Shown here: piece after piece, positions 1 through 64,000 of the stretch
How positions within the stretch are numbered: position 1 is the first letter of the stretch
Layout: every line of letters starts with the position of its first letter
DNA from: Macrostomum lignano
Lineage: Eukaryota
Assembly: GCA_002269645.1 (NCBI GenBank)
Contig: NIVC01001525.1
Coordinates: 186,001 to 250,000 of the forward strand
Direction of reading: 5' to 3'
DNA length: 64,000 bases
Position numbers and translations under genes: made by a program
Notes under the pieces: generated by a model
Databases searched by the model: none
What the model was told of the DNA's origin: nothing
The model's input: only the letters and a program-made list of their open reading frames with translations

Positions 1-782
1 AAGTTCTTTTCAGTCAAAGAAAAACAGAGCCCACAGGGCTATGAATAACCATGCCCGATCAAACTACTGATTAGGACATTACGACGAATATAACGCGATG
101 TTTTTCGTTTTCTAAACACCGGTTATATTCTGCCATCAGACAGCGCTGGAACAAGCGACAACAACCGGAGATGCTTTTCTTTGACTTTGCCTTTTTGGGC
201 TTCCAGTTCACGTATATTTATGAGCTTCCACAATTTCATCCCCTGCCGCCGATGAGGTGGGCAACCGCTTTCCTAACGACGGCGGGGTTTACACAAACAG
301 CGTATGCAATTTAAACAACACTAGGCATGCCCGTAACTACGGGGGCGAGGGCTAGACGGTTAGACTTAATGGATTACTCTGGTTGCGTTAGAGCATCTGA
401 GGGAGCTCAGTTCACTGTCCTTCTGTGCGGGATGGCCCACGCATCCACCCCTCGGTTGCTACGCCAGGTTGGGGTTGGGCTGTCCACGGCTCCTCCCCAG
501 GAGCGGCCTCCGCGCCGGGCTCATTAAGAATTATCCGGCCGTGCGTCTCCGCCTGTCAACCGTCCAGGTCAAATTGCCGCCTCGCCTTTAATGTATGGCT
601 GAAATGGATGGGATCTGCTGTAGCTTTGCCATGCGCTGCGTGTGCTATTGTAGGCTCAGCCTATTTGCCTCTTTCTATTGTTTTTGCTTAGTTTCTAAAC
701 CCTATAACGAGACAGCAACTTCGCTCATTTAATTAGAATAAGCAATTTTCTAAGTTCGTGCCTGTAAATCCCACAACGCCAG

Positions 783-1054
783 GCCTGGAGTGGCTGCACG
801 CCCGGACCAGCGCTCAGCCCAACAGCAACCGGTTCCGCGTCGACCTGCTGTACTGGAATGACACCTACATCTACGCCTACTACCTGAACGTGCTCATTCT
901 GGCCGAGAGCACCAACTACACGGTGTCTAACTTTACGTACGCACCTGCTGGTGGTCTTAGAGACTGTCTGTTCCAAGAGTTTAACAGCCAGTTCGTCACC
1001 CGAGATCGCGGATGGAGCAACTGCCCACACAAAACAGCGATCGCGATGTTTTGA
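783..1054 (+). CDS. Probable exon encoding part of a fibrinogen-related domain (FReD), partial
   Basis: Translation GLEWLHARTS..RFRVDLLYWNDTYIYAYY..ESTNYTV..GGLRDCL..FVTRDR..NC follows the FReD pattern (GLEnlH.LT..LRVDL.dw.g...yA.Y....esenY.L......gDsl....FsT.DrDnd.C). A candidate acceptor cag precedes 783. Similarity judged by eye. Confidence 0.55.
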
Positions 1055-1461
1055 GTAGGGGCGCAGACACTGATAGCCAAAAGCATTAAACTAGATAGGT
1101 GTTAGGCAACTCTCGGGGGTGGCAGAGTGGGGATTTATCGCATTGGTTGAATTAGATGTGGCTCTCCTCTTTCCTAGGTCTCTGTCCCCCACAGCACTTT
1201 CGGTCCCTTCCCTTCCCAACAGGTACATTCTGTTCATCCTCGCGGGATGTCCGGTCTCTCCAGGTTGTTCTCCGCAGGCCTGCCCTCCGATCCGGTTTTG
1301 GGCGGTCTGCACCTCTGGGCTGGCTTAAATAAGGGAATAATCGATCGTTGCTCATGCTAGCGACCATTTGCTCTTTCATGTGCTGCTTTAATCCTCAGGT
1401 TGCTGTGGGGCTCTCTAATTTCTATTCTCATTTCTAACTCTTATAATAAGCTTCTTCTACA

Positions 1462-3549
1462 ACAACAACAACAAAATACGCTGTCATGATGGTAAAAGTC
1501 AGCGTCACAGGGCGCGCTTCATGGCTTGGGCGCGAACAAAGGCCGCGCCACCGGCAGTGTCCGGGGCGCCGGCGTCAGCCAGCAGACAGTCGACATAACG
1601 CCGAGTTCGCGCTTGACCTCGCCGGTAGGGTGCCTGCAGCGTGAGCAGCAGCACCTCCTGCACCGGCTGTGGGCAGTACGACTCGGCGCGGATGAGATGG
1701 CCTGCGAGCTGGAGTCGCCGACGGCGCAGTAGATCACTTGGACGTGGCAGGCCAGCGCGGCGATAGAGTGCCGCGTTGGTGACTCGCTCGACGCCGATGT
1801 TGAAGGCGGCGCGCAGCAGACCAGCGTGCGCCGCATCGACTTGCTGTTCGAGTGAGTCCGTCAGCGTCCAGGTCTCGGCGTTGTACAGCAGGACGGTCTC
1901 GATTACCGCCTGGAACAGCGCCGCCCTCTGGCGGTCCGGTAGGGCCTCGGACTGCAGGACTGCCCTCACAGAACAAAAGGCAGCCCAGGCAAGCCCGCGG
2001 CGGCGTCGCAGGTCCTCGCGAGCGTCTGGAACCAGACCGCCGAGGTAGACGAACTGCTGACATCGCGGGAGTTCGGTGGCCTGCCCGTCAGCGCCTCGGC
2101 AAAATATTGCAGCCTCGATGTCGTCCGGCACGCAGAGCACAACGGTCTTCTGCGTGTTGACCACCAGGCCGACACTCGCCGCAACGGCAACCAGCCTGTC
2201 CAGCTGCCGTTGGGCGCCCTCGACGGTCGAGGACAGCAGGGCGAGGTCGTAGGCGTAGCCAAGCACGCTGAGCCGCTTCTCCGGTTGACGTCGACCCACG
2301 CGTCGCTCCAGCAGAAAACCGTCGTCGTCGGTAGGAAGAGCAGTCCGCAGCACCCAGTCAAGCACCAGGACGAACAGGAACGGCGCCAGCGTATCTCCCT
2401 GAAGCACTCCGGAGGATGTCTCAAAGGAGTCCATCCGTCCGGTGTTGTCACAGCAGCTGTCGTATCACGGTACATCGCCATGATGGCGGAGATCAGCTGC
2501 TCAGGCACGTTGTACGCGCGGAGCACCATTGGAAGCACGGCTCTGACAACCGAGTCGAATGCCTTCTTGAAATCAATAAAGATTAAAATCAGGATCGACT
2601 GACGAATCCGCGCCTCCTCGATGACTCGGCGAAGAGCCAGGATCTGCGCCACTGTGCCGCGATGGGGCCGGAACCCGTTCTGCTCTGGGCGCAGGTACGG
2701 ATCCAGCACGGGCTGCAACCGCGAAAGCAGCATCCGGTTGAACAGCTTCGCTGCACAGGACTGAAGGCAGATGCCTCGATGGTCTTCAAGCCTAGTGGTG
2801 CCCGGCTTCTTTGGAACAGCGACGATGTGCGCCGTGGTCCATTCGTTGGGCGCCGCCTCACCGAAGAGCACGCGGTTCATCACTCTGGCGACCTCAGCGG
2901 CCACACAGGGGATGCGCAGCGCCTCGATGGGCACCTCGTCCGGACCCAGCGCTTTCCCGCCCGGTGACTGCTGGGCGAGCTTGACAACGTCGGCTGCGTT
3001 GACTGGGGCTACGCTGAAACTCTCCTCTGCCGGCAGCGGCGTCTCCGGCGGCAGCGTCAGACTGTCTGGCAGCGGGGGTGGCGGCGCGTTGACGATGGCG
3101 GCGAAGAACTCGCGCAGCTCGTTCCTACGCTCGTCCGGCGTGTCACCAGCCAGGTTCAGCGGATTGCGCCGCTTTCTTCCCGTCAGAGCGTTGATGGCGG
3201 ACCAGGCCACGCGCCCTCTGGCATCGGGCCCAGCGGCAGAGACAGCCTGAATGGCGTCATCGACAGCCGCTTGTTGGCGCTGCAGGTAGACAGCTGCCAG
3301 AGCTGCCTCTGCCTCGCGGGTTGGTCGCCTGCTCAAGCGGAGCTTCTCCAGATCTTCCCTCGCTGCCTGAATCGCAGGGTCGTCCTGCCAGACCGGCTGC
3401 CCACGTTGAGCCGGTTGCATCATCGGGACTGCTTGCTCCGCGGCGGTTCTGACTGCAGCGCACACTATCGCATACTCGGCACTTCCACGCTTGTCGCCCA
3501 GCGCGGTGTTAAAGGCGCTAGCAAAGCGACGCTGCACTTCTTCAAAGCA
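1462..3549 (-). mobile_element. 5'-truncated RTE-type non-LTR retrotransposon
   Basis: 14-bp TSD AAGCTTCTTCTACA at 1448-1461 and 3550-3563; (TTG)n 3' tail on the minus strand; RT coding region; the empty site is present in the paralogous segment near 60367-60380. Confidence 0.92.
1505..3537 (-). pseudogene. Reverse transcriptase of the LINE, frameshifted near 2434, endonuclease missing
   Basis: Motifs QNGFR, FIDFKKAFDSV and GVLQGDTLAPFLF lie in two frames; the YADD motif reads YAYD. Confidence 0.88.
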
Positions 3550-4635
3550 AAGCTTCTTCTACATTACATGCTGAGTGCTTTGGCAGTACATAATTTAAAA
3601 CCAGTACAAACTACAATATTAATAATACGCATAAAACTTGATATTTTAACCACGTTAAAACTGAAATTTTGTTCTGTCACTGCACGCAGTGTTAGCAGCT
3701 GCAGGTGCTCTCGCAGGGATTTCAGGTGCGCGGCTCTGTCGGCCGACTTGTCAGACACTTTTCAGACACTCACACCCCACTAATCGAGTTCAAGGATAAA
3801 ATGAAACTATTTAAAATGTTCTTCAACCTAGAAACCAGAATATATAGGACAATAATCTATAAAGGAGCTTGTGTATGTATATTTTACGTTACAAATCATG
3901 TTTTAACTCATGGTAATCCGTTTGAAGTTTATGAGAATTAAAAAGTCGTTTCAGTGAAGAAAGAAACACACGTGCATTATTATAAAGACGGTGACAGGTG
4001 TGTGTACCACATTTCACAATGAGTTATAGTGAACTAAATCTTTGATGCATTGTTTCGATAGACATTGTGTAGTGTGAGTCTGCTCGCGGCTGCTCTCGAT
4101 CTATACTTTACGACTATCTATGTGTACATCTGTTTAACATCAAAATGTATTTCTGTTGTACTTCCGCTCAGAAAACAAAAAGAATGAGAACTTCATTATT
4201 TGGCAACAAGAAGCCATTATTTAACAAACTCACAGAGCTCATGTCGGAAGCCACCAACCAAAAGTACAAAATCATAGTCAATATGACAGGAATTCAACCC
4301 TTGGAGAAGCGATAAAATTTGAAGAAAATATTACCTCATTGATTTTACCTCGTTGACGCACAATCTCGTTGATAATAGCTGTAAGCAGCGAGGGAGTGGC
4401 AGAAGCGTTAGAAGTTACATGTAGAAGAAGCGACGTAGTAGTAGCTTTTGGAGTTGGAAATTCTGAATTGCAGTTCTTGACAATCGTCTCCCTCCAGTGA
4501 ACCTTCCCCGGATGCTCTGGCTTATGCCAGCTGAATGCACCGCCTTGCATCCTTGCAGCTGCACCAACTCATCCAAGAGAGCCGCTTCAAACGGATTGAA
4601 GCTGCCCTACCGCCCGCCACCCTTTATTAGAGTGC

Positions 4636-4822
4636 TTTATTAGAGGCAAGGGGTTGTGTGCACCCTGGCGCACTTTAAGCCACATTGGAACACAACCGGC
4701 GAGAGGCATTACTGCCCATTCCGCCGACTCCCCTGAGCAGGCATACAAGCGCGCGGATACGTGCGCAGGCACACACTCACACAGGAGTGTACAGCGGCCC
4801 TAACTTTATTTATCGTTAGGCA
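4636..4822 (-). mobile_element. SINE 3' half (5' half at 22077-22203), split by the Helitron insertion
   Basis: Joining 4822 to 22077 restores ttaggcA|Tgtacac, matching the uninterrupted copies at 45970-46312 and 61297-61615. Confidence 0.85.
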
Positions 4823-4967
4823 CTAGCAATCTTCGCCCCCCGATGGGGGACATCTGGATAGAATCTCTGTTCTCTACAAGTAACAAAAAAACAGCCAAAA
4901 ATCCTTCAAAAAGACAACAGACAAACTGCTCAAATGAAGTGCATTGCAAAAAGAAATCATCCGAAGA

Positions 4968-5405
4968 CCGCAAGCATCCCCCAGATAGCAAGCATCCCCC
5001 AGATAGCAAGCATCCCCAAGATAGCAAGCATCCCCAGATAGCAAGCATCCCCAAGATAGCAAGCATCCCTCAGATAGCAAGCGTCCCCCAGATAGCAAGC
5101 ATCCCCCAGATAGCAAGCATCCCTCAGATAGCAAGCATCCCCCAGATTTCAAGCATCCCCAAGATAGCAAGCATCCCCCGGATAGCAAGCATCCCCCAGA
5201 GAGCAAGCATCCCCCAGATAGCAAGCATCCCTCAGATAGCAAGCATCCCCAGATAGCAAGCATCCCCCAGATAGCAAGCATCCCTCAGATAGCAAGCATC
5301 CCCCAGATAGCAAGCATCCCCCAGATAGCAAGCATCCCCCAGATAGCAAGCATCCCCAGATAGCAAGCATCCCCAAGATAGATAGCATCCCCAAATAGTA
5401 AGCAT
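4968..5405. repeat. 18-bp minisatellite (AGATAGCAAGCATCCCCC)n
   Basis: Direct tandem repeats, about 24 units. Confidence 0.95.
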
Positions 5406-5499
5406 CCACCAGACAATAAGTAGCTAGTGCGACAATTTCCTTAGCATTATAGCGGCTCCTTTAAAATTCGCTTACTTTTACGTTTGAAATTGTGTATCT

Positions 5500-8420
5500 T
5501 TTATGTTTAACAGGGTGGCTCTTTTATGTTATACATTGTGGCTCTTTTATGTTATACATTGTGGCTCTTTTTTGTTCTACGCTCGTACATGGTAACTCTT
5601 TTATGTTTGATACGGTGGCTTTTCAATGTCTGACATGGTGGCTCTTCTATGTTTGACATGGGGGCTCTTCTATGTTTGACATGGGGGCTCTTCTATGTTT
5701 GACATGGGAGCTCTTCTATGTTTGACAAAGTGGCTTTTTAATGTTTGACATGGTGGCTCTATTATGTTTGACATGGTGGCTCTATTATGTTTGACATGGT
5801 GGCTCTTTAATGTTCAAAAAGTTGGCTCTTTTATGTTTGACATGGTGGCTCTTTAATGTTTGACATGGTGGCTCTTTAATGTTTGACATGGTGGCTCTTT
5901 AATGTTAGACAAAGTAGCTCTTTAATGTTTGACATGATGGCTCTTAAATGTTAGACATGGTGGCTCTTAACTTTTTGACATGGTGGCTCTTTAATGTTGG
6001 ACATGGTGGCTTTTTAATGTTAGACATGGTGGCTCTTTAATGTTCGACATAAAGTCACTTATATGTTTGACATGGTGGCTCTTTAATGTTTGACATGGTA
6101 GCTCTTTTATGTTCGACATGGTGGCTCTTTTATGTTCGACATGGTGTCGCTTTAATGTTCGACATGGTGTCGCTTCAATGTTCGACATGGAGTTACGTAT
6201 ATGTTTTACATGGTGACTCTTTTATGTTCGACATGGTGGCTCTTTAATGTTTGACATGGGGTCTCTTCAATGTTTGACATGGAGTTACGTATATGTTTGA
6301 CAAGGTGGCTCTTTAATGTTTTACATGGTGGCACTTTCATGTTTGACCTGGTGGCTCTTTAATATTTGACATGGTGGCTCTTTTATGTTTGACATGGTGG
6401 CTCTTTTATCTTTGACATGGTGGCTCTGTAATGTTCGACATGGAGTCATGTATATGTTTCACATGGTAGCTCTTAAATGTTCGACATGGTGGCTCTTTAA
6501 TGTTCAACATGGAGTCATGTATATGTTTGACATGGTGGCTCTTAAATGTTCGACATAGTGGCTCTATAATGTTTGACATGGTGGCTCTTTAATGTTCGAC
6601 ATGGCGTCATGTATATGTTTGACATGGTAGCTCTTGAATGTTCAACATGGAGTCATGTATATGTTTGACATGGTGGCTCTTAAATGTTCGACATGGTGGC
6701 TCTTTAATGTTTGACATAGTGTCTCTTTACTGTTTGACATGGAGTCATGTATATGTTTGACATGGTGGCTCTTTAATGTTAGACATGGTGGCTCTTTTAT
6801 GTTTTGCATGGTGGCTCTTTTATGTTCGACATGGTGTCTCTTCAATGTTTGACATGGCGTCATGTATATGTTTGACATGGATGCTCTTGTATTTTTAACA
6901 TGTTGACTCTTTAATTTTCGAAATGGTGGCTCTTAATTGTCTAACATGGAGTCACGTATATGTTTGACATGGAGTCATGCATATGCCTGATATGGTAGCT
7001 CTTTAATGTTTTACATGGAGTCACGTATATGTTTCACATGTTGGGTATTTTATGTTTGACATGGTGGTTCTTAAATGTTCGACATGGTGGCTCTTTAATG
7101 TTTGACATGGTGGCTCTTTAATATTTGACATGGTGGCCCTTTTATGTTCGACATGGTGGCTCTTCAATGTTTGACATGGAGTCACGTATATGTTTTACAT
7201 GGTGGCTCTTTTATGTTCGACATGGCGTCATGTATATGTTTGACATGGTAGCTCTTGAATGTTCAACATGGAGTCATGTATATTTTTGACATGGTAGCTC
7301 TTGAATGTTCAACATGGAGTCATGTATATGTTTGACATGGTGGCTCTTAAATGTTCGACATGGTGGCTCTTTAATGTTAGACATAGTGTCTCTTTAATGT
7401 TTTGCATGGTGGCTCTTTTATGTTCGACATGGTGTCTCTTCAATGTTTGACATGGAGTCATGTATATGTTTGACATGGTGGCTCTTGTATTTTTAACATG
7501 TTGGCTCTTTAATGTTCGACATGGTGGCTCTTTAATGTCTAACATGGAGTCACGTATATGTTTGACATGGAGTCATGTATATGTCTGATATGGTAGCTCT
7601 TTAATGTTTTACATGAAGTCACGTATATGTTTCACATGGTGGCTATTTTATGTTTGACATGGTGGTTCTTGAATGTTCGACATGGTGGCTCTTTAATGTG
7701 TTACATGGTGGCACTTTCATGTTTGACCTGGTGGCTCTTTAATGTTTGACATAGTGTCTCTTTCATGTTTGACATGGAGTCATGTATATGTTTGACATGG
7801 TAGCTCTTGAATGTTCGACATAGAGTCATGTATATGTCTGCCATGGTGGCTCTTTAATGTTAGACATGGTGGCACTTTCATGTTTGACCTGGTGGCTCTT
7901 TAATGTTTGACATGGTGGCTCTTTAATATTTGACATGGTGGCCCTTTAATATTTGACATGGTGGCCCTTTAATGTTCGACATGGTGGCTCTTCAATGTTC
8001 GACATGGAGTCATGTATATGTTTGACCTGGTTGCTCTTTAATGTTTGACATGGTGGCTCTTTAATGTTCGACATGGTGGCTCTTTTAGGGTTGAAATGGT
8101 GGCTCTTTAATGTTTGACATGGTGGCTCTTTAATGTTCGACATGGTGGCTCTTTTATGTTCGACATGGCGTCATGTATATGTTTGACATGGTAGCTCTTG
8201 AATGTTCAACGTGGAGTCATGTATATGTTGGACATGGTGGCTCTTTAATGTTCGACATGGTGGCTCTTTAATGGTCGACATGGTGGCTCTTTAATGTTCG
8301 ACATGGTAGCTCTTTAATGTTCGACATGGTGGCTCTTTAATGGTCGACATGGTGGCTCTTTAATGGTCGACATGGTGGCTCTTTAATGTTTGACATGGTG
8401 GCTCTTTAATGTTTGACATT
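5500..8420. repeat. 23-bp minisatellite (GGTGGCTCTTTAATGTTTGACAT)n
   Basis: About 2.9 kb of tandem variant units, without spacers. Confidence 0.95.
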
Positions 8421-8486
8421 GTGCTTTTTTGTGTTTAGCATTTTGTGTTTTTAAGATTTTTGAATAAAAAAATCTTTTTGCACTAC

Positions 8487-8546
8487 TAAGATTCGAACCC
8501 AGGTCGCAGCATTAGCAGTCCAGTCTGTTCGCATCTATGCTATCTC
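8487..8546 (-). pseudogene. Degenerate tRNA-like segment in Helitron unit B (duplicate at about 16739-16798)
   Basis: GGACTGCTAAT (tRNA-Ser GCT anticodon-loop-like) and B-box GGTTCGAATC; no acceptor stem. Confidence 0.5.
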
Positions 8547-10719
8547 TTGTCTTGAATTGTGGCCCTTATAATTTAATTCTTATAGCAAATCGGTTAGAGT
8601 AAAAAGTTATGACATAATCAATTTCTCAGTCAGCCAGTATCAGTGTCAATTTAAGTTAGCAATATTGTTACGCAATTTAAATCAAGTTTTGTGTGCATTT
8701 GTTCGGCACTGTTTTCAACTGGTTGTGATGTAATCTTTATCACAATTGGAATTCAGTCAGTCAGTTTTTTTTCTAGCATTCTTACAATGCATTTCAGGTC
8801 GAAAGAGCTGCTTGACCTTTGCAAAAAAGCATGTTTTTCGAATATTTAATCTCTTTAAAATTGAGCAATTTCTTAGCCAAGATGCATGTACCGTCCCAGG
8901 AAAATTTCTGATCGAATGGTGCAAGTTTGAAGAAAATCGGTTGAGCCATTTTTTCTGAAATCTATCGCATACCTACCTACCTACCCACAGACAACTCATT
9001 TTTAGTATATAGGACTAGCCAATTCCAACCCCCGTTGGGGCTTTCCGTCCAAACTCCAACCACAGTTTTCCCCATCCACAAAATCCCCGATGCAAAGAAT
9101 CTCACATGCAAAGAATCCCCCATCCAAAGAACCCCCATCGATAGAATCACCGATCCGAATAATTCCCCATTCAATGAATCCCCTACTCAAGAAATCCCCA
9201 ATCTAAAGAAGCCCCCTATCTAAAAAATCCCCATCCAAAGAATCCCTCATCCACAGAATCCAAATATAAAGAATCCTCCATCCATCCCTATCCAAAGAAT
9301 TTCCTCATTCATTCCTATCCAAAGAATTTCCTCATTCATTCCTACCTAAAGAATCCCCATCCATCCATATCCAAAGAATCCCCCCCAATGAATCCCCGTC
9401 CAAATAATTCACATCATAATCCCCATCTAAATAATCCATAGATCTCCCATCTAAATAATCCGCCATCAAAGAAATAATTGGCCAAAGAATTCCCTCGTCT
9501 AAAGAACCCCGTCCGAATAACCCCCATCCAACGAATCCAAAGAATCTCCCATCCAAATAATCCCCCTATTAATAGAATTCTTGGCCAAAGAACCCCCTCA
9601 TCTAAAGAACCCCCGTCCAAATAACCCCCATCTAACGAATCCTTCATCTAAAGAATCAACCATTCGAAAAACCCTCCATCGAAACAATGCCCCATCAAAA
9701 GAATTCCCTTATGAATCACCTATCCAAAGATATCTATTAAAAGCATCCCTCATCCAAAGAATCATCAATCCATAGAATTCCCCCCAAGACTTAACATCTC
9801 AGCAATTCCCCCAAGCCTCGACACCTCAGAAAATTCCCCCAAGCCTTGAAATCCTACCAATTTCTCCCCGTCCGAAGCCTTGACATCTCAGCAGTCCTAC
9901 AAGTAAGCCTCTATATCTCAGTTATTCCCTGAGTAAGCCTTTATATCTCAGTAACTCCCCTTGTAAGTCTTGACATCTTAGCAATTTCTCCCCGTCCAAA
10001 GCCTTGACATCTCAGCGATTCCCCCAAAGCCTTGACATCTCAGCAGTTCCCCATTAAGCCTTGAAATCTCAGCTATTCCCCTCCCCAAGAGTTGACATCT
10101 TATAAATTTCCCCTTAAGCCTTGACATCTCAGCGATCCCCCACAAGCCTTGCATCTCAGCAAGTCCCTCTTAAGCCTTCACATCTTATTAATTCCCCTAG
10201 GTAAGATTTTATACATGTATTTCAATAATTCCTCCTGTAAATCTTGACATCTTAGAATTCTCTTCCGAGCAAGCATCCCCCCCCCAAGAGCAAGCGTCCT
10301 TCCGATAGCAAGCATCCCCTGATAGAAAGTACTCCCACCAAGATTAGTGAAACAATTTCCTCAGCTAGCCAATTCCAACCCCCGTTGGGGCTATTCGTCC
10401 AAACTCCAACCACAGTTTTTCCACGCAATAAAATTTCACCCAACTGAATCTCAAATTTAAAGAATCCCCCTTCCAAAGAATCCACCACCCATAGAATCCA
10501 CGATACAAAGAATCTCACATGCAAAGAATCCGCCATCCAAAAACCTCCCATCGATAGAATCCCCGATCCGAAGAATTCCCCCTTCAATGAATCCTCCTAT
10601 CTGAATAATTGCCCATCCATAGAATCTCACATGCAGAGAATCCCCATCCAAAGAACCCCCATCGATAGAATCCCCGATCCGAAGAATTCCCCTGCCAATG
10701 AATCCCCCATCGACAGAAT

Positions 10720-11345
10720 CCCCTATCCAAAGAATCCCCCATCCATCCCTATCCAAAGAATCCCCCATCCATCCCTATCCAAAGAATCCCCCATCCATCC
10801 CTATCCAAAGAATCCCCCATCCATCCCTATCCAAAGAATCCCCCATCCATCCCTATCCAAAGAATCCCCCATCCATCCCTATCCAAAGAATCCCCCATCC
10901 AACCGTATCCAAAGAATCCCCCATCCATCCCTATCCAAAGAATCCCCCATCCATCCCTATCCAAAGAATCCCCCCATCCATCCCTATCAAAAGAATCCCC
11001 CCATCCATCCCTATCCAAAGAATCCCCCATCCATCCCTATCTAAAGAATTCCCCATCCATCCCTATCCAAAGAATCCCCCATCCATCCCTATCCAGAATC
11101 CCCCCATCCATCCCTATCCAAAGAATCCCCCATCCATCCCTATCCAAAGAATCCCCCATCCATCCCTATTTAGAATCCCCCATCCATCCCTATCCAAAGA
11201 ATCCCCCATCCATCCCTATCCAAAGAACCCCCATCCATCCCTATCCAGAATCCCTCCATCCATCCCTATCCAAAGAATCCCCATCCATCCCTATCCAAAG
11301 AATCCCCCCATCCATCCCTATCCAAAGAATCCCCCCATCCATAGA
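10720..11345. repeat. 26-bp minisatellite (CCAAAGAATCCCCCATCCATCCCTAT)n; duplicate at about 18970-19600
   Basis: Direct tandem repeats, with degenerate related repeats flanking (9100-12320). Confidence 0.9.
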
Positions 11346-12827
11346 ATCCCGATCAAAATGATCCCCATCCACAGAATCCCGATCAAAATAATGCAAATAT
11401 TCACTCATCCAAATAAATAAATAAACCTCCATCAAAAGAATCATTGAATCATTGAATCTGAATCTGAGTCCCCTCATCTAAAGAACCCCGTCCAAATAAT
11501 CCAAAGAATCATACTCCAAATAATCTCCATCTAAAGAATCCAAAGAATCTCCCATCTAAATAATCCCCAATAAATAAAATCCTAGGCCAAAGAATCCTTC
11601 ATCGAAAGAATCCCCCATCGATGGAATTTCCCAATGAATCACCTATCTAAACATATCCATTAGAAGCAGCCCTCATGGAAGGAATCCCCAATCCACAGAA
11701 TTCCCCCCCCCCAAGACTTGACATCTCAACAATTCCCCCAAGCCTTGACACCTCAGTTCATTCTCTCTTAAGCTTTGATATCTCAGCAATTCGCTCTCAA
11801 GACTTGAAATTTCAGGAATTCCCCCGCCAAGACTTGACATCTCAGCAGTCTCCAAGTAAGCCTTTATATCTCAGTGATTCCCCCCGTAAGTCTTAACATC
11901 TCAGTGATTCCCCCAAGCCTTGACATTTTAGAAATTCCCCCCACGCCAGCAGTTCCCCCATTAAGCCTTTATATCTCAGAAATTCCCCCAAGCCTTAACA
12001 TCTCAGCAATCCCCCACCAAGCCTTGGCGTCTCAGAAAGTCCCTCTTCAGCCTTGAGAGCGAATTGCTGAGATGTCAAAGCTTAAGAGAGAATGAACTGA
12101 GGTGTCAAGGCTCAGTGATTTCCTCAGTAGGTCTTCACAACTTAGCAATTTCTCCCCGTCCAAGGGCCTGACATCTCAGAAATTCCCCCACGCCTTGAAA
12201 CCCCAGCAATTTCCTTTTGGCATCTCAGCAAGTCCCTTTAAGGCTTGATATCTCAGTAATTCCCCAGTAAGTTTGCATATCTGAATAATTCCCCAGTATG
12301 TCTTGACATCTTAGCAATCTCACCCGATCAAGCATGCCCTAAGAGCAAGCGTCCTTTCGATAGCAAGCATCCTGTGGTGTATCGCACACTAAGATGCACT
12401 ATAGTTTATATAAGTTCAAGTTCGTTATTCAATGCCGTTTGTTTGCACTAATCTCCTCTAAGCATTCTATCGCTACAGTTTCTTCTATGGTAATTAACCC
12501 AGCCCAAAGTTGCTAGAGCTCACCTTCTTGATCTCTCTCAAATAAGAAATATAAAGAATCTTAAGCTCATGAGTTAAATACTTCAGTCGGAGTTCAATTC
12601 ACAACACATCCCCTGATAGAAAGTAACCCAAGCAAGACAGTGAAACAATTTACTCAGCTAGTACAATAATTAGTTTCTTATCTAGTGCAATAATCCTTTT
12701 CAAAATTCTAAGTTTAATAAAAAAATTTGAATCTACTACATGAACGCTCGTAGCTTCTTCTTTTTTACCTGATTTACCGGAAGTTTTTTAAAGTTAAAAT
12801 TTTTAATAAAAAAACTTTTACTCTCTA

Positions 12828-12884
12828 AAAATTCGAACCCACGTCGCTGCATTAGCAGTTCAGTCTGTTCACCTCTAGGCCAAC
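12828..12884 (-). pseudogene. tRNA-like segment with A and B boxes in Helitron unit A (duplicate at 21083-21139)
   Basis: TGGCCTAGAGG (A-box-like), CTGAA-CTGCTAA-TGCAG (4/5-bp stem, GCT anticodon) and GGTTCGAAT (B-box-like). Confidence 0.55.
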
Positions 12885-13807
12885 TCATCGTTTTGATAAC
12901 ATGAATTGTAGCACTTATATAATTCAACACTGAAAACTCCAAGCATAGAAATCACTCGAAGCAAGTTATGACATAATCAATTTCTCAGGCAGGCAATATC
13001 AGTTTCAATTATTAAAGTCAACTATTAAAGTGAAAAATATGGTTACGCAATCTAAATTTAAATACAATGGCGCTGGCTTGAATTGCGGAGTTGCGATAAA
13101 GTAGGGGTTTGCGGTATGGAAGAGCGTACAATGAGTATATAAAGTAAAAAGTATAAAAATCTTCTTTTTAATGCTGTGCTCTTAGTTTTTCGAATCTCAG
13201 AAAACAAATTATATTCCCGAACTCAGCGTTCCAAGCTCTTTCCAGCAATACAAGGTTCTCTTCTGAAAGTGAAAAACTCAAAGCGCAAACAACGATTGAA
13301 CATTCTTGCTCTAAAGCATTGAAATTAAAAAGGTGTACATTCAGCGCCAGCTACAGTGAGAGGCCTGCAAGTTGATGCATTGAAATTAACAACCAAGCAA
13401 TGCTCAGGACTAATTGAATGGCGAAACCCTCCCCCCCCCCAATTTCAATAACTTAAAGGTGTTGCGCAACCTTTCAACGCTTGTAGCTTTCCACGCGAGT
13501 GTAGAGAACCAATGCTATAGTTGGCACTGAGTTATGATGCAATACAATTCCATCGGCAGTCAGAATGCTTCTTAATCGGAAAAAAACTGTTTGAACTTAA
13601 AAAAACATGGCAAAAATCGAGTTTTTCGAATATTTAATCCCGAAAAAATGAAGCAATTTCTTAGCAAAATTATGTGTACCAGCGCACCATCAATACGCAT
13701 CGAATGCAGAAAACCCCACGAAATTCTGACCACGCAAAGTCAAGTTAAACAAAGGTTCCTATAGATAGATAGATAGGTAGGTAGGTAGGTAGGTACATAG
13801 TTTTGAA

Positions 13808-16800
13808 ACATTGTGGCTCTTTTTTGTTCTACGCTCGTACATGGTAACTCTTTTATGTTTGATACGGTGGCTTTTCAATGTCTGACATGGTGGCTCTTCT
13901 ATGTTTGACATGGGGGCTCTTCTATGTTTGACATGGGGGCTCTTCTATGTTTGACATGGGAGCTCTTCTATGTTTGACAAAGTGGCTTTTTAATGTTTGA
14001 CATGGTGGCTCTATTATGTTTGACATGGTGGCTCTATTATGTTTGACATGGTGGCTCTTTAATGTTCAAAAAGTTGGCTCTTTTATGTTTGACATGGTGG
14101 CTCTTTAATGTTTGACATGGTGGCTCTTTAATGTTTGACATGGTGGCTCTTTAATGTTAGACAAAGTAGCTCTTTAATGTTTGACATGATGGCTCTTAAA
14201 TGTTAGACATGGTGGCTCTTAACTTTTTGACATGGTGGCTCTTTAATGTTGGACATGGTGGCTTTTTAATGTTAGACATGGTGGCTCTTTAATGTTCGAC
14301 ATAAAGTCACTTATATGTTTGACATGGTGGCTCTTTAATGTTTGACATGGTAGCTCTTTTATGTTCGACATGGTGGCTCTTTTATGTTCGACATGGTGTC
14401 GCTTCAATGTTCGACATGGTGTCGCTTCAATGTTCGACATGGAGTTACGTATATGTTTTACATGGTGACTCTTTTATGTTCGACATGGTGGCTCTTTAAT
14501 GTTTGACATGGGGTCTCTTCAATGTTTGACATGGAGTTACGTATATGTTTGACAAGGTGGCTCTTTAATGTTTTACATGGTGGCACTTTCATGTTTGACC
14601 TGGTGGCTCTTTAATATTTGACATGGTGGCTCTTTTATGTTTGACATGGTGGCTCTTTTATCTTTGACATGGTGGCTCTGTAATGTTCGACATGGAGTCA
14701 TGTATATGTTTCACATGGTAGCTCTTAAATGTTCGACATGGTGGCTCTTTAATGTTCAACATGGAGTCATGTATATGTTTGACATGGTGGCTCTTAAATG
14801 TTCGACATAGTGGCTCTATAATGTTTGACATGGTGGCTCTTTAATGTTCGACATGGCGTCATGTATATGTTTGACATGGTAGCTCTTGAATGTTCAACAT
14901 GGAGTCATGTATATGTTTGACATGGTGGCTCTTAAATGTTCGACATGGTGGCTCTTTAATGTTTGACATAGTGTCTCTTTACTGTTTGACATGGAGTCAT
15001 GTATATGTTTGACATGGTGGCTCTTTAATGTTAGACATGGTGGCTCTTTTATGTTTTGCATGGTGGCTCTTTTATGTTCGACATGGTGTCTCTTCAATGT
15101 TTGACATGGCGTCATGTATATGTTTGACATGGATGCTCTTGTATTTTTAACATGTTGACTCTTTAATTTTCGAAATGGTGGCTCTTAATTGTCTAACATG
15201 GAGTCACGTATATGTTTGACATGGAGTCATGCATATGCCTGATATGGTAGCTCTTTAATGTTTTACATGGAGTCACGTATATGTTTCACATGTTGGGTAT
15301 TTTATGTTTGACATGGTGGTTCTTAAATGTTCGACATGGTGGCTCTTTAATGTTTGACATGGTGGCTCTTTAATATTTGACATGGTGGCCCTTTTATGTT
15401 CGACATGGTGGCTCTTCAATGTTTGACATGGAGTCACGTATATGTTTTACATGGTGGCTCTTTTATGTTCGACATGGCGTCATGTATATGTTTGACATGG
15501 TAGCTCTTGAATGTTCAACATGGAGTCATGTATATTTTTGACATGGTAGCTCTTGAATGTTCAACATGGAGTCATGTATATGTTTGACATGGTGGCTCTT
15601 AAATGTTCGACATGGTGGCTCTTTAATGTTAGACATAGTGTCTCTTTAATGTTTTGCATGGTGGCTCTTTTATGTTCGACATGGTGTCTCTTCAATGTTT
15701 GACATGGAGTCATGTATATGTTTGACATGGTGGCTCTTGTATTTTTAACATGTTGGCTCTTTAATGTTCGACATGGTGGCTCTTTAATGTCTAACATGGA
15801 GTCACGTATATGTTTGACATGGAGTCATGTATATGTCTGATATGGTAGCTCTTTAATGTTTTACATGAAGTCACGTATATGTTTCACATGGTGGCTATTT
15901 TATGTTTGACATGGTGGTTCTTGAATGTTCGACATGGTGGCTCTTTAATGTGTTACATGGTGGCACTTTCATGTTTGACCTGGTGGCTCTTTAATGTTTG
16001 ACATAGTGTCTCTTTCATGTTTGACATGGAGTCATGTATATGTTTGACATGGTAGCTCTTGAATGTTCGACATAGAGTCATGTATATGTCTGCCATGGTG
16101 GCTCTTTAATGTTAGACATGGTGGCACTTTCATGTTTGACCTGGTGGCTCTTTAATGTTTGACATGGTGGCTCTTTAATATTTGACATGGTGGCCCTTTA
16201 ATATTTGACATGGTGGCCCTTTAATGTTCGACATGGTGGCTCTTCAATGTTCGACATGGAGTCATGTATATGTTTGACCTGGTTGCTCTTTAATGTTTGA
16301 CATGGTGGCTCTTTAATGTTCGACATGGTGGCTCTTTTAGGGTTGAAATGGTGGCTCTTTAATGTTTGACATGGTGGCTCTTTAATGTTCGACATGGTGG
16401 CTCTTTTATGTTCGACATGGCGTCATGTATATGTTTGACATGGTAGCTCTTGAATGTTCAACGTGGAGTCATGTATATGTTGGACATGGTGGCTCTTTAA
16501 TGTTCGACATGGTGGCTCTTTAATGGTCGACATGGTGGCTCTTTAATGTTCGACATGGTAGCTCTTTAATGTTCGACATGGTGGCTCTTTAATGGTCGAC
16601 ATGGTGGCTCTTTAATGGTCGACATGGTGGCTCTTTAATGTTTGACATGGTGGCTCTTTAATGTTTGACATTGTGCTTTTTTGTGTTTAGCATTTTGTGT
16701 TTTTAAGATTTTTGAATAAAAAAATCTTTTTGCACTACTAAGATTCGAACCCAGGTCGCAGCATTAGCAGTCCAGTCTGTTCGCATCTATGCTATCTCTT

Positions 16801-17266
16801 GTCTTGAATTGTGGCCCTTATAATTTAATTCTTATAGCAAATCGGTTAGAGTAAAAAGTTATGACATAATCAATTTCTCAGTCAGCCAGTATCAGTGTCA
16901 ATTTAAGTTAGCAATATTGTTACGCAATTTAAATCAAGTTTTGTGTGCATTTGTTCGGCACTGTTTTCAACTGGTTGTGATGTAATCTTTATCACAATTG
17001 GAATTCAGTCAGTCAGTTTTTTTTCTAGCATTCTTACAATGCATTTCAGGTCGAAAGAGCTGCTTGACCTTTGCAAAAAAGCATGTTTTTCGAATATTTA
17101 ATCTCTTTAAAATTGAGCAATTTCTTAGCCAAGATGCATGTACCGTCCCAGGAAAATTTCTGATCGAATGGTGCAAGTTTGAAGAAAATCGGTTGAGCCA
17201 TTTTTTCTGAAATCTATCGCATACCTACCTACCTACCCACAGACAACTCATTTTTAGTATATAGGA
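13808..17266 (-). mobile_element. Helitron unit B' (3'-truncated within the 23-bp satellite)
   Basis: 5' TCC at 17266 fused to the CTAG of unit A; colinear with 5556-9014. Confidence 0.75.
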
Positions 17267-20200
17267 CTAGCCAATTCCAACCCCCGTTGGGGCTTTCCGT
17301 CCAAACTCCAACCACAGTTTTCCCCATCCACAAAATCCCCGATGCAAAGAATCTCACATGCAAAGAATCCCCCATCCAAAGAACCCCCATCGATAGAATC
17401 ACCGATCCGAATAATTCCCCATTCAATGAATCCCATACTCAAGAAATTCCCGATCTACAGAAGCCCCCTATCTAACGAATCCCCATCCAAAGAATCCCTC
17501 ATCCACAGAATCCAAATATAAAGAATCCTCCATCCATCCCTATCCAAAGAATTTCCTCATTCATTCCTATCCAAAGAATTTCCTCATTCATTCCTACCTA
17601 AAGAATCCCCCATCCATCCATATCCAAAGAATCCCCCCCAATGAATCCCCGTCCAAATAATTCACATCATAATCCCCATCTAAATAATCCATAGATCTCC
17701 CATCTAAATAATCCGCCATCAAAGAAATAATTGGACAAAGAATTCCCTCGTCTAAAGAACCCCGTCCGAATAACCCCCATCCAACGAATCCAAAGAATCT
17801 CCCATCCAAATAATCCCCCTATTAATAGAATTCTTGGCCAAAGAACCCCCTCATCTAAAGAACCCCCGTCCAAATAACCCCCATCTAACGAATCCTTCAT
17901 CTAAAGAATCAACCATTCGAAAAACCCTCCATCGAAACAATGCCCCATCAAAAGAATTCCCTTATGAATCACCTATCCAAAGATATCTATTAAAAGCATC
18001 CCTCATCCAAAGAATCATCAATCCATAGAATTCCCCCAAGACTTAACATCTCAGCAATTCCCCCAAGCCTCGACACCTCAGAAAATTCCCCCAAGCCTTG
18101 AAATCCTACCAATTTCTCCCCGTCCGAAGCCTTGACATCTCAGCAGTCCTACAAGTAAGCCTCTATATCTCAGTTATTCCCTGAGTAAGCCTTTATATCT
18201 CAGTAACTCCCCTTGTAAGTCTTGACATCTTAGCAATTTCTCCCCGTCCAAAGCCTTGACATCTCAGCGATTCCCCCAAAGCCTTGACATCTCAGCAGTT
18301 CCCCATTAAGCCTTGAAATCTCAGCAATTCCCCTCCCCAAGACTTGACATCTTATAAATTTCCCCTTAAGCCTTGACATCTCAGCGATCCCCCACAAGCC
18401 TTGCATCTCAGCAAGTCCCTCTTAAGCCTTCACATCTTATTAATTCCCCTAGGTAAGATTTTATACATGTATTTCAATAATTCCTCCTGTAAATCTTGAC
18501 ATCTTAGAATTCTCTTCCGAGCAAGCATCCCCCCCCCAAGAGCAAGCGTCCTTCCGATAGCAAGCATCCCCTGATAGAAAGTACTCCCACCAAGATTAGT
18601 GAAACAATTTCCTCAGCTAGCCAATTCCAACCCCCGTTGGGGCTATTCGTCCAAACTCCAACCACAGTTTTTCCACGCAATAAAATTTCACCCAACTGAA
18701 TCTCAAATTTAAAGAATCCCCCTTCCAAAGAATCCACCACCCATAGAATCCACGATACAAAGAATCTCACATGCAAAGAATCCGCCATCCAAAAACCTCC
18801 CATCGATAGAATCCCCAATCCGAAGAATTCCCCCTTCAATGAATCCTCCTATCTGAATAATTGCCCATCCATAGAATCTCACATGCAGAGAATCCCCATC
18901 CAAAGAACCCCCATCGATAGAATCCCCGATCCGAAGAATTCCCCTGCCAATGAATCCCCATCGACAGAATCCCCTATCCAAAGAATCCCCCATCCATCCC
19001 TATCCAAAGAATCCCCCATCCATCCCTATCCAAAGAATCCCCCATCCATCCCTATCCAAAGAATCCCCCATCCATCCCTATCCAAAGAATCCCCCATCCA
19101 TCCCTATCCAAAGAATCCCCCATCCATCCCTATCCAAAGAATCCCCCATCCAACCGTATCCAAAGAATCCCCCATCCATCCCTATCCAAAGAATCCCCCA
19201 TCCATCCCTATCCAAAGAATCCCCCCATCCATCCCTATCAAAAGAATCCCCCATCCATCCCTATCCAAAGAATCCCCCATCCATCCCTATCTAAAGAATT
19301 CCCCATCCATCCCTATCCAAAGAATCCCCCATCCATCCCTATCCAGAATCCCCCCATCCATCCCTATCCAAAGAATCCCCCATCCATCCCTATCCAAAGA
19401 ATCCCCCATCCATCCCTATTTAGAATCCCCCCATCCATCCCTATCCAAAGAATCCCCCATCCATCCCTATCCAAAGAACCCCCCATCCATCCCTATCCAG
19501 AATCCCTCCATCCATCCCTATCCAAAGAATCCCCCATCCATCCCTATCCAAAGAATCCCCCCATCCATCCCTATCCAAAGAATCCCCCCATCCATAGAAT
19601 CCCGATCAAAATGATCCCCATCCACAGAATCCCGATCAAAATAATGCAAATATTCACTCATCCAAATAAATAAATAAACCTCCATCAAAAGAATCATTGA
19701 ATCATTGAATCTGAATCTGAGTCCCCTCATCTAAAGAACCCCGTCCAAATAATCCAAAGAATCATACTCCAAATAATCTCCATCTAAAGAATCCAAAGAA
19801 TCTCCCATCTAAATAATCCCCAATAAATAAAATCCTAGGCCAAAGAATCCTTCATCGAAAGAATCCCCCATCGATGGAATTTCCCAATGAATCACCTATC
19901 TAAACATATCCATTAGAAGCAGCCCTCATGGAAGGAATCCCCAATCCACAGAATTCCCCCCCCCAAGACTTGACATCTCAACAATTCCCCCCAAGCCTTG
20001 ACACCTCAGTTCATTCTCTCTTAAGCTTTGATATCTCAGAAATTCACTCTCAAGACTTGAAATTTCAGGAATTCCCCCGCCAAGACTTGACATCTCAGCA
20101 GTCTCCAAGTAAGCCTTTATATCTCAGTGATTCCCCCAGTAAGTCTTAACATCTCAGTGATTCCCCCAAGCCTTGACATTTTAGAAATTCCCCCCACGCC

Positions 20201-22076
20201 AGCAGTTCCCCCATTAAGCCTTTATATCTCAGAAATTCCCCCCAAGCCTTAACATCTCAGCAATCCCCCCACCAAGCCTTGGCGTCTCAGAAAGTCCCTC
20301 TTCAGCCTTGAGAGCGAATTGCTGAGATGTCAAAGCTTAAGAGAGAATGAACTGAGGTGTCAAGGCTCAGTGATTTCCTCAGTAGGTCTTCACAACTTAG
20401 CAATTTCTCCCCGTCCAAGGGCCTGACATCTCAGAAATTCCCCCACGCCTTGAAACCCCAACAATTTCCTTTTGGCATCTCAGCAAGTCCCTTTAAGGCT
20501 TGATATCTCAGTAATTCCCCAGTAAGTTTGCATATCTGAATAATTCCCCAGTATGTCTTGACATCTTAGCAATCTCACCCGATCAAGCATGCCCTAAGAG
20601 CAAGCGTCCTTTCGATAGCAAGCATCCTGTGGTGTATCGCACACTAAGATGCACTATAGTTTATATAAGTTCAAGTTCGTTATTCAATGCCGTTTGTTTG
20701 CACTAATCTCCTCTAAGCATTCTATCGCTACAGTTTCTTCTATGGTAATTAACCCAGCCCAAAGTTGCTAGAGCTCACCTTCTTGATCTCTCTCAAATAA
20801 GAAATATAAAGAATCTTAAGCTCATGAGTTAAATACTTCAGTCGGAGTTCAATTCACAACACATCCCCTGATAGAAAGTAACCCAAGCAAGACAGTGAAA
20901 CAATTTACTCAGCTAGTACAATAATTAGTTTCTTATCTAGTGCAATAATCCTTTTCAAAATTCTAAGTTTAATAAAAAAATTTGAATCTACTACATGAAC
21001 GCTCGTAGCTTCTTCTTTTTTACCTGATTTACCGGAAGTTTTTTAAAGTTAAAATTTTTAATAAAAAAACTTTTACTCTCTAAAAATTCGAACCCACGTC
21101 GCTGCATTAGCAGTTCAGTCTGTTCACCTCTAGGCCAACTCATCGTTTTGATAACATGAATTGTAGCACTTATATAATTCAACACTGAAAACTCCAAGCA
21201 TAGAAATCACTCGAAGCAAGTTATGACATAATCAATTTCTCAGGCAGGCAATATCAGTTTCAATTATTAAAGTCAACTATTAAAGTGAAAAATATGGTTA
21301 CGCAATCTAAATTTAAATACAATGGCGCTGGCTTGAATTGCGGAGTTGCGATAAAGTAGGGGTTTGCGGTATGGAAGAGCGTACAATGAGTATATAAAGT
21401 AAAAAGTATAAAAATCTTCTTTTTAATGCTGTGCTCTTAGTTTTTCGAATCTCAGAAAACAAATTATATTCCCGAACTCAGCGTTCCAAGCTCTTTCCAG
21501 CAATACAAGGTTCTCTTCTGAAAGTGAAAAACTCAAAGCGCAAACAACGATTGAACATTCTTGCTCTAAAGCATTGAAATTAAAAAGGTGTACATTCAGC
21601 GCCAGCTACAGTGAGAGGCCTGCAAGTTGATGCATTGAAATTAACAACCAAGCAATGCTCAGGACTAATTGAATGGCGAAACCCTCCCCCCCCCAATTTC
21701 AATAACTTAAAGGTGTTGCGCAACCTTTCAACGCTTGTAGCTTTCCACGCGAGTGTAGAGAACCAATGCTATAGTTGGCACTGAGTTATGATGCAATACA
21801 ATTCCATCGGCAGTCAGAATGCTTCTTAATCGGAAAAAAACTGTTTGAACTTAAAAAAACGGGGCAAAAATCGAGTTTTTCGAATATTTAATCCCGAAAA
21901 AATGAAGCAATTTCTTAGCAAAATTATGTGTACCAGCGCACCATCAATACGCATCGAATGCAGAAAACCCCACGAAATTCTGACCACGCAAAGTCAAGTT
22001 AAACAAAGGTTCCTATAGATAGATAGATAGGTAGGTAGGTAGGTAGGTACATAGTTTTGATTTTTAGTATATTGGA
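17267..22076 (-). mobile_element. Helitron unit A (complete, about 4.8 kb)
   Basis: 5' TCCAATATACTAAAAATC followed by (CTAC)n/(CTAT)n; 3' hairpin plus CTAG at 17270-17267; an internal copy of the 3' end at 18617-18620. Confidence 0.8.
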
Positions 22077-22203
22077 TGTACACTTCACTGCGCCTTGGGG
22101 GTTGGCTCTCAAGGCCGTTAATTGCACGAGCAGAGCCAAGCCGAGATTCCAATTCAGCCCCAAATTAATGTGACTGCACTTGGAATCGAGCCTGGGTCGC
22201 TGG

Positions 22204-22820
22204 CACCAGTTCTCCTCTATGCCCTTCCAGTTCTCCTCTATGCCCTTCCAGTTCTCCCCTATGCCCTTCCAGTTCTCCTCTATGCCCTTCCAGTTCTCCC
22301 CTATGCCCTTCCAGTTCTCCTCTATGCCCTTCCAGTTCTCCCCTATGCCCTTCCAGTTCTCCCCTATGCCCTTCCAGTTCTCCCCTCTGCCCTTCCAGTT
22401 CTCCCCTCTGCCCTTCCAGTTCTCCCCTATGCCCTTCCAGTTCTCCCCTATGCCCTTCCAGTTCTCCTCTATGCCCTTCCAGTTCTCCCCTATGCCCTTC
22501 CAGTTCTCCCCTATGCCCTTCCAGTACTCCTCTTCGCCCTTCCAGTTCTCCCCTATGCCCTTCCAGTTCTCCCCCATGCCCTTCCAGTTCTCCCCCATGC
22601 CCTTCCAGTTCTCCCCCATGCCCTTCCAGTTCTCCCCCATGCCCTTCCAGTTCTCCCCTATGCCCTTCCAGCTCTCCTCTAAGCCCTTCCAGTTCTCCTC
22701 TATGCCCTTCCAGTTCTCCCCTATGCCCTTCCAGTTCTCCCCCATGCCCTTCCAGTTCTCCCCTATGCCCTTCCAGTTCTCCCCCATGCCCTTCCAGTTC
22801 TCCCATCTGCCTTTCCAGTT
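22204..22820. repeat. 21-bp minisatellite (ATGCCCTTCCAGTTCTCCCCT)n; paralog at 61616-62340
   Basis: Direct tandem repeats abutting the truncated 5' head of the SINE. Confidence 0.95.
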
Positions 22821-23806
22821 CTCCCTCTTCAGCCTTCCAATTACCCCACTCTGCCCTCTGCCTATCCTCTTTTGAATTCAATGAAGATTCAACACAAAAA
22901 TTTGGAATGCGCCGAGAATAGGCTACACTATATATTGATAGTTAATTATCAAGTCGAAAAAGTCTAGTAATCTAAATATGTACTAAGCCAATAAAGATGA
23001 ATCTAAGAGTATTATTAGACACATGCTTGAGTATATGCTACGAGCACTTGGGCCAATATGTCGCAAAACGTTTACAAAAAAGGCTAATCATAAAAAGTTC
23101 TCAGGAAAGCATGCTTAATTAACTCTAAAGCGTGATGCAATTCTCCATACAATTTCAGGGCATTAAGGCCCGGTCAAAGCCATAAGCAAAAATAGCAACC
23201 AGAGTTTTGTTATTTGTGCACAGAGCACGATTTTGTCTTGAGTAATGATTATAACAGTTACTATGGTGTAATTTAGGACAGCAATTTTTAGCACATATAA
23301 AAGTGTACTTTTGGACAATAATTCTTTAAAAAAATTGATATTTTAGTATTTTTGCGCTTCAGAAACTTATTTTCATAATCTGACAAAAAACTGCTACACA
23401 AAGCTATTGATAAGGAATTAACAAGTACTTGATTTACTTTACATGGAACACTACACTTGCTGCTTATGAATAAGAGTCTGCTTGAAACAAGGAAAGAGGG
23501 AGAAAGCGTGGGAGATGGGGAGATGAGGGAGCGGAGTAAGAGGGAAGGAATTAAAGTAACAAAAATTTCATATAAATAATACGGCGCTTGTTATAATATT
23601 GTTATATATTGCTGCTATTGTTGTGGTTTTTTCGTTAATGTTGTTGATATTGTTGTTGTCGTTCTGCTTTTGTTTTTGGTATTGTTGTTATTGGTTTTTA
23701 TTGTTGTTTTGTTGTTGTTGTTATTTCAGATAAGGGTCAATCCAGCTACCATGTCTTATTCTGCGCGTTAAAGCTCCCAACTATTGAAAAAATTCAGACC
23801 TGTCAA

Positions 23807-26226
23807 TCAGAGCATCCATGATATCGGCGGAGCACCAGCCTGGCCTTCATGCCGCATGAAGTCAACGAGATTTCTACTCCGTCTAGCGGCATTATTTCGG
23901 AAATCATTCTGTTCGAAGCTGGACAGTCCGTACCGAAGTTCGAAGAACATATTGGCTGCCACCAAAGTGACAACTGCCAGCTCCATCTCCGACTCATCAA
24001 AGCCTTTGTCTACGGAATCTTCATCATCTGAATAGCTAATTGGAAATGAATCCCTTGGCATCCATTTTTCGAAAACTTCTTCCAGCGTTGCTTTGCGCTC
24101 GCACTCACAAGAATCTCCCAAGAACACTCGGTAGTCAGTAGTAGCCATTGACTGCCTGACTGTGATTTGCTGGAGCGGATTCTCAGTGCAGTGCCGACAG
24201 TCGCAGTTGTGCAGCAGCACGTTTTCACCCTCCAGATATCTCACAAAATTCGCAGTCCAGAATTGTCGTCGTGTCGAGTCCCAGACATCGTCCCTTCTTG
24301 GGTTTCCGTTGTGTTGGCCGGTTGCAAACTTGACACTTTTTACAGACACGTTCGTCATCTGGGGCCCGTCATGTACAGCAAAATGGAACTTTTCGAGATC
24401 CCGGCAACTGTACTTGAAGTCTTTACCGATGCACCCCTTCTCAAAGCACAGGCCGTTTAGGGCCACGTAATTTCTAATGAAGGAAGCAAAATTATTTTGG
24501 CTGTTGGTGCTGCTGCTGAGAAACATCTCAAGAAAGCAAGGAATTTCAATTGCTGCTGTGGCGTGAGCTGGGTGATAGCGGTATGAGAAATACTCATGGA
24601 TATCTGAGACGGTCAGGTAAAGGATGGCCGACTTAAATAGCTCGTAGCTCACCGGTATGTCCACTGACACACCTTCGTTCATCCAGGTGCACAGACATCG
24701 CTCACCCATTCCTGCCGGTATTTGACCCTGGTTTCTTCTAATGTGATAAATAGGCAATTAGATAATAGCATGCACGGTGAGCAATTAATTAGGCCCTAGA
24801 CAAACCTACTTGGAGCGTCAGAGATTTTAAAGCTATTAATCCTAATCGCCTATCGCCGGTCGGCGAGTTCTACCAGTCTTTCTCCAATAGCCGCAGGTAC
24901 AGTACAAGAAAATAAAGAACACGAGGGAACACAAACCGGAAGATTTAGAGAGTGATAATCCTATTTCAAGAATAACTAACTTGATTGACGGTTTAATTTG
25001 ATTAGCTGAGTTACAAGATTTAGAGCAAATTCGCGGCGCAGATAATTAGACTGATGATAACGAATAGTAACGATTAATAATAATGATTATACGAGTATTA
25101 CGCACTGACAAGCGGATCTCAGCTGAAGAAGAAGAAGGAGGCACCGAACACAGGACCACGGAGAAAGACTCCTAACCCCTGGCCTAAGCCAGAACCTACA
25201 CTCAAACGAGAGCCCTGCCGAACCGACCGTTCAACGGAGTACCGACTAAATTCTATCGGCACTGCCCTTCAGTGTAACACTGAGGCCCTCGGGGTCGAGG
25301 CCGCGTACTTGATCAGATCCGACAGTCTCTATCTAACCGCGCTTGATAGCGACGACTTCAGACAGGAATTTGCCGTAGACGTTACGCCACAAGACTACTG
25401 CGGTTGGGCGGGGACAAAGATATGGACCGGGGGTGATGAATTCAGGCGCCTCAAAGCGCGAACCAACAAGAGGAGAAAAATCGGGCCACCGGCCGGAAAC
25501 TGGACAAGACAAACCGGGGAAAGGGAGCAAGCGAGATCCGATTGCCAAAACACACTTTCATTTATAGTCAGAGTCACAACCCCTCAAAACCCCCCTCAAG
25601 CCGGGTGGTGGTCGTCTGGCCGGCCGCTTGCTTAAGCCGAATTGCACTGTGCCCGCGGCGCCGGGTAAAATTGAAACTTGCCGCGTGCCAGGGTCCAGGC
25701 CGGTTCTGATTGGCTGACCGCGCAAAGCTGGGGTTCGCAGACAAACTCAACCCTCCGCTGAGTCACAAAATTGGCGTCTAACTCTAACCTGTTTACGCAA
25801 AATTGATTCCAACTAACAAGGAAAAAGTACACCAAAAACGCATGACTAAACTAAAGCAAAATAACAATTCAATAACAATATAGAAACTAATGCAGTCAAT
25901 TTACAACAAAATATACGCAAAGATGCTCACACTACACTAATTATTGGCCTCCCGAACACTCTGCGCCCTTCCCCTTGTTGTTCTGACGTCACATCCCTAA
26001 AAAGTGTTACCAGCCTCTCGTGAAACTCAAAAAATGGTTCTTCTTCATTTGTTTCGTAGGTGAGGACGACCATCAAAACCAGGCGGCGTTTTAGCGTTGG
26101 GTCGTTTTTACACTGGTCGATTTTCATCAGGCGTTCAATGTCCGAGACAGCACTTTCAGTTAGTTGCAGCTCAAATTGTTTATAGTTGTTAGAGTTCATC
26201 TGCAAAATGATAGGTTCCATCTTCAT
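23807..26226 (-). pseudogene. Intronless orphan gene (about 406 aa) interrupted by a solo LTR, with a C-terminal frameshift
   Basis: Removing 24742-25940 (LTR plus one TSD) joins ...GRPII to RRNQGQIP... in frame (96+310 aa). The paralog at 63294 has a different, longer C-terminus. Confidence 0.75.
24742..25936 (-). mobile_element. Solo LTR (1195 bp), Gypsy-like by its 4-bp TSD
   Basis: TG...CA termini; TSD CTAA at 24738-24741 and 25937-25940; on the minus strand TGACTCA, CCAAT and TATAAAT motifs; a diverged homolog lies at 57109-58292. Confidence 0.85.
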
Positions 26227-27256
26227 TACAATATTTTTAACATTACGGAATGAAAGCTAACATAACGTGATACAAAAAAAGAATTCAAAATCTAACAATT
26301 TATTTTCAAAATTACCAGTAGCAAGACTACTAGTAAAAATTCAAGTGATGTTTGAAATTAAAATATCCTGCAATATTTTTTAAAACTTTTTTGCATTCCA
26401 CCAACCCAAAATTGTGGGATAGGTAGTTGCAATCGCAACTACTTATATTTATAGATAAATATTCAATAACTGCTTCAGTTAATATATTGTGAAAAGTTTC
26501 ACTCACCATGAAGTATGAAAAAGTGGCTTGGTGATGAACTATGGAGTAAGACACAGTATGAAAGAATATATTCACAAGATCCTCAGGCAGCTCAATATAT
26601 TGATTTTAGAGTTTTATTTATTTTATTTACTAGTCTGCTTAAACACTGGAGACAGGAGAAATAAAACAACACTGGCACAAACGGCGGCGGTCTTTTGCTT
26701 ATCGAGACTGTGAGCTCACTCATCAGTCAAATATGCAATGCATTGTGTGCCGAAACAATAAGGAGGGATGGGCGGCTGAAAGGGATGAGGGGCTGGGAGA
26801 GATGAGGGGGCTGGTAGGGATGAGGGGGCTGGGGAAGAAAAGTGGGACTGGGAATGTCTAACACACAGGCAGTCAGCAGCTGTACTACGTTTGTAGCTGC
26901 CCTCTCCCGCTGTGTCATGGCGGTACGGGCAGTACACAATGCGTCCTCACACTGAGCAGCTACAGCTAGGCTGGGCTGCATGTTTCTCCTCTCCAGATGC
27001 ATATACTTGGCAGGAGAGAGGGTTTTCAGCTTATTATCGATCCTCTCTCTCTGCTCGCCGTTGCCATGGTTCACCCATTTTGCGGGGAAAATCATATAAT
27101 GCAGCCCATTGTAATTAAAATGGCTGTTGAGGCATCTCTGTAAGAAACGCTGCTCAAATATTAAAGAACTACTGCGTGTACCAGACAAGACTATATTAGA
27201 ATAACTAGTGGTCCTTGATTTTTAACAAGTCCTTATTTACCGCCAACAAGAAAACA

Positions 27257-27517
27257 AGTAGAAGGCATGAGGGGGCTTCTGGGACAAAATTTTTCACGTC
27301 CTCCATAATCCCATTAAATCCATCCATATTATCCCTGACAGAATCAGAGCATAACAGGTGTCCTACTGTTATGCTCTGAGGGTTTATGCTCTGAGCATAA
27401 CAGCTCCAAATCCACCCATAGCATCTTCGAAACAATCAGAAAAAAATCTGCATTCTTCTCCCCACATTCAATCCACAACGTGCTACCAGATCCCTAAGAC
27501 TTTAAATCATCAGCGCA
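27257..27517 (+). repeat. Left terminal inverted repeat (261 bp)
   Basis: Reverse complement of 40957-41299 apart from an 82-bp extra segment on the right. Confidence 0.95.
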
Positions 27518-27557
27518 GGGTGCTCACCCTTTGAAAAAAATTAAATTCTCAATAAAA

Positions 27558-27800
27558 ATGTTTCCAGTTGTCTCTCCAGGTTCTTATTACAAAGCGCACG
27601 AGCCTAATTACAAGAGTAAGTACCAATGCAAAGTTGAATGCAGTGAGTACATGAGAAAATATTGGCCCAGAGTTGATATCAATGTCCCTAATATTAATCT
27701 AGCTCTCCAAAGACACTGGTTTCATAAGTATGGAGTAACCTACGTAAAAGATTACGACAGCTACTATAACTTTGCAGAAATCATTAGGCAATTGCGTTAA
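27558..27800 (+). CDS. Small (80 aa) uncharacterised Polinton protein
   Basis: ATG-initiated ORF; amino-acid-level homology to relics at 43441-43632 and about 43890-43965. Confidence 0.55.
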   Translation: MFPVVSPGSYYKAHEPNYKSKYQCKVECSEYMRKYWPRVDINVPNINLALQRHWFHKYGVTYVKDYDSYYNFAEIIRQLR

Positions 27801-27997
27801 AAAACCGAAAGGCCAAAAAGCCTAAAGGCCAAAAGGCCAAAAAGCCAAAAGGCCAAAATCGTTTGCATTCTGGCCTTGCGCGAGGCCAAAATCGTTTGCA
27901 TTCTGGCCTTCCCTCGAGACGGAATTCTTCCTCGGCTGGGCTCAGTTAAAGTGAAAATCTCTCTCCCCCACGCGCGCTCTCTCTACCCCCATATCTT

Positions 27998-28456
27998 TCA
28001 AGAGCCTTCCCAATTCATTGTTAGGAGCGCACAAAATAAACCCTGCTCCGAGCACCCCGTGCACCAGCCCTCTCTCCCTGTGCACCCACCCTCGGCGTCC
28101 ATTCCCAACCCAAACTTTGCCTTACTAAAAATAACAGCTTTAACTAGCTTCCGAGCGATCGATTCCTTCCACCCGCTTGAAGCCCCCATATGGTCTAGTC
28201 TCCTAAGCATTTCTTTGTCCCAGCGATTCTTCTCCTCAGGAAAATCCCTATACTTAACGTCGTGCCACATGCACACAGAGTCTAGCTCGTTCACAGGCTT
28301 ATGACTAGGATTTGGATTATTGTTTTTATCTAACTGTATTTCAAGTGGATTCAAAGGCCCACAATATTTATAGCCGGGAAGTGTCCAGCCTTTGTTTGGA
28401 TGAGGAAGCTTTTCTATCAGTCCATGTGAATCTAACTTACCACCAGAGCGTTGCAT
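27998..28456 (-). CDS. Parvovirus-VP1-type phospholipase A2
   Basis: LPGYKYCGPLN Ca-binding loop and NELDSVCMWHDVKY catalytic HD motif. Confidence 0.85.
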   Translation of the reverse strand: MQRSGGKLDSHGLIEKLPHPNKGWTLPGYKYCGPLNPLEIQLDKNNNPNPSHKPVNELDSVCMWHDVKYRDFPEEKNRWDKEMLRRLDHMGASSGWKESIARKLVKAVIFSKAKFGLGMDAEGGCTGREGWCTGCSEQGLFCALLTMNWEGS

Positions 28457-28486
28457 TATTTTATTTTAAATTTTCTTTTTTAAAAA

Positions 28487-29524
28487 ATGACAGATCAGAA
28501 ACTTAAAAAACTCTACTACAGCGACAAAGGATTCTTTGTAGGAAAAAATGCAGTCACCAAACTCGCAGAACTAAGTAAGGAACCAAAAGCTAAAGTAGAA
28601 AAGTGGCTCTCTAAGCAAGCAGTCTACCAAGTCTATTTCCCACCAGTAAAATTTGAAAGGCCCCATTTCAGTATTTATAAACCTAATGAGGCGCACCAAG
28701 CAGATCTTCTGTTTCTCCCCAATGACTCAGGCTACAAGTATGCTCTCACAATTATAGACGTTGCTTCCAGATATAAGGAAGCTCGCCCACTCAAGACGAA
28801 GAAGTCAGAAGCAGTTGCAGCCGCCCTCCAAGATGTTTATAAAAACTCACCCCTTAGTTACCCTGAAATCTTTATGACGGACCCTGGTAAAGAATTCATG
28901 GGTGCAGTGAAATCACTTATGGAAAAGAAAAATACAGAGATTCGCTATGGCAGAACTGAGCTCCACAGAGACCAGGCTTTTGTGGAAAGATTCAATCTAA
29001 CTCTAGCCAAGAGGCTATTCACTAAGCAGACAGCTGAAGAGCTGAAACTAAAAAGTGGTCAGTACTATTCAAAATGGACAGACCGGCTCCCCACTGTTAT
29101 AGAGCAACTTAACAATGAAGCCACACGCATGACTGGATTGAAACCATCCCATGCAATTAAACAAGACACTGTCGAACTTAAGTCATCTCATAAAACAGAC
29201 AACAACACGACAACCGCACAAAACACACACAACACAAAACACACCTCGAACTACCCTAAGCTTCCAGGAGTTGAATCACCATACATACTGACAAACTCTG
29301 AGTTTCTACGCTTTTTATATCTACCTGGAGAGCTAGAGAAGGACACCAAAAGAAGAGCTACAGATCCATACTTCAGCCTTGATGTACATAAAATAGACAG
29401 ACATTTTACCTCCGACTCTGGTGACTATTACTTTTTATCTCAGGCCTTTAACCCTAAATCCCCCACGCGGTCATTCACTAGAGCTGAACTCCTAGTGATA
29501 CCAGCTGACACGGAAATTAATTAA
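28487..29524 (+). CDS. Retroviral-type (rve) DDE integrase
   Basis: HQADLL, FMTDPGKEF and VERFNLTL supply D, D and E; intact 345-aa ORF. Confidence 0.92.
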   Translation: MTDQKLKKLYYSDKGFFVGKNAVTKLAELSKEPKAKVEKWLSKQAVYQVYFPPVKFERPHFSIYKPNEAHQADLLFLPNDSGYKYALTIIDVASRYKEARPLKTKKSEAVAAALQDVYKNSPLSYPEIFMTDPGKEFMGAVKSLMEKKNTEIRYGRTELHRDQAFVERFNLTLAKRLFTKQTAEELKLKSGQYYSKWTDRLPTVIEQLNNEATRMTGLKPSHAIKQDTVELKSSHKTDNNTTTAQNTHNTKHTSNYPKLPGVESPYILTNSEFLRFLYLPGELEKDTKRRATDPYFSLDVHKIDRHFTSDSGDYYFLSQAFNPKSPTRSFTRAELLVIPADTEIN

Positions 29525-29540
29525 AATATTAAAATAAAAA

Positions 29541-29997
29541 ATGACAAAGATTAAACCAGAACCATCAATAAACTCAATAAAATCATTGAATCAAAGAGAC
29601 CAGGTCTTATATCAATAAAGGTGCCAAAGTAAAAGTCGATCCCGTGCAGCAAATAGTTCAATGTAATGAACAAAGACACAGCATCACAGATGAAAAGTCA
29701 GGAGGAATCCTACCATTAGCAGCTCTTATTCCGATCATTGCAGGCGCTGTAAGTGCCGCAGGTGGTGTAGCTGGAGGTGTAGCAACTGCTGTTAAAGCTG
29801 GGAATGATAGAGCCCACCAGCTAGAATTACAAAAGATTGCAAGAGACAAAGGTATAACAATTAAGGCAGGAGAGGGCTGCCCTGAGGGCTGCCCCGATCG
29901 TGATGATTGTGAGCATGAAAATTCTGTAAGCAAGTCTGACATTGTCAAAGCCATCATGACACTGCACAATGCTGGGTTTACAATAATGCGGATGTGA
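29541..29997 (+). CDS. Small virion protein with an adenovirus pX(mu)-like hydrophobic motif; N-terminus apparently frameshifted
   Basis: GGILPLAALIPIIAGAVSAAGGVAGGVA resembles adenovirus pX GGILPLLIPLIAAAIGAVPGIA. An ATG at 29541 needs frame changes to reach the 29644 ORF. Confidence 0.6.
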
Positions 29998-30121
29998 TGA
30001 GGTTTAAAACCCCGCTTTATCCAGCTTCATAAACCTAACGCTACTGATAGGATGTAGAAACAGTTCAACTTTTCTATCAGGGTGGTCACCCTCAAAAATT
30101 TTTTTTATTTTATAGAAAAAA

Positions 30122-33100
30122 ATGCCAAAAGCTAATCCAGCAAAAGATTTAGTCAACAAATATTTTTCAAAAGGCGTCTCATTTCAAGACAAAAGTAATT
30201 TACTAAGAAAAGCGTGCAAGCAAAAGTTTAACACCGACCCTGGTCACCTGGGAAGCTATGAAAAACAGTTGGAAATCATCAATCAATTAAAATCCAACCA
30301 GTATGCGCCTATAAAAAATCCTGCAAAGGAACACCAAGAGAGGAGTCGCAACTTAGTTAACAAATACGAAACTCTCACTGGTGAAAAAGCAAATACCCAC
30401 AAAACAAGAGAAATTAGAGCAATTAATCCATTTAAAAGAGTCGGAGCTTGTCATTGAAGAGATTAATTTTGCACAGAGAAGTTTACAGAACATTACATAG
30501 AGTACACAATCCCAATTAACGGCACCAACGGTACCACCGCAAACATCTACGACTATAAAGACAGCATCCAATCAGTTGTTGATCACACACTCAAAACACG
30601 CAAGACCTTTAAACTACAGATATCATTCAAGATTGCGTTTTATATGCCTGCGAAACCCACTGAGCATCTCGAGTATTACATGACAACAAAGGCAAAGCCA
30701 TTCACCCCTACAGACACACTGGATCCTTTCCTTCAAGATGTCAATAAGAAAATTGAAGCGTTTACATCCAGAGGTTCCGGATGGGTCGTGGGAGGGATTC
30801 AAAGCGACTGTCATGGTCATGAAATATGACCCACTTAAAGCCTCCTCTTATATAGAGCTCCCGCATAAGCTAGCCGGCAAAAAAGCTTGCATAAATGTTA
30901 AAAATAAAGACAATTGCTGTGCCTATGGGCAGTTCTTTCTGCACTTCTTCATGATAGTGTCCCTCACCACCCCGAAAGAACCTCAAATTATCAAAATTAT
31001 TTCAACTACTATCTCATCGAATGCGAAAAGAAGGGAATCAGGTTTGACAAAGGAGGCTTGGCGATCTCTCAGATCCCAAAGCTAGAAGAAGTGTTTAATA
31101 ACAAAATTAGAATCACAGTCTTTGAGTGGAGTGAAAAAACTGAGAACGTTCAACTGGTCAGATGTAGCAAAGACGTTTTAGATCCTGAGGGGAAAAGGCG
31201 GATTGAAGTGGATCTTCTAGTGATTGGTAATTTACTAGAGGAGGCTCACTATGTTTGGATTAAAGATCTTTCAAGACTCATTCACAAGCAGTTGAATAAT
31301 CATCACGAGGCTGTTGCCATCTGCCGCTTGTGCCTTAAGCATTACAGTGGACCTGAACGCTTTGAAAAACTAGCAGAGCATGAATTATCATGCGAGGATC
31401 ACCCGACAAACTGCTCTCTTCCTTCAGCTGAAGAGAAGTATCTCCGGTTTAAGAACTATCACAAGATGGAGAAGCTCCCATTTGTTGTATATGCTGATTT
31501 CGAATGCTCAATCGTGCCGGAAACTCAAAAACAAACTCAAACTCAAAAACATGTCCCCAATTCAGTAGCATATGCCTTTATTAATACAAAAGGACTTGTT
31601 GAGTATAATTATTTCTTTGGAGAGCAGTGTGTGGAGCAGTTTATTGCCAGAATGTTAGAGTTGCAAAAATGATTAGCACCCTTCAACCTGTTCCAATAAG
31701 TATGTCTGAGGAGGATGAAAGTAATTTCCTATCAGCAACTCATTGCCACATCTGCAGGAAACAGTTCACTTGCACTGATTTAAAAACCCCACCGTTAGGG
31801 ACCACTGCCACTATACTGGGAAATTTAGAGGTGCAGCGCATAACACCTGTAATCTAAAGCTAAAATCGAACATTCATGATCTAACGATATTTTGTCACAA
31901 CGCAAAGAACTATGACATGCATTTAATAGTTGAAAAAATCGGCATGATTCCAGACATACACCTTGACTGCATCGCAGAGAACAAGGAGAAGTTTAAGTGT
32001 GTTGATATTAAACAGGATAATTCGGGTACAGGTAAAATAAGACTGAAGGATTCATATCAATTTCTAGCTGCCAGTCTAGACGAACTAAGCAAGAATTAAA
32101 AGATGAACAATGTACATATACAAAGATGTTTGCAAGTAAAATTTACAACAGTGATGAATCATTTAAACTCCTGAGAACCAAAGGCTTCTACCCCTATGAA
32201 AATATTACTGGGTATCACGTATTTGAAGAAGGTTTACCACACAGGAGAAGTTCTTTTCAAAGCTAACAGACTCTGGAATCTCTGACAAAGACTATGAGCA
32301 CGCGAAGCATGTCTATAATTACTTTAATTGTCAAAACTTCTTCCAGTATCACCTGCTTTACCTCTTCACAGATGTGTTTCTGCTGGCCGATGTGTTTGAA
32401 ACCTTCAGATACACCTGGTACACAGCATATGGCCTCGATCCAGCACATTATGTGTCTCTGCCTGCCACTAGCTGGGAATCTTTGCTTAAAATGAAATGGG
32501 ATCAAGATCCAGATTGGTACATTGAACTTCTTACAGACACTGACATGTACAATTTTGTCGAATCGTCAAAGCGAGGGGGATCTCAATTTGCGTTAACAGG
32601 TATGCAAAAGCAAACAACCCTACATTGATCTTACAATAAGGAGCAGCCCTCAAACTACATTACTTACTTGGACGCTAATAATCTCTACGGGTGGGCGATG
32701 AGTCAAGATCTTCCAGTTAGAGATTTTCGATGGCTACCCTCATCAGAATTCAAACAGGACTTTTCATTGGCTGCAATTTATGAAGTTGATGTTTACATTC
32801 CACCAGAGCTTCACGACTATTTTTCTGACTTTCCACCCTTCCCAGAGAACATCAAGTGCCCGAAAATAATCGAAACTCCCAATGATAATAATGGAACTTG
32901 GCACCTGTCAGGAACAAAAAAGAACATACGGAGAAACTAACACAGAATCTAAACAACAAGACACGTTAAAAATCCATTACAAACTGCTTCAGTATTTTAT
33001 CTCACTTGGTTGCAGGGTCACCAAAGTTCACAGGGCTCTTACATTTACAGAGGAAGCGTGGATGAAACCCTACATTGATAAGAACACCCAGTTTAGGACC

Positions 33101-33942
33101 AAAGCAACCAACGACTTTGACAAGAACCTCTTTAAGTTGGCCAACAACTCTGTCTATGGCAAGACTCTTGAGAATGAGCGGAAAAGAACAAACCTGAAAC
33201 TTGTTACCTCATCAGAGCCTGCTGTTATTCAGGCAAATATGTCAAAGCCAACATTCAAAGAACTCCATATCTTTAATAGCTACTAGGTGTGATCATATTT
33301 TACAAAACCAAGGTGACGCTGCGCAAGCCGATCTATACAGGTGTCACTGTACTCGACGAATCAAAACGTCTGATGTACCAGTTCTTGTATGGCATGAAGC
33401 AGCAGTACAAGGATAAAATGAAACTCTTGTACACTGACACAGACAGTTTTATTATGGACATTCAAACAGAAGACTTTTATCAGGACATGCTGCAGCAAAA
33501 AGATTTGTTTGACTTGTCTGAGTATGATAAATCTTTCAGGACACAGAATGGCGATCAAGTGTTTGACGCTACTAACAAGAAAGTGATTGGGAAAATGAAG
33601 GACGAGATTGCTGGCGACATAATCACTGAATTCATTGGGTTGAGAGCAAAATCCTATTTTGTAAAATGTGAGTCGTCAGACCCAATTAAAAAATCAAAGG
33701 GAATTCCGAAACGTGTGGTTAGGAAGGAAATTAATGAAGCTGAATACAGAGACGCCTTGAATTGTAACAAAAAGACATCTCATGAGTTCTCAAAGCTACA
33801 ATCTAAAAACCATATTATTCACACAATTCAGCAAAAGAAGATCGGACTGTCAGGTGCAGATAACAAGAGATTCATTTTTGATGACAACATTAACAGTCTA
33901 CCGTTCGGGCACTGGAGATTAGGCTTAGGAGGTTGGGTTTAG
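30122..33942 (+). pseudogene. Protein-primed family B DNA polymerase, broken by about a dozen frameshifts or stops
   Basis: RGSGW, YADFEC (ExoI), HNAKNYD (ExoII), LLADVFE (ExoIII), YLDANNLYG (A), KLANNSVYGK (B) and YTDTDS (C) are spread over different frames. The 30122-30457 ORF is assumed to be the N-terminus. Confidence 0.9.
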
Positions 33943-34029
33943 GAGGTGGAGATTAAGCTTAGGAGATTGGGTTTAAGAGGTGGAGATTAGGTTTAGGTTT
34001 AAGAGAAAGTTTAGTAAACCTCATAAAAA

Positions 34030-34431
34030 ATGACAACAAATAACTTTCTTGAAGATTTGGCTAATGAACTGGAAATCCCAAACTTTAGAGGAATATTTAT
34101 GAGGGACACTCTGCCTGATTATCCTCTAAGAAAAGAATGTGGCATCATGAACTTTGACACCACCGATAAGCCAGGATCTCATTGGGTTTGCTGGGTGATT
34201 GATCCCGATCGCAAGCACAAGTGTTATTACTTCGATAGCTATGGGACGGCAGTACCAGAAGAGCTAAGAAATTATATGAAGGGGAAAAATAATAAAAAAA
34301 TTTACCACTCAGACTTTATTCTCCAAGGTCTTAGCAGTGATATTTGCGGTGAGCTGTGCATGACTGTTTTGTACGCAATGACCAAAACACGAAAGACCTA
34401 CAAGGAAATTATTCATACCTGTGTTTCATAG
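34030..34431 (+). CDS. Adenain-like cysteine protease
   Basis: GSHW (His), YFDSYG (Asp) and Q..SSDICGELC (Gln/Cys). Confidence 0.88.
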   Translation: MTTNNFLEDLANELEIPNFRGIFMRDTLPDYPLRKECGIMNFDTTDKPGSHWVCWVIDPDRKHKCYYFDSYGTAVPEELRNYMKGKNNKKIYHSDFILQGLSSDICGELCMTVLYAMTKTRKTYKEIIHTCVS

Positions 34432-34435
34432 GGGT

Positions 34436-35147
34436 TCATTGTGCATTCCTCGTTGTACTTCTCGTTGTCCTTCTTTCCGCATAATGTTGAAGAACTTTCT
34501 CGAGTTCATTTCTCAGCTGACTCATGTCATCAGTACCGACCATGTTCAAGTTCATTCGAATTGATTGTTCATAAAGATCCTGAATGGTTTTGAACTCATC
34601 CTCTGAAATGAACTTATCCTCGATTGCCCTTGAAATGTACCCTATGATTGAAGTGTGCACCCCTTTCTCTTTTACTTGCTTCTCCTGTAGCTGCTTTAGT
34701 TTTTTTCGCCTGTTTCGCGCTACTGCTCCAGTAATTGCTGAAATAAGTCCACATGCAGCACCCACAGAGCCGAGCGGGATTGCGATTGGGGCTGTGATGG
34801 CTGGCAACACTGAGACAGCTGCAGCAGATCCAGATAGAACAGACACAGATCCTAGAATCATATTGCTGTAGTCGAAAAATTTACAGTGGCTGTCATAGCG
34901 CTTAATTTTCTGTGTTGTGGAAAATATTTTTTTCAAGATCATCGCGCATTTTTTGAATCTCCACCAGTCGAAACTGTTGAGAGTTACAAGAAATGACAGG
35001 GTAGAGTTTTTGTTGCTCATATTGGGGTGCATTCAGATTCGGTGCCAGGTTTTGTGTGTTCGAATTCGGTGCCATTGAGTTTGGTGCTGTCGGTATTTTA
35101 GGTTCAACGTATTGAGACTGATCGTATAGAGAATTTTGTTGGGCCAT
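34436..35147 (-). pseudogene. Putative membrane protein with one frameshift near 34925
   Basis: MAQQ...LYPVI..QQFRLVEIQKMRDDLEK continues in another frame as KKIFSTTQKIKRY and then a long Gly/Ala-rich hydrophobic segment. Confidence 0.55.
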
Positions 35148-35238
35148 TTTTTTCTCTAGAAAAAATAAAAAAATTATAAAACTATCCGGTTGAAAGATCT
35201 GTTTTCTTTTTGATAATTCCATCTGCACCGCCGGTTGT

Positions 35239-36048
35239 CTAGGCGGCTCTCTTGACGCTGGAGGATCGCGAGTCCAGCAGGCAGCGGCTGGGCGGCTGAC
35301 GTTTGAGAGCGTGCCGGATTACTCCGTCGGGGTCCAGAGCTCCTTCTACTCGATCTGTAGACATGACCGGACGAGCAGCAGATTCTGCTTCATCAATAGC
35401 AATATCACGAAGATTGAGTGTTCTCTCCAGACGATCAAGCCTCCTTATTATTTTACCCCAAGAGCTATACATTCCGTTTAGATAGCTACTGTGTGATACA
35501 TCCTTTCTCTTTAATGCTTCAAGTCTTTCTTTGATTCGATCATGCAACGCTGTTGACTGAGTCATGAACTCTTCTAAATTCCTCACTTTACCTGTGTTGG
35601 TTGCGACGTTTTCTTTAATTCTATCATGCAACGCTGTTGACCGAGTCATGAACTCTTCTAAATTATTTACTTTAGCTGTGTTTGTGAAAACTCCTCCTTC
35701 AAGAATACGCATCCGTCTATCAATGGAATTTCCCAGAAGATTAACTGTCGATCTCAAACCGTTGATTTGCGAGACTATCGAAGTTATTTCTGACCTAAGT
35801 TCATTAGTTGCGTTTAACAACGGCACATAAAGCTTATCACTTTCAAACTTCTGCCTAGCTACTTTAAGCCTGAGATCTTCCATGTTTATTTGCAACTGGT
35901 GCATGGAGCGCTCTAGGGCTTTCAGTCTGTTTTTATTCAGTTTGATCTCTGGGATCTCTTCATCAATGTTAATGTAGCGCTTGTCAAGGAAGGAAGTTGT
36001 GAGAGTGCTGTTGCCTGTAGTTGATTCACCTGCAAAATTAATAGACAT
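35239..36048 (-). CDS. Coiled-coil protein with an internal ~26-aa repeat
   Basis: Intact 269-aa ORF; NTAKVNNLEEFMTRSTALHDRIKE and NTGKVRNLEEFMTQSTALHDRIKE. Confidence 0.65.
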   Translation of the reverse strand: MSINFAGESTTGNSTLTTSFLDKRYINIDEEIPEIKLNKNRLKALERSMHQLQINMEDLRLKVARQKFESDKLYVPLLNATNELRSEITSIVSQINGLRSTVNLLGNSIDRRMRILEGGVFTNTAKVNNLEEFMTRSTALHDRIKENVATNTGKVRNLEEFMTQSTALHDRIKERLEALKRKDVSHSSYLNGMYSSWGKIIRRLDRLERTLNLRDIAIDEAESAARPVMSTDRVEGALDPDGVIRHALKRQPPSRCLLDSRSSSVKRAA

Positions 36049-36063
36049 TTTTTAAATGAAAAA

Positions 36064-36864
36064 TTAAAGTAAAATTCTTTTCTCCTTATTAATCATGACA
36101 AACTGATAGGGTTGGTTCCACTTTTCATAGCATATGTTAACAAATTCCTCCTGTGATATTGTTCTGTTAGAGTTCTTAGCTGGATATGTAATGTGAGCTG
36201 GGGCAATGACCTCATTATAAAATCGTTTCAGTCGATCTTGTGGTATGGTTGGGAAAAGGAGAATCAAATTACAGTTACCTCTAATTGTTTTATTCGGCAG
36301 TTCAAACCAGTTTTGGGCAATGTAAATAACATTGCAATTATTATGTCTACCCCGGGTGAAATAATTTTCTATCTGTTTCTGGGGACCGGTCATGCAGTCA
36401 TCAAAGACAATCAGGTGCTTTCTCCCCTTTTCTAGTTCATCAGGTTGAGGTAAGAGTTTAGTTTTAGGATCTATCTGTGGATCTCCATAAGTGAAAACTT
36501 TAATGTTTTGCCATTTTTCATTGTCTGGGATGTGCTTTGCGTATTCAGTGGCTACAACTTCCGGGTTGCTGTTGAGGTCTTTTTGATGTCTAAAACATTG
36601 AATAATATCTTCCTTGTTGAGTTTGTTCTGTAGGCCCGCTACTAGCATTTTATACTCATCTTGATACAGAGTGGGTGAATAGATATGTAGTGTGTCATAA
36701 TCGAGGAATCCAGGTCTGAGGAGCATGTTAAAAACTCTGAAGGTTTTCCCTGACCCAGATGAGCCAACAACAATGCATCGGAAGTGCCCTGGAATTATCT
36801 CGTTGTGAGCAAATTTTATCTGATTGCGTGTCCAGTGGGGACGAAAGTCGTTTGTGAAGTCCAT
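36064..36864 (-). CDS. A32/FtsK-like packaging ATPase
   Basis: Walker A GSSGSGKT, Walker B LIVFDD, and GRHNNCNVIYIAQ. Confidence 0.92.
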   Translation of the reverse strand: MDFTNDFRPHWTRNQIKFAHNEIIPGHFRCIVVGSSGSGKTFRVFNMLLRPGFLDYDTLHIYSPTLYQDEYKMLVAGLQNKLNKEDIIQCFRHQKDLNSNPEVVATEYAKHIPDNEKWQNIKVFTYGDPQIDPKTKLLPQPDELEKGRKHLIVFDDCMTGPQKQIENYFTRGRHNNCNVIYIAQNWFELPNKTIRGNCNLILLFPTIPQDRLKRFYNEVIAPAHITYPAKNSNRTISQEEFVNICYEKWNQPYQFVMINKEKRILL

Positions 36865-36916
36865 TTTTTTATGTAAAAAAACTTTTTCTTTTTAAACTTG
36901 TGTATTTAAGACGCGT

Positions 36917-38002
36917 GTGTCTTTTTTCGGGTTGTGTGTGTCTTTTTTTCGGGATGCGGCTCGTGCTAACGTTGACAAGCATGATGCGGATGTGGCTCTG
37001 ATCAGTAACTTTTGGGCGTACATGTTCAAGGAGTTTAGTGTATCGAATGGGAGCACTGAGTTGGAGCGAATCGCCAACTTTGGAATTGTCTATGACGCTC
37101 ATTGTTTGATCGAGAATCCTGATTTTATTCAGTTGGGAAGTGGTGCGGGTTTTATTGCAGATGAAAAAGAAGGAGACATCAATGACAGTGGCTATAAAAA
37201 TAGGAAGAAGAGATACAACTATGCATTGCAAGGTGCTGATGATGCTGCTAAGAACCCGCAGTATCGGTCTGTTGATGTATTTGTACCACTGAGATTCATG
37301 AGTGGATTCTGTAATACATTTAATCGACTGACTAGTAACTTTAGCTACACATTTAGACTGACTAGAGATGATCGCAGTAGAGTGTTGTGGACTGGGGCGG
37401 ACCACACTGGGATGGCTGTGAAGCTAACCGGAATCGAGCTGTATTTGGAAGTCATTGAGCCAAAGACCGCACTAAAAGCAGACTATCTTAAGGCAATAGA
37501 GAAGGACATTGATGTTGCATACACGGCCTACATGTGTCGAGATGAGCGAAACGAAACTAGAACAAACATCTGCATCAAAGAGGGATCATGCAGCAATCCA
37601 AGGTATATCATTATTAACATGAGAAACCCAAATAGCATTATACGCTACATGCATGGAGACGTGCGGTCCATTCAGCATGAAATCAGTGATAATCTTTACC
37701 CTGCACTGCCACAAAATGGAGATTTCAGTCAGAACAAGATTAGCAAATTTTACAACGAGTTGGTCGACTTGGCTGTGAAAGAGAACAATGGAATTGCTAT
37801 CACTGCTCTTCAATATGGAACTCTATATCCAATGTTTGGAGCTGATGTGTCTGCCAGACAAATGCCTACTGATAACAGCCCTGTGAATATCGTGACTAAC
37901 ATTGAGAGGACTACCGCAACACCCGTGGACTTGTACATTATCTATGCATTTGAGAGGAAGGTGAAGCTTAACATGATCAACAATTCATCCAGTAAAGTTT
38001 AA
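36917..38002 (+). pseudogene. Major capsid protein (double jelly-roll type), N-terminus apparently deleted
   Basis: ALISNFWAYMFKEFSVSNGSTELERIANFG and PRYIII..YP motifs resemble Polinton MCPs. There is no ATG upstream of these motifs, and the junction has a duplicated GTGTGTCTTTTTTCGGG. Confidence 0.65.
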
Positions 38003-38025
38003 ATATTTTTTTGTGGGTGAAAAAA

Positions 38026-38877
38026 ATGGAAGCCATAGCCGAAAGACTAAACAACATTGTTTCACACTCCAAGGAGAGCATTCCTATTACAATAACTGGG
38101 CGAATTAATGACTCAAACGGGATGTTTGTTGAAATCCAGGATTTGGATCCAGGCGCTAATTACCATGTCTATCTTAACGACTTCACTGGTTGGTCAAACG
38201 TTCCCAATGTGATGGCAGCAAATAATAAGTTTTATTACAAATGGAAAGGTGCAGCAGCAGACCCTGTGGTATTCCATGTGAGCACGCAAAGTGTGGATAC
38301 CTACAATAACTTTCTAGAAAATGTCTTTACTAAGAGAGGCCATTTTGAGACACCTGATGCGAGTAAGCCAGAGAAGAAACTGTTCCCTGTCAAACTAACC
38401 TATGATCTCACTGTAATGAGAGTGGTCATGCAAGTTCACAAAGATGCGGAGGTTGAGTTTAAAGATGACACTTGGTATAGGGAACTGGGATTCGAGAAGA
38501 AAGTTTATAAGGCAGAATCCGCGGCGCGGACCGCCACTCAAGCATCGGGGACCGTTAAAATGGTCCGGGAAAGTGTAAGCGGTTTGTTCTTAGCACCCAA
38601 TATTGCAGACATTGTAAAGGGTTTGAATATTCTAATCAGAAGCAATCTCAGTCTTGATTGGGTATTTAAGGGAAAGCGAACGAATATTTTGTACAACATC
38701 TCCAACTCTGTTGCTGGAGGACAGATGGTGGTAGAGAAACCAAATCCAGTGAAAAGAGTTGTATTGAGTAATAAGGAGATTCACGAGATTGTGCTACAGT
38801 TTGAGACTGAAGATGGGGTGGGTGTTGATTTCAACGGTGAAGAGTTTGTGTTGACGTTGATCATTGAGAGAATGTGA
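38026..38877 (+). CDS. Minor capsid (penton-like) protein
   Basis: Located after the MCP; C-terminal ILIRSNL...ILYNI...GQMVVEKPNPVKRV...IVLQFETEDG.VDFNGEEFVLTLII pattern. Confidence 0.75.
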   Translation: MEAIAERLNNIVSHSKESIPITITGRINDSNGMFVEIQDLDPGANYHVYLNDFTGWSNVPNVMAANNKFYYKWKGAAADPVVFHVSTQSVDTYNNFLENVFTKRGHFETPDASKPEKKLFPVKLTYDLTVMRVVMQVHKDAEVEFKDDTWYRELGFEKKVYKAESAARTATQASGTVKMVRESVSGLFLAPNIADIVKGLNILIRSNLSLDWVFKGKRTNILYNISNSVAGGQMVVEKPNPVKRVVLSNKEIHEIVLQFETEDGVGVDFNGEEFVLTLIIERM

Positions 38878-39498
38878 GAAAATGTGTTCCCTTTTAAGTA
38901 CGCTTGCCGAGAATAGAGTGGTATGAAAAAATGCGCGCATGTGTACTCAAAATCTCTTACCCCATTCTGACAGTTTGTGGGCGTGGGCGTCGCGTGTGTG
39001 GGGGAGAGGGGAGTGTATGTGTGTGGGCGCAGCGCGCGTTGGGGAGAGAGATTTTCACTTTAACTGAGCCCAGCCGAGGAAGAATTTCCTTGATTGATAT
39101 TGGCCTTCGCTTCTCTTCTCTCCACACAAGTGTACAGTCTTGAGCACACTGGTTTCGGCTACAATTTCTCTTTCCACCATGCCCTTCTCCTTCATACTCC
39201 TCACCTCGCGCTATGCTCTGTGTACAGAGAAGTCTCACGCCTCATGCTCTATCGTACACTGAGCTATATCGATTGTTTTTCCCTGCTTGACTCCAAGATT
39301 GTACAGTCTAGAATTTTCTGGAATTTTCTAGCTGTATAGCTGTATTTAAGCAAATGCAGAAACACTCGGGTTGATTCTCCCCGCATATGCCATCAACTGC
39401 GACTGAGAAACGACGACTGCAGGAACTTAAGCACGCTGAAAGTGATCTAAGAAATAGTCCGCCAAACTAGAAGATTAGAAGACAAGAAGATTTAGAAA

Positions 39499-40176
39499 AT
39501 GGAAGTCGAGTGGAAGCTTCATTTGACAGATAAGCAAGGCCTTTGTGCCATGCTACAAAGAGTTTTACAGGATATTCCGTCACATCTACAAGCAAGAAGA
39601 AGAGAGGAACTAACCACCTTTTTCGGTCTAGAAACTGGCGACCTACCAATCGAGTTTTTCGCCATGGCCCCTGATGATATCGCCGCAGCGAATGAAGCGC
39701 AAAATGTGAGTAGCGAAGAGAAGAAGGCGGCGGCTCTGCAGAAGAAGATGGCGGATCTGCAGATATTCAGGGAGAAGTTGTACGCATCCCGCGTAACACT
39801 AGCTGATCAGCTGATGGACGCTGTTGATCACCAGCTTCCATCTGGCGAGCAGAACATCATCACTAGGGTGAAGGCGGCTCTAGCAAAATACAAGAAGACT
39901 CAAATTGGAGGTCTACATTGGATTCTCGAAGTTGGGCGGCTGCTAAAAACTTATCGCAACGAGAACTTTGGACAAGATGTTAAAGTGCGGTTCGCCCATT
40001 TGTGTAAAAATGTAAACATCCAGGAATCAACTGGCTATTTGTACATTCGTCTGTACAAACTGTCTGTTACCCACCCAGGCTTGAGACAGGTGTCAATGCC
40101 AATTAGGGAACTAAACTCTAAGATGAAGTTTCTAGAAGAAATTTTGGCCAGTGATCCTGCGTGGAAAGTTGTGTAA
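39499..40176 (+). CDS. Uncharacterised 225-aa Polinton accessory protein
   Basis: Intact ATG ORF; the helical C-terminal half is weakly DUF3102-like by eye. Confidence 0.55.
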   Translation: MEVEWKLHLTDKQGLCAMLQRVLQDIPSHLQARRREELTTFFGLETGDLPIEFFAMAPDDIAAANEAQNVSSEEKKAAALQKKMADLQIFREKLYASRVTLADQLMDAVDHQLPSGEQNIITRVKAALAKYKKTQIGGLHWILEVGRLLKTYRNENFGQDVKVRFAHLCKNVNIQESTGYLYIRLYKLSVTHPGLRQVSMPIRELNSKMKFLEEILASDPAWKVV

Positions 40177-40199
40177 TTTTTAAATTCAGTTCATTTAGA

Positions 40200-40790
40200 A
40201 TTTTTCTAACGCGTTAGAATTTCAAAGAGAAGATTCAACAACTGGAGACAGCCGATTGGTTAAGTAGAGGAGGGTAGCAATTTTCTCAGTACTGTGTGCA
40301 ACTCAGTCGGTGGGTTTTAAATTCTAAAGCTGTTAGAAATTTCTATGTGAAAAGTTTCCCGCAAGATAAGCTTGGGCACACCAAATTTTCACATAGAAAA
40401 TTCTAACGCGTTAGAGAATCTAGCTGCTGGCTCAAAGGAACGCTAGGCTGGCTCTGTATGGTTAAATAGAGGGGGGGTAGAAATTTTCTAACGCCGTTAG
40501 AATTTTCTATGTGAAAAGCTTCCCGCATGATAAGCTTGGCACACCAAATTTTCACATAGAAAATTCTAACGCGTTAGAGAATCTAGCTGCTGGCTCAAAG
40601 GAACGCTAGGCTGGCTCTGTATGGTTAAATAGAGGGGGGTAGAAATTTTCTAACGCCGTTAGAATTTTCTATGTGAAAAGCTTCCCGCATGATAAGCTTG
40701 GCACACCAAATTTTCACATAGAAAATTCTAACGGCGTTAGAGAATCTAGCTGCTGGCTCAAAGGAACGCTAGGCTGGCTCTGTATGTTGT
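40200..40790. repeat. About 162-bp tandem palindromic repeats (3 full units plus a degenerate one)
   Basis: GAAAATTCTAAC recurs at 40396, 40559 and 40721; 23-bp inverted arms CGTTAGAATTTTCTATGTGAAAA / TTTTCACATAGAAAATTCTAACG. Confidence 0.9.
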
Positions 40791-40956
40791 TGAAGAATTC
40801 TAACTCAGATCCTACATAGTGTCTGTTTTTTCTACCATTTTTGATAATCTTGTAATAGTTGATACATATCCTATCAGCTGTGCAACCGTTAATAAATATA
40901 TAATTCTTACTAATGAATGATAAAATTATTTACATTTTTTCAATGGGTAAGGACCT

Positions 40957-41299
40957 TGCGCTGATGATTTAAAGTCTTAGGGATCTGGTAGCACGTTGTG
41001 GATTGAATGTGGGGAGAAGAATGCAGATTTTTTTCTGATTGTTTCGAAGATGCTATGGGTGGATTTGGAGCTGTTATGCTCAGAGCATAAACCCTCAGAG
41101 CATAACAGTAGGACACCTGTTATGCTCTGATTCTGTCAGGGATAATATGGATGGATTTAATGGGATTATGGAGGACGTTTTGTGAGCGAGTGCGACCCCC
41201 CTTTTTTTCTGATTCTGTCAGGGATAATATGGATGGATTTAATGGGATTATGGAGGACGTGAAAAATTTTGTCCCAGAAGCCCCCTCATGCCTTCTACT
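40957..41299 (-). repeat. Right terminal inverted repeat (343 bp including an 82-bp extra segment)
   Basis: Matches the left TIR; a 52-bp duplication (41127-41178, 41209-41260) flanks 30 unique nt. Confidence 0.95.
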
Positions 41300-41320
41300 A
41301 AAACAAAAACGAAATAAAAT

Positions 41321-42375
41321 ATGAGCCTACTGCAATCTTTAGATATTCGGCAAAGCGTGCTCGCCCTGTGCGATATTCTCGGATCTTCTCAGTCAAAGCG
41401 TAACAAAATAGCCAGACCTGTCGAGGCGTGCCCAATTCTGAGACTCACACCGCCAACGACTTCCGACAGCCAAGACGCCAACTGTGAGATCTTGATTGCC
41501 AGTCTGGAAGCTGAGGATTCTGAAGACACGACCGGATCGAATCAAACTCCATATGCCGTGGTGTCTTCATTGCACTCGGTAAAAGTCACCTTCACGGGCT
41601 TACCGAATTTAAGCGAGCGATTCAGTGCAACTTTTCCCCCAGTGCTCAGTGATCTGTGCAGACTTGTATCGCAACTGATTAAAGTGACTGGAGTCCAGCA
41701 GCTCAGGATTCAAGTCGATCCAAGCACTGCTGACCGAATACTCAAATCATCAGTCCAACCGCAGCTGCTTGATGACGTTTCAATCAGGCATTTCCTGTCA
41801 TCCGCTTTTGTGTTCTGCCATCTACTGAGGGTCCTGGGAGAAACCCGTCTCGAGTCACTTTTGAACCTGAATGCTGGCGATGCGCTGGTGACGATCGGAG
41901 ATCAGCCCCAATGCTCGATGAGAGTCGCTGTGAGTTCCTGCTTAAACGGAGAAGATGGAGCAGTCAATGAAGAGTTGGAGCATTGCATCGCTGAGAGCTC
42001 AAAGCGTTCTACGCCAGTTTATCTGTGCATTCTGTTCAACGAGATCAGGACCTGCAAATGGTACCTGAGGACCAGAAAAGAAGTTGAATGTCAACGTAAG
42101 CGGTTGCCCAACCATGACGTGACTCGAATTCGAGTGGAATCGGATTCTGGCCTGAAAATCCGAGTTATTCTATTCGATGTTCAACAAGGAGAATGCTATC
42201 AGGACACAGGAGCTCTGCCAGCGGAACAGGTACTAAGCGAGTTCAGCGATGACCAGTTTCTGTGTGCTGCGGTTTCCAAGTGTGAGCAGCTGGCTCAGGA
42301 GCACTCGTTTCAGCTGGAGTGCTTCACGGTGCCCTGCCGAAACACCGCTCACATGCTGCAGGCAGCAGCAAAAGT
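41321..42375 (+). CDS. Large first coding exon of unknown domain, probably the N-terminus of the ankyrin-cGLR gene
   Basis: 352-aa ORF with donor GTAAGA at 42376 (phase 2), compatible with the 42460-42508 exon. Confidence 0.6.
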
Positions 42376-42459
42376 GTAAGACAGTTTTAAAAGTGCGCAA
42401 TGTCAGTTTATGTTAGTGGTGACAAAATGAACTTATATGGAATTTGCGTCACATTTCAG

Positions 42460-42508
42460 AGCTCAGGAAGCCCAAAAGCAGAGTGCTGAGGCAGCATCGC
42501 CAGCACAT
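42460..42508 (+). CDS. 49-nt linker exon
   Basis: tttcag acceptor and GTAAGT donor; phase 2 to phase 0, open (AQEAQKQSAEAASPAH). Confidence 0.55.
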
Positions 42509-42636
42509 GTAAGTGGTCACAGAACAGCACAATGCTGTTGCATGTAATTGTCATGAGGGGCTTTCAGGACGCAATTTTCAACTTTCCAGAAGTGGGAGGT
42601 CGATTTGAGAAAGTCCTCCAGCTAGGTACCCTTAAA

Positions 42637-43439
42637 TGTTACGGTACGGTGTAATCTACCAATAATCTACTTGTACAAGAAATACACAATAAAATATCTT
42701 TCTGAACGCTTGCAAGAAAACAGTAGCAGAATCAATTTTTTACGAGTAACTCAAGCAAATTTATTTAAATTCCTAATTTACTGTCATAATCATTACAATT
42801 ACTGTATGCTTTGAAACTACATCTACTCGAACGTACGGTAGGTACCCTTCTGACGTCTCCCTCTAATCGAGCTGAGTCGGCGTCAGGACACACGGACTCT
42901 CTTTCCCCTCTATGCAACCGAAAGAAAGAAGGCAGAGTGCGCACTTACTCAGCTGGCGGCTGTCGCTTAGGGATGGTGCAGTAGGTGGCCTTTTTGGTAT
43001 ATTTCCTTTTCAGGTAGTACGACCGTAACTTCGGCTGTACTAGGTATAGCGCTGACGGAATGCAGGGTTCTAAGAGAGGGGGTAGCCGGGCCACGCACCG
43101 CTCCAACCCGCCGCGAGCGATGCTAAATAGCACACGCCCACGGAGGGGGGAGGGCCACGCGCTCTCCACCCCACTACCCACTACCCCACCAACCCCGCAG
43201 TCACCCCCCCCCGGGGACGGCAGCACCAAGCCCGCCGCCGGCTCAGCCAATCACTACACGACTGGGCTGGCCGCGACCAATCGCACGCGAGGCGAGCGAA
43301 CAAATACCAAAAGACCAAACCGACTTCAGCCTCTAACTGCGGCATACGCAAGGGGGGGGATAACAAAAAATAGTTGAGGGGTGACTCAGCCCGCTGGGAG
43401 GCTAGGTGCACTGGCACTGTGAAAGTGCACAGCGCAACA
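42637..43439 (-). mobile_element. Solo-LTR-like sequence in an intron
   Basis: Ends TGTTACG...CGCAACA (6/7 inverted match); CCAAT and TGACTCA motifs inside; no TSD found. Confidence 0.45.
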
Positions 43440-44048
43440 TCTACGAGTAGTAAGCTTCGAGCGCCTGATAAATGTATTCGGTGCGATAATTTCCCGAACT
43501 CTTGCATGACTGGGTGCATGCCTTCTTACAAAGATACCTAAATTTTAAATAAGGCTCATGCTGTTTACAATAGAAGCCTGGATAGACGACAGGAAATATT
43601 TTTGTTCCTATTTTTTGTAATGTTGTTCTCAAAGTGATTCATTGATACGCGCGTAGATTAAGTAAGTAAGCATACAAAATTACGAGCTATGAAGTTAGAA
43701 GATATTCAAAGTAAGTCGGCCCATCATTCTTTATTTTAATAGGAACATTACAGATTCTGTCCTGTCCTGAAACTCCCTCATGAAAACTAATATTAATAAA
43801 AATTTTGCCATACAGCCAGTTAAGATAATAACATTAATTTGATAAAAATATGGTACACAATAATCTTTGCAGACTCCCGGAGCTCCACATTAATATTAAG
43901 GTTAATTTCCACACGAGGCCAGAACTCTTGCATATAGCTCGAATTTTAAATGAGGCTCGTGCTGAAAACTGCTAGCCATAATAATTTTACCATAGCCAGT
44001 TAAAGTACAAAAATTTGATATAAATATGCTTCACAATAAACTTTACAG

Positions 44049-44656
44049 ACTCCCGGAGCTCTGCATCATCTCGCAGCCACCGGAGATGCATCACTGCTCG
44101 CTCAAATCCTTGAAGCCGATCCGTCAGTACTGCAAGACCCACACAAATCGTTTCCTCATCGCACGGCCCTTCTCTGTGCCGCAGCAGCCTCAGTCGCGGA
44201 CTTCTCTCAAGGCTCCGAGGCTCATGCCGAGTGTTTCGAAATCCTCATCAGCAGAGGAGCTGATCCGCAAGCTGCGGACAGCCGGAAGCACTCTGTCTGG
44301 CACTGCGCCATACTCTCACACAACATTCCTCTGCTAAACACTTTGCTGGCGAACCACAGGGCAGACATCAACAGCGCAGATGGAAGCTGCAAGACGCCGT
44401 TGCTGCTGGCAGTAGAAGAGGAGAATGCTCCGGTAGCAGAGATGTTGTTGGACAACGGGGCCAACTCTCAGCTCACTGACAAGGCCGGTCAGTCTGCCCT
44501 GACCATGGCTGTTTCTGCTGGAAACCTGGAGCTGGTGAAGACTGTTCTGAAGCATGAGCCGGAGATTCTGCGTGACAGCGGTGCTGAGAAATACGCCAGC
44601 ATCTACTGGTCTGCGTGGAAGCAGGGCTACGAAGACATCTGCTTGCATCTTCTGCA
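44049..44656 (+). CDS. Ankyrin-repeat exon
   Basis: Open from the ctttacag acceptor to the GTGAGT donor: ALHHLAATGD..., RTALLCAA, KTPLLLAVEEEN, QSALTMAVSAGN. Confidence 0.85.
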
Positions 44657-44714
44657 GTGAGTAGAAATACCTGAAATAATCAGGCATAATAGTAAGACAA
44701 AACTCAATATTATT

Positions 44715-44752
44715 TGCGACGCGTTTCGGCTAAAACTAGCCATCTTCAGGCA
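44715..44752 (-). ncRNA. Hammerhead ribozyme motif (inverted copy)
   Basis: Reverse complement of 45318-45355. Confidence 0.7.
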
Positions 44753-45117
44753 CTATCGAACAGAATTTATTTCAACTTATTAAATACTGTGTAGACGACA
44801 AAATCAGGTATTGAAAAGATATAAAAGGACTAAAGGATCAATGTACAGTATAGCAATTTTCATAATATTTGTTTGTGGAAACACGAAACTCTCCGATTCA
44901 GGAACATTTGCTGCAATGCCATGGTTGTTGTGATGAGCCAGACATAACCTCTCATTTCAAGGTCATAGACAACAGCAAAAATGAGCATAAACTTAACATT
45001 CTTGAAGCTCTGCACATTAAGTTACACAAACCCATTCTCAATGTCCAACTATCTGGAGGAGGTGCGAGTGAACGGCTGTTGGTGTTCTAAGCTAGAGTAC
45101 ATTTGGGGCGCATACGC

Positions 45118-45176
<59 letters not shown>

Positions 45177-45317
45177 CTCTGTCCTGTCATTCCACAAACA
45201 AATATTATGAACATTGCTATACTGTACATTGATCCTTTAGTCCTTTTATATCTTTTCAATACCTGATTTTGTCGTCTACACAGTATTTAATAAGTTGAAA
45301 TAAATTCTGTTCGATAG

Positions 45318-45355
45318 TGCCTGAAGATGGCTAGTTTTAGCCGAAACGCGTCGCA
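45318..45355 (+). ncRNA. Minimal hammerhead ribozyme motif
   Basis: tgc-CTGAAGA-t-GGCTA(gttt)TAGCC-GAAAC-gc-GTC-gca: conserved core, stem II, and a minimal palindromic stem III (ACGCGT), as known from Penelope pLTRs. Confidence 0.75.
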
Positions 45356-45459
45356 AATAATATTGAGTTTTGTCTTACTATTATCTGTTAAGAGTGCTTC
45401 TCTACCGCAATCAGGCATAAGGTCTGCGAGCCAAAATACATGTAAACCTACGAGTACAA

Positions 45460-45772
45460 GGGGCACAGCAGCTCAGCAATAACCGCGTCTGACTCTCATG
45501 CCACGGCCCTGGTTTGATTCGCGAGGCCACATTCATGTGGGCCTCGTGCACGAATAGTTGGTCTGGGAGTTGCCGTGCGATTCACAGCCATAAGGGCCGA
45601 CCCCCAGGGCACAGAGAGTTTACATGTCTTACGATTGGGAAGTCAAGGCCGCTGTACACCTGTGTGAGCGTGTGTATGAGTGCGTGCCTGCGTACAGTAT
45701 TGGCATGCTCTCAGGAGTCAGCGGAATGGGCAGAATTGCCGTCAGCGCTGGTTGCTGAGATGGTGCCTGGCA
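45460..45772 (+). mobile_element. Diverged tRNA-derived SINE-like element
   Basis: tRNA-like head (AGCAGCTCAGC...GGTTTGATTC); central block GGCCGCTGTACACCTGTGTGAG...GAGTCAGCGGAATGGGCAG shared with the SINE at 45970. Confidence 0.55.
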
Positions 45773-45969
45773 TTGTACTCGTAATTATACTTTTTCCCAG
45801 ACGCAATAACAAAATATTTTGGCCATTATTCCACAGTTTTATGTGTACCATGGACATTTGGAGTGAAAAAATCCATCGCACAATATTTTTGTTAATGAAT
45901 ACAGAACAGCAAGGAGTAAATGAACAAGAAGGAAAAAAATCATTAAAACTAAAGTACCAGCTACACGAA

Positions 45970-46312
45970 GGGGGGCCGCAGCCCAGCGGTCCAGCCAGCG
46001 ACCCAGGCTCGATTCCAAGTGCAGTCACATTAATTTAGGGCTGAATTGGAATCTCGGCTTGGCTCTGCTCGTGCAATTAACGGCCTTGAGAGCCAACCCC
46101 CAAGGCGCAGTGAAGTGTACATGCCTAACGATAAAATAAAGTTAGGGCCCCTGTACACTCCTGTGTGAGGGTGTGCCTGCTTACGTATCCGCGCGCTTGT
46201 GTGCCTACTCAGGGGAGTCGGCGGAATGGGCAGTAATGCCTCTCGCCGGTTGTGTGCCTATGTCGCTTAAAGTGCGCCAGGGTGCACACAACCCCCCTGC
46301 CTCTAATAAAAA
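45970..46312 (+). mobile_element. tRNA-derived SINE, full copy
   Basis: 14-bp TSD ACCAGCTACACGAA (45956-45969, 46313-46326); B-box-like GGCTCGATTCC; A-rich tail. Confidence 0.85.
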
Positions 46313-47538
46313 ACCAGCTACACGAAAAGAGTTCATAATAAATGTCACAGCTAGTGCAGTTTATCAGCTTGTAGTCGAAATTTGACAATGTAAAAATCAA
46401 TTTGTCACCCAAGGCCAAAGTGAAACATGCAGTTCTCAAAGCCGCAGTTCCCAAAGATGCTCGACACTTTAGTTTGATGATTTGGCACTGCAAAAGGAGT
46501 TGGTCTATTTTGAATGTTTAATATAAACGAGAAATACAGGTGCTCAAGTATAGTTGCCGAAATTACCATTTAAAAGATGCACGTCTTGGCTTGCGACTGA
46601 CGAACTTCGTCTGATGAGCTTCTTTCGCCACGGTATCCAAGCTGGGATTCTTTGGGACTGTCGCTGCTCGACTGAATTAATTGGCCGCTTTGAGGCATCG
46701 CTTATAGCCGTCGAGGCGTTGAAGACTGCATGGTCGCGTTTTCTTCTTAGGTAGCGCCGCACGGTTCGCTCAGTGGTCGACAGGAAGTTTTTTCCAATTA
46801 ATAAGCGCTGCTGTTTGACGAGATGCACCAGCCATAGTTGCTTGACAAGACAAATAGCTTTTTCTCGCACTACCCGCTTTCCTGATTTCTTGCAAGAGGC
46901 AAGCTAAATCAGCACTCATCACAATGTTTGATTGTATAGAATGCAACTGAGTTGAATAATGGCCAATCAATTAAATTGCATACTATACAAGTGCATTGTA
47001 TTTATACTTTCACTCAGCGCGCAGTCATTATTCCACACTTGTGAGGCCATCATTCCACACTTTTTGTCGCAGTCATTATTCATTATTCCACACTTTTTTA
47101 TCATGCTTCAATTGGCTGTTTTAAGAGTTATTTCACCCATAGACAACTGAGTTTTGTGTCTTAGTTTGCCCATAGACAACATTGCGCTAGGGTACGAAAG
47201 CCCTATTCAAAATACTTTTAAAAATGCTTAACAACATCTATTTAGCGTCAATACAATAAAATGACGACTGGGTGAAATAACTGGTAACTAGATCAGGTAT
47301 TTTGGCCACTTTAATTAGATACCCATTTAAAATATTTAATAGTTTGATACAATCAAATATACTTCGTATTCTTGCCATTTAGCACCCTTCAAAACAGAAT
47401 TATGGTTTAAACAAAACATTTCAGAGAGAAATTTGAATTGAACGAGCACTCCATTACGGTAAGAAAACATTTCTGTTGCCGAGAAAGCGAATAAAAACCA
47501 CAGATGGTCATCTAAAAATTTGCCATAAAATTTTTTAG

Positions 47539-47939
47539 GAAGCCAAGAAGCTGAACTGCCTCATCAGCCAAGCTAGGCAGAAGGAATTTACAAAAGCCGT
47601 CAGCAAAGAGAACTGCAACTGGAGAGACTGGGAGGGAAGAACTCCTCTCCAGGTGGCTTCCAGTGGAGGCTTGCGACCGTCTAGAAAATGTCACCTCAAG
47701 TGCGCAGAGCTGCTGCTCCAGCTGGGTGCGGATCTCAACGCTGCGGATCTGGAGGGAAATACGCCTCTGCACTTGGCTGCTGCTGCTGGCAACACGGAAG
47801 TCGTTGAGCTTTTCCTCAGATACGGTGCATCCCGCGATAAGAGGAACTTTTCGGATGCCACTCCGCTGAATGCGGCAGAGAGCAAAGGACACTCGGAAGT
47901 GGTCGCAGTGCTGGCAAGGGCGGAGACACCAAGCGTGAG
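47539..47939 (+). CDS. Ankyrin-repeat exon (acceptor uncertain: 47539 phase 0 or 47568 phase 2)
   Basis: [30 protein letters not shown] and [13 protein letters not shown]; donor GTGAGA at 47940 (phase 2). Confidence 0.85.
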
Positions 47940-48469
47940 GTGAGATGAAATTTTTGTTAATATAGTTTAGAATATGTTCTGATGGACAACTATCGGCTGT
48001 TAGGTTTTAAGATAAAAATCAGGTTGTTAAACACTTGAAAATCAATTCTAAGCTAGCTGTCTCTGATCAATAAGGAACTGCAGGGCCTGTTCTGTCCAAC
48101 TTCTCTCCAAATTACAGTATTTTCCAAGCTTTAGAATTGTATACACTATCCATCACTGCACATCGCACTTATTTGTGAAAGTTGCGGATCGAACCCAAGT
48201 TTCTGGAAGTTGAGCGTAGGGTTTTGCTCCAAACTCCCTAAATCTTAAAAGAGGGAAAATGCTGGCTAGCAATGAAGACTGCAACAATTTTTTCCGGCAT
48301 TCGCACTTGACTGACTGCTTCGCTTCATTTCCATGTGCTTCCTCCAGTTTTCCACTTTCTGTCAAAATGCCTGCATTTCACAAGCGAACTTTGGAAATGG
48401 CTAATGATGTGTACCAACTTGCATGTACCAACTTCACTTCCTCACCTCGCTTTCATTCACGCATTCCAG

Positions 48470-48511
48470 AAAACAACAGCACACCCACACAACCGCTCAA
48501 AACCGCTCAAT
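48470..48511 (+). CDS. 42-nt phase-2 mini-exon, paralog of 50013-50054
   Basis: cattccag acceptor and GTGAGT donor; open frame linking 47939 to 48748. Confidence 0.55.
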
Positions 48512-48747
48512 GTGAGTCTCATTCTCCTTGGCCCACTCTGCAAATATGCACTGTGATCTGTCACTCTGGACCGGGACCGCCCTTTTTCTCCCTCCTTCTT
48601 TCTCCCTTTTTCTTTCTCCCTCCCTCCACTCATTCTCCCTTCCGTCTCGCTGTCCTCTTTTTCCCTCCGCTCTTTCTCCTTTTCGCCTTAGTGCCTTTCT
48701 CCTTTTTTTCTCACTTTTAATTTTTTTTCATCCATACCGCTCTTCAG

Positions 48748-51700
48748 AAAAATGGGCGAAAATCAAAACCGACATCAGCAAGAGACCATTGAAAACATTA
48801 CTGCTGCTGCACGCAATGGCCGCTTTCAAGACGTCAAGAATTTCCTCTCACAAATCAATGACCAATCAAACAGGGACACCTGCTGCATCAAAGCTGCCGA
48901 AGGAGCTGCATTCAATGGTCACTTTGAAGTCGTCAAGTTTCTCCTCCCACAAATCAATGACCAATCAAACAGGGACACCTGCTGCATCAAAGCTGCCGAA
49001 AATGCTGCAAACAATGGTCACTTTGAAATCGTCAAGTTTCTCCTCTCACAAATCAATGACCAATCAAACAGGGACACCTGCTGCATCAAAGCTGCCGAAG
49101 ATGCTGCAATTCGTGGTCACTTTGAAATCGTCAAGTTTCTCGTCCCACAAATCAATGACCAATCAAACAGGGACACCTGCTGCATCAAAGCTGCTGAAGG
49201 AGCTGCATTCAATGGTCACTTTGAAATCGTCAAGTTTCTCGTCCCACAAATCAATGACCAATCAAACAGGGACACCTGCTGCATCAAAGCTGCTGAAGGA
49301 GCTGCATTCAATGGTCACTTTGAAATCGTCGAGTTTCTCGTCGCGTGTCTCTCAAGTGACGATCTAAAAGCGAAGCTCCGTTTCCAATGCGCACTTACCG
49401 CTTGCTCTCGTCTTCACGAAAATGTCGTTGCCTCCCTCGGCCTCGAGCCCCAATGGCTCTTCCAATCGAACACCATCCTCAGCTTCACTGCAGCGATGGC
49501 CATCGAAAGCAGGAACTCTGTTCTCAACGACACCCTCTCTCGAATGCAGCCAGCTCAAATCACACAGCTGCTCCGTCTCTCCATCTCTCAAAGAAACGTC
49601 ACTCTTGCCGCCACACTGCTCAATCATGAGCGATTCAGCACACAGCACGTCGATCTCCCAGACGACAACACCGGAGCCACCGCTCTCATGCTCGCAGCTG
49701 ATGCTGGTCAGCACGAACTCATTCACAAACTCATCGATCTCGGCGCCTCACTGCACGCTCAAGACACTCACGGTCGCACTGCACTGTCACGAGCCTGCCA
49801 AGCCGGTCACGTGCGAGCAGCCAAGACTCTCATCGACAATGGAGCCGATGCCAGCCATCGAGACAGTCAAGGCCTCACGTGTGCGCAGCTCGCACAGCGA
49901 TTTGAGCAGCGGCAGGTGCTGCGGCTGCTAAATCCCACCGAGTCAGTTGCCATTTGTCCCATTACTTGCAATTACTTCGCTACCTTACCTCGCTTTCCTT
50001 CACACATTCCAGAAAAACACAGCACTGCCAGCCAGCCGCTCACCGCCTCCATCCGTGAGTCTGACTGTCTTTCTCCCTTGGGCCACTGGAATTTTTAAAT
50101 CCGCCTCCACTGACTCCACTCTCACCTCTCCACCCAGACTCTCACACCACTCAGAGCAGCACCTCAGCGAGGAGCTGCATCGACTGCTCAGCGATGCGGG
50201 ATTCACCGAGCAGAGAGCAAAGTATCTGAAAAACCTGGCTGACTGGCTACAAGAAGTCGCTGGAGTCCTCACACAGGATCGCAGGCAAATGACCGGCAGC
50301 TACGCAGAGGGCTGGGCCAACAGTCTGGTGCAAGTCAACGGCAGGACAGCTGCAGACTCCGACATTGACTGGACTGTGCTGGTTGATGGGCAAAAGTTCC
50401 ATCTGGAAGGTGGCTGTGACAGAACAGGTTTCTGCAGCAACGACACTCCGCTCCAGGTCAAGGAGGGCCACGCACAGGTGGCAGTCGGAGCAGGTCAGTG
50501 ACGCTCCGCTCATCATCAGAATGCCGCAATCCCCAATCCAAGCCCCCGTAAACTTTGCTCAATTTTTTAGTAATTAACTGAACTTCAGAGCTCACAAGTT
50601 CAACCTGAGTTTGAGACCTGACTGAAATACCTTTCAGCACTCATTTTGCTTTGAATAAAAATTCTGGCAACCAATCAGTCAACTCAAGTCCCTGCAATTC
50701 AACTGCCTCACCACCTCAGAGGTTATGAAACAATTATTAAGCAATGCCTTGCCTTCTCTTTCCCCTTAAAATATTTTTTCTCTTTCTCCGCCCATCATCA
50801 ACTCCATAGCGGTGCGCCTGCATGCATTTCAACGAATACTTTGCTTCATTCACTGATTGCAGTAGTAGCACTCACACACGAACTCAACCAACTCATTCAA
50901 GCAGCTGAAAACCAACCCATCCTGTTCATTCGCCACAATGCCACTCTCTGCTCACTGCGCTTCACAGGCAGCCAACCTGCTGTGACAGCCACGGCGTGCG
51001 GTGTGCGGCCTGCACAGGACACGTGCCATGCGATCCCGTGCTGCAGCAGTTTCGGCGAGGACAGAATAAAAAAACTGCTTCAAAACAATTTAGATAAAGT
51101 CCACCTCGTTCGGGCGACCAGACCGAGCTCGACCAACGAGCTCAGAGTGAGCTTCAGCTTCCAAGAGAAAGACATCATGAGACAGTTGAGCACAGTCCAG
51201 GGCCAGCTGTTCACACTCATCAAGTTCATCTTCAAGAGACACTTGCCGCTCACTCTGGACACACCTGGACTCAAGACCTACCATGCAAAGACTCTGCTAT
51301 TCTTCATGCTGGAGAGGCATGGCACAGATCCTGAAACTGAGGCTTGGCAGCAGCAAAATCTGATCGCTCTGCTCAACGAGTCTCTCGACATGATGCTGAG
51401 CTTCATCGACTTGAGTAGCTCGCCCGATGAGTGCATGTCGCACTTCTTTATGCCCGATGCTCCGCTCTACTTCAAGAACGCTGGAATCGGCGGCGACTTC
51501 GACAACACGAAGGCGAGGGTTCGAGACCGACTTTGTGAGCTGAGAAGCGACATCGGCGGAGTGGTCGAGCAGCTGAGGAGACTCGTGAGACCTCTGCAGT
51601 CAGAGAAGTTCTACTTTCACCTGTTCACTCTGCTGCCTCTGACAGCGCCGCCTGCTGTCACGGAGATCAGGGAAGGAACTTGGAATCCAGAAATGTACTA

Positions 51701-52580
51701 CAAGTTCGCAGACGTGTACAGTGTGGTGCACCAGTGTTTGAGCGAGCTGCAGTCGGAATCGAGCGACAGAGACACCCTGATGAGGCAGCTCAGTCTCCTG
51801 CATGAGCTGCAGTGGTGCAAGTGCGCCGCCCTGTGCATGACCGCCATGGCACATTTGAAGTTCGGAGAATCTGAGGAGGCTGAGAGACTCGCGATGGAGC
51901 TGTACAGACATCAGGTTGAGTCAGGGTTAAAGCCACAGGATATTCGATATGAATATATCCAAACTAAATCGCCAGCAGACTCAGACTGGGCGTGGAGGTT
52001 CTGCCTCCCCTGCGACTCTCCGCCTCGCTTCCCATTCCTTCCCGAGTTCACGCAGACTCTGTTCACAGCCAGACTGTCGCAGCCTCTCTCCTCCCACCTG
52101 TACGTGAACTTCCGCTGCCTGAGCTGGAGTCTCCAAGCTGAGCTGCTCCGCAATCGCACACCTGCAATCGCATTCGATCATTGGATTGAACAGCTGCTTG
52201 GAGACCCGGACTTGGAGGAGCTGCTCACTCTGGCTCACTACAGCGACTGCCGCGAGCACGTGGAGCTCAGCCTGCAGCAGATGGAGATGATCGAGAAAGA
52301 GAGACGCGTCGCCATGGAAACGCAGGACGAGGAGAAGATCGGCTGGGTCAGGCAGAAGCGGTGGCGAGTTTCGAACCGCAGCGGCAGCGACAGCGGCGCT
52401 CACCGCAGCAGGGAAGATGAGGAGCGGAGGCTGTGGGCGAGGGCGAGGCTGCGGCGAGACGGGGCCGACTCGGGTCGCCTGGTTGCCATGGAAACTGCAG
52501 CGGAGCAGAGAGACAGCTGGACTCACGCCAAGCTCACGTCGCAAAGTCGAGATCGGAAAAGGAAGGCTGAGTCAGACTGA
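48748..52580 (+). CDS. Ankyrin-repeat plus Mab-21/cGAS-like nucleotidyltransferase (cGLR); exons 48748-49941, 50013-50054, 50138-50493, 50968-52580
   Basis: All GT-AG junctions keep frame (1066 aa from the ATG at 48752); 33-aa ANK repeats; NTase TGSYAEG...DSDID; QDTCHAI; HLVR...ELRVSFSFQEK; LKTYHAKTLLFF. Confidence 0.88.
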
Positions 52581-53291
52581 CTGCCTAGAGCGGTGTTCGA
52601 TGCTGAGAATTTTCATGTACTTAGTGTTTTTTCAAGCAAACTGTCGGACTCTGACTGACTATGCTCATTTATTGACTGTGGGCTCTTTATTTGTCTGGTG
52701 AGGGTTTGCGTACTCTGGGTACATCGTTGCTCATTCTCTATTCCCTCGTGCATGACCTATCTCTGTCACCCACCCCAATGCTATGCTATTGACTTTCACA
52801 AACTGTTTATTCTGATGCATGCTGACTTGATGAGGGATCTGCGTGTTTTGCTTGAAAACACCTGGAATCGCCTCTACATTTTGACTGCGCATGGGTGGCC
52901 AGAAACTTGGCAAATTTCTGCCTGCTCTCTAGGAACTGCAGTTTTGTACATTTTTGCTGCAATTCAATTCGCACTGGATGCTGAATTGCTTTTTCCGTTC
53001 AAACTGCGTCTCTGCTTTAATGCGGGCTTTTCTCTGCGATTTTGCGGACTTCAATACTCAATTGCCAAATGCTGTTTAATGACATATTCAAGCCAAATGC
53101 ACAGGTAGCAGTTATCTGCATGAAACAGTAATCTATGTTCGAGGAATTTTACTGCATATACATGTAATACTGAAAAAATACTTTGGATGTACTTTTATAG
53201 CTTAAATGTTGTGTATACATGCTCCCGAATAATCCAAGCACCTGCTCTCAGAATGAGCTCGACTAGTCTGCAAATTGATTTCATGTAGTTA

Positions 53292-54347
53292 TGAACATTC
53301 AGTGACTGACAGCCTGACAGCTGCCTCATGAACATTCAGTGACTGACAGCCTGACAGCCTGACAGCTGCCTCATGAACATTCAGTGACTGACAGCCTGAC
53401 AGCCTGACAGCTGCCTCATGAACATTCAGTGACTGACAGCCTGACAGCCTGACAGCTGCCTCATGAACATTCAGTGACTGACAGCCTGACAGCCTGACAG
53501 CTGCCTCATGAACATTCAGTGACTGACAGCCTGACAGCCTGACAGCTGCCTCATGAACATTCAGTGACTGACAGCCTGACAGCCTGACAGCTGCCTCATG
53601 AACATTCAGTGACTGACAGCCTGACAGCTGCCTCAAGAACATTCATTGACTGACAGCCTGACAGCTGCCTCATGAGCATTCAGTGACTGACAGCCTGACA
53701 GCTCCCTCATGAACATTCAGTGACTGACAGCCTGACAGCTGCCTCATGAACATTCAGTAACTGGAAGCCTGACAGCTGCCTCATGAACATTCAGTGACTG
53801 ACAGCCTGACAGCTACCTCATGAACATTCAGTGACTGACAGCCTGACAGCCTGACAGCTGCCTCATGAACATTCAGTGACTGCCAGCCTGACAGCTGCCT
53901 CATGAACATTCAGTGACTGCCAGCCTGACAGCTCCCTCATGAACATTCAGTGACTGACAGCCTGACAGCTCTCTCATGAACATTCAGTAACTGACAGCCT
54001 GACAGCTGCCTCATGAACATTCAGTGACTGACAGCCTGACAGCTGCCTCATGAGCATTCAGTGACTGACAGCCTGACAGCTCTCTCATGAACATTCAGTA
54101 ACTGACAGCCTGACAGCTGCCTCATGAACATTCAGTGACTGACAGCCTGACAGCTGCCTCATGAACATTCAGTGACTGACAGCCTGACAGCTCCCTCATG
54201 AACATTCAGTGACTGACAGCCTGACAGCTCCCTCATGAACATTCAGTGACTGACAGCCTGACAGCTCTCTCATGAACATTCAGTGACTGACAGCCTGACA
54301 GCTGCCTCATGAGCATTCAGTGACTGACAGCCTGACAACTCCCTCAT
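53292..54347. repeat. 37/45-bp minisatellite (CTCATGAACATTCAGTGACTGACAGCCTGACAGCTGC)n
   Basis: Tandem units with an optional extra CTGACAGC octamer. Confidence 0.95.
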
Positions 54348-54788
54348 GTGAGTCAACAACAATTCCATTATTTTATTTATTGCTGTTTTTCGTATTGGCC
54401 AAAATCGATAAATGATATAATTCCCCAGTCTGTAATTCAGTATTTAAGGTTTCAATGGTAAAATACACTTGTAGTACACTTATTTAACCATGCTTGCTTG
54501 CTTTTTCCAGTCTGCAAGTAAATTTAAAAATGAATTCTCCAACTCACCATTTGTGTTCTCTGCCCCACAATGCTGCTGGTTTGAAGAGTAAATGTTCTTT
54601 GTTTCAGTTATGAGTACGTCTGTACTTTTACTTATACTCATGCTTCGCCTATTGCACCCGCCCCCGTCCGCGCCTCACGCCACCTTTTCTCACCGCCTTC
54701 ATATTGATTTGTTATAACGTACATTGCAAGTCATGCACACTTACAACCCCCCCGCTAAAGCTTGTGTCAACCCCGCCATATATTACAT

Positions 54789-55048
54789 TGAGAATAAATA
54801 TAGTAGCTCATGAGAATAAATATAGTAGCTCATGAGAATAAATATAGTAGCTCATGAGAATAAATATAGTAGCTCATGAGAATAAATATAGTAGCTCATG
54901 AGAATAAATATAGTAGCTCATGAGAATAAATATAGTAGCTCATGAGAATAAATATAGTAGCTCATGAGAATAAATATAGTAGCTCATGAGAATAAATATA
55001 GTAGCTCATGAGAATAAATATAGTAGCTCATGAGAATAAATATAGTAG
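54789..55048. repeat. 22-bp minisatellite (GAGAATAAATATAGTAGCTCAT)n
   Basis: About 12 essentially identical units. Confidence 0.95.
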
Positions 55049-55497
55049 CCGCCGAGTGCTGAGTTCTCAGTTCTTAAGAATCTCTTGTTAACAGCTGCCT
55101 TGAAAGTGTCGCCTGATGAAGAATGACTTTTGAGTTAACAAACAAAATTCCTGAAAAATGAGAATCCTACAGGAAATCACGTGCAAGACCCTAAAATTTA
55201 TCATTAACGAAATCCCTGCAGAACAAATAAAAGTACATAAAAATCTGCAAGGCCAAAATAACATCAAAGGTTATCCGGCACCTCCTCAGCCAGCAGGCAG
55301 TCGCAGAATCGCCGGTGGCTGCCAGCAGCGCCAGCAGCAGCACCTCCTGAACTTCCGGCTGTGGGAGGCCACTCGGCTCTGCAGCATCTGCAGTGCAGCA
55401 GCCGCCTCAGCTTGGGTTCGAGTGACTCCACCTGCGTCCGGCGTTGCCTGGAGCTGCACCGCCCTCTGACGGTCAGGCAGGGACTGACTGCAGGACC

Positions 55498-55840
55498 GCC
55501 CTCACACAGCCAAATACAGCCCTCACACAGCCAAAGGCAGCCCCCACAAAGCCAAAGGCAGCCCTCGCGCAGCCAAATACAGCCCTCACACAGCCAAAGG
55601 CAGCCCTCACACAGCCAAATACAGCCCTCACACAGCCAAATACAGCCCTCACACAGCCAAATGCAGCCATCACACAGCCAAATACAGCCCTCGCGCAGCC
55701 AAATACAGCCCTCACACAGCCAAAGGCAGCCCTCACACAGCCAAATACAGCCCTCACACAGCCAAATACAGCCCTCACACAGCCAAAGGCAGCCCTCACA
55801 CAGCCAAAGGCAGCCCTCACACAGCCAAAGGCAGCCCTCG
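55498..55840. repeat. 21-bp minisatellite (CAGCCCTCACACAGCCAAATA)n
   Basis: Tandem variant units. Confidence 0.95.
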
Positions 55841-55961
55841 CAGTTCCAAGTTGTATTGGCGCCACTGACTCATCTGCAATTGGCGCCAACTGATCCCACA
55901 ACCTATCTGATCCCACACCTTATCTGATCCCACCCTATCTGATCCCACCCTATCTGATCAC

Positions 55962-57108
55962 CCACCTCTCCCTCTCCAATCTCCCTCTCCCGCCTCTCCC
56001 TCTCCCAATCTCCCTCTCCCACCTCTCCCTCTCCCGCCTCTCCCTCTCCTGCCTCTCCCTCTCCCGCCTCTCCCTCTCCCGCCTCTTCCTCTCCCAATCT
56101 CCCTCTCCTGCCTCTCCCTCTCCTGCCTCTCCCTCTCCCAATCTCCCTCCCTCTACCTCTCCCTCTCCTGCCTCTCCCTCTCCCAATCTCCCTCTCCCAC
56201 CTCTCCCTCTCCCGCCTCTCCCTCTCCTGCCTCTCCCTCTCCCACCTCTCCCTCTCCTGCTTCTCCCTCTCCCACATCTCCCTCTCCCGCATCTCCCTCT
56301 CCCGCCTCTCCCTCTCCTAATCTCCCTGCCCTGCCTCTCCCTCTCCCGCCTCTCCCTCTCCCGCCTCTTCCTCTCCCAATCTCCCTCTCCCGCCTCTCCT
56401 TCTCCTGCCTCTCCCTCTCCCACCTCTCCCTCTCCTGCCTCTCCCTCTTCCACCTCTCCCTCTCCCAATCTCCCTCTCCCACCTCTCCCTCTCCCGCCTC
56501 TCCCTCTCCTGCCTCTCCCTCTCCCGCCTCTCCCTCTCCTGCCTCTCCCTCTCCCACATCTCCCTCTCCCGCATCTCCCTCTCCCGCCTCTCCCTATCCT
56601 AATCTCCCTGCCCTGCCTCTCCCTCTCCCGCCTCTTCCTCTCCTGCCTCTCCCTCTCCCACCTCTCCCTCTCCTGCCTCTCCCTCTTCCACCTCTCCCTC
56701 TCCCAATCTCCCTTTCCTGCCTCTCCCTCTCCCGCCTCTCCCTCTCCCACCTCTCCCTCTCCTGCCTCTCCCTCTCCTGCCTCTCCCTCTCCCACATCTC
56801 CCTCTCCCGCCTCTCCCTCTCCCGCCTCTCCCTCTCCCGCCTCTCCCTCTCCCGCCTCTCCCTCTCCCGCCTCTCCCTCTCCCGCCTCTCCCTCTCCTAA
56901 TCTCCCTTTCCTGCCTCTCCCTCTCCCGCCTCTCCCTCTCCTGCCTCTCCCTCTCCTGCCTCTCCCTCTGCCACATCTCCCTCTCCCGCCTCTCCCTCTC
57001 CCAATCTCCCTCTCCTGCCTCTTCCTCTCCTGCCTCTTCCTCTCCCACATCTCACTCTCCTGCCTCTCCCTCTCCTAATCTCCATCTCCTGCCTCTCCCT
57101 CTCCCGCC
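55962..57108. repeat. CT-rich ~15-bp minisatellite (CCTCTCCCTCTCCCG)n
   Basis: Polypyrimidine tandem array, preceded by a short 14-bp repeat (TATCTGATCCCACC). Confidence 0.95.
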
Positions 57109-58292
57109 TGTGATTAGCATGCACGATAAGCAATAAATTAGGCCCTAGACAAACCTATTTTTGGAGCGTTCAGAGATTTTTTTAAACTATTGGCCCTATT
57201 GCCTATCGCCGGTCGGCGAGTTCTACCAATCTTTCTCCAATAGTCGCAGTACGGTTCAAGCAAAGGAAGAACACAGGTGAAACCGATTCGAATAGATTTA
57301 GAGAGTGATAATCCTAGCAAGAATGACCAAGTTTGATTGACTCGACGATTTAATTAGATTCAATAAAGTTACAAGATTCTTTAACGTAATTCGCGGCGCA
57401 GATAATTCGAACTGATGATAACAAACCAATAATAACGATACAACAATTAATAATAGTAAATTAATTACGCAACTGGCAAGCGGATCTCAGCTTGAAGAAG
57501 AAGAAGAAGAAACCGACACGGGACCACGGAGAAAGACCACTGGCCTAACCCAGAACCTACACTCAAACGAGAGCCCTGACGAACCGACTGTTCAGCGGAG
57601 CACTAACTAAGTTCTATCAGCGCTGCCCTTCAGTGCGACACTGAGGCCATCGGGATCGAGGCCACGTACTTGGTCAAATCCGTCAGTCTCTATCTAGACC
57701 GCGCTTAATAGCGACAACTTCAGACACTGATGCCGTATCGTTACGCTACGAGACTGAAGCGGTCGGGCAGGGAGTGAAACACGGACCGGGGGTGATGAAA
57801 TCGGGCGCCTCAAAGCGCGAAACCAAAATAGGGCAAAACGGCCGGGAAGTTGAGCAAAACCAAGGGCCAAAAGCAGGAGAGAAGGGGAAGGGTGAGATCC
57901 GATCGCCAAACACACTTTCATTTATGGTCATTGTCAGACCCCTCACAACCCCCCTCAAGCCGGGTGGTGGTAGTCTGGCCGGCCGCTCGCCAAGCTGAAT
58001 TGCACTGTGCCGCGGCGCCGGGTAGAGTCATATTTTGCCGCGTGCCAGGGTCCTGGCCGATTCTGATTGGCTGGCCGCGCAAAGCCGGGGTTTGCAGAAA
58101 CTTCAACCCTCCGCTGAGTCACAAATGGCGTCTGACTTCTACCCTGTTTACGCAAAAAATTAGACTCTAACTAACAAGAAAAAAGTACATTGAAAACGCG
58201 TGACTAAATTAAAGCAAAATAATAATTATCAACAATATTACAGAAAATAACTAATAGAATACAAAACTATCGCAAAAGATGCTCACACTACA
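57109..58292 (-). mobile_element. Solo LTR, same family as 24742-25936
   Basis: Colinear homology end to end with the same TG...CA termini; no clean TSD. Confidence 0.8.
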
Positions 58293-61200
58293 GTGCCCTT
58301 CTGGAGAGACTCATCGGGAATTCGGTGATCCGGGCCTGGAGGCATGTGTTCAGCACGGCAAGAACAGTCTCTTAACTAGGAGCTGGATCAAGTGTTCGCT
58401 GTCTCCATTAATTAATGGCTCTCAATTAATTAATGGCTCTCCCCGGCTGCTTGCTTTTTCCAGCCCTGCGGGTGGGTTTTGTACCTATTAGACCGCAGGG
58501 ATTGCTGGTCAAAGTGGGCCAAGCCAACTGTAAGCTGCAGTCTTAATCAAAAGGCCATGCAAGGTGTCTCTGGCCAGGAAGTAGATTCGGTGCCCCTAAA
58601 AACCACAACGACCCGAAGTATACCGTCCTGCTGGACCTGCTCTGTCCACGACATAGTCTATTCGGGTCTGATCCCCTCCCACACGATCAGGACGTTTTTC
58701 CACCCTAAGACTCAAGCGCTTCTTAAATGTATCTCTATGGAATACGTTGGCTTCCTGGTGCAAATACTTGAGAGACGTAAGACGATACCACTTTGGAGCT
58801 TTTAGCTGAGGCGTATTACCGCGGTTCCTTTGCTCCGATTGAAATTGTGTTGACTTTAATCTTTATTGACCTCAGCCTGGTCTCTCGAGGCTACAGTTAC
58901 GCAAACGCAGTAGATAGAAATAAAGCATCAGTCCGTCAGTAAGCAGTAAGTCTCGCAAAATTCTCTAAACCCCTACCTAATATAAATCTAACTACTAACA
59001 GTAATCTGCATTTTTGTCTTTCTATCTCACCAGTGTCCATCAAGGAATACCTCAAAAGACTTAATAAAAATACTTAAGTCGTGCTTGGTTACCAGATAAG
59101 TAATTTAAGCTAAAAGTTCTTTTCAGTCAAAGAAAAACAGAGCCCACAGGGCTATGAATAACCATGCCCGATCAAACTACTGATTAGGACATTACGACGA
59201 ATATAACGCGATGTTTTTCGTTTTCTAAACACCGGTTATATTCTGCCATCAGACAGCGCTGGAACAAGCGACAACAACCGGAGATGCTTTTCTTTGACTC
59301 TGCCTTTTTGGGCTTCCAGTTCACGTATATTTATGAGCTTCTACAATTTCATCCCCTGCCGCCGATGAGGTGGGCAACCGCTTTCCTAACGACGGCGGGG
59401 TTTACACAAAAAGCGCGTATGCAATTAAAACAACACTAGGCATGCCCGTAACTACGGGGGCGAGGGCTAGACGGTTAGACTTAATGAATTACTCTGGTTG
59501 CGTTAGAGCATCTGAGGGAGCTCAGTTCACTGTCCTTCTGTGCGGGATGGCCCACGCATCCACCCCTCGGTTGCTACGCCAGGTTGGGGTTGGGCTGTCC
59601 ACGGCTCCTCCCCATGAGCGGCCGGGCTCATTAAGAATTATCCGGCCGTCCGTCTCCGCCTGTCAACCGTCCAGGTCAAATTGCCGCCTCGCCTTTAATG
59701 TATGGCTGAAATGGATGGGATCTGCTGTAGCTTTGCCATGAGCTGCGTGTGCTATTGTAGGCTCAGCCTATTTGCCTCTTTCTATTGTTTTTGCTTAGTT
59801 TCTAAACCCTACAGCGAGACAGCAACTTCGCTCATTTAATTAGAATAAGCAATTTTCTAAGTTCGTGCCTGTAAATCCCACAACGCCAGGCCTGGAGTGG
59901 CTGCACGCCCGGACCAGCGCTCAGCCCAACAGCAACCGGTTCCGCGTCGACCTGCTGTACTGGAACGACACCTACATCTGCAGACACTGATAGCCAAAAG
60001 CATTAAACTAGATAGGTGTTAGGCAACTCTCGGGGGTGGCAGAGTGGGGACTTATCGCATTGGTTGAATTAGATGCGGCTCTCCCCTTTCCTGGGCCTCT
60101 GTCCCCCACAGCACTTTCGGTCCCTTCCCTTCCCAACAGGTACATTCTGTTCATCCTCGCGGGATGTCCGGTCTCTCCAGGTTGTTCTCTGCAGGCCTGC
60201 CCTCCGATCCGGTTTTGGGCGGTCTGCACCTCTGGGCTGGCTTAAATAAGGGGATAATCGATCGTTGCTCATGCTAGCGACCATTTGCTCTTTCATGTGC
60301 TGCTTTAATCCTCAGGTTGCTGTGGGGCTCTCTAATTTCTATTCTTATTTCTAACTCTTATAATAAGCTTCTTCTACATTCCATGCTGAGTGCTTTGGCA
60401 GTACATAATTTAAAACCAGTACAAACTACAATATTAATAATACGCATAAAACTTGATATTTTAACCACGTTAAAACTGAAACTTTGTTCTGTCGCAGTGT
60501 TAGCAGCTGCAGGTGATCTCGCAGGGATTTCAGGTGCGCGGCTCTGTCAGCCGACTTGTCAGACACTTTTCAGACACTCACACCCCACTAATCGAGTTCA
60601 AGGATAAAATGAAACTATTTAAAATGTTCTTCAACCTAGAAACCAGAATATATAGGACAATAATCTATAAAGGAGCTTGTGTATGTATATTTCACGTTAC
60701 AAATCATGTTTTAACTCATGGTAATCCGTTTGAAGTTTATGAGAATTAAAAATTCGTTTCAGTGAAGAAAAAAACACACGTGCATTATTATAAAGACGGT
60801 GACAGGTGTGTGTACCACATTCCACAATGAGTTATAGTGAACTAAATCTTTGATGCATTGTTTCGAGAGACATTGTGTAGTGTGAGTCTGCTCGCGGCTG
60901 CTCTCGATCTATACTTTACGACTATCTATGTGTACATCTGTTTAACATCAAAATGTATTTCTGTTGTACTTCCGCTCAGAAAACAAAAAAGAATGAGAAC
61001 TTCATTATTTGGCAACAAGAAGCCATTATTTAACAAACTCACAGAGCTCATGTCGGAAGCCACCAACCAAAAGTACCAACTCACCAACTCACCAACTCAT
61101 CTAAGAGAGCCGCTTCAAACGGATTGAAGCTGCCCTACCGCCCGCCACCCGAACTGACAGGCCGAGTTCACTCTAGCCAAGCAATTAATAAGAGCAGGAT

Positions 61201-61296
61201 ACTGTAGGGTGAAGGTAGAGAGACAAAGCTACTTTATTGGCCTTTACAAATACTTTATAATTCCGAGGCTCACTTTTCACGGCAAGTGTCGTTGCA

Positions 61297-61615
61297 TTTT
61301 TTTATTAGAGGCAGGGGGGTTGTGTGCACCCTGGCGCACTTTAAGCGACATAGGCACACAACCGGCGAGAGGCATTGCTGCCCATTCCGATGACTCCTCT
61401 GAGCAGGCACACAAGCGCGCGAATACGTACGCAGGCACACACTCACACAGGAGTGTACAGCGGGCCTAACTCTATTTATCGTTGGGCATGTACACTTCAC
61501 TGCGCCTTGGGGGTTGGGTCTCAAGGCCGTTAATTGCACGAGCAGAGCCAAGCCGAGATTCCAATTCAGCCCCAAATTAGTGTGACTACACTTGGAATCG
61601 AGCCTGGGTCGCTGG
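61297..61615 (-). mobile_element. SINE copy carrying the empty Helitron target site
   Basis: Matches 45970-46312; gggcA|Tgtacac at 61488|61489. Confidence 0.85.
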
Positions 61616-63293
61616 CACCAGTTCTCCTCTATGCCCTTCCAGTTCTCCCCTATGCCCTTCCAGTTCTCCTCTATGCCCTTCCAGTTCTCCTCTATGCCCT
61701 TCCAGTTCTCCTCTATGCCCTTCCAGTTCTCCCCCATGCCCTTCCAGTTCTCCTCTATGCCCTTCCAGTTCTCCCCATGCCCTTCCAGTTCTCCTCTATG
61801 CCCTTCCAGTTCTCCCCTATGCCCTTCCAGTTCTCCCCCATGCCCTTCCAGTTCTCCCCTATGCCCTTCCAGTTCTCCCCTATGCCCTTCCAGTTCTCCT
61901 CTATGCCCTTCCAGTTCTCCCCTATGCCCTTCCAGTTCTCCCCTATGCCCTTCCAGTTCTCCCCTATGCCCTTCCAGTTCTCCCCCATGCCCTTCCAGTT
62001 CTCCCATCTGCCTTTCCAGTACTCCCCTATGCCCTTCCAGTTCTCCTCTATGCCCTTCCAGTTCTCCCCTATGCCCTTCCAGTTCTCCTCTATGCCCTTC
62101 CAGTTCTCCCCCATGCCCTTCCAGTTCTCCTCTATGCCCTTCCAGTTCTCCCCTATGCCCTTCCAGTTCTCCCCCATGCCCTTCCAGTTCTCCTCTATGC
62201 CCTTCCAGTTCTCCCCTATGCCCTTCCAGTTCTCCCCTATGCCCTTCCAGTTCTCCCCCATGCCCTTCCAGTTCTCCCATCTGCCTTTCCAGTACTCCCC
62301 TATGCCCTTCCAGTTCTCCCATCTGCCTTTTCAGTTCTCCCTCTTCAGCCTTCCAATTACCCCACTCTGCCCTCTGCCTATCCTCTTTTGAATTCAATGA
62401 AGATTCAACACAAAAATTTGGAATGCGCCGAGAATAGGCTACACTATATATTGATAGTTAATTATCAAGTCGAAAAAGTCTAGTAATCTAAATATGTACT
62501 AAGCCAATAAAGATGAATCTAAGAGTATTATTAGACACATGCTTGCAGTATATGCTACGAGTACTTGGGCCAATATGTCGCAAAAACGTTTACAAAAAAG
62601 GCTATTCATAAAAAGTTCTCAGGAAAGCATGCTTAACTAACTCTAAAGCGTGATGCAATTCTCCATACAATTTCAGGGCATTAAGGCCCGGTCAAAGCCA
62701 TAAGCAAAAATAGCAACCAGAGCTTTGTTATTTGTATACAGAGCACGATTTTGTCTTGAGTAATGATTATAACAGTTACTATGGTGTAATTTAGGACAGC
62801 AATTTTTAGCACATATAAAAGTGTACTTTTGGACAATAATTCTTTAAAAAATAGATTTTTTTTTTGCGCTTCAGAAACTTATTTTCATAATCTGACAAAA
62901 AAACTGCTACACAAAGCTATTGACAAGGAATTAACAAGGACTTGATTTACTTTACATGGAACACTACACTTGCTGCTTATGAATAAGAGTCTGCTTGAAA
63001 CAAGGAAAGAGGGAGAAAGCGTGGGAGATGGGGAGATGAGGGAGCGGAGTAAGGGGGAAGGAATTAAAGTAACAAAAATTTCATATAAATAATACGGCGC
63101 TTGTTATAATATTGTTATATATTGCTGCTATTGTTGTGGTTTCTTCGTTAATGTTGTTGATATTGTTGTTATCGTTCTGCTTTTGTTTTTGGTATTGCTG
63201 TTATTGGTTTTTATTGTTGTTTTATTGTTGTTGTTATTTCAGATAAGGGTCAATCCAGCTACCATGTCTTATTCTGCGCGTTAAGGCTCCCAA

Positions 63294-64000
63294 CTATTGA
63301 AAAAATTCAGACCTGTCAATCAGAGCATCCATGATATCGGCGGGAGCACCAGCCTGGCCTTCATGCCGCATGAAGTCAACGAGATTTCTACTCCGTCTAG
63401 CGGCATTATTTCGGAAAAAATTCTGTTCGAAGCTGGACAGTCCGTACCGAAGTTCGAAGAACATATTGGCTGCCACCAAAGTGACAACTGCCAGCTCCAT
63501 CTCCGACTCATCAAAGCCTTCATCATCTGAATTGCTAATTGGAAATGAATCCCTTGGCATCCATTTTTCGAAAACTTCTTCCGGCGTTGCTTTGCGCTCG
63601 CACTCACAAGAATCTCCCAAGAACACTCGGTAGTCAGTAGTAGCCATTGACTGCCTGACTGTGATTTGCTGGAGCGGATTCTCAGTGCAGTGCCGACAGT
63701 CGCAGTTGTGCAGCAGCACGTTTTCACCCTCCAGATATCTCACAAAATTCGCAGTCCAGAATTGTCGTCGTGTCGAGTCCCAGACATCGTCCCTTCTTGG
63801 GTTTCCGTTGTGTTGGCCGGTTGCAAACTTGACACTTTTTACAGACACGTTCGTCATCTGGGGCCCGTCATGTACAGCAAAATGGAACTTTTCGAGATCC
63901 CAGCAACTGTACTTGAAGTCTTCACCGATGCACCCCTTCTCAAAGCACAGGCCGTTTAGGGCCACGTAATTTCTAATGAAGGAAGCAAAATTATTTTGGC
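63294..64000 (-). CDS. Second copy of the orphan gene, 3' part (runs off the window)
   Basis: Nearly identical to 23807-24500; in-frame 5-aa deletion; ends GAPADIMDALIDRSEFFQ. Confidence 0.7.
   Translation of the reverse strand, partial: QNNFASFIRNYVALNGLCFEKGCIGEDFKYSCWDLEKFHFAVHDGPQMTNVSVKSVKFATGQHNGNPRRDDVWDSTRRQFWTANFVRYLEGENVLLHNCDCRHCTENPLQQITVRQSMATTDYRVFLGDSCECERKATPEEVFEKWMPRDSFPISNSDDEGFDESEMELAVVTLVAANMFFELRYGLSSFEQNFFRNNAARRSRNLVDFMRHEGQAGAPADIMDALIDRSEFFQ

Follow-up and report, generated by a model that had tools for sequence, protein, structure and literature searches.

A decayed Polinton lies 21 nt upstream of the start codon of an intact gene of the flatworm Macrostomum lignano in which an ankyrin-repeat module and an ankyrin/Mab-21 module are fused. 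We regard it as probable that the element inserted into the 5' leader or core promoter of this gene, that the gene is still transcribed, with a start in the element's right end or read-through across it, and that the effect of the insertion is an ordinary transposon-derived 5' end rather than a functional coupling to virus activity. All positions given below refer to the window, i.e., the entire 64,000-nt stretch of DNA that was analysed, unless stated otherwise.

Structure and gene content of the element

The element comprises 14,043 bp (27257-41299), begins with AG, ends with CT, and is bounded by terminal inverted repeats (TIRs) and a 6-bp target site duplication (TSD). The left TIR (27257-27546; 290 nt) starts AGTAGAAGG, and the right TIR (40928-41299; 372 nt) terminates CCTTCTACT. 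When aligned with each other, the two arms show no difference over their outer ~262 aligned nt, and the right arm possesses one more unit of an 82-nt subterminal repeat than the left arm. The left copy of the TSD (AAAACA; 27251-27256) abuts the TIR end and is the same as the right copy (41300-41305); the chance of such a six-out-of-six match exactly at both TIR ends is about 1/4096, and somewhat higher in an A-rich context. A 163-bp tandem repeat (40322-40786; 2.9 copies), whose units are perfect palindromes, precedes the right TIR. A sister copy of the element has the same termini and the TSD CCCCTC. The size of 14 kb, the long TIRs, the 5'-AG...CT-3' ends and the 6-bp TSD are features shared with Polintons/Mavericks, and integration occurred via the usual integrase route that left the 6-bp target duplication behind.

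These ends also bear on the trivial possibility that the juxtaposition of element and gene is an artefact, created by a repeat-induced chimeric join in the PacBio/Canu assembly. The M. lignano genome is repeat-rich and hard to assemble (PMC5730564), and the ratio of indels to substitutions between the two element copies is unusually high (22 versus 66). However, the TIRs are complete at both ends and flanked by perfect 6-bp duplicated host sequence, and the sister copy exhibits the same architecture together with a matching empty site; we consider an artefactual join to be scarcely credible.

The genes of the element were identified from Pfam profile matches to its ORFs, using the family cut-offs. 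A small TIR-proximal ORF (27531-27800; + strand) belongs to no Pfam family. It is followed by an open frame for a parvovirus-type phospholipase-A2 (PLA2)-like protein (27998-28456; - strand; PF08398, 50.8 bits, E 2e-13), by an unbroken 345-aa ORF for a retrovirus-like (rve) integrase (28487-29524; + strand; PF00665, 38.1 bits versus a cut-off of 32.6) and by an ORF for an adenovirus pX/mu-like core protein (29644-29997; + strand; PF05829, 30.6 bits versus a cut-off of 25). The gene for the protein-primed DNA polymerase (PolB; 30476-33921; + strand) is broken into 11 stop-free pieces by ten reading-frame changes, with no extra same-frame stops between the pieces. Its identity follows from comparison with a profile of 1192 positions, derived from 44 full-length relatives, of which it covers 91% in collinear order; one of these relatives (P0051) matches the Pfam family DNA_pol_B_2 with 77.6 bits; one PolB fragment of the element itself scores 25.3 bits. 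Downstream lie an open 133-aa ORF for an adenain/C5-like maturation protease (34030-34431; + strand; PF00770, 20.3 bits, slightly below the cut-off of 21.3), whose length is the same in the sister copy, and two ORFs without significant family assignment (34436-35032 and, with a predicted coiled coil, 35239-36048; both - strand). An A32/FtsK-HerA-type packaging ATPase is encoded by an open 266-aa ORF (36064-36864; - strand; PF04665, 29.3 bits, above the cut-off). The gene for the double-jelly-roll major capsid protein (36917-38002; + strand; PF21738, 23.5 bits versus a cut-off of 27) has suffered one deletion: compared with the 428-aa ORF in the sister copy, it is truncated at its 5' end and has no ATG, and the 349 residues that are retained are 97% identical between the two. 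The next ORF (38011-38877; + strand) matches no family and is therefore called a putative minor capsid (penton) gene from its position. The last ORF (39499-40176; + strand) has no assigned function and is located in a cargo region absent from the sister copy.

Collectively, the element carries the polymerase and the rve integrase that characterize Polintons/Mavericks, the polymerase gene being present but broken, along with the A32-type ATPase and, with scores just below their cut-offs, probable adenain-like protease and double-jelly-roll capsid genes as found in this group. PLA2-like and pX-like genes mark the virion module of Alpha (Mayetiola-class) adintoviruses (Starrett et al., 2021; PMC8502044), and both are found here. 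We conclude that the element is an endogenous Polinton/Maverick of M. lignano with an adintovirus-like gene set and an Alpha-type virion module; its TIRs, TSD and gene content bear out the preliminary description as a Polinton/adintovirus-like provirus. Like the Alpha-class adintoviruses (PMC8502044), it resides in an animal host and combines adenovirus-like virion genes and an integrase with the PLA2-like and pX-like genes. In contrast to them, the latter two are separate ORFs on opposite strands instead of one "PLA2X" protein, and the element is known from an integrated, decayed copy alone. The main text of that study makes no mention of flatworms.

Unlike a typical Polinton, the copy in the window is a defective one, with ten interruptions in the polymerase frame and a capsid gene that has lost its 5' part; the other genes are open. 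Errors in the long-read assembly may account for some of the frame changes in the polymerase gene, given the high proportion of indels between the two copies; against this account counts the adjacent host coding sequence, with zero frame changes in ~5.3 kb. Since its polymerase is broken and its capsid gene truncated, the previously suggested coupling of sensor expression to the reactivation of this provirus is unlikely.

The fused ankyrin/Mab-21 gene

The ATG at position 41321 is separated from the right end of the element by 21 nt (6 nt of TSD plus 15 nt). Nine GT-AG exons (41321-52580) translate, at 1783 out of 1783 residues, into the GenBank protein PAA66849.1 (1783 aa; BOX15_Mlig015600g2), and in this deposited RNA-seq-derived model a continuous spliced frame leads from the ATG at 41321 to the Mab-21 domain. 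Because of this exact match, the ORF at 41321 is exon 1 of the Mab-21/cGLR-type gene, as had been surmised when this ATG was first proposed to start a cGAS-like gene, and does not lie outside of it. An in-frame TAA is positioned two codons upstream, and the ORF can therefore not begin any earlier. Hence, the N-terminus stays the same whatever the 5' end of the transcript. The host coding sequence is intact.

Exons 1-5 (module A; 41321-42375, 42460-42508, 44049-44656, 47425-47458 and 47539-47939; + strand) encode a 352-aa N-terminal domain of unknown fold followed by ankyrin repeats. The N-terminal domain matches no Pfam family, and its AF2 model has a pLDDT of 35. A TGA (47941-47943) would close a 716-aa protein if exon 5 were not spliced onward. 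Exons 6-9 (module B; 48748-49941, 50013-50054, 50138-50493 and 50968-52580; + strand) encode further ankyrin repeats, the Mab-21/cGLR-type nucleotidyltransferase (NTase) domain and a long C-terminal extension. Module B contains a conserved internal ATG at 48752, located 4 nt after a CTTCAG splice acceptor.

The identity of module B amounts to 88% with PAA68676.1 and to 29% with PAA86972.1 (E 1e-34). The nearest known paralogues of PAA66849.1 share 90-92% protein identity with it. According to Li et al. (2023; PMC9980059), flatworms mostly lack cGLRs beyond Mab-21-like proteins, with M. lignano as an exception whose ankyrin-cGLR family is expanded. The close paralogue PAA68676.1 (construct 93) is part of the cGLR catalogue and screen of that study, as is PAA86972.1 as construct 89; its main text names no M. 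lignano protein as active and does not mention the genus, and PAA66849.1 was not found in the accessible portion of its supplementary material. As a sequence pattern, the cGLR motifs used by Li et al. (2023) are present in module B (TGSYAEG and DSDID). An Asp located 57 residues after DSDID lines up with that of "TDLIPA" in PAA86972.1 and would thus represent the third acidic residue. The gene accordingly resembles these ankyrin-repeat cGLRs in its GS loop, its DxD, the aligned third acidic residue and the position of ankyrin repeats N-terminal to the Mab-21 domain, and differs from them by the extra 716-aa N-terminal module. A distant paralogue (P0026) has NVN in place of DxD. The Pfam family Mab-21_C matches module B with 28.7 bits, and the sole match in a sequence search of the PDB is MAB21L1 (E 0.0099). 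The AF2 model of the Mab-21 module has a mean pLDDT of 68, with values below 50 in the NTase core (residues 59-180); with this low-confidence core, the top Foldseek matches are MAB21L1, cGAS and Sp-cGLR1 (probability 1.0, E ~1e-2, target-normalised TM ~0.33).

As judged by sequence comparison, the gene joins two modules each of which is a separate gene elsewhere in the genome: the first 716 aa (N-terminal domain and ankyrin repeats) and the ankyrin-Mab-21 part occur as separate genes at other genomic loci. About 30% of the M. lignano genes are subject to spliced-leader trans-splicing, with [T/C]TNCAG as the acceptor motif (PMC8629364). It is conceivable, though we rather doubt it, that modules A and B are released as separate mature mRNAs from one precursor, module B receiving a spliced leader at the CTTCAG acceptor whose last nucleotide is 48747 and the 1783-aa model standing for a precursor or a minor cis-spliced product. 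The Polinton would then adjoin the start codon of an ankyrin gene and affect the cGLR-type sensor, 7.4 kb away, solely via a shared upstream promoter. Consistent with this, module B occurs by itself at eight other loci, where the 10 kb upstream of it contain no module A, module A stands alone in PAA68172.1 (831 aa, no Mab-21 domain), and the module A exons occur in none of 29 ankyrin-Mab-21 paralogue models. Furthermore, the ATG and the polypyrimidine tract/YTNCAG acceptor 4 nt before it are kept in paralogues without module A, and the gap between stop and acceptor (804 nt) falls below the 1-kb operon criterion of PMC8629364. However, the deposited RNA-seq-based model uses an in-frame intron (donor 47940 to acceptor 48747), an upstream cis donor is expected to beat trans-splicing (Conrad et al., quoted in PMC8629364), and the TBONE pipeline, which splits transcriptional units at observed trans-splice sites, made no split here (PMC5730564). 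We therefore favour a single fused gene. Since module B keeps the conserved ATG and the YTNCAG acceptor, the sensor module may in addition be expressed as a cistron in its own right, at a distance of 7.4 kb from the insertion. The locus exhibits a remodelling of a cGLR-family gene in which two modules are fused through a trans-splice-like, probably formerly trans-spliced, acceptor.

Expression of the gene behind the insertion

The insertion would be situated in the 5' leader or core-promoter region of the gene; the former upstream DNA (27250 and leftward) is therefore now 14 kb away. An empty allele of the 27257-41299 insertion was looked for and not found, so that the pre-insertion promoter is inferred rather than seen. 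The GenBank BOX15 annotation stems from a genome-guided RNA-seq assembly of line DV1 (PMC5730564). Because the insertion is present both in the line whose RNA-seq data gave rise to the deposited model and in the assembly on which this model was placed, transcription of the gene most likely continues. Most economically, it would begin in the element's right end or pass through it; the last three ORFs of the element run in the same direction as the host gene. The leader might be removed at a splice acceptor, either a CAG inside the TIR or one used in spliced-leader trans-splicing; the right TIR contains a T-rich tract and a CAG at 41275-41277, 43 nt before the ATG, and this CAG departs from the full [T/C]TNCAG motif. 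In this mechanism, the outcome would be an ordinary transposon-derived 5' end rather than a functional coupling to virus activity.

In that the element directly precedes an intact start codon and has genes oriented like the host gene, the locus recalls cases in which a transposon inserted into a 5' leader replaces or provides the promoter of a host gene. In contrast to those cases, promoter donation is only a candidate here, and with spliced-leader trans-splicing in this species, it might not matter for the mature mRNA where the 5' end originated.

Alternatively, the insertion might have shut off this gene copy, leaving a young pseudogene-in-waiting whose frame is intact only through recency, with a transcript model built on near-identical paralogue reads or on uninserted homeologous or allelic reads. 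The identity of the outer ~262 nt of the TIR arms means that the insertion may be too young for visible decay of the host ORF, the former upstream region has been displaced, and 180 Mb of the assembly lie in duplicated blocks with at least 95% identity (PMC5730564). The RNA-seq reads behind the PAA66849.1 model might indeed come from the paralogues. Yet these are known with an identity of only 90-92%, whereas the deposited protein equals the locus at every residue; moreover, novel transcripts were accepted only at an RPKM of 0.5 or more, or when the de novo assembly supported them (PMC5730564). A transcript-based model on an insertion-carrying assembly counts weakly against silencing, which we consider unlikely. 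Should expression of the gene begin in the element, the locus would provide a natural example of how an endogenous DNA virus rewires a gene of an innate-immune family, in a flatworm that regenerates and is tractable. Otherwise, we are dealing with an ordinary transposon insertion in a half-repeat genome, and the latter is the default reading at present.

Polinton traces at ankyrin-cGLR genes

In addition to the virus-like element at the extreme 5' end of the gene, a sister copy (positions 11875-28588 of locus L001) resides within an intron of the closest paralogue, PAA68676.1. Both L001 flanks align to the window, where the empty site matching the sister insertion is found in intron 8 (50789-50796). 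A third trace is a relic in intron 2 (intron, 42509-44048; relic, 43510-43614; - strand), which had been described as the remnant of a related Polinton gene: ~35 codons share 51% identity with the beginning of the TIR-proximal ORF at 27531-27800 (tblastx E 3e-8; pairwise E 7e-11), which upholds this description in part. Outside of the element and the relic, no other Polinton-like coding similarity was detected within the window.

These three traces at two paralogues (the 5' insertion, the intron 2 relic and the independent insertion in the PAA68676.1 intron that is the counterpart of intron 8) could reflect a recurrent, non-random association, in which the Polinton lineage prefers, or is preferentially kept at, ankyrin-cGLR genes and the host gains a virus-linked regulation of a sensor. 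In the 229 kb sampled from other paralogue loci, 7.3% is Polinton sequence; all DNA transposons together account for 3.05% of the genome. However, the window was picked for having a Polinton, and just one of the eight other loci contains one, a frequency expected by chance with a probability of roughly 0.05-0.4 depending on the unknown copy number; furthermore, both copies are decayed, and their target sites (AAAACA and CCCCTC) have no motif in common. Such an association is quite improbable in our view, and an enrichment of Polintons near these genes cannot be shown from the present data. The combined proposal, namely that the lineage is non-randomly tied to ankyrin-cGLR genes and that element-derived transcription drives or modulates a cGLR-family sensor through which the host reads out the activity of its own endogenous DNA viruses, strikes us as very improbable.

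By block, the sister copy and the copy in the window are 85-97% identical; the ATPase block reaches only 85%, and the other gene-carrying blocks 94-97%. The element in the window differs from its sister by the deletion, by a non-homologous cargo segment and by this more diverged ATPase block.

Ends, gene content and state of the Polinton

The element inserted next to the host gene is delimited by inverted repeats and comprises 14,043 bp (27257-41299). Its left terminal inverted repeat (TIR) arm spans 290 nt (27257-27546), while the right arm spans 372 nt (40928-41299) and carries one additional 82-nt subterminal repeat unit. When the two arms are aligned, the outer ~262 nt are identical apart from this additional unit, and divergence is confined to the innermost ~30 nt. 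The termini of the element read AGTAGAAGG...CCTTCTACT, and both are flanked by the target-site duplication (TSD) AAAACA (27251-27256 and 41300-41305); the unoccupied form of the site would read ...CAACAAG AAAACA AAAACGAAATAAAATATG. No empty counterpart of this insertion was recovered, as P0001, P0002, P0032 and the window ORF have no records as exact gene products. Only 21 nt separate the right end of the element from the intact ATG of the host gene (41321). The TIRs, the TSD, this spacing and the gene set thus bear out the preliminary description, which had placed a provirus directly beside that start codon. A 163-bp unit made of perfect palindromes of the TTCTAACGCGTTAGAA type is repeated 2.9 times within the element (40322-40786).

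On the plus strand, we found genes for an rve integrase (28487-29524; Pfam, 38.1 bits), an adenovirus pX-like protein (29644-29997; Pfam, 30.6 bits), a protein-primed PolB (30476-33921), a C5/adenain-like protease (34030-34431; Pfam, 20.3 bits, slightly below the cut-off) and a double-jelly-roll capsid protein (36917-38002; Pfam, 23.5 bits, likewise slightly below), while a PLA2-like ORF (27998-28456; Pfam, 50.8 bits) and an A32-type ATPase (36064-36864; Pfam, 29.3 bits) are encoded on the minus strand. A penton candidate (38011-38877) was named from its position alone. PLA2-like and pX-like genes are characteristic of the virion modules of Alpha-class adintoviruses (PMC8502044); hence, the element is a Polinton/Maverick of the adintovirus kind. 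Our literature search found no paper on M. lignano Polintons/Mavericks.

The polymerase was traced with a profile built from 44 full-length relatives, one of which (P0051) matches Pfam DNA_pol_B_2 with 77.6 bits. The polymerase region of the window aligns collinearly with 91% of the profile length, and the alignment is broken into 11 stop-free pieces by 10 frame changes. The capsid gene is truncated on the 5' side and has no ATG, whereas the related Polinton at the locus of the paralogous protein PAA68676.1 (L001), referred to here as the sister copy, has a 428-aa ORF; the reading frames of the other element genes are open. A comparison of both copies across the polymerase region (window 30000-34100; L001 21400-25600) gave 66 substitutions and 22 indels; none of the indels is a triplet, and just four are located in homopolymers. 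This unusually high ratio of indels to substitutions suggests that consensus errors of long-read assembly in repeated DNA contribute to the disruption; however, ~5.3 kb of adjoining host coding sequence contain no frame error at all. Since this copy is decayed, the coupling of host gene expression to its reactivation that had been envisaged is unlikely.

The host gene: family membership and modular structure

Homologous proteins assign the window to Macrostomum lignano. PAA66849.1 (BOX15_Mlig015600g2; 1783 aa) was found in the 90%-identity cluster of P0001, a homologous protein recovered in our searches. Nine exons in the window (41321-42375, 42460-42508, 44049-44656, 47425-47458, 47539-47939, 48748-49941, 50013-50054, 50138-50493 and 50968-52580) translate to this protein with zero differences, and all introns are of the GT..AG type. 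The GenBank annotation of the assembly was generated from RNA-seq data of line DV1 by genome-guided transcript assembly with StringTie/TACO/TBONE (PMC5730564). The exact match supports the structural half of the earlier interpretation, namely that the ATG at 41321 belongs to the Mab-21 gene: it is the annotated start of PAA66849.1. An in-frame TAA lies two codons 5' of this ATG, and the insertion was therefore unable to change the protein. We had considered that "g2" in the locus tag denotes the second gene of a transcriptional unit initiated in the element; tags such as g12 rule this out and indicate that these numbers run over clusters of similar transcripts.

Pfam recognizes only Mab-21_C in the Mab-21 part of the protein (28.7 bits). 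Searches of PDB sequences with whole proteins or with an ankyrin-containing alignment were dominated by ankyrin/DARPin matches, so that the trimmed Mab-21 query alone was informative; its sole match was MAB21L1 (E 0.0099). The AF2 model of this part has a mean pLDDT of 68, with values <50 in the nucleotidyltransferase core, and the top structural matches of this model with its low-confidence core were MAB21L1, cGAS and Sp-cGLR1, with weak E-values. The motif pattern described by Li et al. (PMC9980059) is present as TGSYAEG and DSDID, followed 57 residues later by an Asp whose aligned counterpart in PAA86972.1 is the Asp of TDLIPA. Furthermore, the closest paralogue, PAA68676.1 (P0003; 88% identical), is listed in the domain table of Li et al. 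and was construct 93 of their screen (PMC9980059). Judged from sequence and model, "putative cGLR-family gene" (cGLR, cGAS-like receptor) is a reasonable label. A distant paralogue (P0026; 38% identical) reads NVN where the host gene reads DID, and part of the family is thus probably devoid of the catalytic metal-binding pair.

The gene can be divided into module A (exons 1-5; N-terminal domain and ankyrin repeats), which encodes 716 aa when read as far as the TGA at 47941, and module B (exons 6-9; ankyrin repeats and the Mab-21 part). Module A occurs alone in PAA68172.1 (831 aa), from which Mab-21 is absent. Eight other loci (L001-L008) carry module B by itself, module A being absent within 10 kb upstream, and 0 of 29 paralogue models contain module A. 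In the ankyrin-Mab-21 paralogues, the ATG matching position 48752 is preceded, at a distance of 4 nt, by a polypyrimidine tract with a YTNCAG acceptor (window 48707-48752; L001 ~9961-10000; L004 ~6981-7020). YTNCAG is the spliced-leader acceptor motif described for M. lignano (PMC8629364), and the site in front of the module B ATG is a candidate acceptor of this kind. The donor at 47940 can splice in cis to it, and the resulting junction is in frame. Given the lone copies of either module, the conserved acceptor and the in-frame cis junction, the locus looks like a fusion made by a donor placed upstream of a former trans-splice acceptor. We had previously read the ORF at 41321 and the Mab-21 part as two genes, relying on cluster representatives alone (P0001, 591 aa; P0002, 360 aa) and on the eight loci without module A; this reading was withdrawn since the window reproduces PAA66849.1 exactly. 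The mature mRNAs may be the fusion, two separate cistrons or both, and the two-cistron reading is kept only as a rival at this level.

The AF2 model of the N-terminal 352-aa domain reaches a pLDDT of 35, too low for a fold to be assigned, and the designation "Ras-associating" was discarded, as it is merely the UniRef name of one paralogue. Rfam gave no match across 24-54 kb of the window. A short repeat in intron 3 (44686-45409) recurs in a paralogue intron (L002, 11004-11348); the ORF within it (44869-45090) was negative in Pfam.

Polinton traces at cGLR-family loci

The sister copy at L001 (NIVC01001377.1, 11875-28588) is a 16.7-kb Polinton of the same lineage. It resides in reverse orientation in the PAA68676.1 intron equivalent to host intron 8, has termini identical to those of the window element, and is flanked by the TSD CCCCTC; the unoccupied counterpart of its insertion site is kept in intron 8 of the window gene (~50789-50796). 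The two copies are 94-97% identical across the gene-carrying blocks other than the ATPase block (window 36064-36864; L001 18732-20272), which is 85% identical, while the inner TIR-adjacent blocks are 84-86% identical and the stretch preceding the right TIR shows no homology. This mosaic suggests recombination between lineages.

A Polinton relic had also been claimed for intron 2 of the host gene. A tblastx search with the whole element, the only search to detect it, revealed 35 codons of a more distant Polinton relative, whereas tblastn and phmmer with element ORFs of at least 100 aa and the PolB profile recovered nothing outside the element, and Pfam was negative for the intron ORFs.

One of the eight other paralogue loci contains a Polinton, the window itself was ascertained for having one, and the 3.05% of the genome that bounds Polinton abundance is a ceiling for all DNA transposons combined. 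Hence, an association of Polintons with ankyrin-Mab-21 (cGLR-family) genes is at most a possibility. The interest of the case lies mainly in the recurrent Polinton traces at two cGLR-family paralogues and in the module fusion.

Probable consequences of the insertion, and surrounding repeats

The insertion would have pushed the native upstream region (left of 27251) 14 kb away, and transcription of the host gene most likely starts inside, or runs through, the right end of the element. The last three element ORFs lie on the same strand as the host gene, and the right TIR contains a T-rich tract followed by CAG (41275-41277), 43 nt upstream of the ATG. A transcript-based gene model is present on the assembly that carries the insertion.

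A 1.2-kb repeat (81-83% identical) lies upstream of the Polinton (24766-25936) and downstream of the gene (57115-58292); it also occurs 3' of the paralogue gene in L002/L004 (14593-15757). The locus is bracketed by a segmental duplication (1-4274 and 22076-24501 versus 59114-64000; 96-98% identical) that bears GENWKG-type coding-like repeats and a minus-strand ORF of 223-316 aa (23807-24757 and 63294-63965) matching no Pfam family. An 8.25-kb tandem duplication (5556-13806 and 13808-22060; 99.65% identity) consists mostly of internal satellite arrays with a strong strand-specific GC skew. A non-LTR reverse-transcriptase element (1462-3549; ORFs on the minus strand) splits a segment whose unsplit duplicate is found at 59980-61083, so that filled and empty versions of this site are present together in one window; the 14-bp overlap of the flank alignments in that duplicate (60365-60378) resembles a target duplication.

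Follow-up and report, generated by a model that had tools for sequence, protein, structure and literature searches.

The 64,000-nucleotide stretch of Macrostomum lignano DNA analysed here (GCA_002269645.1 NIVC01001525.1:186001-250000, hereafter the window) probably contains, at 41321-52580 on the plus strand, a single nine-exon gene that encodes a 1,783 amino acid chimeric cGAS-like receptor (cGLR) and was born by gene fusion. The cGLRs are recently recognised pattern-recognition enzymes of animals. In this gene, exons 1-5 correspond to a family of proteins with an orphan N-terminal domain (N-domain) and ankyrin repeats (ANK), while exons 6-9 make up a complete ankyrin-fused cGLR (ANK-cGLR) gene with its own ATG. 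The 5' and 3' parts match separate families, each with its own termini, as is expected of a fusion gene.

The window matches contig NIVC01001525.1 at 100% identity, and a corrected exon chain of 5,352 nt translates exactly into the deposited protein PAA66849.1 (BOX15_Mlig015600g2; Mlig015600.g2), with the start at 41321 and the stop at 52580, both as in the preliminary description of this DNA. At this locus (L002) the gene range 10001-21260, 11,260 nt long, equals window positions 41321-52580, and no second gene call is annotated there. The M. lignano annotation pipeline uses StringTie/TACO assemblies of RNA-seq together with de novo transcripts, and divides transcriptional units at every SL or poly(A) peak it detects; this unit was not cut. 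Close homologues are found for every block of the chain, with ankyrin matches down to E=7e-63, and the chain as a whole is far beyond chance expectation. The single protein of ~1,780 aa that had been proposed from the sequence, with an N-domain, ankyrin repeats in three blocks and a cGAS-like nucleotidyltransferase (NTase), is the same as PAA66849.1 in this RNA-seq-guided model. The features are as follows.

41321..42375 (+), exon 1: orphan N-terminal domain (aa 1-352), including the start codon; 100% match to PAA66849.1
42460..42508 (+), exon 2: 49 nt linker; GT-AG flanks, exact translation
44049..44656 (+), exon 3: ankyrin block 1; Pfam Ank, 96.5% identity to paralog P0043
47425..47458 (+), 34-nt micro-exon, EKFELNEHSIT; in PAA66849.1, with P0043 tail TKFGLTEHSIS
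47539..47939 (+), exon 5: ankyrin block 2; exact translation
47940..48747 (+), fusion intron; limits of homology to the paralog loci
48470..48511 (+), 42-nt mini-exon of linker type, skipped in the deposited model; intact splice sites
48748..49941 (+), exon 6: first coding exon of the ANK-cGLR half; Pfam Ank, paralogs P0001 and P0003
50013..50054 (+), exon 7: 14-aa linker mini-exon KTQHCQPAAHRLHP; exact translation, equivalents in P0001 and P0003
50138..50493 (+), exon 8: NTase N-lobe with G1181-S1182 and D1203/D1205; motif conservation, AF2
50968..52580 (+), exon 9: D1264, Mab-21 C-terminal lobe, C-terminal extension and basic tail; PF20266, 5eog, hhalign, AF2/Foldseek

The nine exons listed in the preliminary description are all flanked by AG and GT, sum to 5,331 nt and form one ORF of 1,776 codons plus stop. 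Seven of these nine intervals are exact in the deposited model. The join from 44656 to 47568, which had itself been named as the weak link, did not hold: the deposited path runs from 44656 through the micro-exon at 47425-47458 to 47539, adding 21 aa, and the acceptor of ankyrin block 2 is 47539, not 47568. The micro-exon, preceded by TTTCAG and followed by GTAAGA, was first inferred from paralog P0043 and then confirmed by exact translation of PAA66849.1. The proposed exon at 48470-48511 is absent from PAA66849.1, in which 47539-47939 joins 48748 directly (SVR/KMGENQ). Its peptide, KQQHTHTTAQNRSI, has 13/14 identity to the linker of paralog P0003, and the surrounding 48431-48537 is 76% identical to 49974-50087, which holds the real linker exon and its flanks. 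The mini-exon may be a relic, or it may act as an alternative cassette.

The N-domain of exon 1 has homologues only in the M. lignano proteins P0043, P0044, P0270 and P0271, and searches of it against Pfam and PDB sequences gave zero matches, in agreement with its earlier description as unrecognised. An AF2 model of the domain (pLDDT 35) is too poor for use. UniRef labels paralog P0044 as 'Ras-associating domain-containing'; an RA assignment for the N-domain was considered and is not supported, as Pfam gives no RA match even at E<=10 and the PDB sequence search is empty. The closest relatives of the 5' half are PAA68172.1 (BOX15_Mlig001598g12; P0271, 831 aa) and P0273, which are 90-92% identical to it across the N-domain, the two ANK blocks and the micro-exon. 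P0271 shares with the window gene the donor after the second ANK exon, but there the donor leads to its own downstream exons, 5.7 kb further on. The tail in this family (here called gene A) is Ser/acidic, with further ANK repeats in P0273, whereas the window gene has a Mab-21 domain instead, which both PAA68172.1 and P0273 lack. Among the cGLR-family sequences compared, none has the N-domain, the window's own product aside. The N-terminal half thus appears to be a locus-specific gene-fusion add-on, and not a family-wide feature.

The boundary between the two halves lies in the fusion intron, where homology to the gene-A paralog locus stops at 47993 and homology to the locus of the B-type (ANK-cGLR) paralog starts at 48707, giving a breakpoint interval of 47994-48706. 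At its 3' end the intron has a polypyrimidine tract and then CTTCAG, an acceptor 4 nt ahead of the ATG at 48752; its sequence agrees with [T/C]TNCAG, the trans-splice motif of M. lignano (PMC8629364). Neither AATAAA nor ATTAAA is found within 47940-48747. P0001 begins at the equivalent ATG; its DNA resembles the window only from a point 45 nt ahead of the ATG onward, and gene-A exons are absent within the 10 kb upstream. In the proposed mechanism, an orphan N-domain and ankyrin gene would have been broken ~54 nt inside the intron that follows the second of its ANK exons, and its 5' half would now lie ~0.8 kb upstream of an ANK-cGLR gene that is complete. The orphaned donor (47939), the last gene-A-derived element, would then be joined by cis-splicing to the acceptor that lies 4 nt upstream of the ANK-cGLR ATG. 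The 47939-48748 junction is used in the deposited CDS of the RNA-seq-guided pipeline, and is supported here indirectly, through that model. Because the join happens in phase, the old start codon becomes internal Met718. The chance expectation for such a phase match is 1 in 3.

The same region may also be read as two functional genes in an operon-like pair, with the fused 1,783-aa ORF as a minor cis-spliced read-through product. Gene A would then span 41321-47943 and encode 716 aa, ending at the TGA just after donor 47939 (this codon, at 47941-47943, is in frame when exon 5 is left unspliced), and the ANK-cGLR gene would span 48752-52580 from its ATG, encode 1,066 aa and be matured by SL trans-splicing at 48748. 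This fits with the complete paralogs that begin at the equivalent ATG (MGQNQSRH) and have no gene-A part, and with the CTTCAG acceptor being kept in stand-alone locus L001. The distance from the A stop to the B acceptor, ~800 nt, is below the 1-kb operon threshold for M. lignano (PMC8629364), and multi-gene precursors account for ~7% of the transcripts assembled in M. lignano. The cGLR half could plausibly be expressed by itself, because it has its own ATG and an SL-motif acceptor conserved in a stand-alone paralog, and because trans-splicing occurs in 30% of M. lignano genes (PMC8629364). Two genes with only minor read-through nonetheless seem unlikely. The deposited pipeline cuts at SL and poly(A) peaks, yet makes no cut here, and its model exactly joins canonical GT-AG sites, like a real splice junction. 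The unspliced 716-aa end is not the normal terminus of the gene-A family, because gene-A paralogs splice onward from the same donor. Also, an upstream cis donor favours cis- over trans-splicing, according to Conrad et al. 1993 as cited in PMC8629364.

Selection on the fused gene can be approached through its nearest paralogs, against which dN/dS is 0.51 and 0.61 for the two halves and 0.49 for the NTase alone, with open frames; these values indicate only mild constraint, and are not assignable to the window-gene lineage. Values of 0.5-0.6 would also be consistent with a recent, effectively neutral rearrangement, in which the N-terminal half contributes nothing or the copy is heading to pseudogenisation. 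Redundancy and rearrangement are extensive in the M. lignano assembly, with 180 Mb within duplicated blocks, the fusion is seen only at the window locus and in an identical copy (UniRef n=2), and a relic-like linker exon lies within the fusion intron. A neutral rearrangement is nevertheless improbable, given 1,783 codons without stop or frameshift, canonical splice sites throughout, intact catalytic residues, and dN/dS below 1 in every segment.

The three ankyrin blocks that had been described are all encoded by PAA66849.1 and have Pfam matches (Ank_2 with E=7.2e-63 and 8 stretches; Ank with E=1.8e-48), placing them among the ankyrin repeats. Exon 6 encodes five 33-aa ankyrin-like repeats, then a helical region, and then three canonical ANK repeats. 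At the DNA level the 33-aa repeats form a tandem array at 48806-49339, with a period of 99 nt, 5.4 copies and 92% identity by TRF. The ancestral start codon at 48752 (MGENQNRH) lies within this exon, and P0001 and P0003 begin with MGQNQSRH at that point. The stand-alone paralog PAA68676.1 (BOX15_Mlig016402g1; P0001, 998 aa) has 86% identity to the window protein over the NTase and C-terminal extension. Like the window gene, it has the same exon layout, a 33-aa array, three ANK repeats, a linker mini-exon, GS/SDID/PAQD motifs and the C-terminal extension. Unlike the window gene, it starts at MGQNQSRH, has neither the N-domain nor the extra ANK blocks, contains three 33-aa repeats where the window gene has five, and has a last intron of 17 kb.

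The C-terminal part can be assigned with confidence, from its predicted structure, to the bilobed cGAS/Mab-21 nucleotidyltransferase fold, as had been suggested from the sequence. The AF2 model of this region has a pLDDT of 89.5 and a pTM of 0.91. In a Foldseek search of the PDB, cGAS chains fill ranks 1-30, MAB21L1 follows at rank 31 and MB21D2 comes at rank 50 (prob 1.00; best match E=8.3e-8; target TM ~0.53-0.57 for cGAS). In sequence searches, the 26.4 bits of Pfam Mab-21_C (PF20266) exceed its cutoff of 24.1, the Mab-21 core model PF03281 has no match to the window protein, and hhalign aligns the C-lobe alone to human cGAS (prob 75.6%, E=2.4e-5). The correspondence of catalytic residues rests on motif, topology and Foldseek, because PF03281 is without a match and hhalign covers only the C-lobe. 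The catalytic codons are at 50295-50300 (G1181-S1182), 50361-50363 (D1203), 50367-50369 (D1205) and 51018-51020 (D1264). The GS, SDID and PAxD motifs, the last holding the Asp previously picked out in QDTCHAI, are conserved across the family: GS in 28/28 members, each DxD Asp in 27/28 and the third Asp in 26/29, down to 27% identity. In the AF2 model, GS follows strand 48-52 and DID starts strand 75-81, so that the active-site residues fit beta1-loop, beta2 and a later strand, as judged from this model and not from a residue-level superposition on cGAS. Beyond the lobes, exon 9 encodes a family-specific C-terminal extension of ~240 aa (DWAWRFCLPC... at 51984-52007), followed by the basic tail and the stop TGA at 52578-52580.

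The nearest structures are those of vertebrate cGAS (for example PDB 4k9b, 6lrk, 4jlz), with E ~1e-7 over 340-400 aligned columns and 14-17% identity. The common motifs are GSY.E...D.D...PAVT...D and YH.KT / FF.P. Compared to vertebrate cGAS, the window protein has an insertion between GS and DxD and large N- and C-terminal additions, and it shows no sign of a DNA-binding surface. MAB21L1 (PDB 5eog/5eom) is the sole PDB match by sequence and is also a structural match, as is MB21D2 (7lt1). This raises the question of whether the domain is instead a non-catalytic scaffold, as proposed for MAB21L1/2, in a protein that works only through ankyrin-mediated interactions. The best PDB match at the sequence level being MAB21L1 (5eog, E=0.012), the Pfam NTase-core model being unmatched, and zero M. 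lignano constructs being marked active in Table S3 of Li et al. would agree with such a role, which we nevertheless regard as quite unlikely. Down to 27% identity, 26-28 of ~29 members retain GS, the two DxD Asp and the third Asp, whereas Mab21L1/2/3 have no predicted functional active site (Li et al. 2023, PMC9980059) and MAB21L1 is reported to lack the catalytic triad that the flatworm family keeps in full. The screen of Li et al. used truncated domains and nucleic-acid ligands only, and absence from 15 selected enzymes is not the same as inactivity. The window protein is predicted to be an active nucleotidyltransferase. Its NTase domain is acidic, with a pI of 6.1 versus 9.07 for human cGAS, and the activator would therefore more likely be a protein, or another cue that is not nucleic acid, than a dsDNA or dsRNA that binds to a basic groove. 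The ankyrin arrays, with copy-number-variable 33-aa repeats and canonical ANKs, would be the ligand- or partner-binding, regulatory part, and the activated protein would make a nucleotide second messenger.

The preliminary description had called the architecture unusual, and this applies only in part: the N-terminal addition is specific to the window locus, but the ANK-cGLR kind itself is known, because such fusions, including M. lignano members, have been catalogued and screened (Li et al. 2023; bioRxiv 10.1101/2023.02.22.529553 / PMC9980059). In that work ANK-fused cGLRs are a minor architecture class, as in Stylophora pistillata (Fig. 1C/S2A), with an NTase core and ankyrin repeats proposed as ligand- or protein-interaction modules, like the window protein. 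The available part of its domain table includes M. lignano accessions with Ank_2, and the available part of its STING/cGLR count table has no entry for M. lignano. The screen included five NTase-only constructs from M. lignano, the closest paralog PAA68676.1 (construct #93) among them; Table S3 marks 15 enzymes as active, none of which is one of these five. Relative to these ANK-cGLRs, the window protein adds the orphan 352-aa domain and two ANK blocks via the fusion, as well as the family-specific C-terminal extension. A family search at E<=1e-30 gave 61 representatives (50%-identity clusters), and all 15 representatives looked up below E=1e-13 are from M. lignano; the window cGLR appears to belong to a large flatworm-specific family. 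The relatives include a caspase-fused protein (P0026) and a double cGLR (P0088).

Flatworms are described as mostly without cGLRs (Li et al. 2023, PMC9980059), and the phylum is reported to have lost TLRs as well. In M. lignano, cGLRs fused to ankyrin repeats have nonetheless undergone a very large private expansion, and their predicted active sites are intact. From the 61 clusters, the variable repeat copy number and the dN/dS of ~0.5-0.6, one could speculate, and we hold this doubtful, that the Macrostomum ANK-cGLRs are diversified NLR-like innate sensors in which ankyrin arrays sense non-nucleic-acid cues and acceptor capture creates new architectures. If true, the window locus would be a caught-in-the-act capture of an acceptor just upstream of an ATG, and P0026 and P0088 would be other outcomes. 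The practical value is modest, consisting of a corrected exon model and of concrete constructs and mutants for testing. M. lignano is a genetically tractable regeneration model in which transgenesis is established. For the family, the window locus points to a route by which new N-terminal receptor modules may arise, namely fusion of a gene to an acceptor that was already in place. Should the full-length proteins prove active although NTase domains on their own apparently are not, the ankyrin arrays would be implicated in sensing or regulation, and such ankyrin-dependent activity would suggest non-nucleic-acid activation of a cGLR.

The gene Mlig015600.g2 (BOX15_Mlig015600g2) has a deposited span of 11,260 nt, window 41321-52580 on the forward strand, and the window from 31321 to 62580 is 100% identical to NIVC01001525.1:217,321-248,580. 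The preliminary description had proposed a chain of nine exons for this region, all of them flanked by AG and GT, with a total of 5,331 nt and a single open reading frame of 1,776 codons plus stop. Compared with the deposited product PAA66849.1 (1,783 aa), its start and stop codons are right, as are seven of the nine exons; two elements are wrong: the join from 44656 to 47568, already regarded as weak, and a 42-nt exon at 48470-48511. The actual path of the weak join leads through a 34-nt micro-exon (47425-47458) to an acceptor at 47539, 29 nt upstream of the proposed one. This path had been deduced from the protein tails of two M. lignano homologues, P0043 and P0045, before the match to PAA66849.1 was made. 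The 42-nt exon is skipped in PAA66849.1, where ...ETPSVR runs straight into KMGENQ.... A splice from 48511 to 50138, omitting exons 6 and 7, is in frame with the same phases, yet is without support. With both corrections the nine-exon chain translates exactly to PAA66849.1.

Exons of the corrected gene model (window coordinates), each with exact translation to PAA66849.1
41321-42375, + strand, exon 1
42460-42508, + strand, exon 2
44049-44656, + strand, exon 3
47425-47458, + strand, exon 4, micro-exon of 34 nt
47539-47939, + strand, exon 5
48748-49941, + strand, exon 6
50013-50054, + strand, exon 7, linker
50138-50493, + strand, exon 8
50968-52580, + strand, exon 9

In the protein database, PAA66849.1 (P0269, from BOX15_Mlig015600g2) shares a 90%-identity cluster with the representative P0043, a 591-aa fragment; the 1,783-aa product is a non-representative member and was absent from three homology searches.

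Given the two exon corrections, the identical deposited protein confirms the observed chain and supports the original interpretation of it as one protein. The Mlig_3_7 annotation was built from RNA-seq (STAR, StringTie, TACO) and mapped de novo transcripts, and it includes a step, TBONE, that splits transcriptional units at peaks of spliced-leader or poly(A) reads, because ∼7% of assembled M. lignano transcripts are multi-gene precursors (PMC5730564). At this locus the deposited annotation leaves the unit uncut, with one gene and no second gene call, and the join from 47939 to 48748 uses exactly canonical sites, as expected of a true splice junction. The deposited RNA-seq-guided model thus points indirectly to a single gene joined at this position. 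Two separate genes are the rival reading, in which an operon-like pair yields a fused mRNA as a by-product. Paralogs that begin at the position of the window's internal ATG, the lack of exons of the first gene (gene A, exons 1-5) at the stand-alone locus of the paralog P0001, and the read-through of the 47939 donor in P0045 to a tail that the window lacks would all fit such a pair, but the 1,783-aa GenBank protein is identical to the translated single chain, and separate genes are considered unlikely. A scan for AATAAA/ATTAAA found none in the fusion intron (47940-48747) and none within 720 nt past the stop either, and hence does not discriminate.

Judged by its sequence, this single gene is a chimera of two M. 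lignano families. Exons 1-5 represent a small family with an orphan N-domain followed by two ankyrin (ANK) blocks. In one member, PAA68172.1 (P0271, 831 aa), the donor that closes the second ANK exon is also used, and exons of its own follow 5.7 kb downstream; another, P0273, goes on to further ANK repeats. DNA homology between the window and the P0271 locus (L003) extends from 41326 to 47993, stopping 54 nt beyond the 47939 donor. Exons 6-9 make up a whole gene of a separate, far larger family, the ankyrin-containing cGAS-like receptors (ANK-cGLRs), and the N-terminus of its members P0001 and P0003 (MGQNQSRH...) aligns with the window ATG at 48752 (MGENQNRH). Similarity to the P0001 locus (L001) starts at 48707, just 45 nt before this ATG, and the shared stretch contains a conserved polypyrimidine tract and, 4 nt ahead of the ATG, a CAG acceptor. 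This acceptor (CTTCAG/AAAAATG) matches the motif [T/C]TNCAG described for trans-splice acceptors of M. lignano (PMC8629364). The 10 kb upstream of P0001 contain no gene-A-like exons and have an LTR-retrotransposon pol instead, and among the cGLR-family sequences retrieved in the first searches none has the N-domain, the window's own product excepted. The simplest history would be that a truncated gene-A copy was inserted upstream of an ANK-cGLR gene, and that its orphaned donor now cis-splices, in phase, to the older acceptor of the cGLR gene.

An in-phase junction has a chance expectation of 1-in-3, and the fusion might be a recent neutral rearrangement, which is judged improbable. From tblastn-anchored codon alignments of the window gene with L003 (A half, exons 1-5) or L001 (B half, exons 6-9), dN/dS is 0.51 for the A half (N-domain 0.55, ANK blocks 0.48) and 0.61 for the B half (NTase 0.49, C-extension 0.66, ANK3/helical 0.79). 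These ratios indicate fast evolution under mild constraint; they fit a receptor family that is functional and diversifying, and are no proof of function for this copy. The two homology blocks are 710 nt apart, and in this gap lies the linker-type mini-exon 48470-48511 with its splice sites intact. Together with its flanks it has 76% identity to the true linker exon 50013-50054 and flanks, and its peptide matches the P0003 linker at 13/14 positions. Either this mini-exon is a relic, or it serves as an optional cassette.

Several stand-alone members (P0001, P0003, P0040, P0087) start with MGxxxS, as in MGQNQSRH, MGQYLSCH and MGNQNSQV, which resembles an N-myristoylation signal. The chimera has the former start methionine in an internal position (Met718; window 48752-48775) and the motif altered (Q3E, S6N), a change that may be consistent with a loss of constraint on it. 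The two NTase exons are separated by an intron of ∼17 kb in P0001 (L001 11582-28683) and of 474 nt in the window, and therefore intron size differs greatly between recent paralogs.

For the C-terminal part, Pfam reports Mab-21_C (PF20266) at 26.4 bits, slightly over the curated cutoff of 24.1, and no match to the Mab-21 core PF03281; in a PDB sequence search with the C-terminal 655 aa, the sole relative is MAB21L1 (5eog, E=0.012). The GS, DxD and third Asp (QDTCHAI) noticed earlier are retained in an alignment of window aa 1128-1711 with 30 family members (27-87% identity): GS is kept in 28/28, each of the two Asp of SDID in 27/28, and the third Asp (PAxD) in 26/29. AlphaFold2 (AF2) on this alignment reaches pLDDT 89.5 and pTM 0.91, with GS directly after strand 48-52, DID at the start of strand 75-81 and the third Asp within strand 134-143. 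The cGAS-like fold suggested for this domain is supported by Foldseek against the PDB, in which ranks 1-30 are cGAS chains (best E 8e-8; target TM 0.53-0.57 over ∼340-400 columns), with MAB21L1 (rank 31) and MB21D2 (rank 50) further down. When the family profile was compared with human cGAS using hhalign, the C-lobe alone aligned (E=2.4e-5), and therefore the catalytic correspondence rests on motifs, topology and fold match. That the Mab-21 domain is a non-catalytic scaffold seems quite unlikely. The NTase domain is acidic: its pI is 6.1 (5.6 with the C-extension), whereas the catalytic domain of human cGAS has a pI of 9.07. A high pI goes with nucleic-acid-sensing cGLRs (Li et al. 2023, bioRxiv 10.1101/2023.02.22.529553, PMC9980059). 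In the AF2 model the NTase is packed against by the family-specific C-extension (∼240 aa), in which certain D, W, F and N residues are invariant and for which Pfam has no match.

Pfam Ank_2 covers 8 stretches of the protein (E=7.2e-63). Its ankyrin arrays are the two gene-A blocks, three canonical ANKs and five 33-aa repeats, the latter encoded by a 99-nt tandem array with 92% identity and variable copy number. The arrays would bind a ligand or partner and thereby regulate the NTase, which upon activation would make a nucleotide second messenger. The biochemical screen of Li et al. 2023 lists five M. lignano NTase-domain constructs (#89-93), including PAA68676.1 (P0001), the closest paralog of the window gene; 0/5 are among the 15 active enzymes of Table S3, and the text is silent on the primary-screen outcome (PMC9980059). 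The acidic catalytic domain and the apparent lack of selected activity of NTase-only constructs with nucleic acids argue for a non-nucleic-acid trigger, or for a requirement for the full-length protein. As initially described, the N-domain is unrecognised: its 352 aa have no PDB sequence relative and no Pfam match at E≤10, and homologues occur in just two M. lignano clusters. AF2 on three near-identical sequences gave a pLDDT of 35, due to the lack of sequence depth. A UniRef label, 'Ras-associating', on a gene-A paralog was not reproduced with Pfam on the N-domain.

An 8.25-kb direct tandem duplication (5556-13806 and 13808-22060, 99.65% identity) carries in each unit an internal satellite-like array of ∼2.9 kb that is ∼80% self-similar (5475-8436, 13839-16688). 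A reverse-transcriptase ORF lies at 1966-3537 on the reverse strand (RVT_1, E=4.6e-13). Directly upstream of the gene is a run of long forward-strand ORFs (∼28487-40176), for none of which the deposited annotation has a gene call. One encodes an rve integrase (28487-29524, E=2e-9), another a double-jelly-roll-like domain (36917-38002) that scores 23.5 bits, under the cutoff of 27, and others are without assignment; the run may be a Maverick/Polinton-type element. The gene has tandem repeats on both sides: at 40322-40786, ∼0.5 kb before the start codon, a 163-nt unit is repeated 2.9 times (97%), and on the other side a 37/45-nt satellite (53291-54000) begins ∼0.7 kb past the stop. Within the 2.8-kb intron, a 195-nt inverted repeat (44686-44880 / 45190-45384, 99.5% identity) around a (TC)25 tract resembles a MITE or other foldback element.

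Every homologue of the C-terminal part is an M. lignano protein, the best with 86-89% identity. Searching 1.84 billion representatives exhaustively gave 147 matches, 61 of them at E≤1e-30; all 15 representatives looked up below E=1e-13 are from M. lignano, and the nearest outsiders, e.g. from the annelid Lamellibrachia, match weakly and within the Mab-21_C region. Fusion of a cGLR to ankyrin repeats is already known as a minor architecture (Li et al. 2023, PMC9980059). In the rows examined, the domain table of that study has M. lignano accessions with Ank_2, and PAA66849 was not found there (PMC9980059). Apart from these supplements, literature searches on Macrostomum cGLR, Mab-21/cGAS and Mlig015600 returned nothing. 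Other family members combine domains differently: P0088 (1,346 aa) and P0008 have two tandem cGLR-like domains each, which may resemble OAS2/OAS3-type multi-domain fusions, and P0026 (BOX15_Mlig012150g1, 1,099 aa) has another domain order, with an N-terminal cGLR-like NTase, then ankyrin repeats and a caspase p20 domain (PF00656), which would join a sensor enzyme to a protease effector. As a kind of protein, the ANK-cGLRs of M. lignano are known and catalogued; new are the exon model as corrected, the origin as a chimera proposed here with its breakpoint, and the extra N-terminal module on this member.
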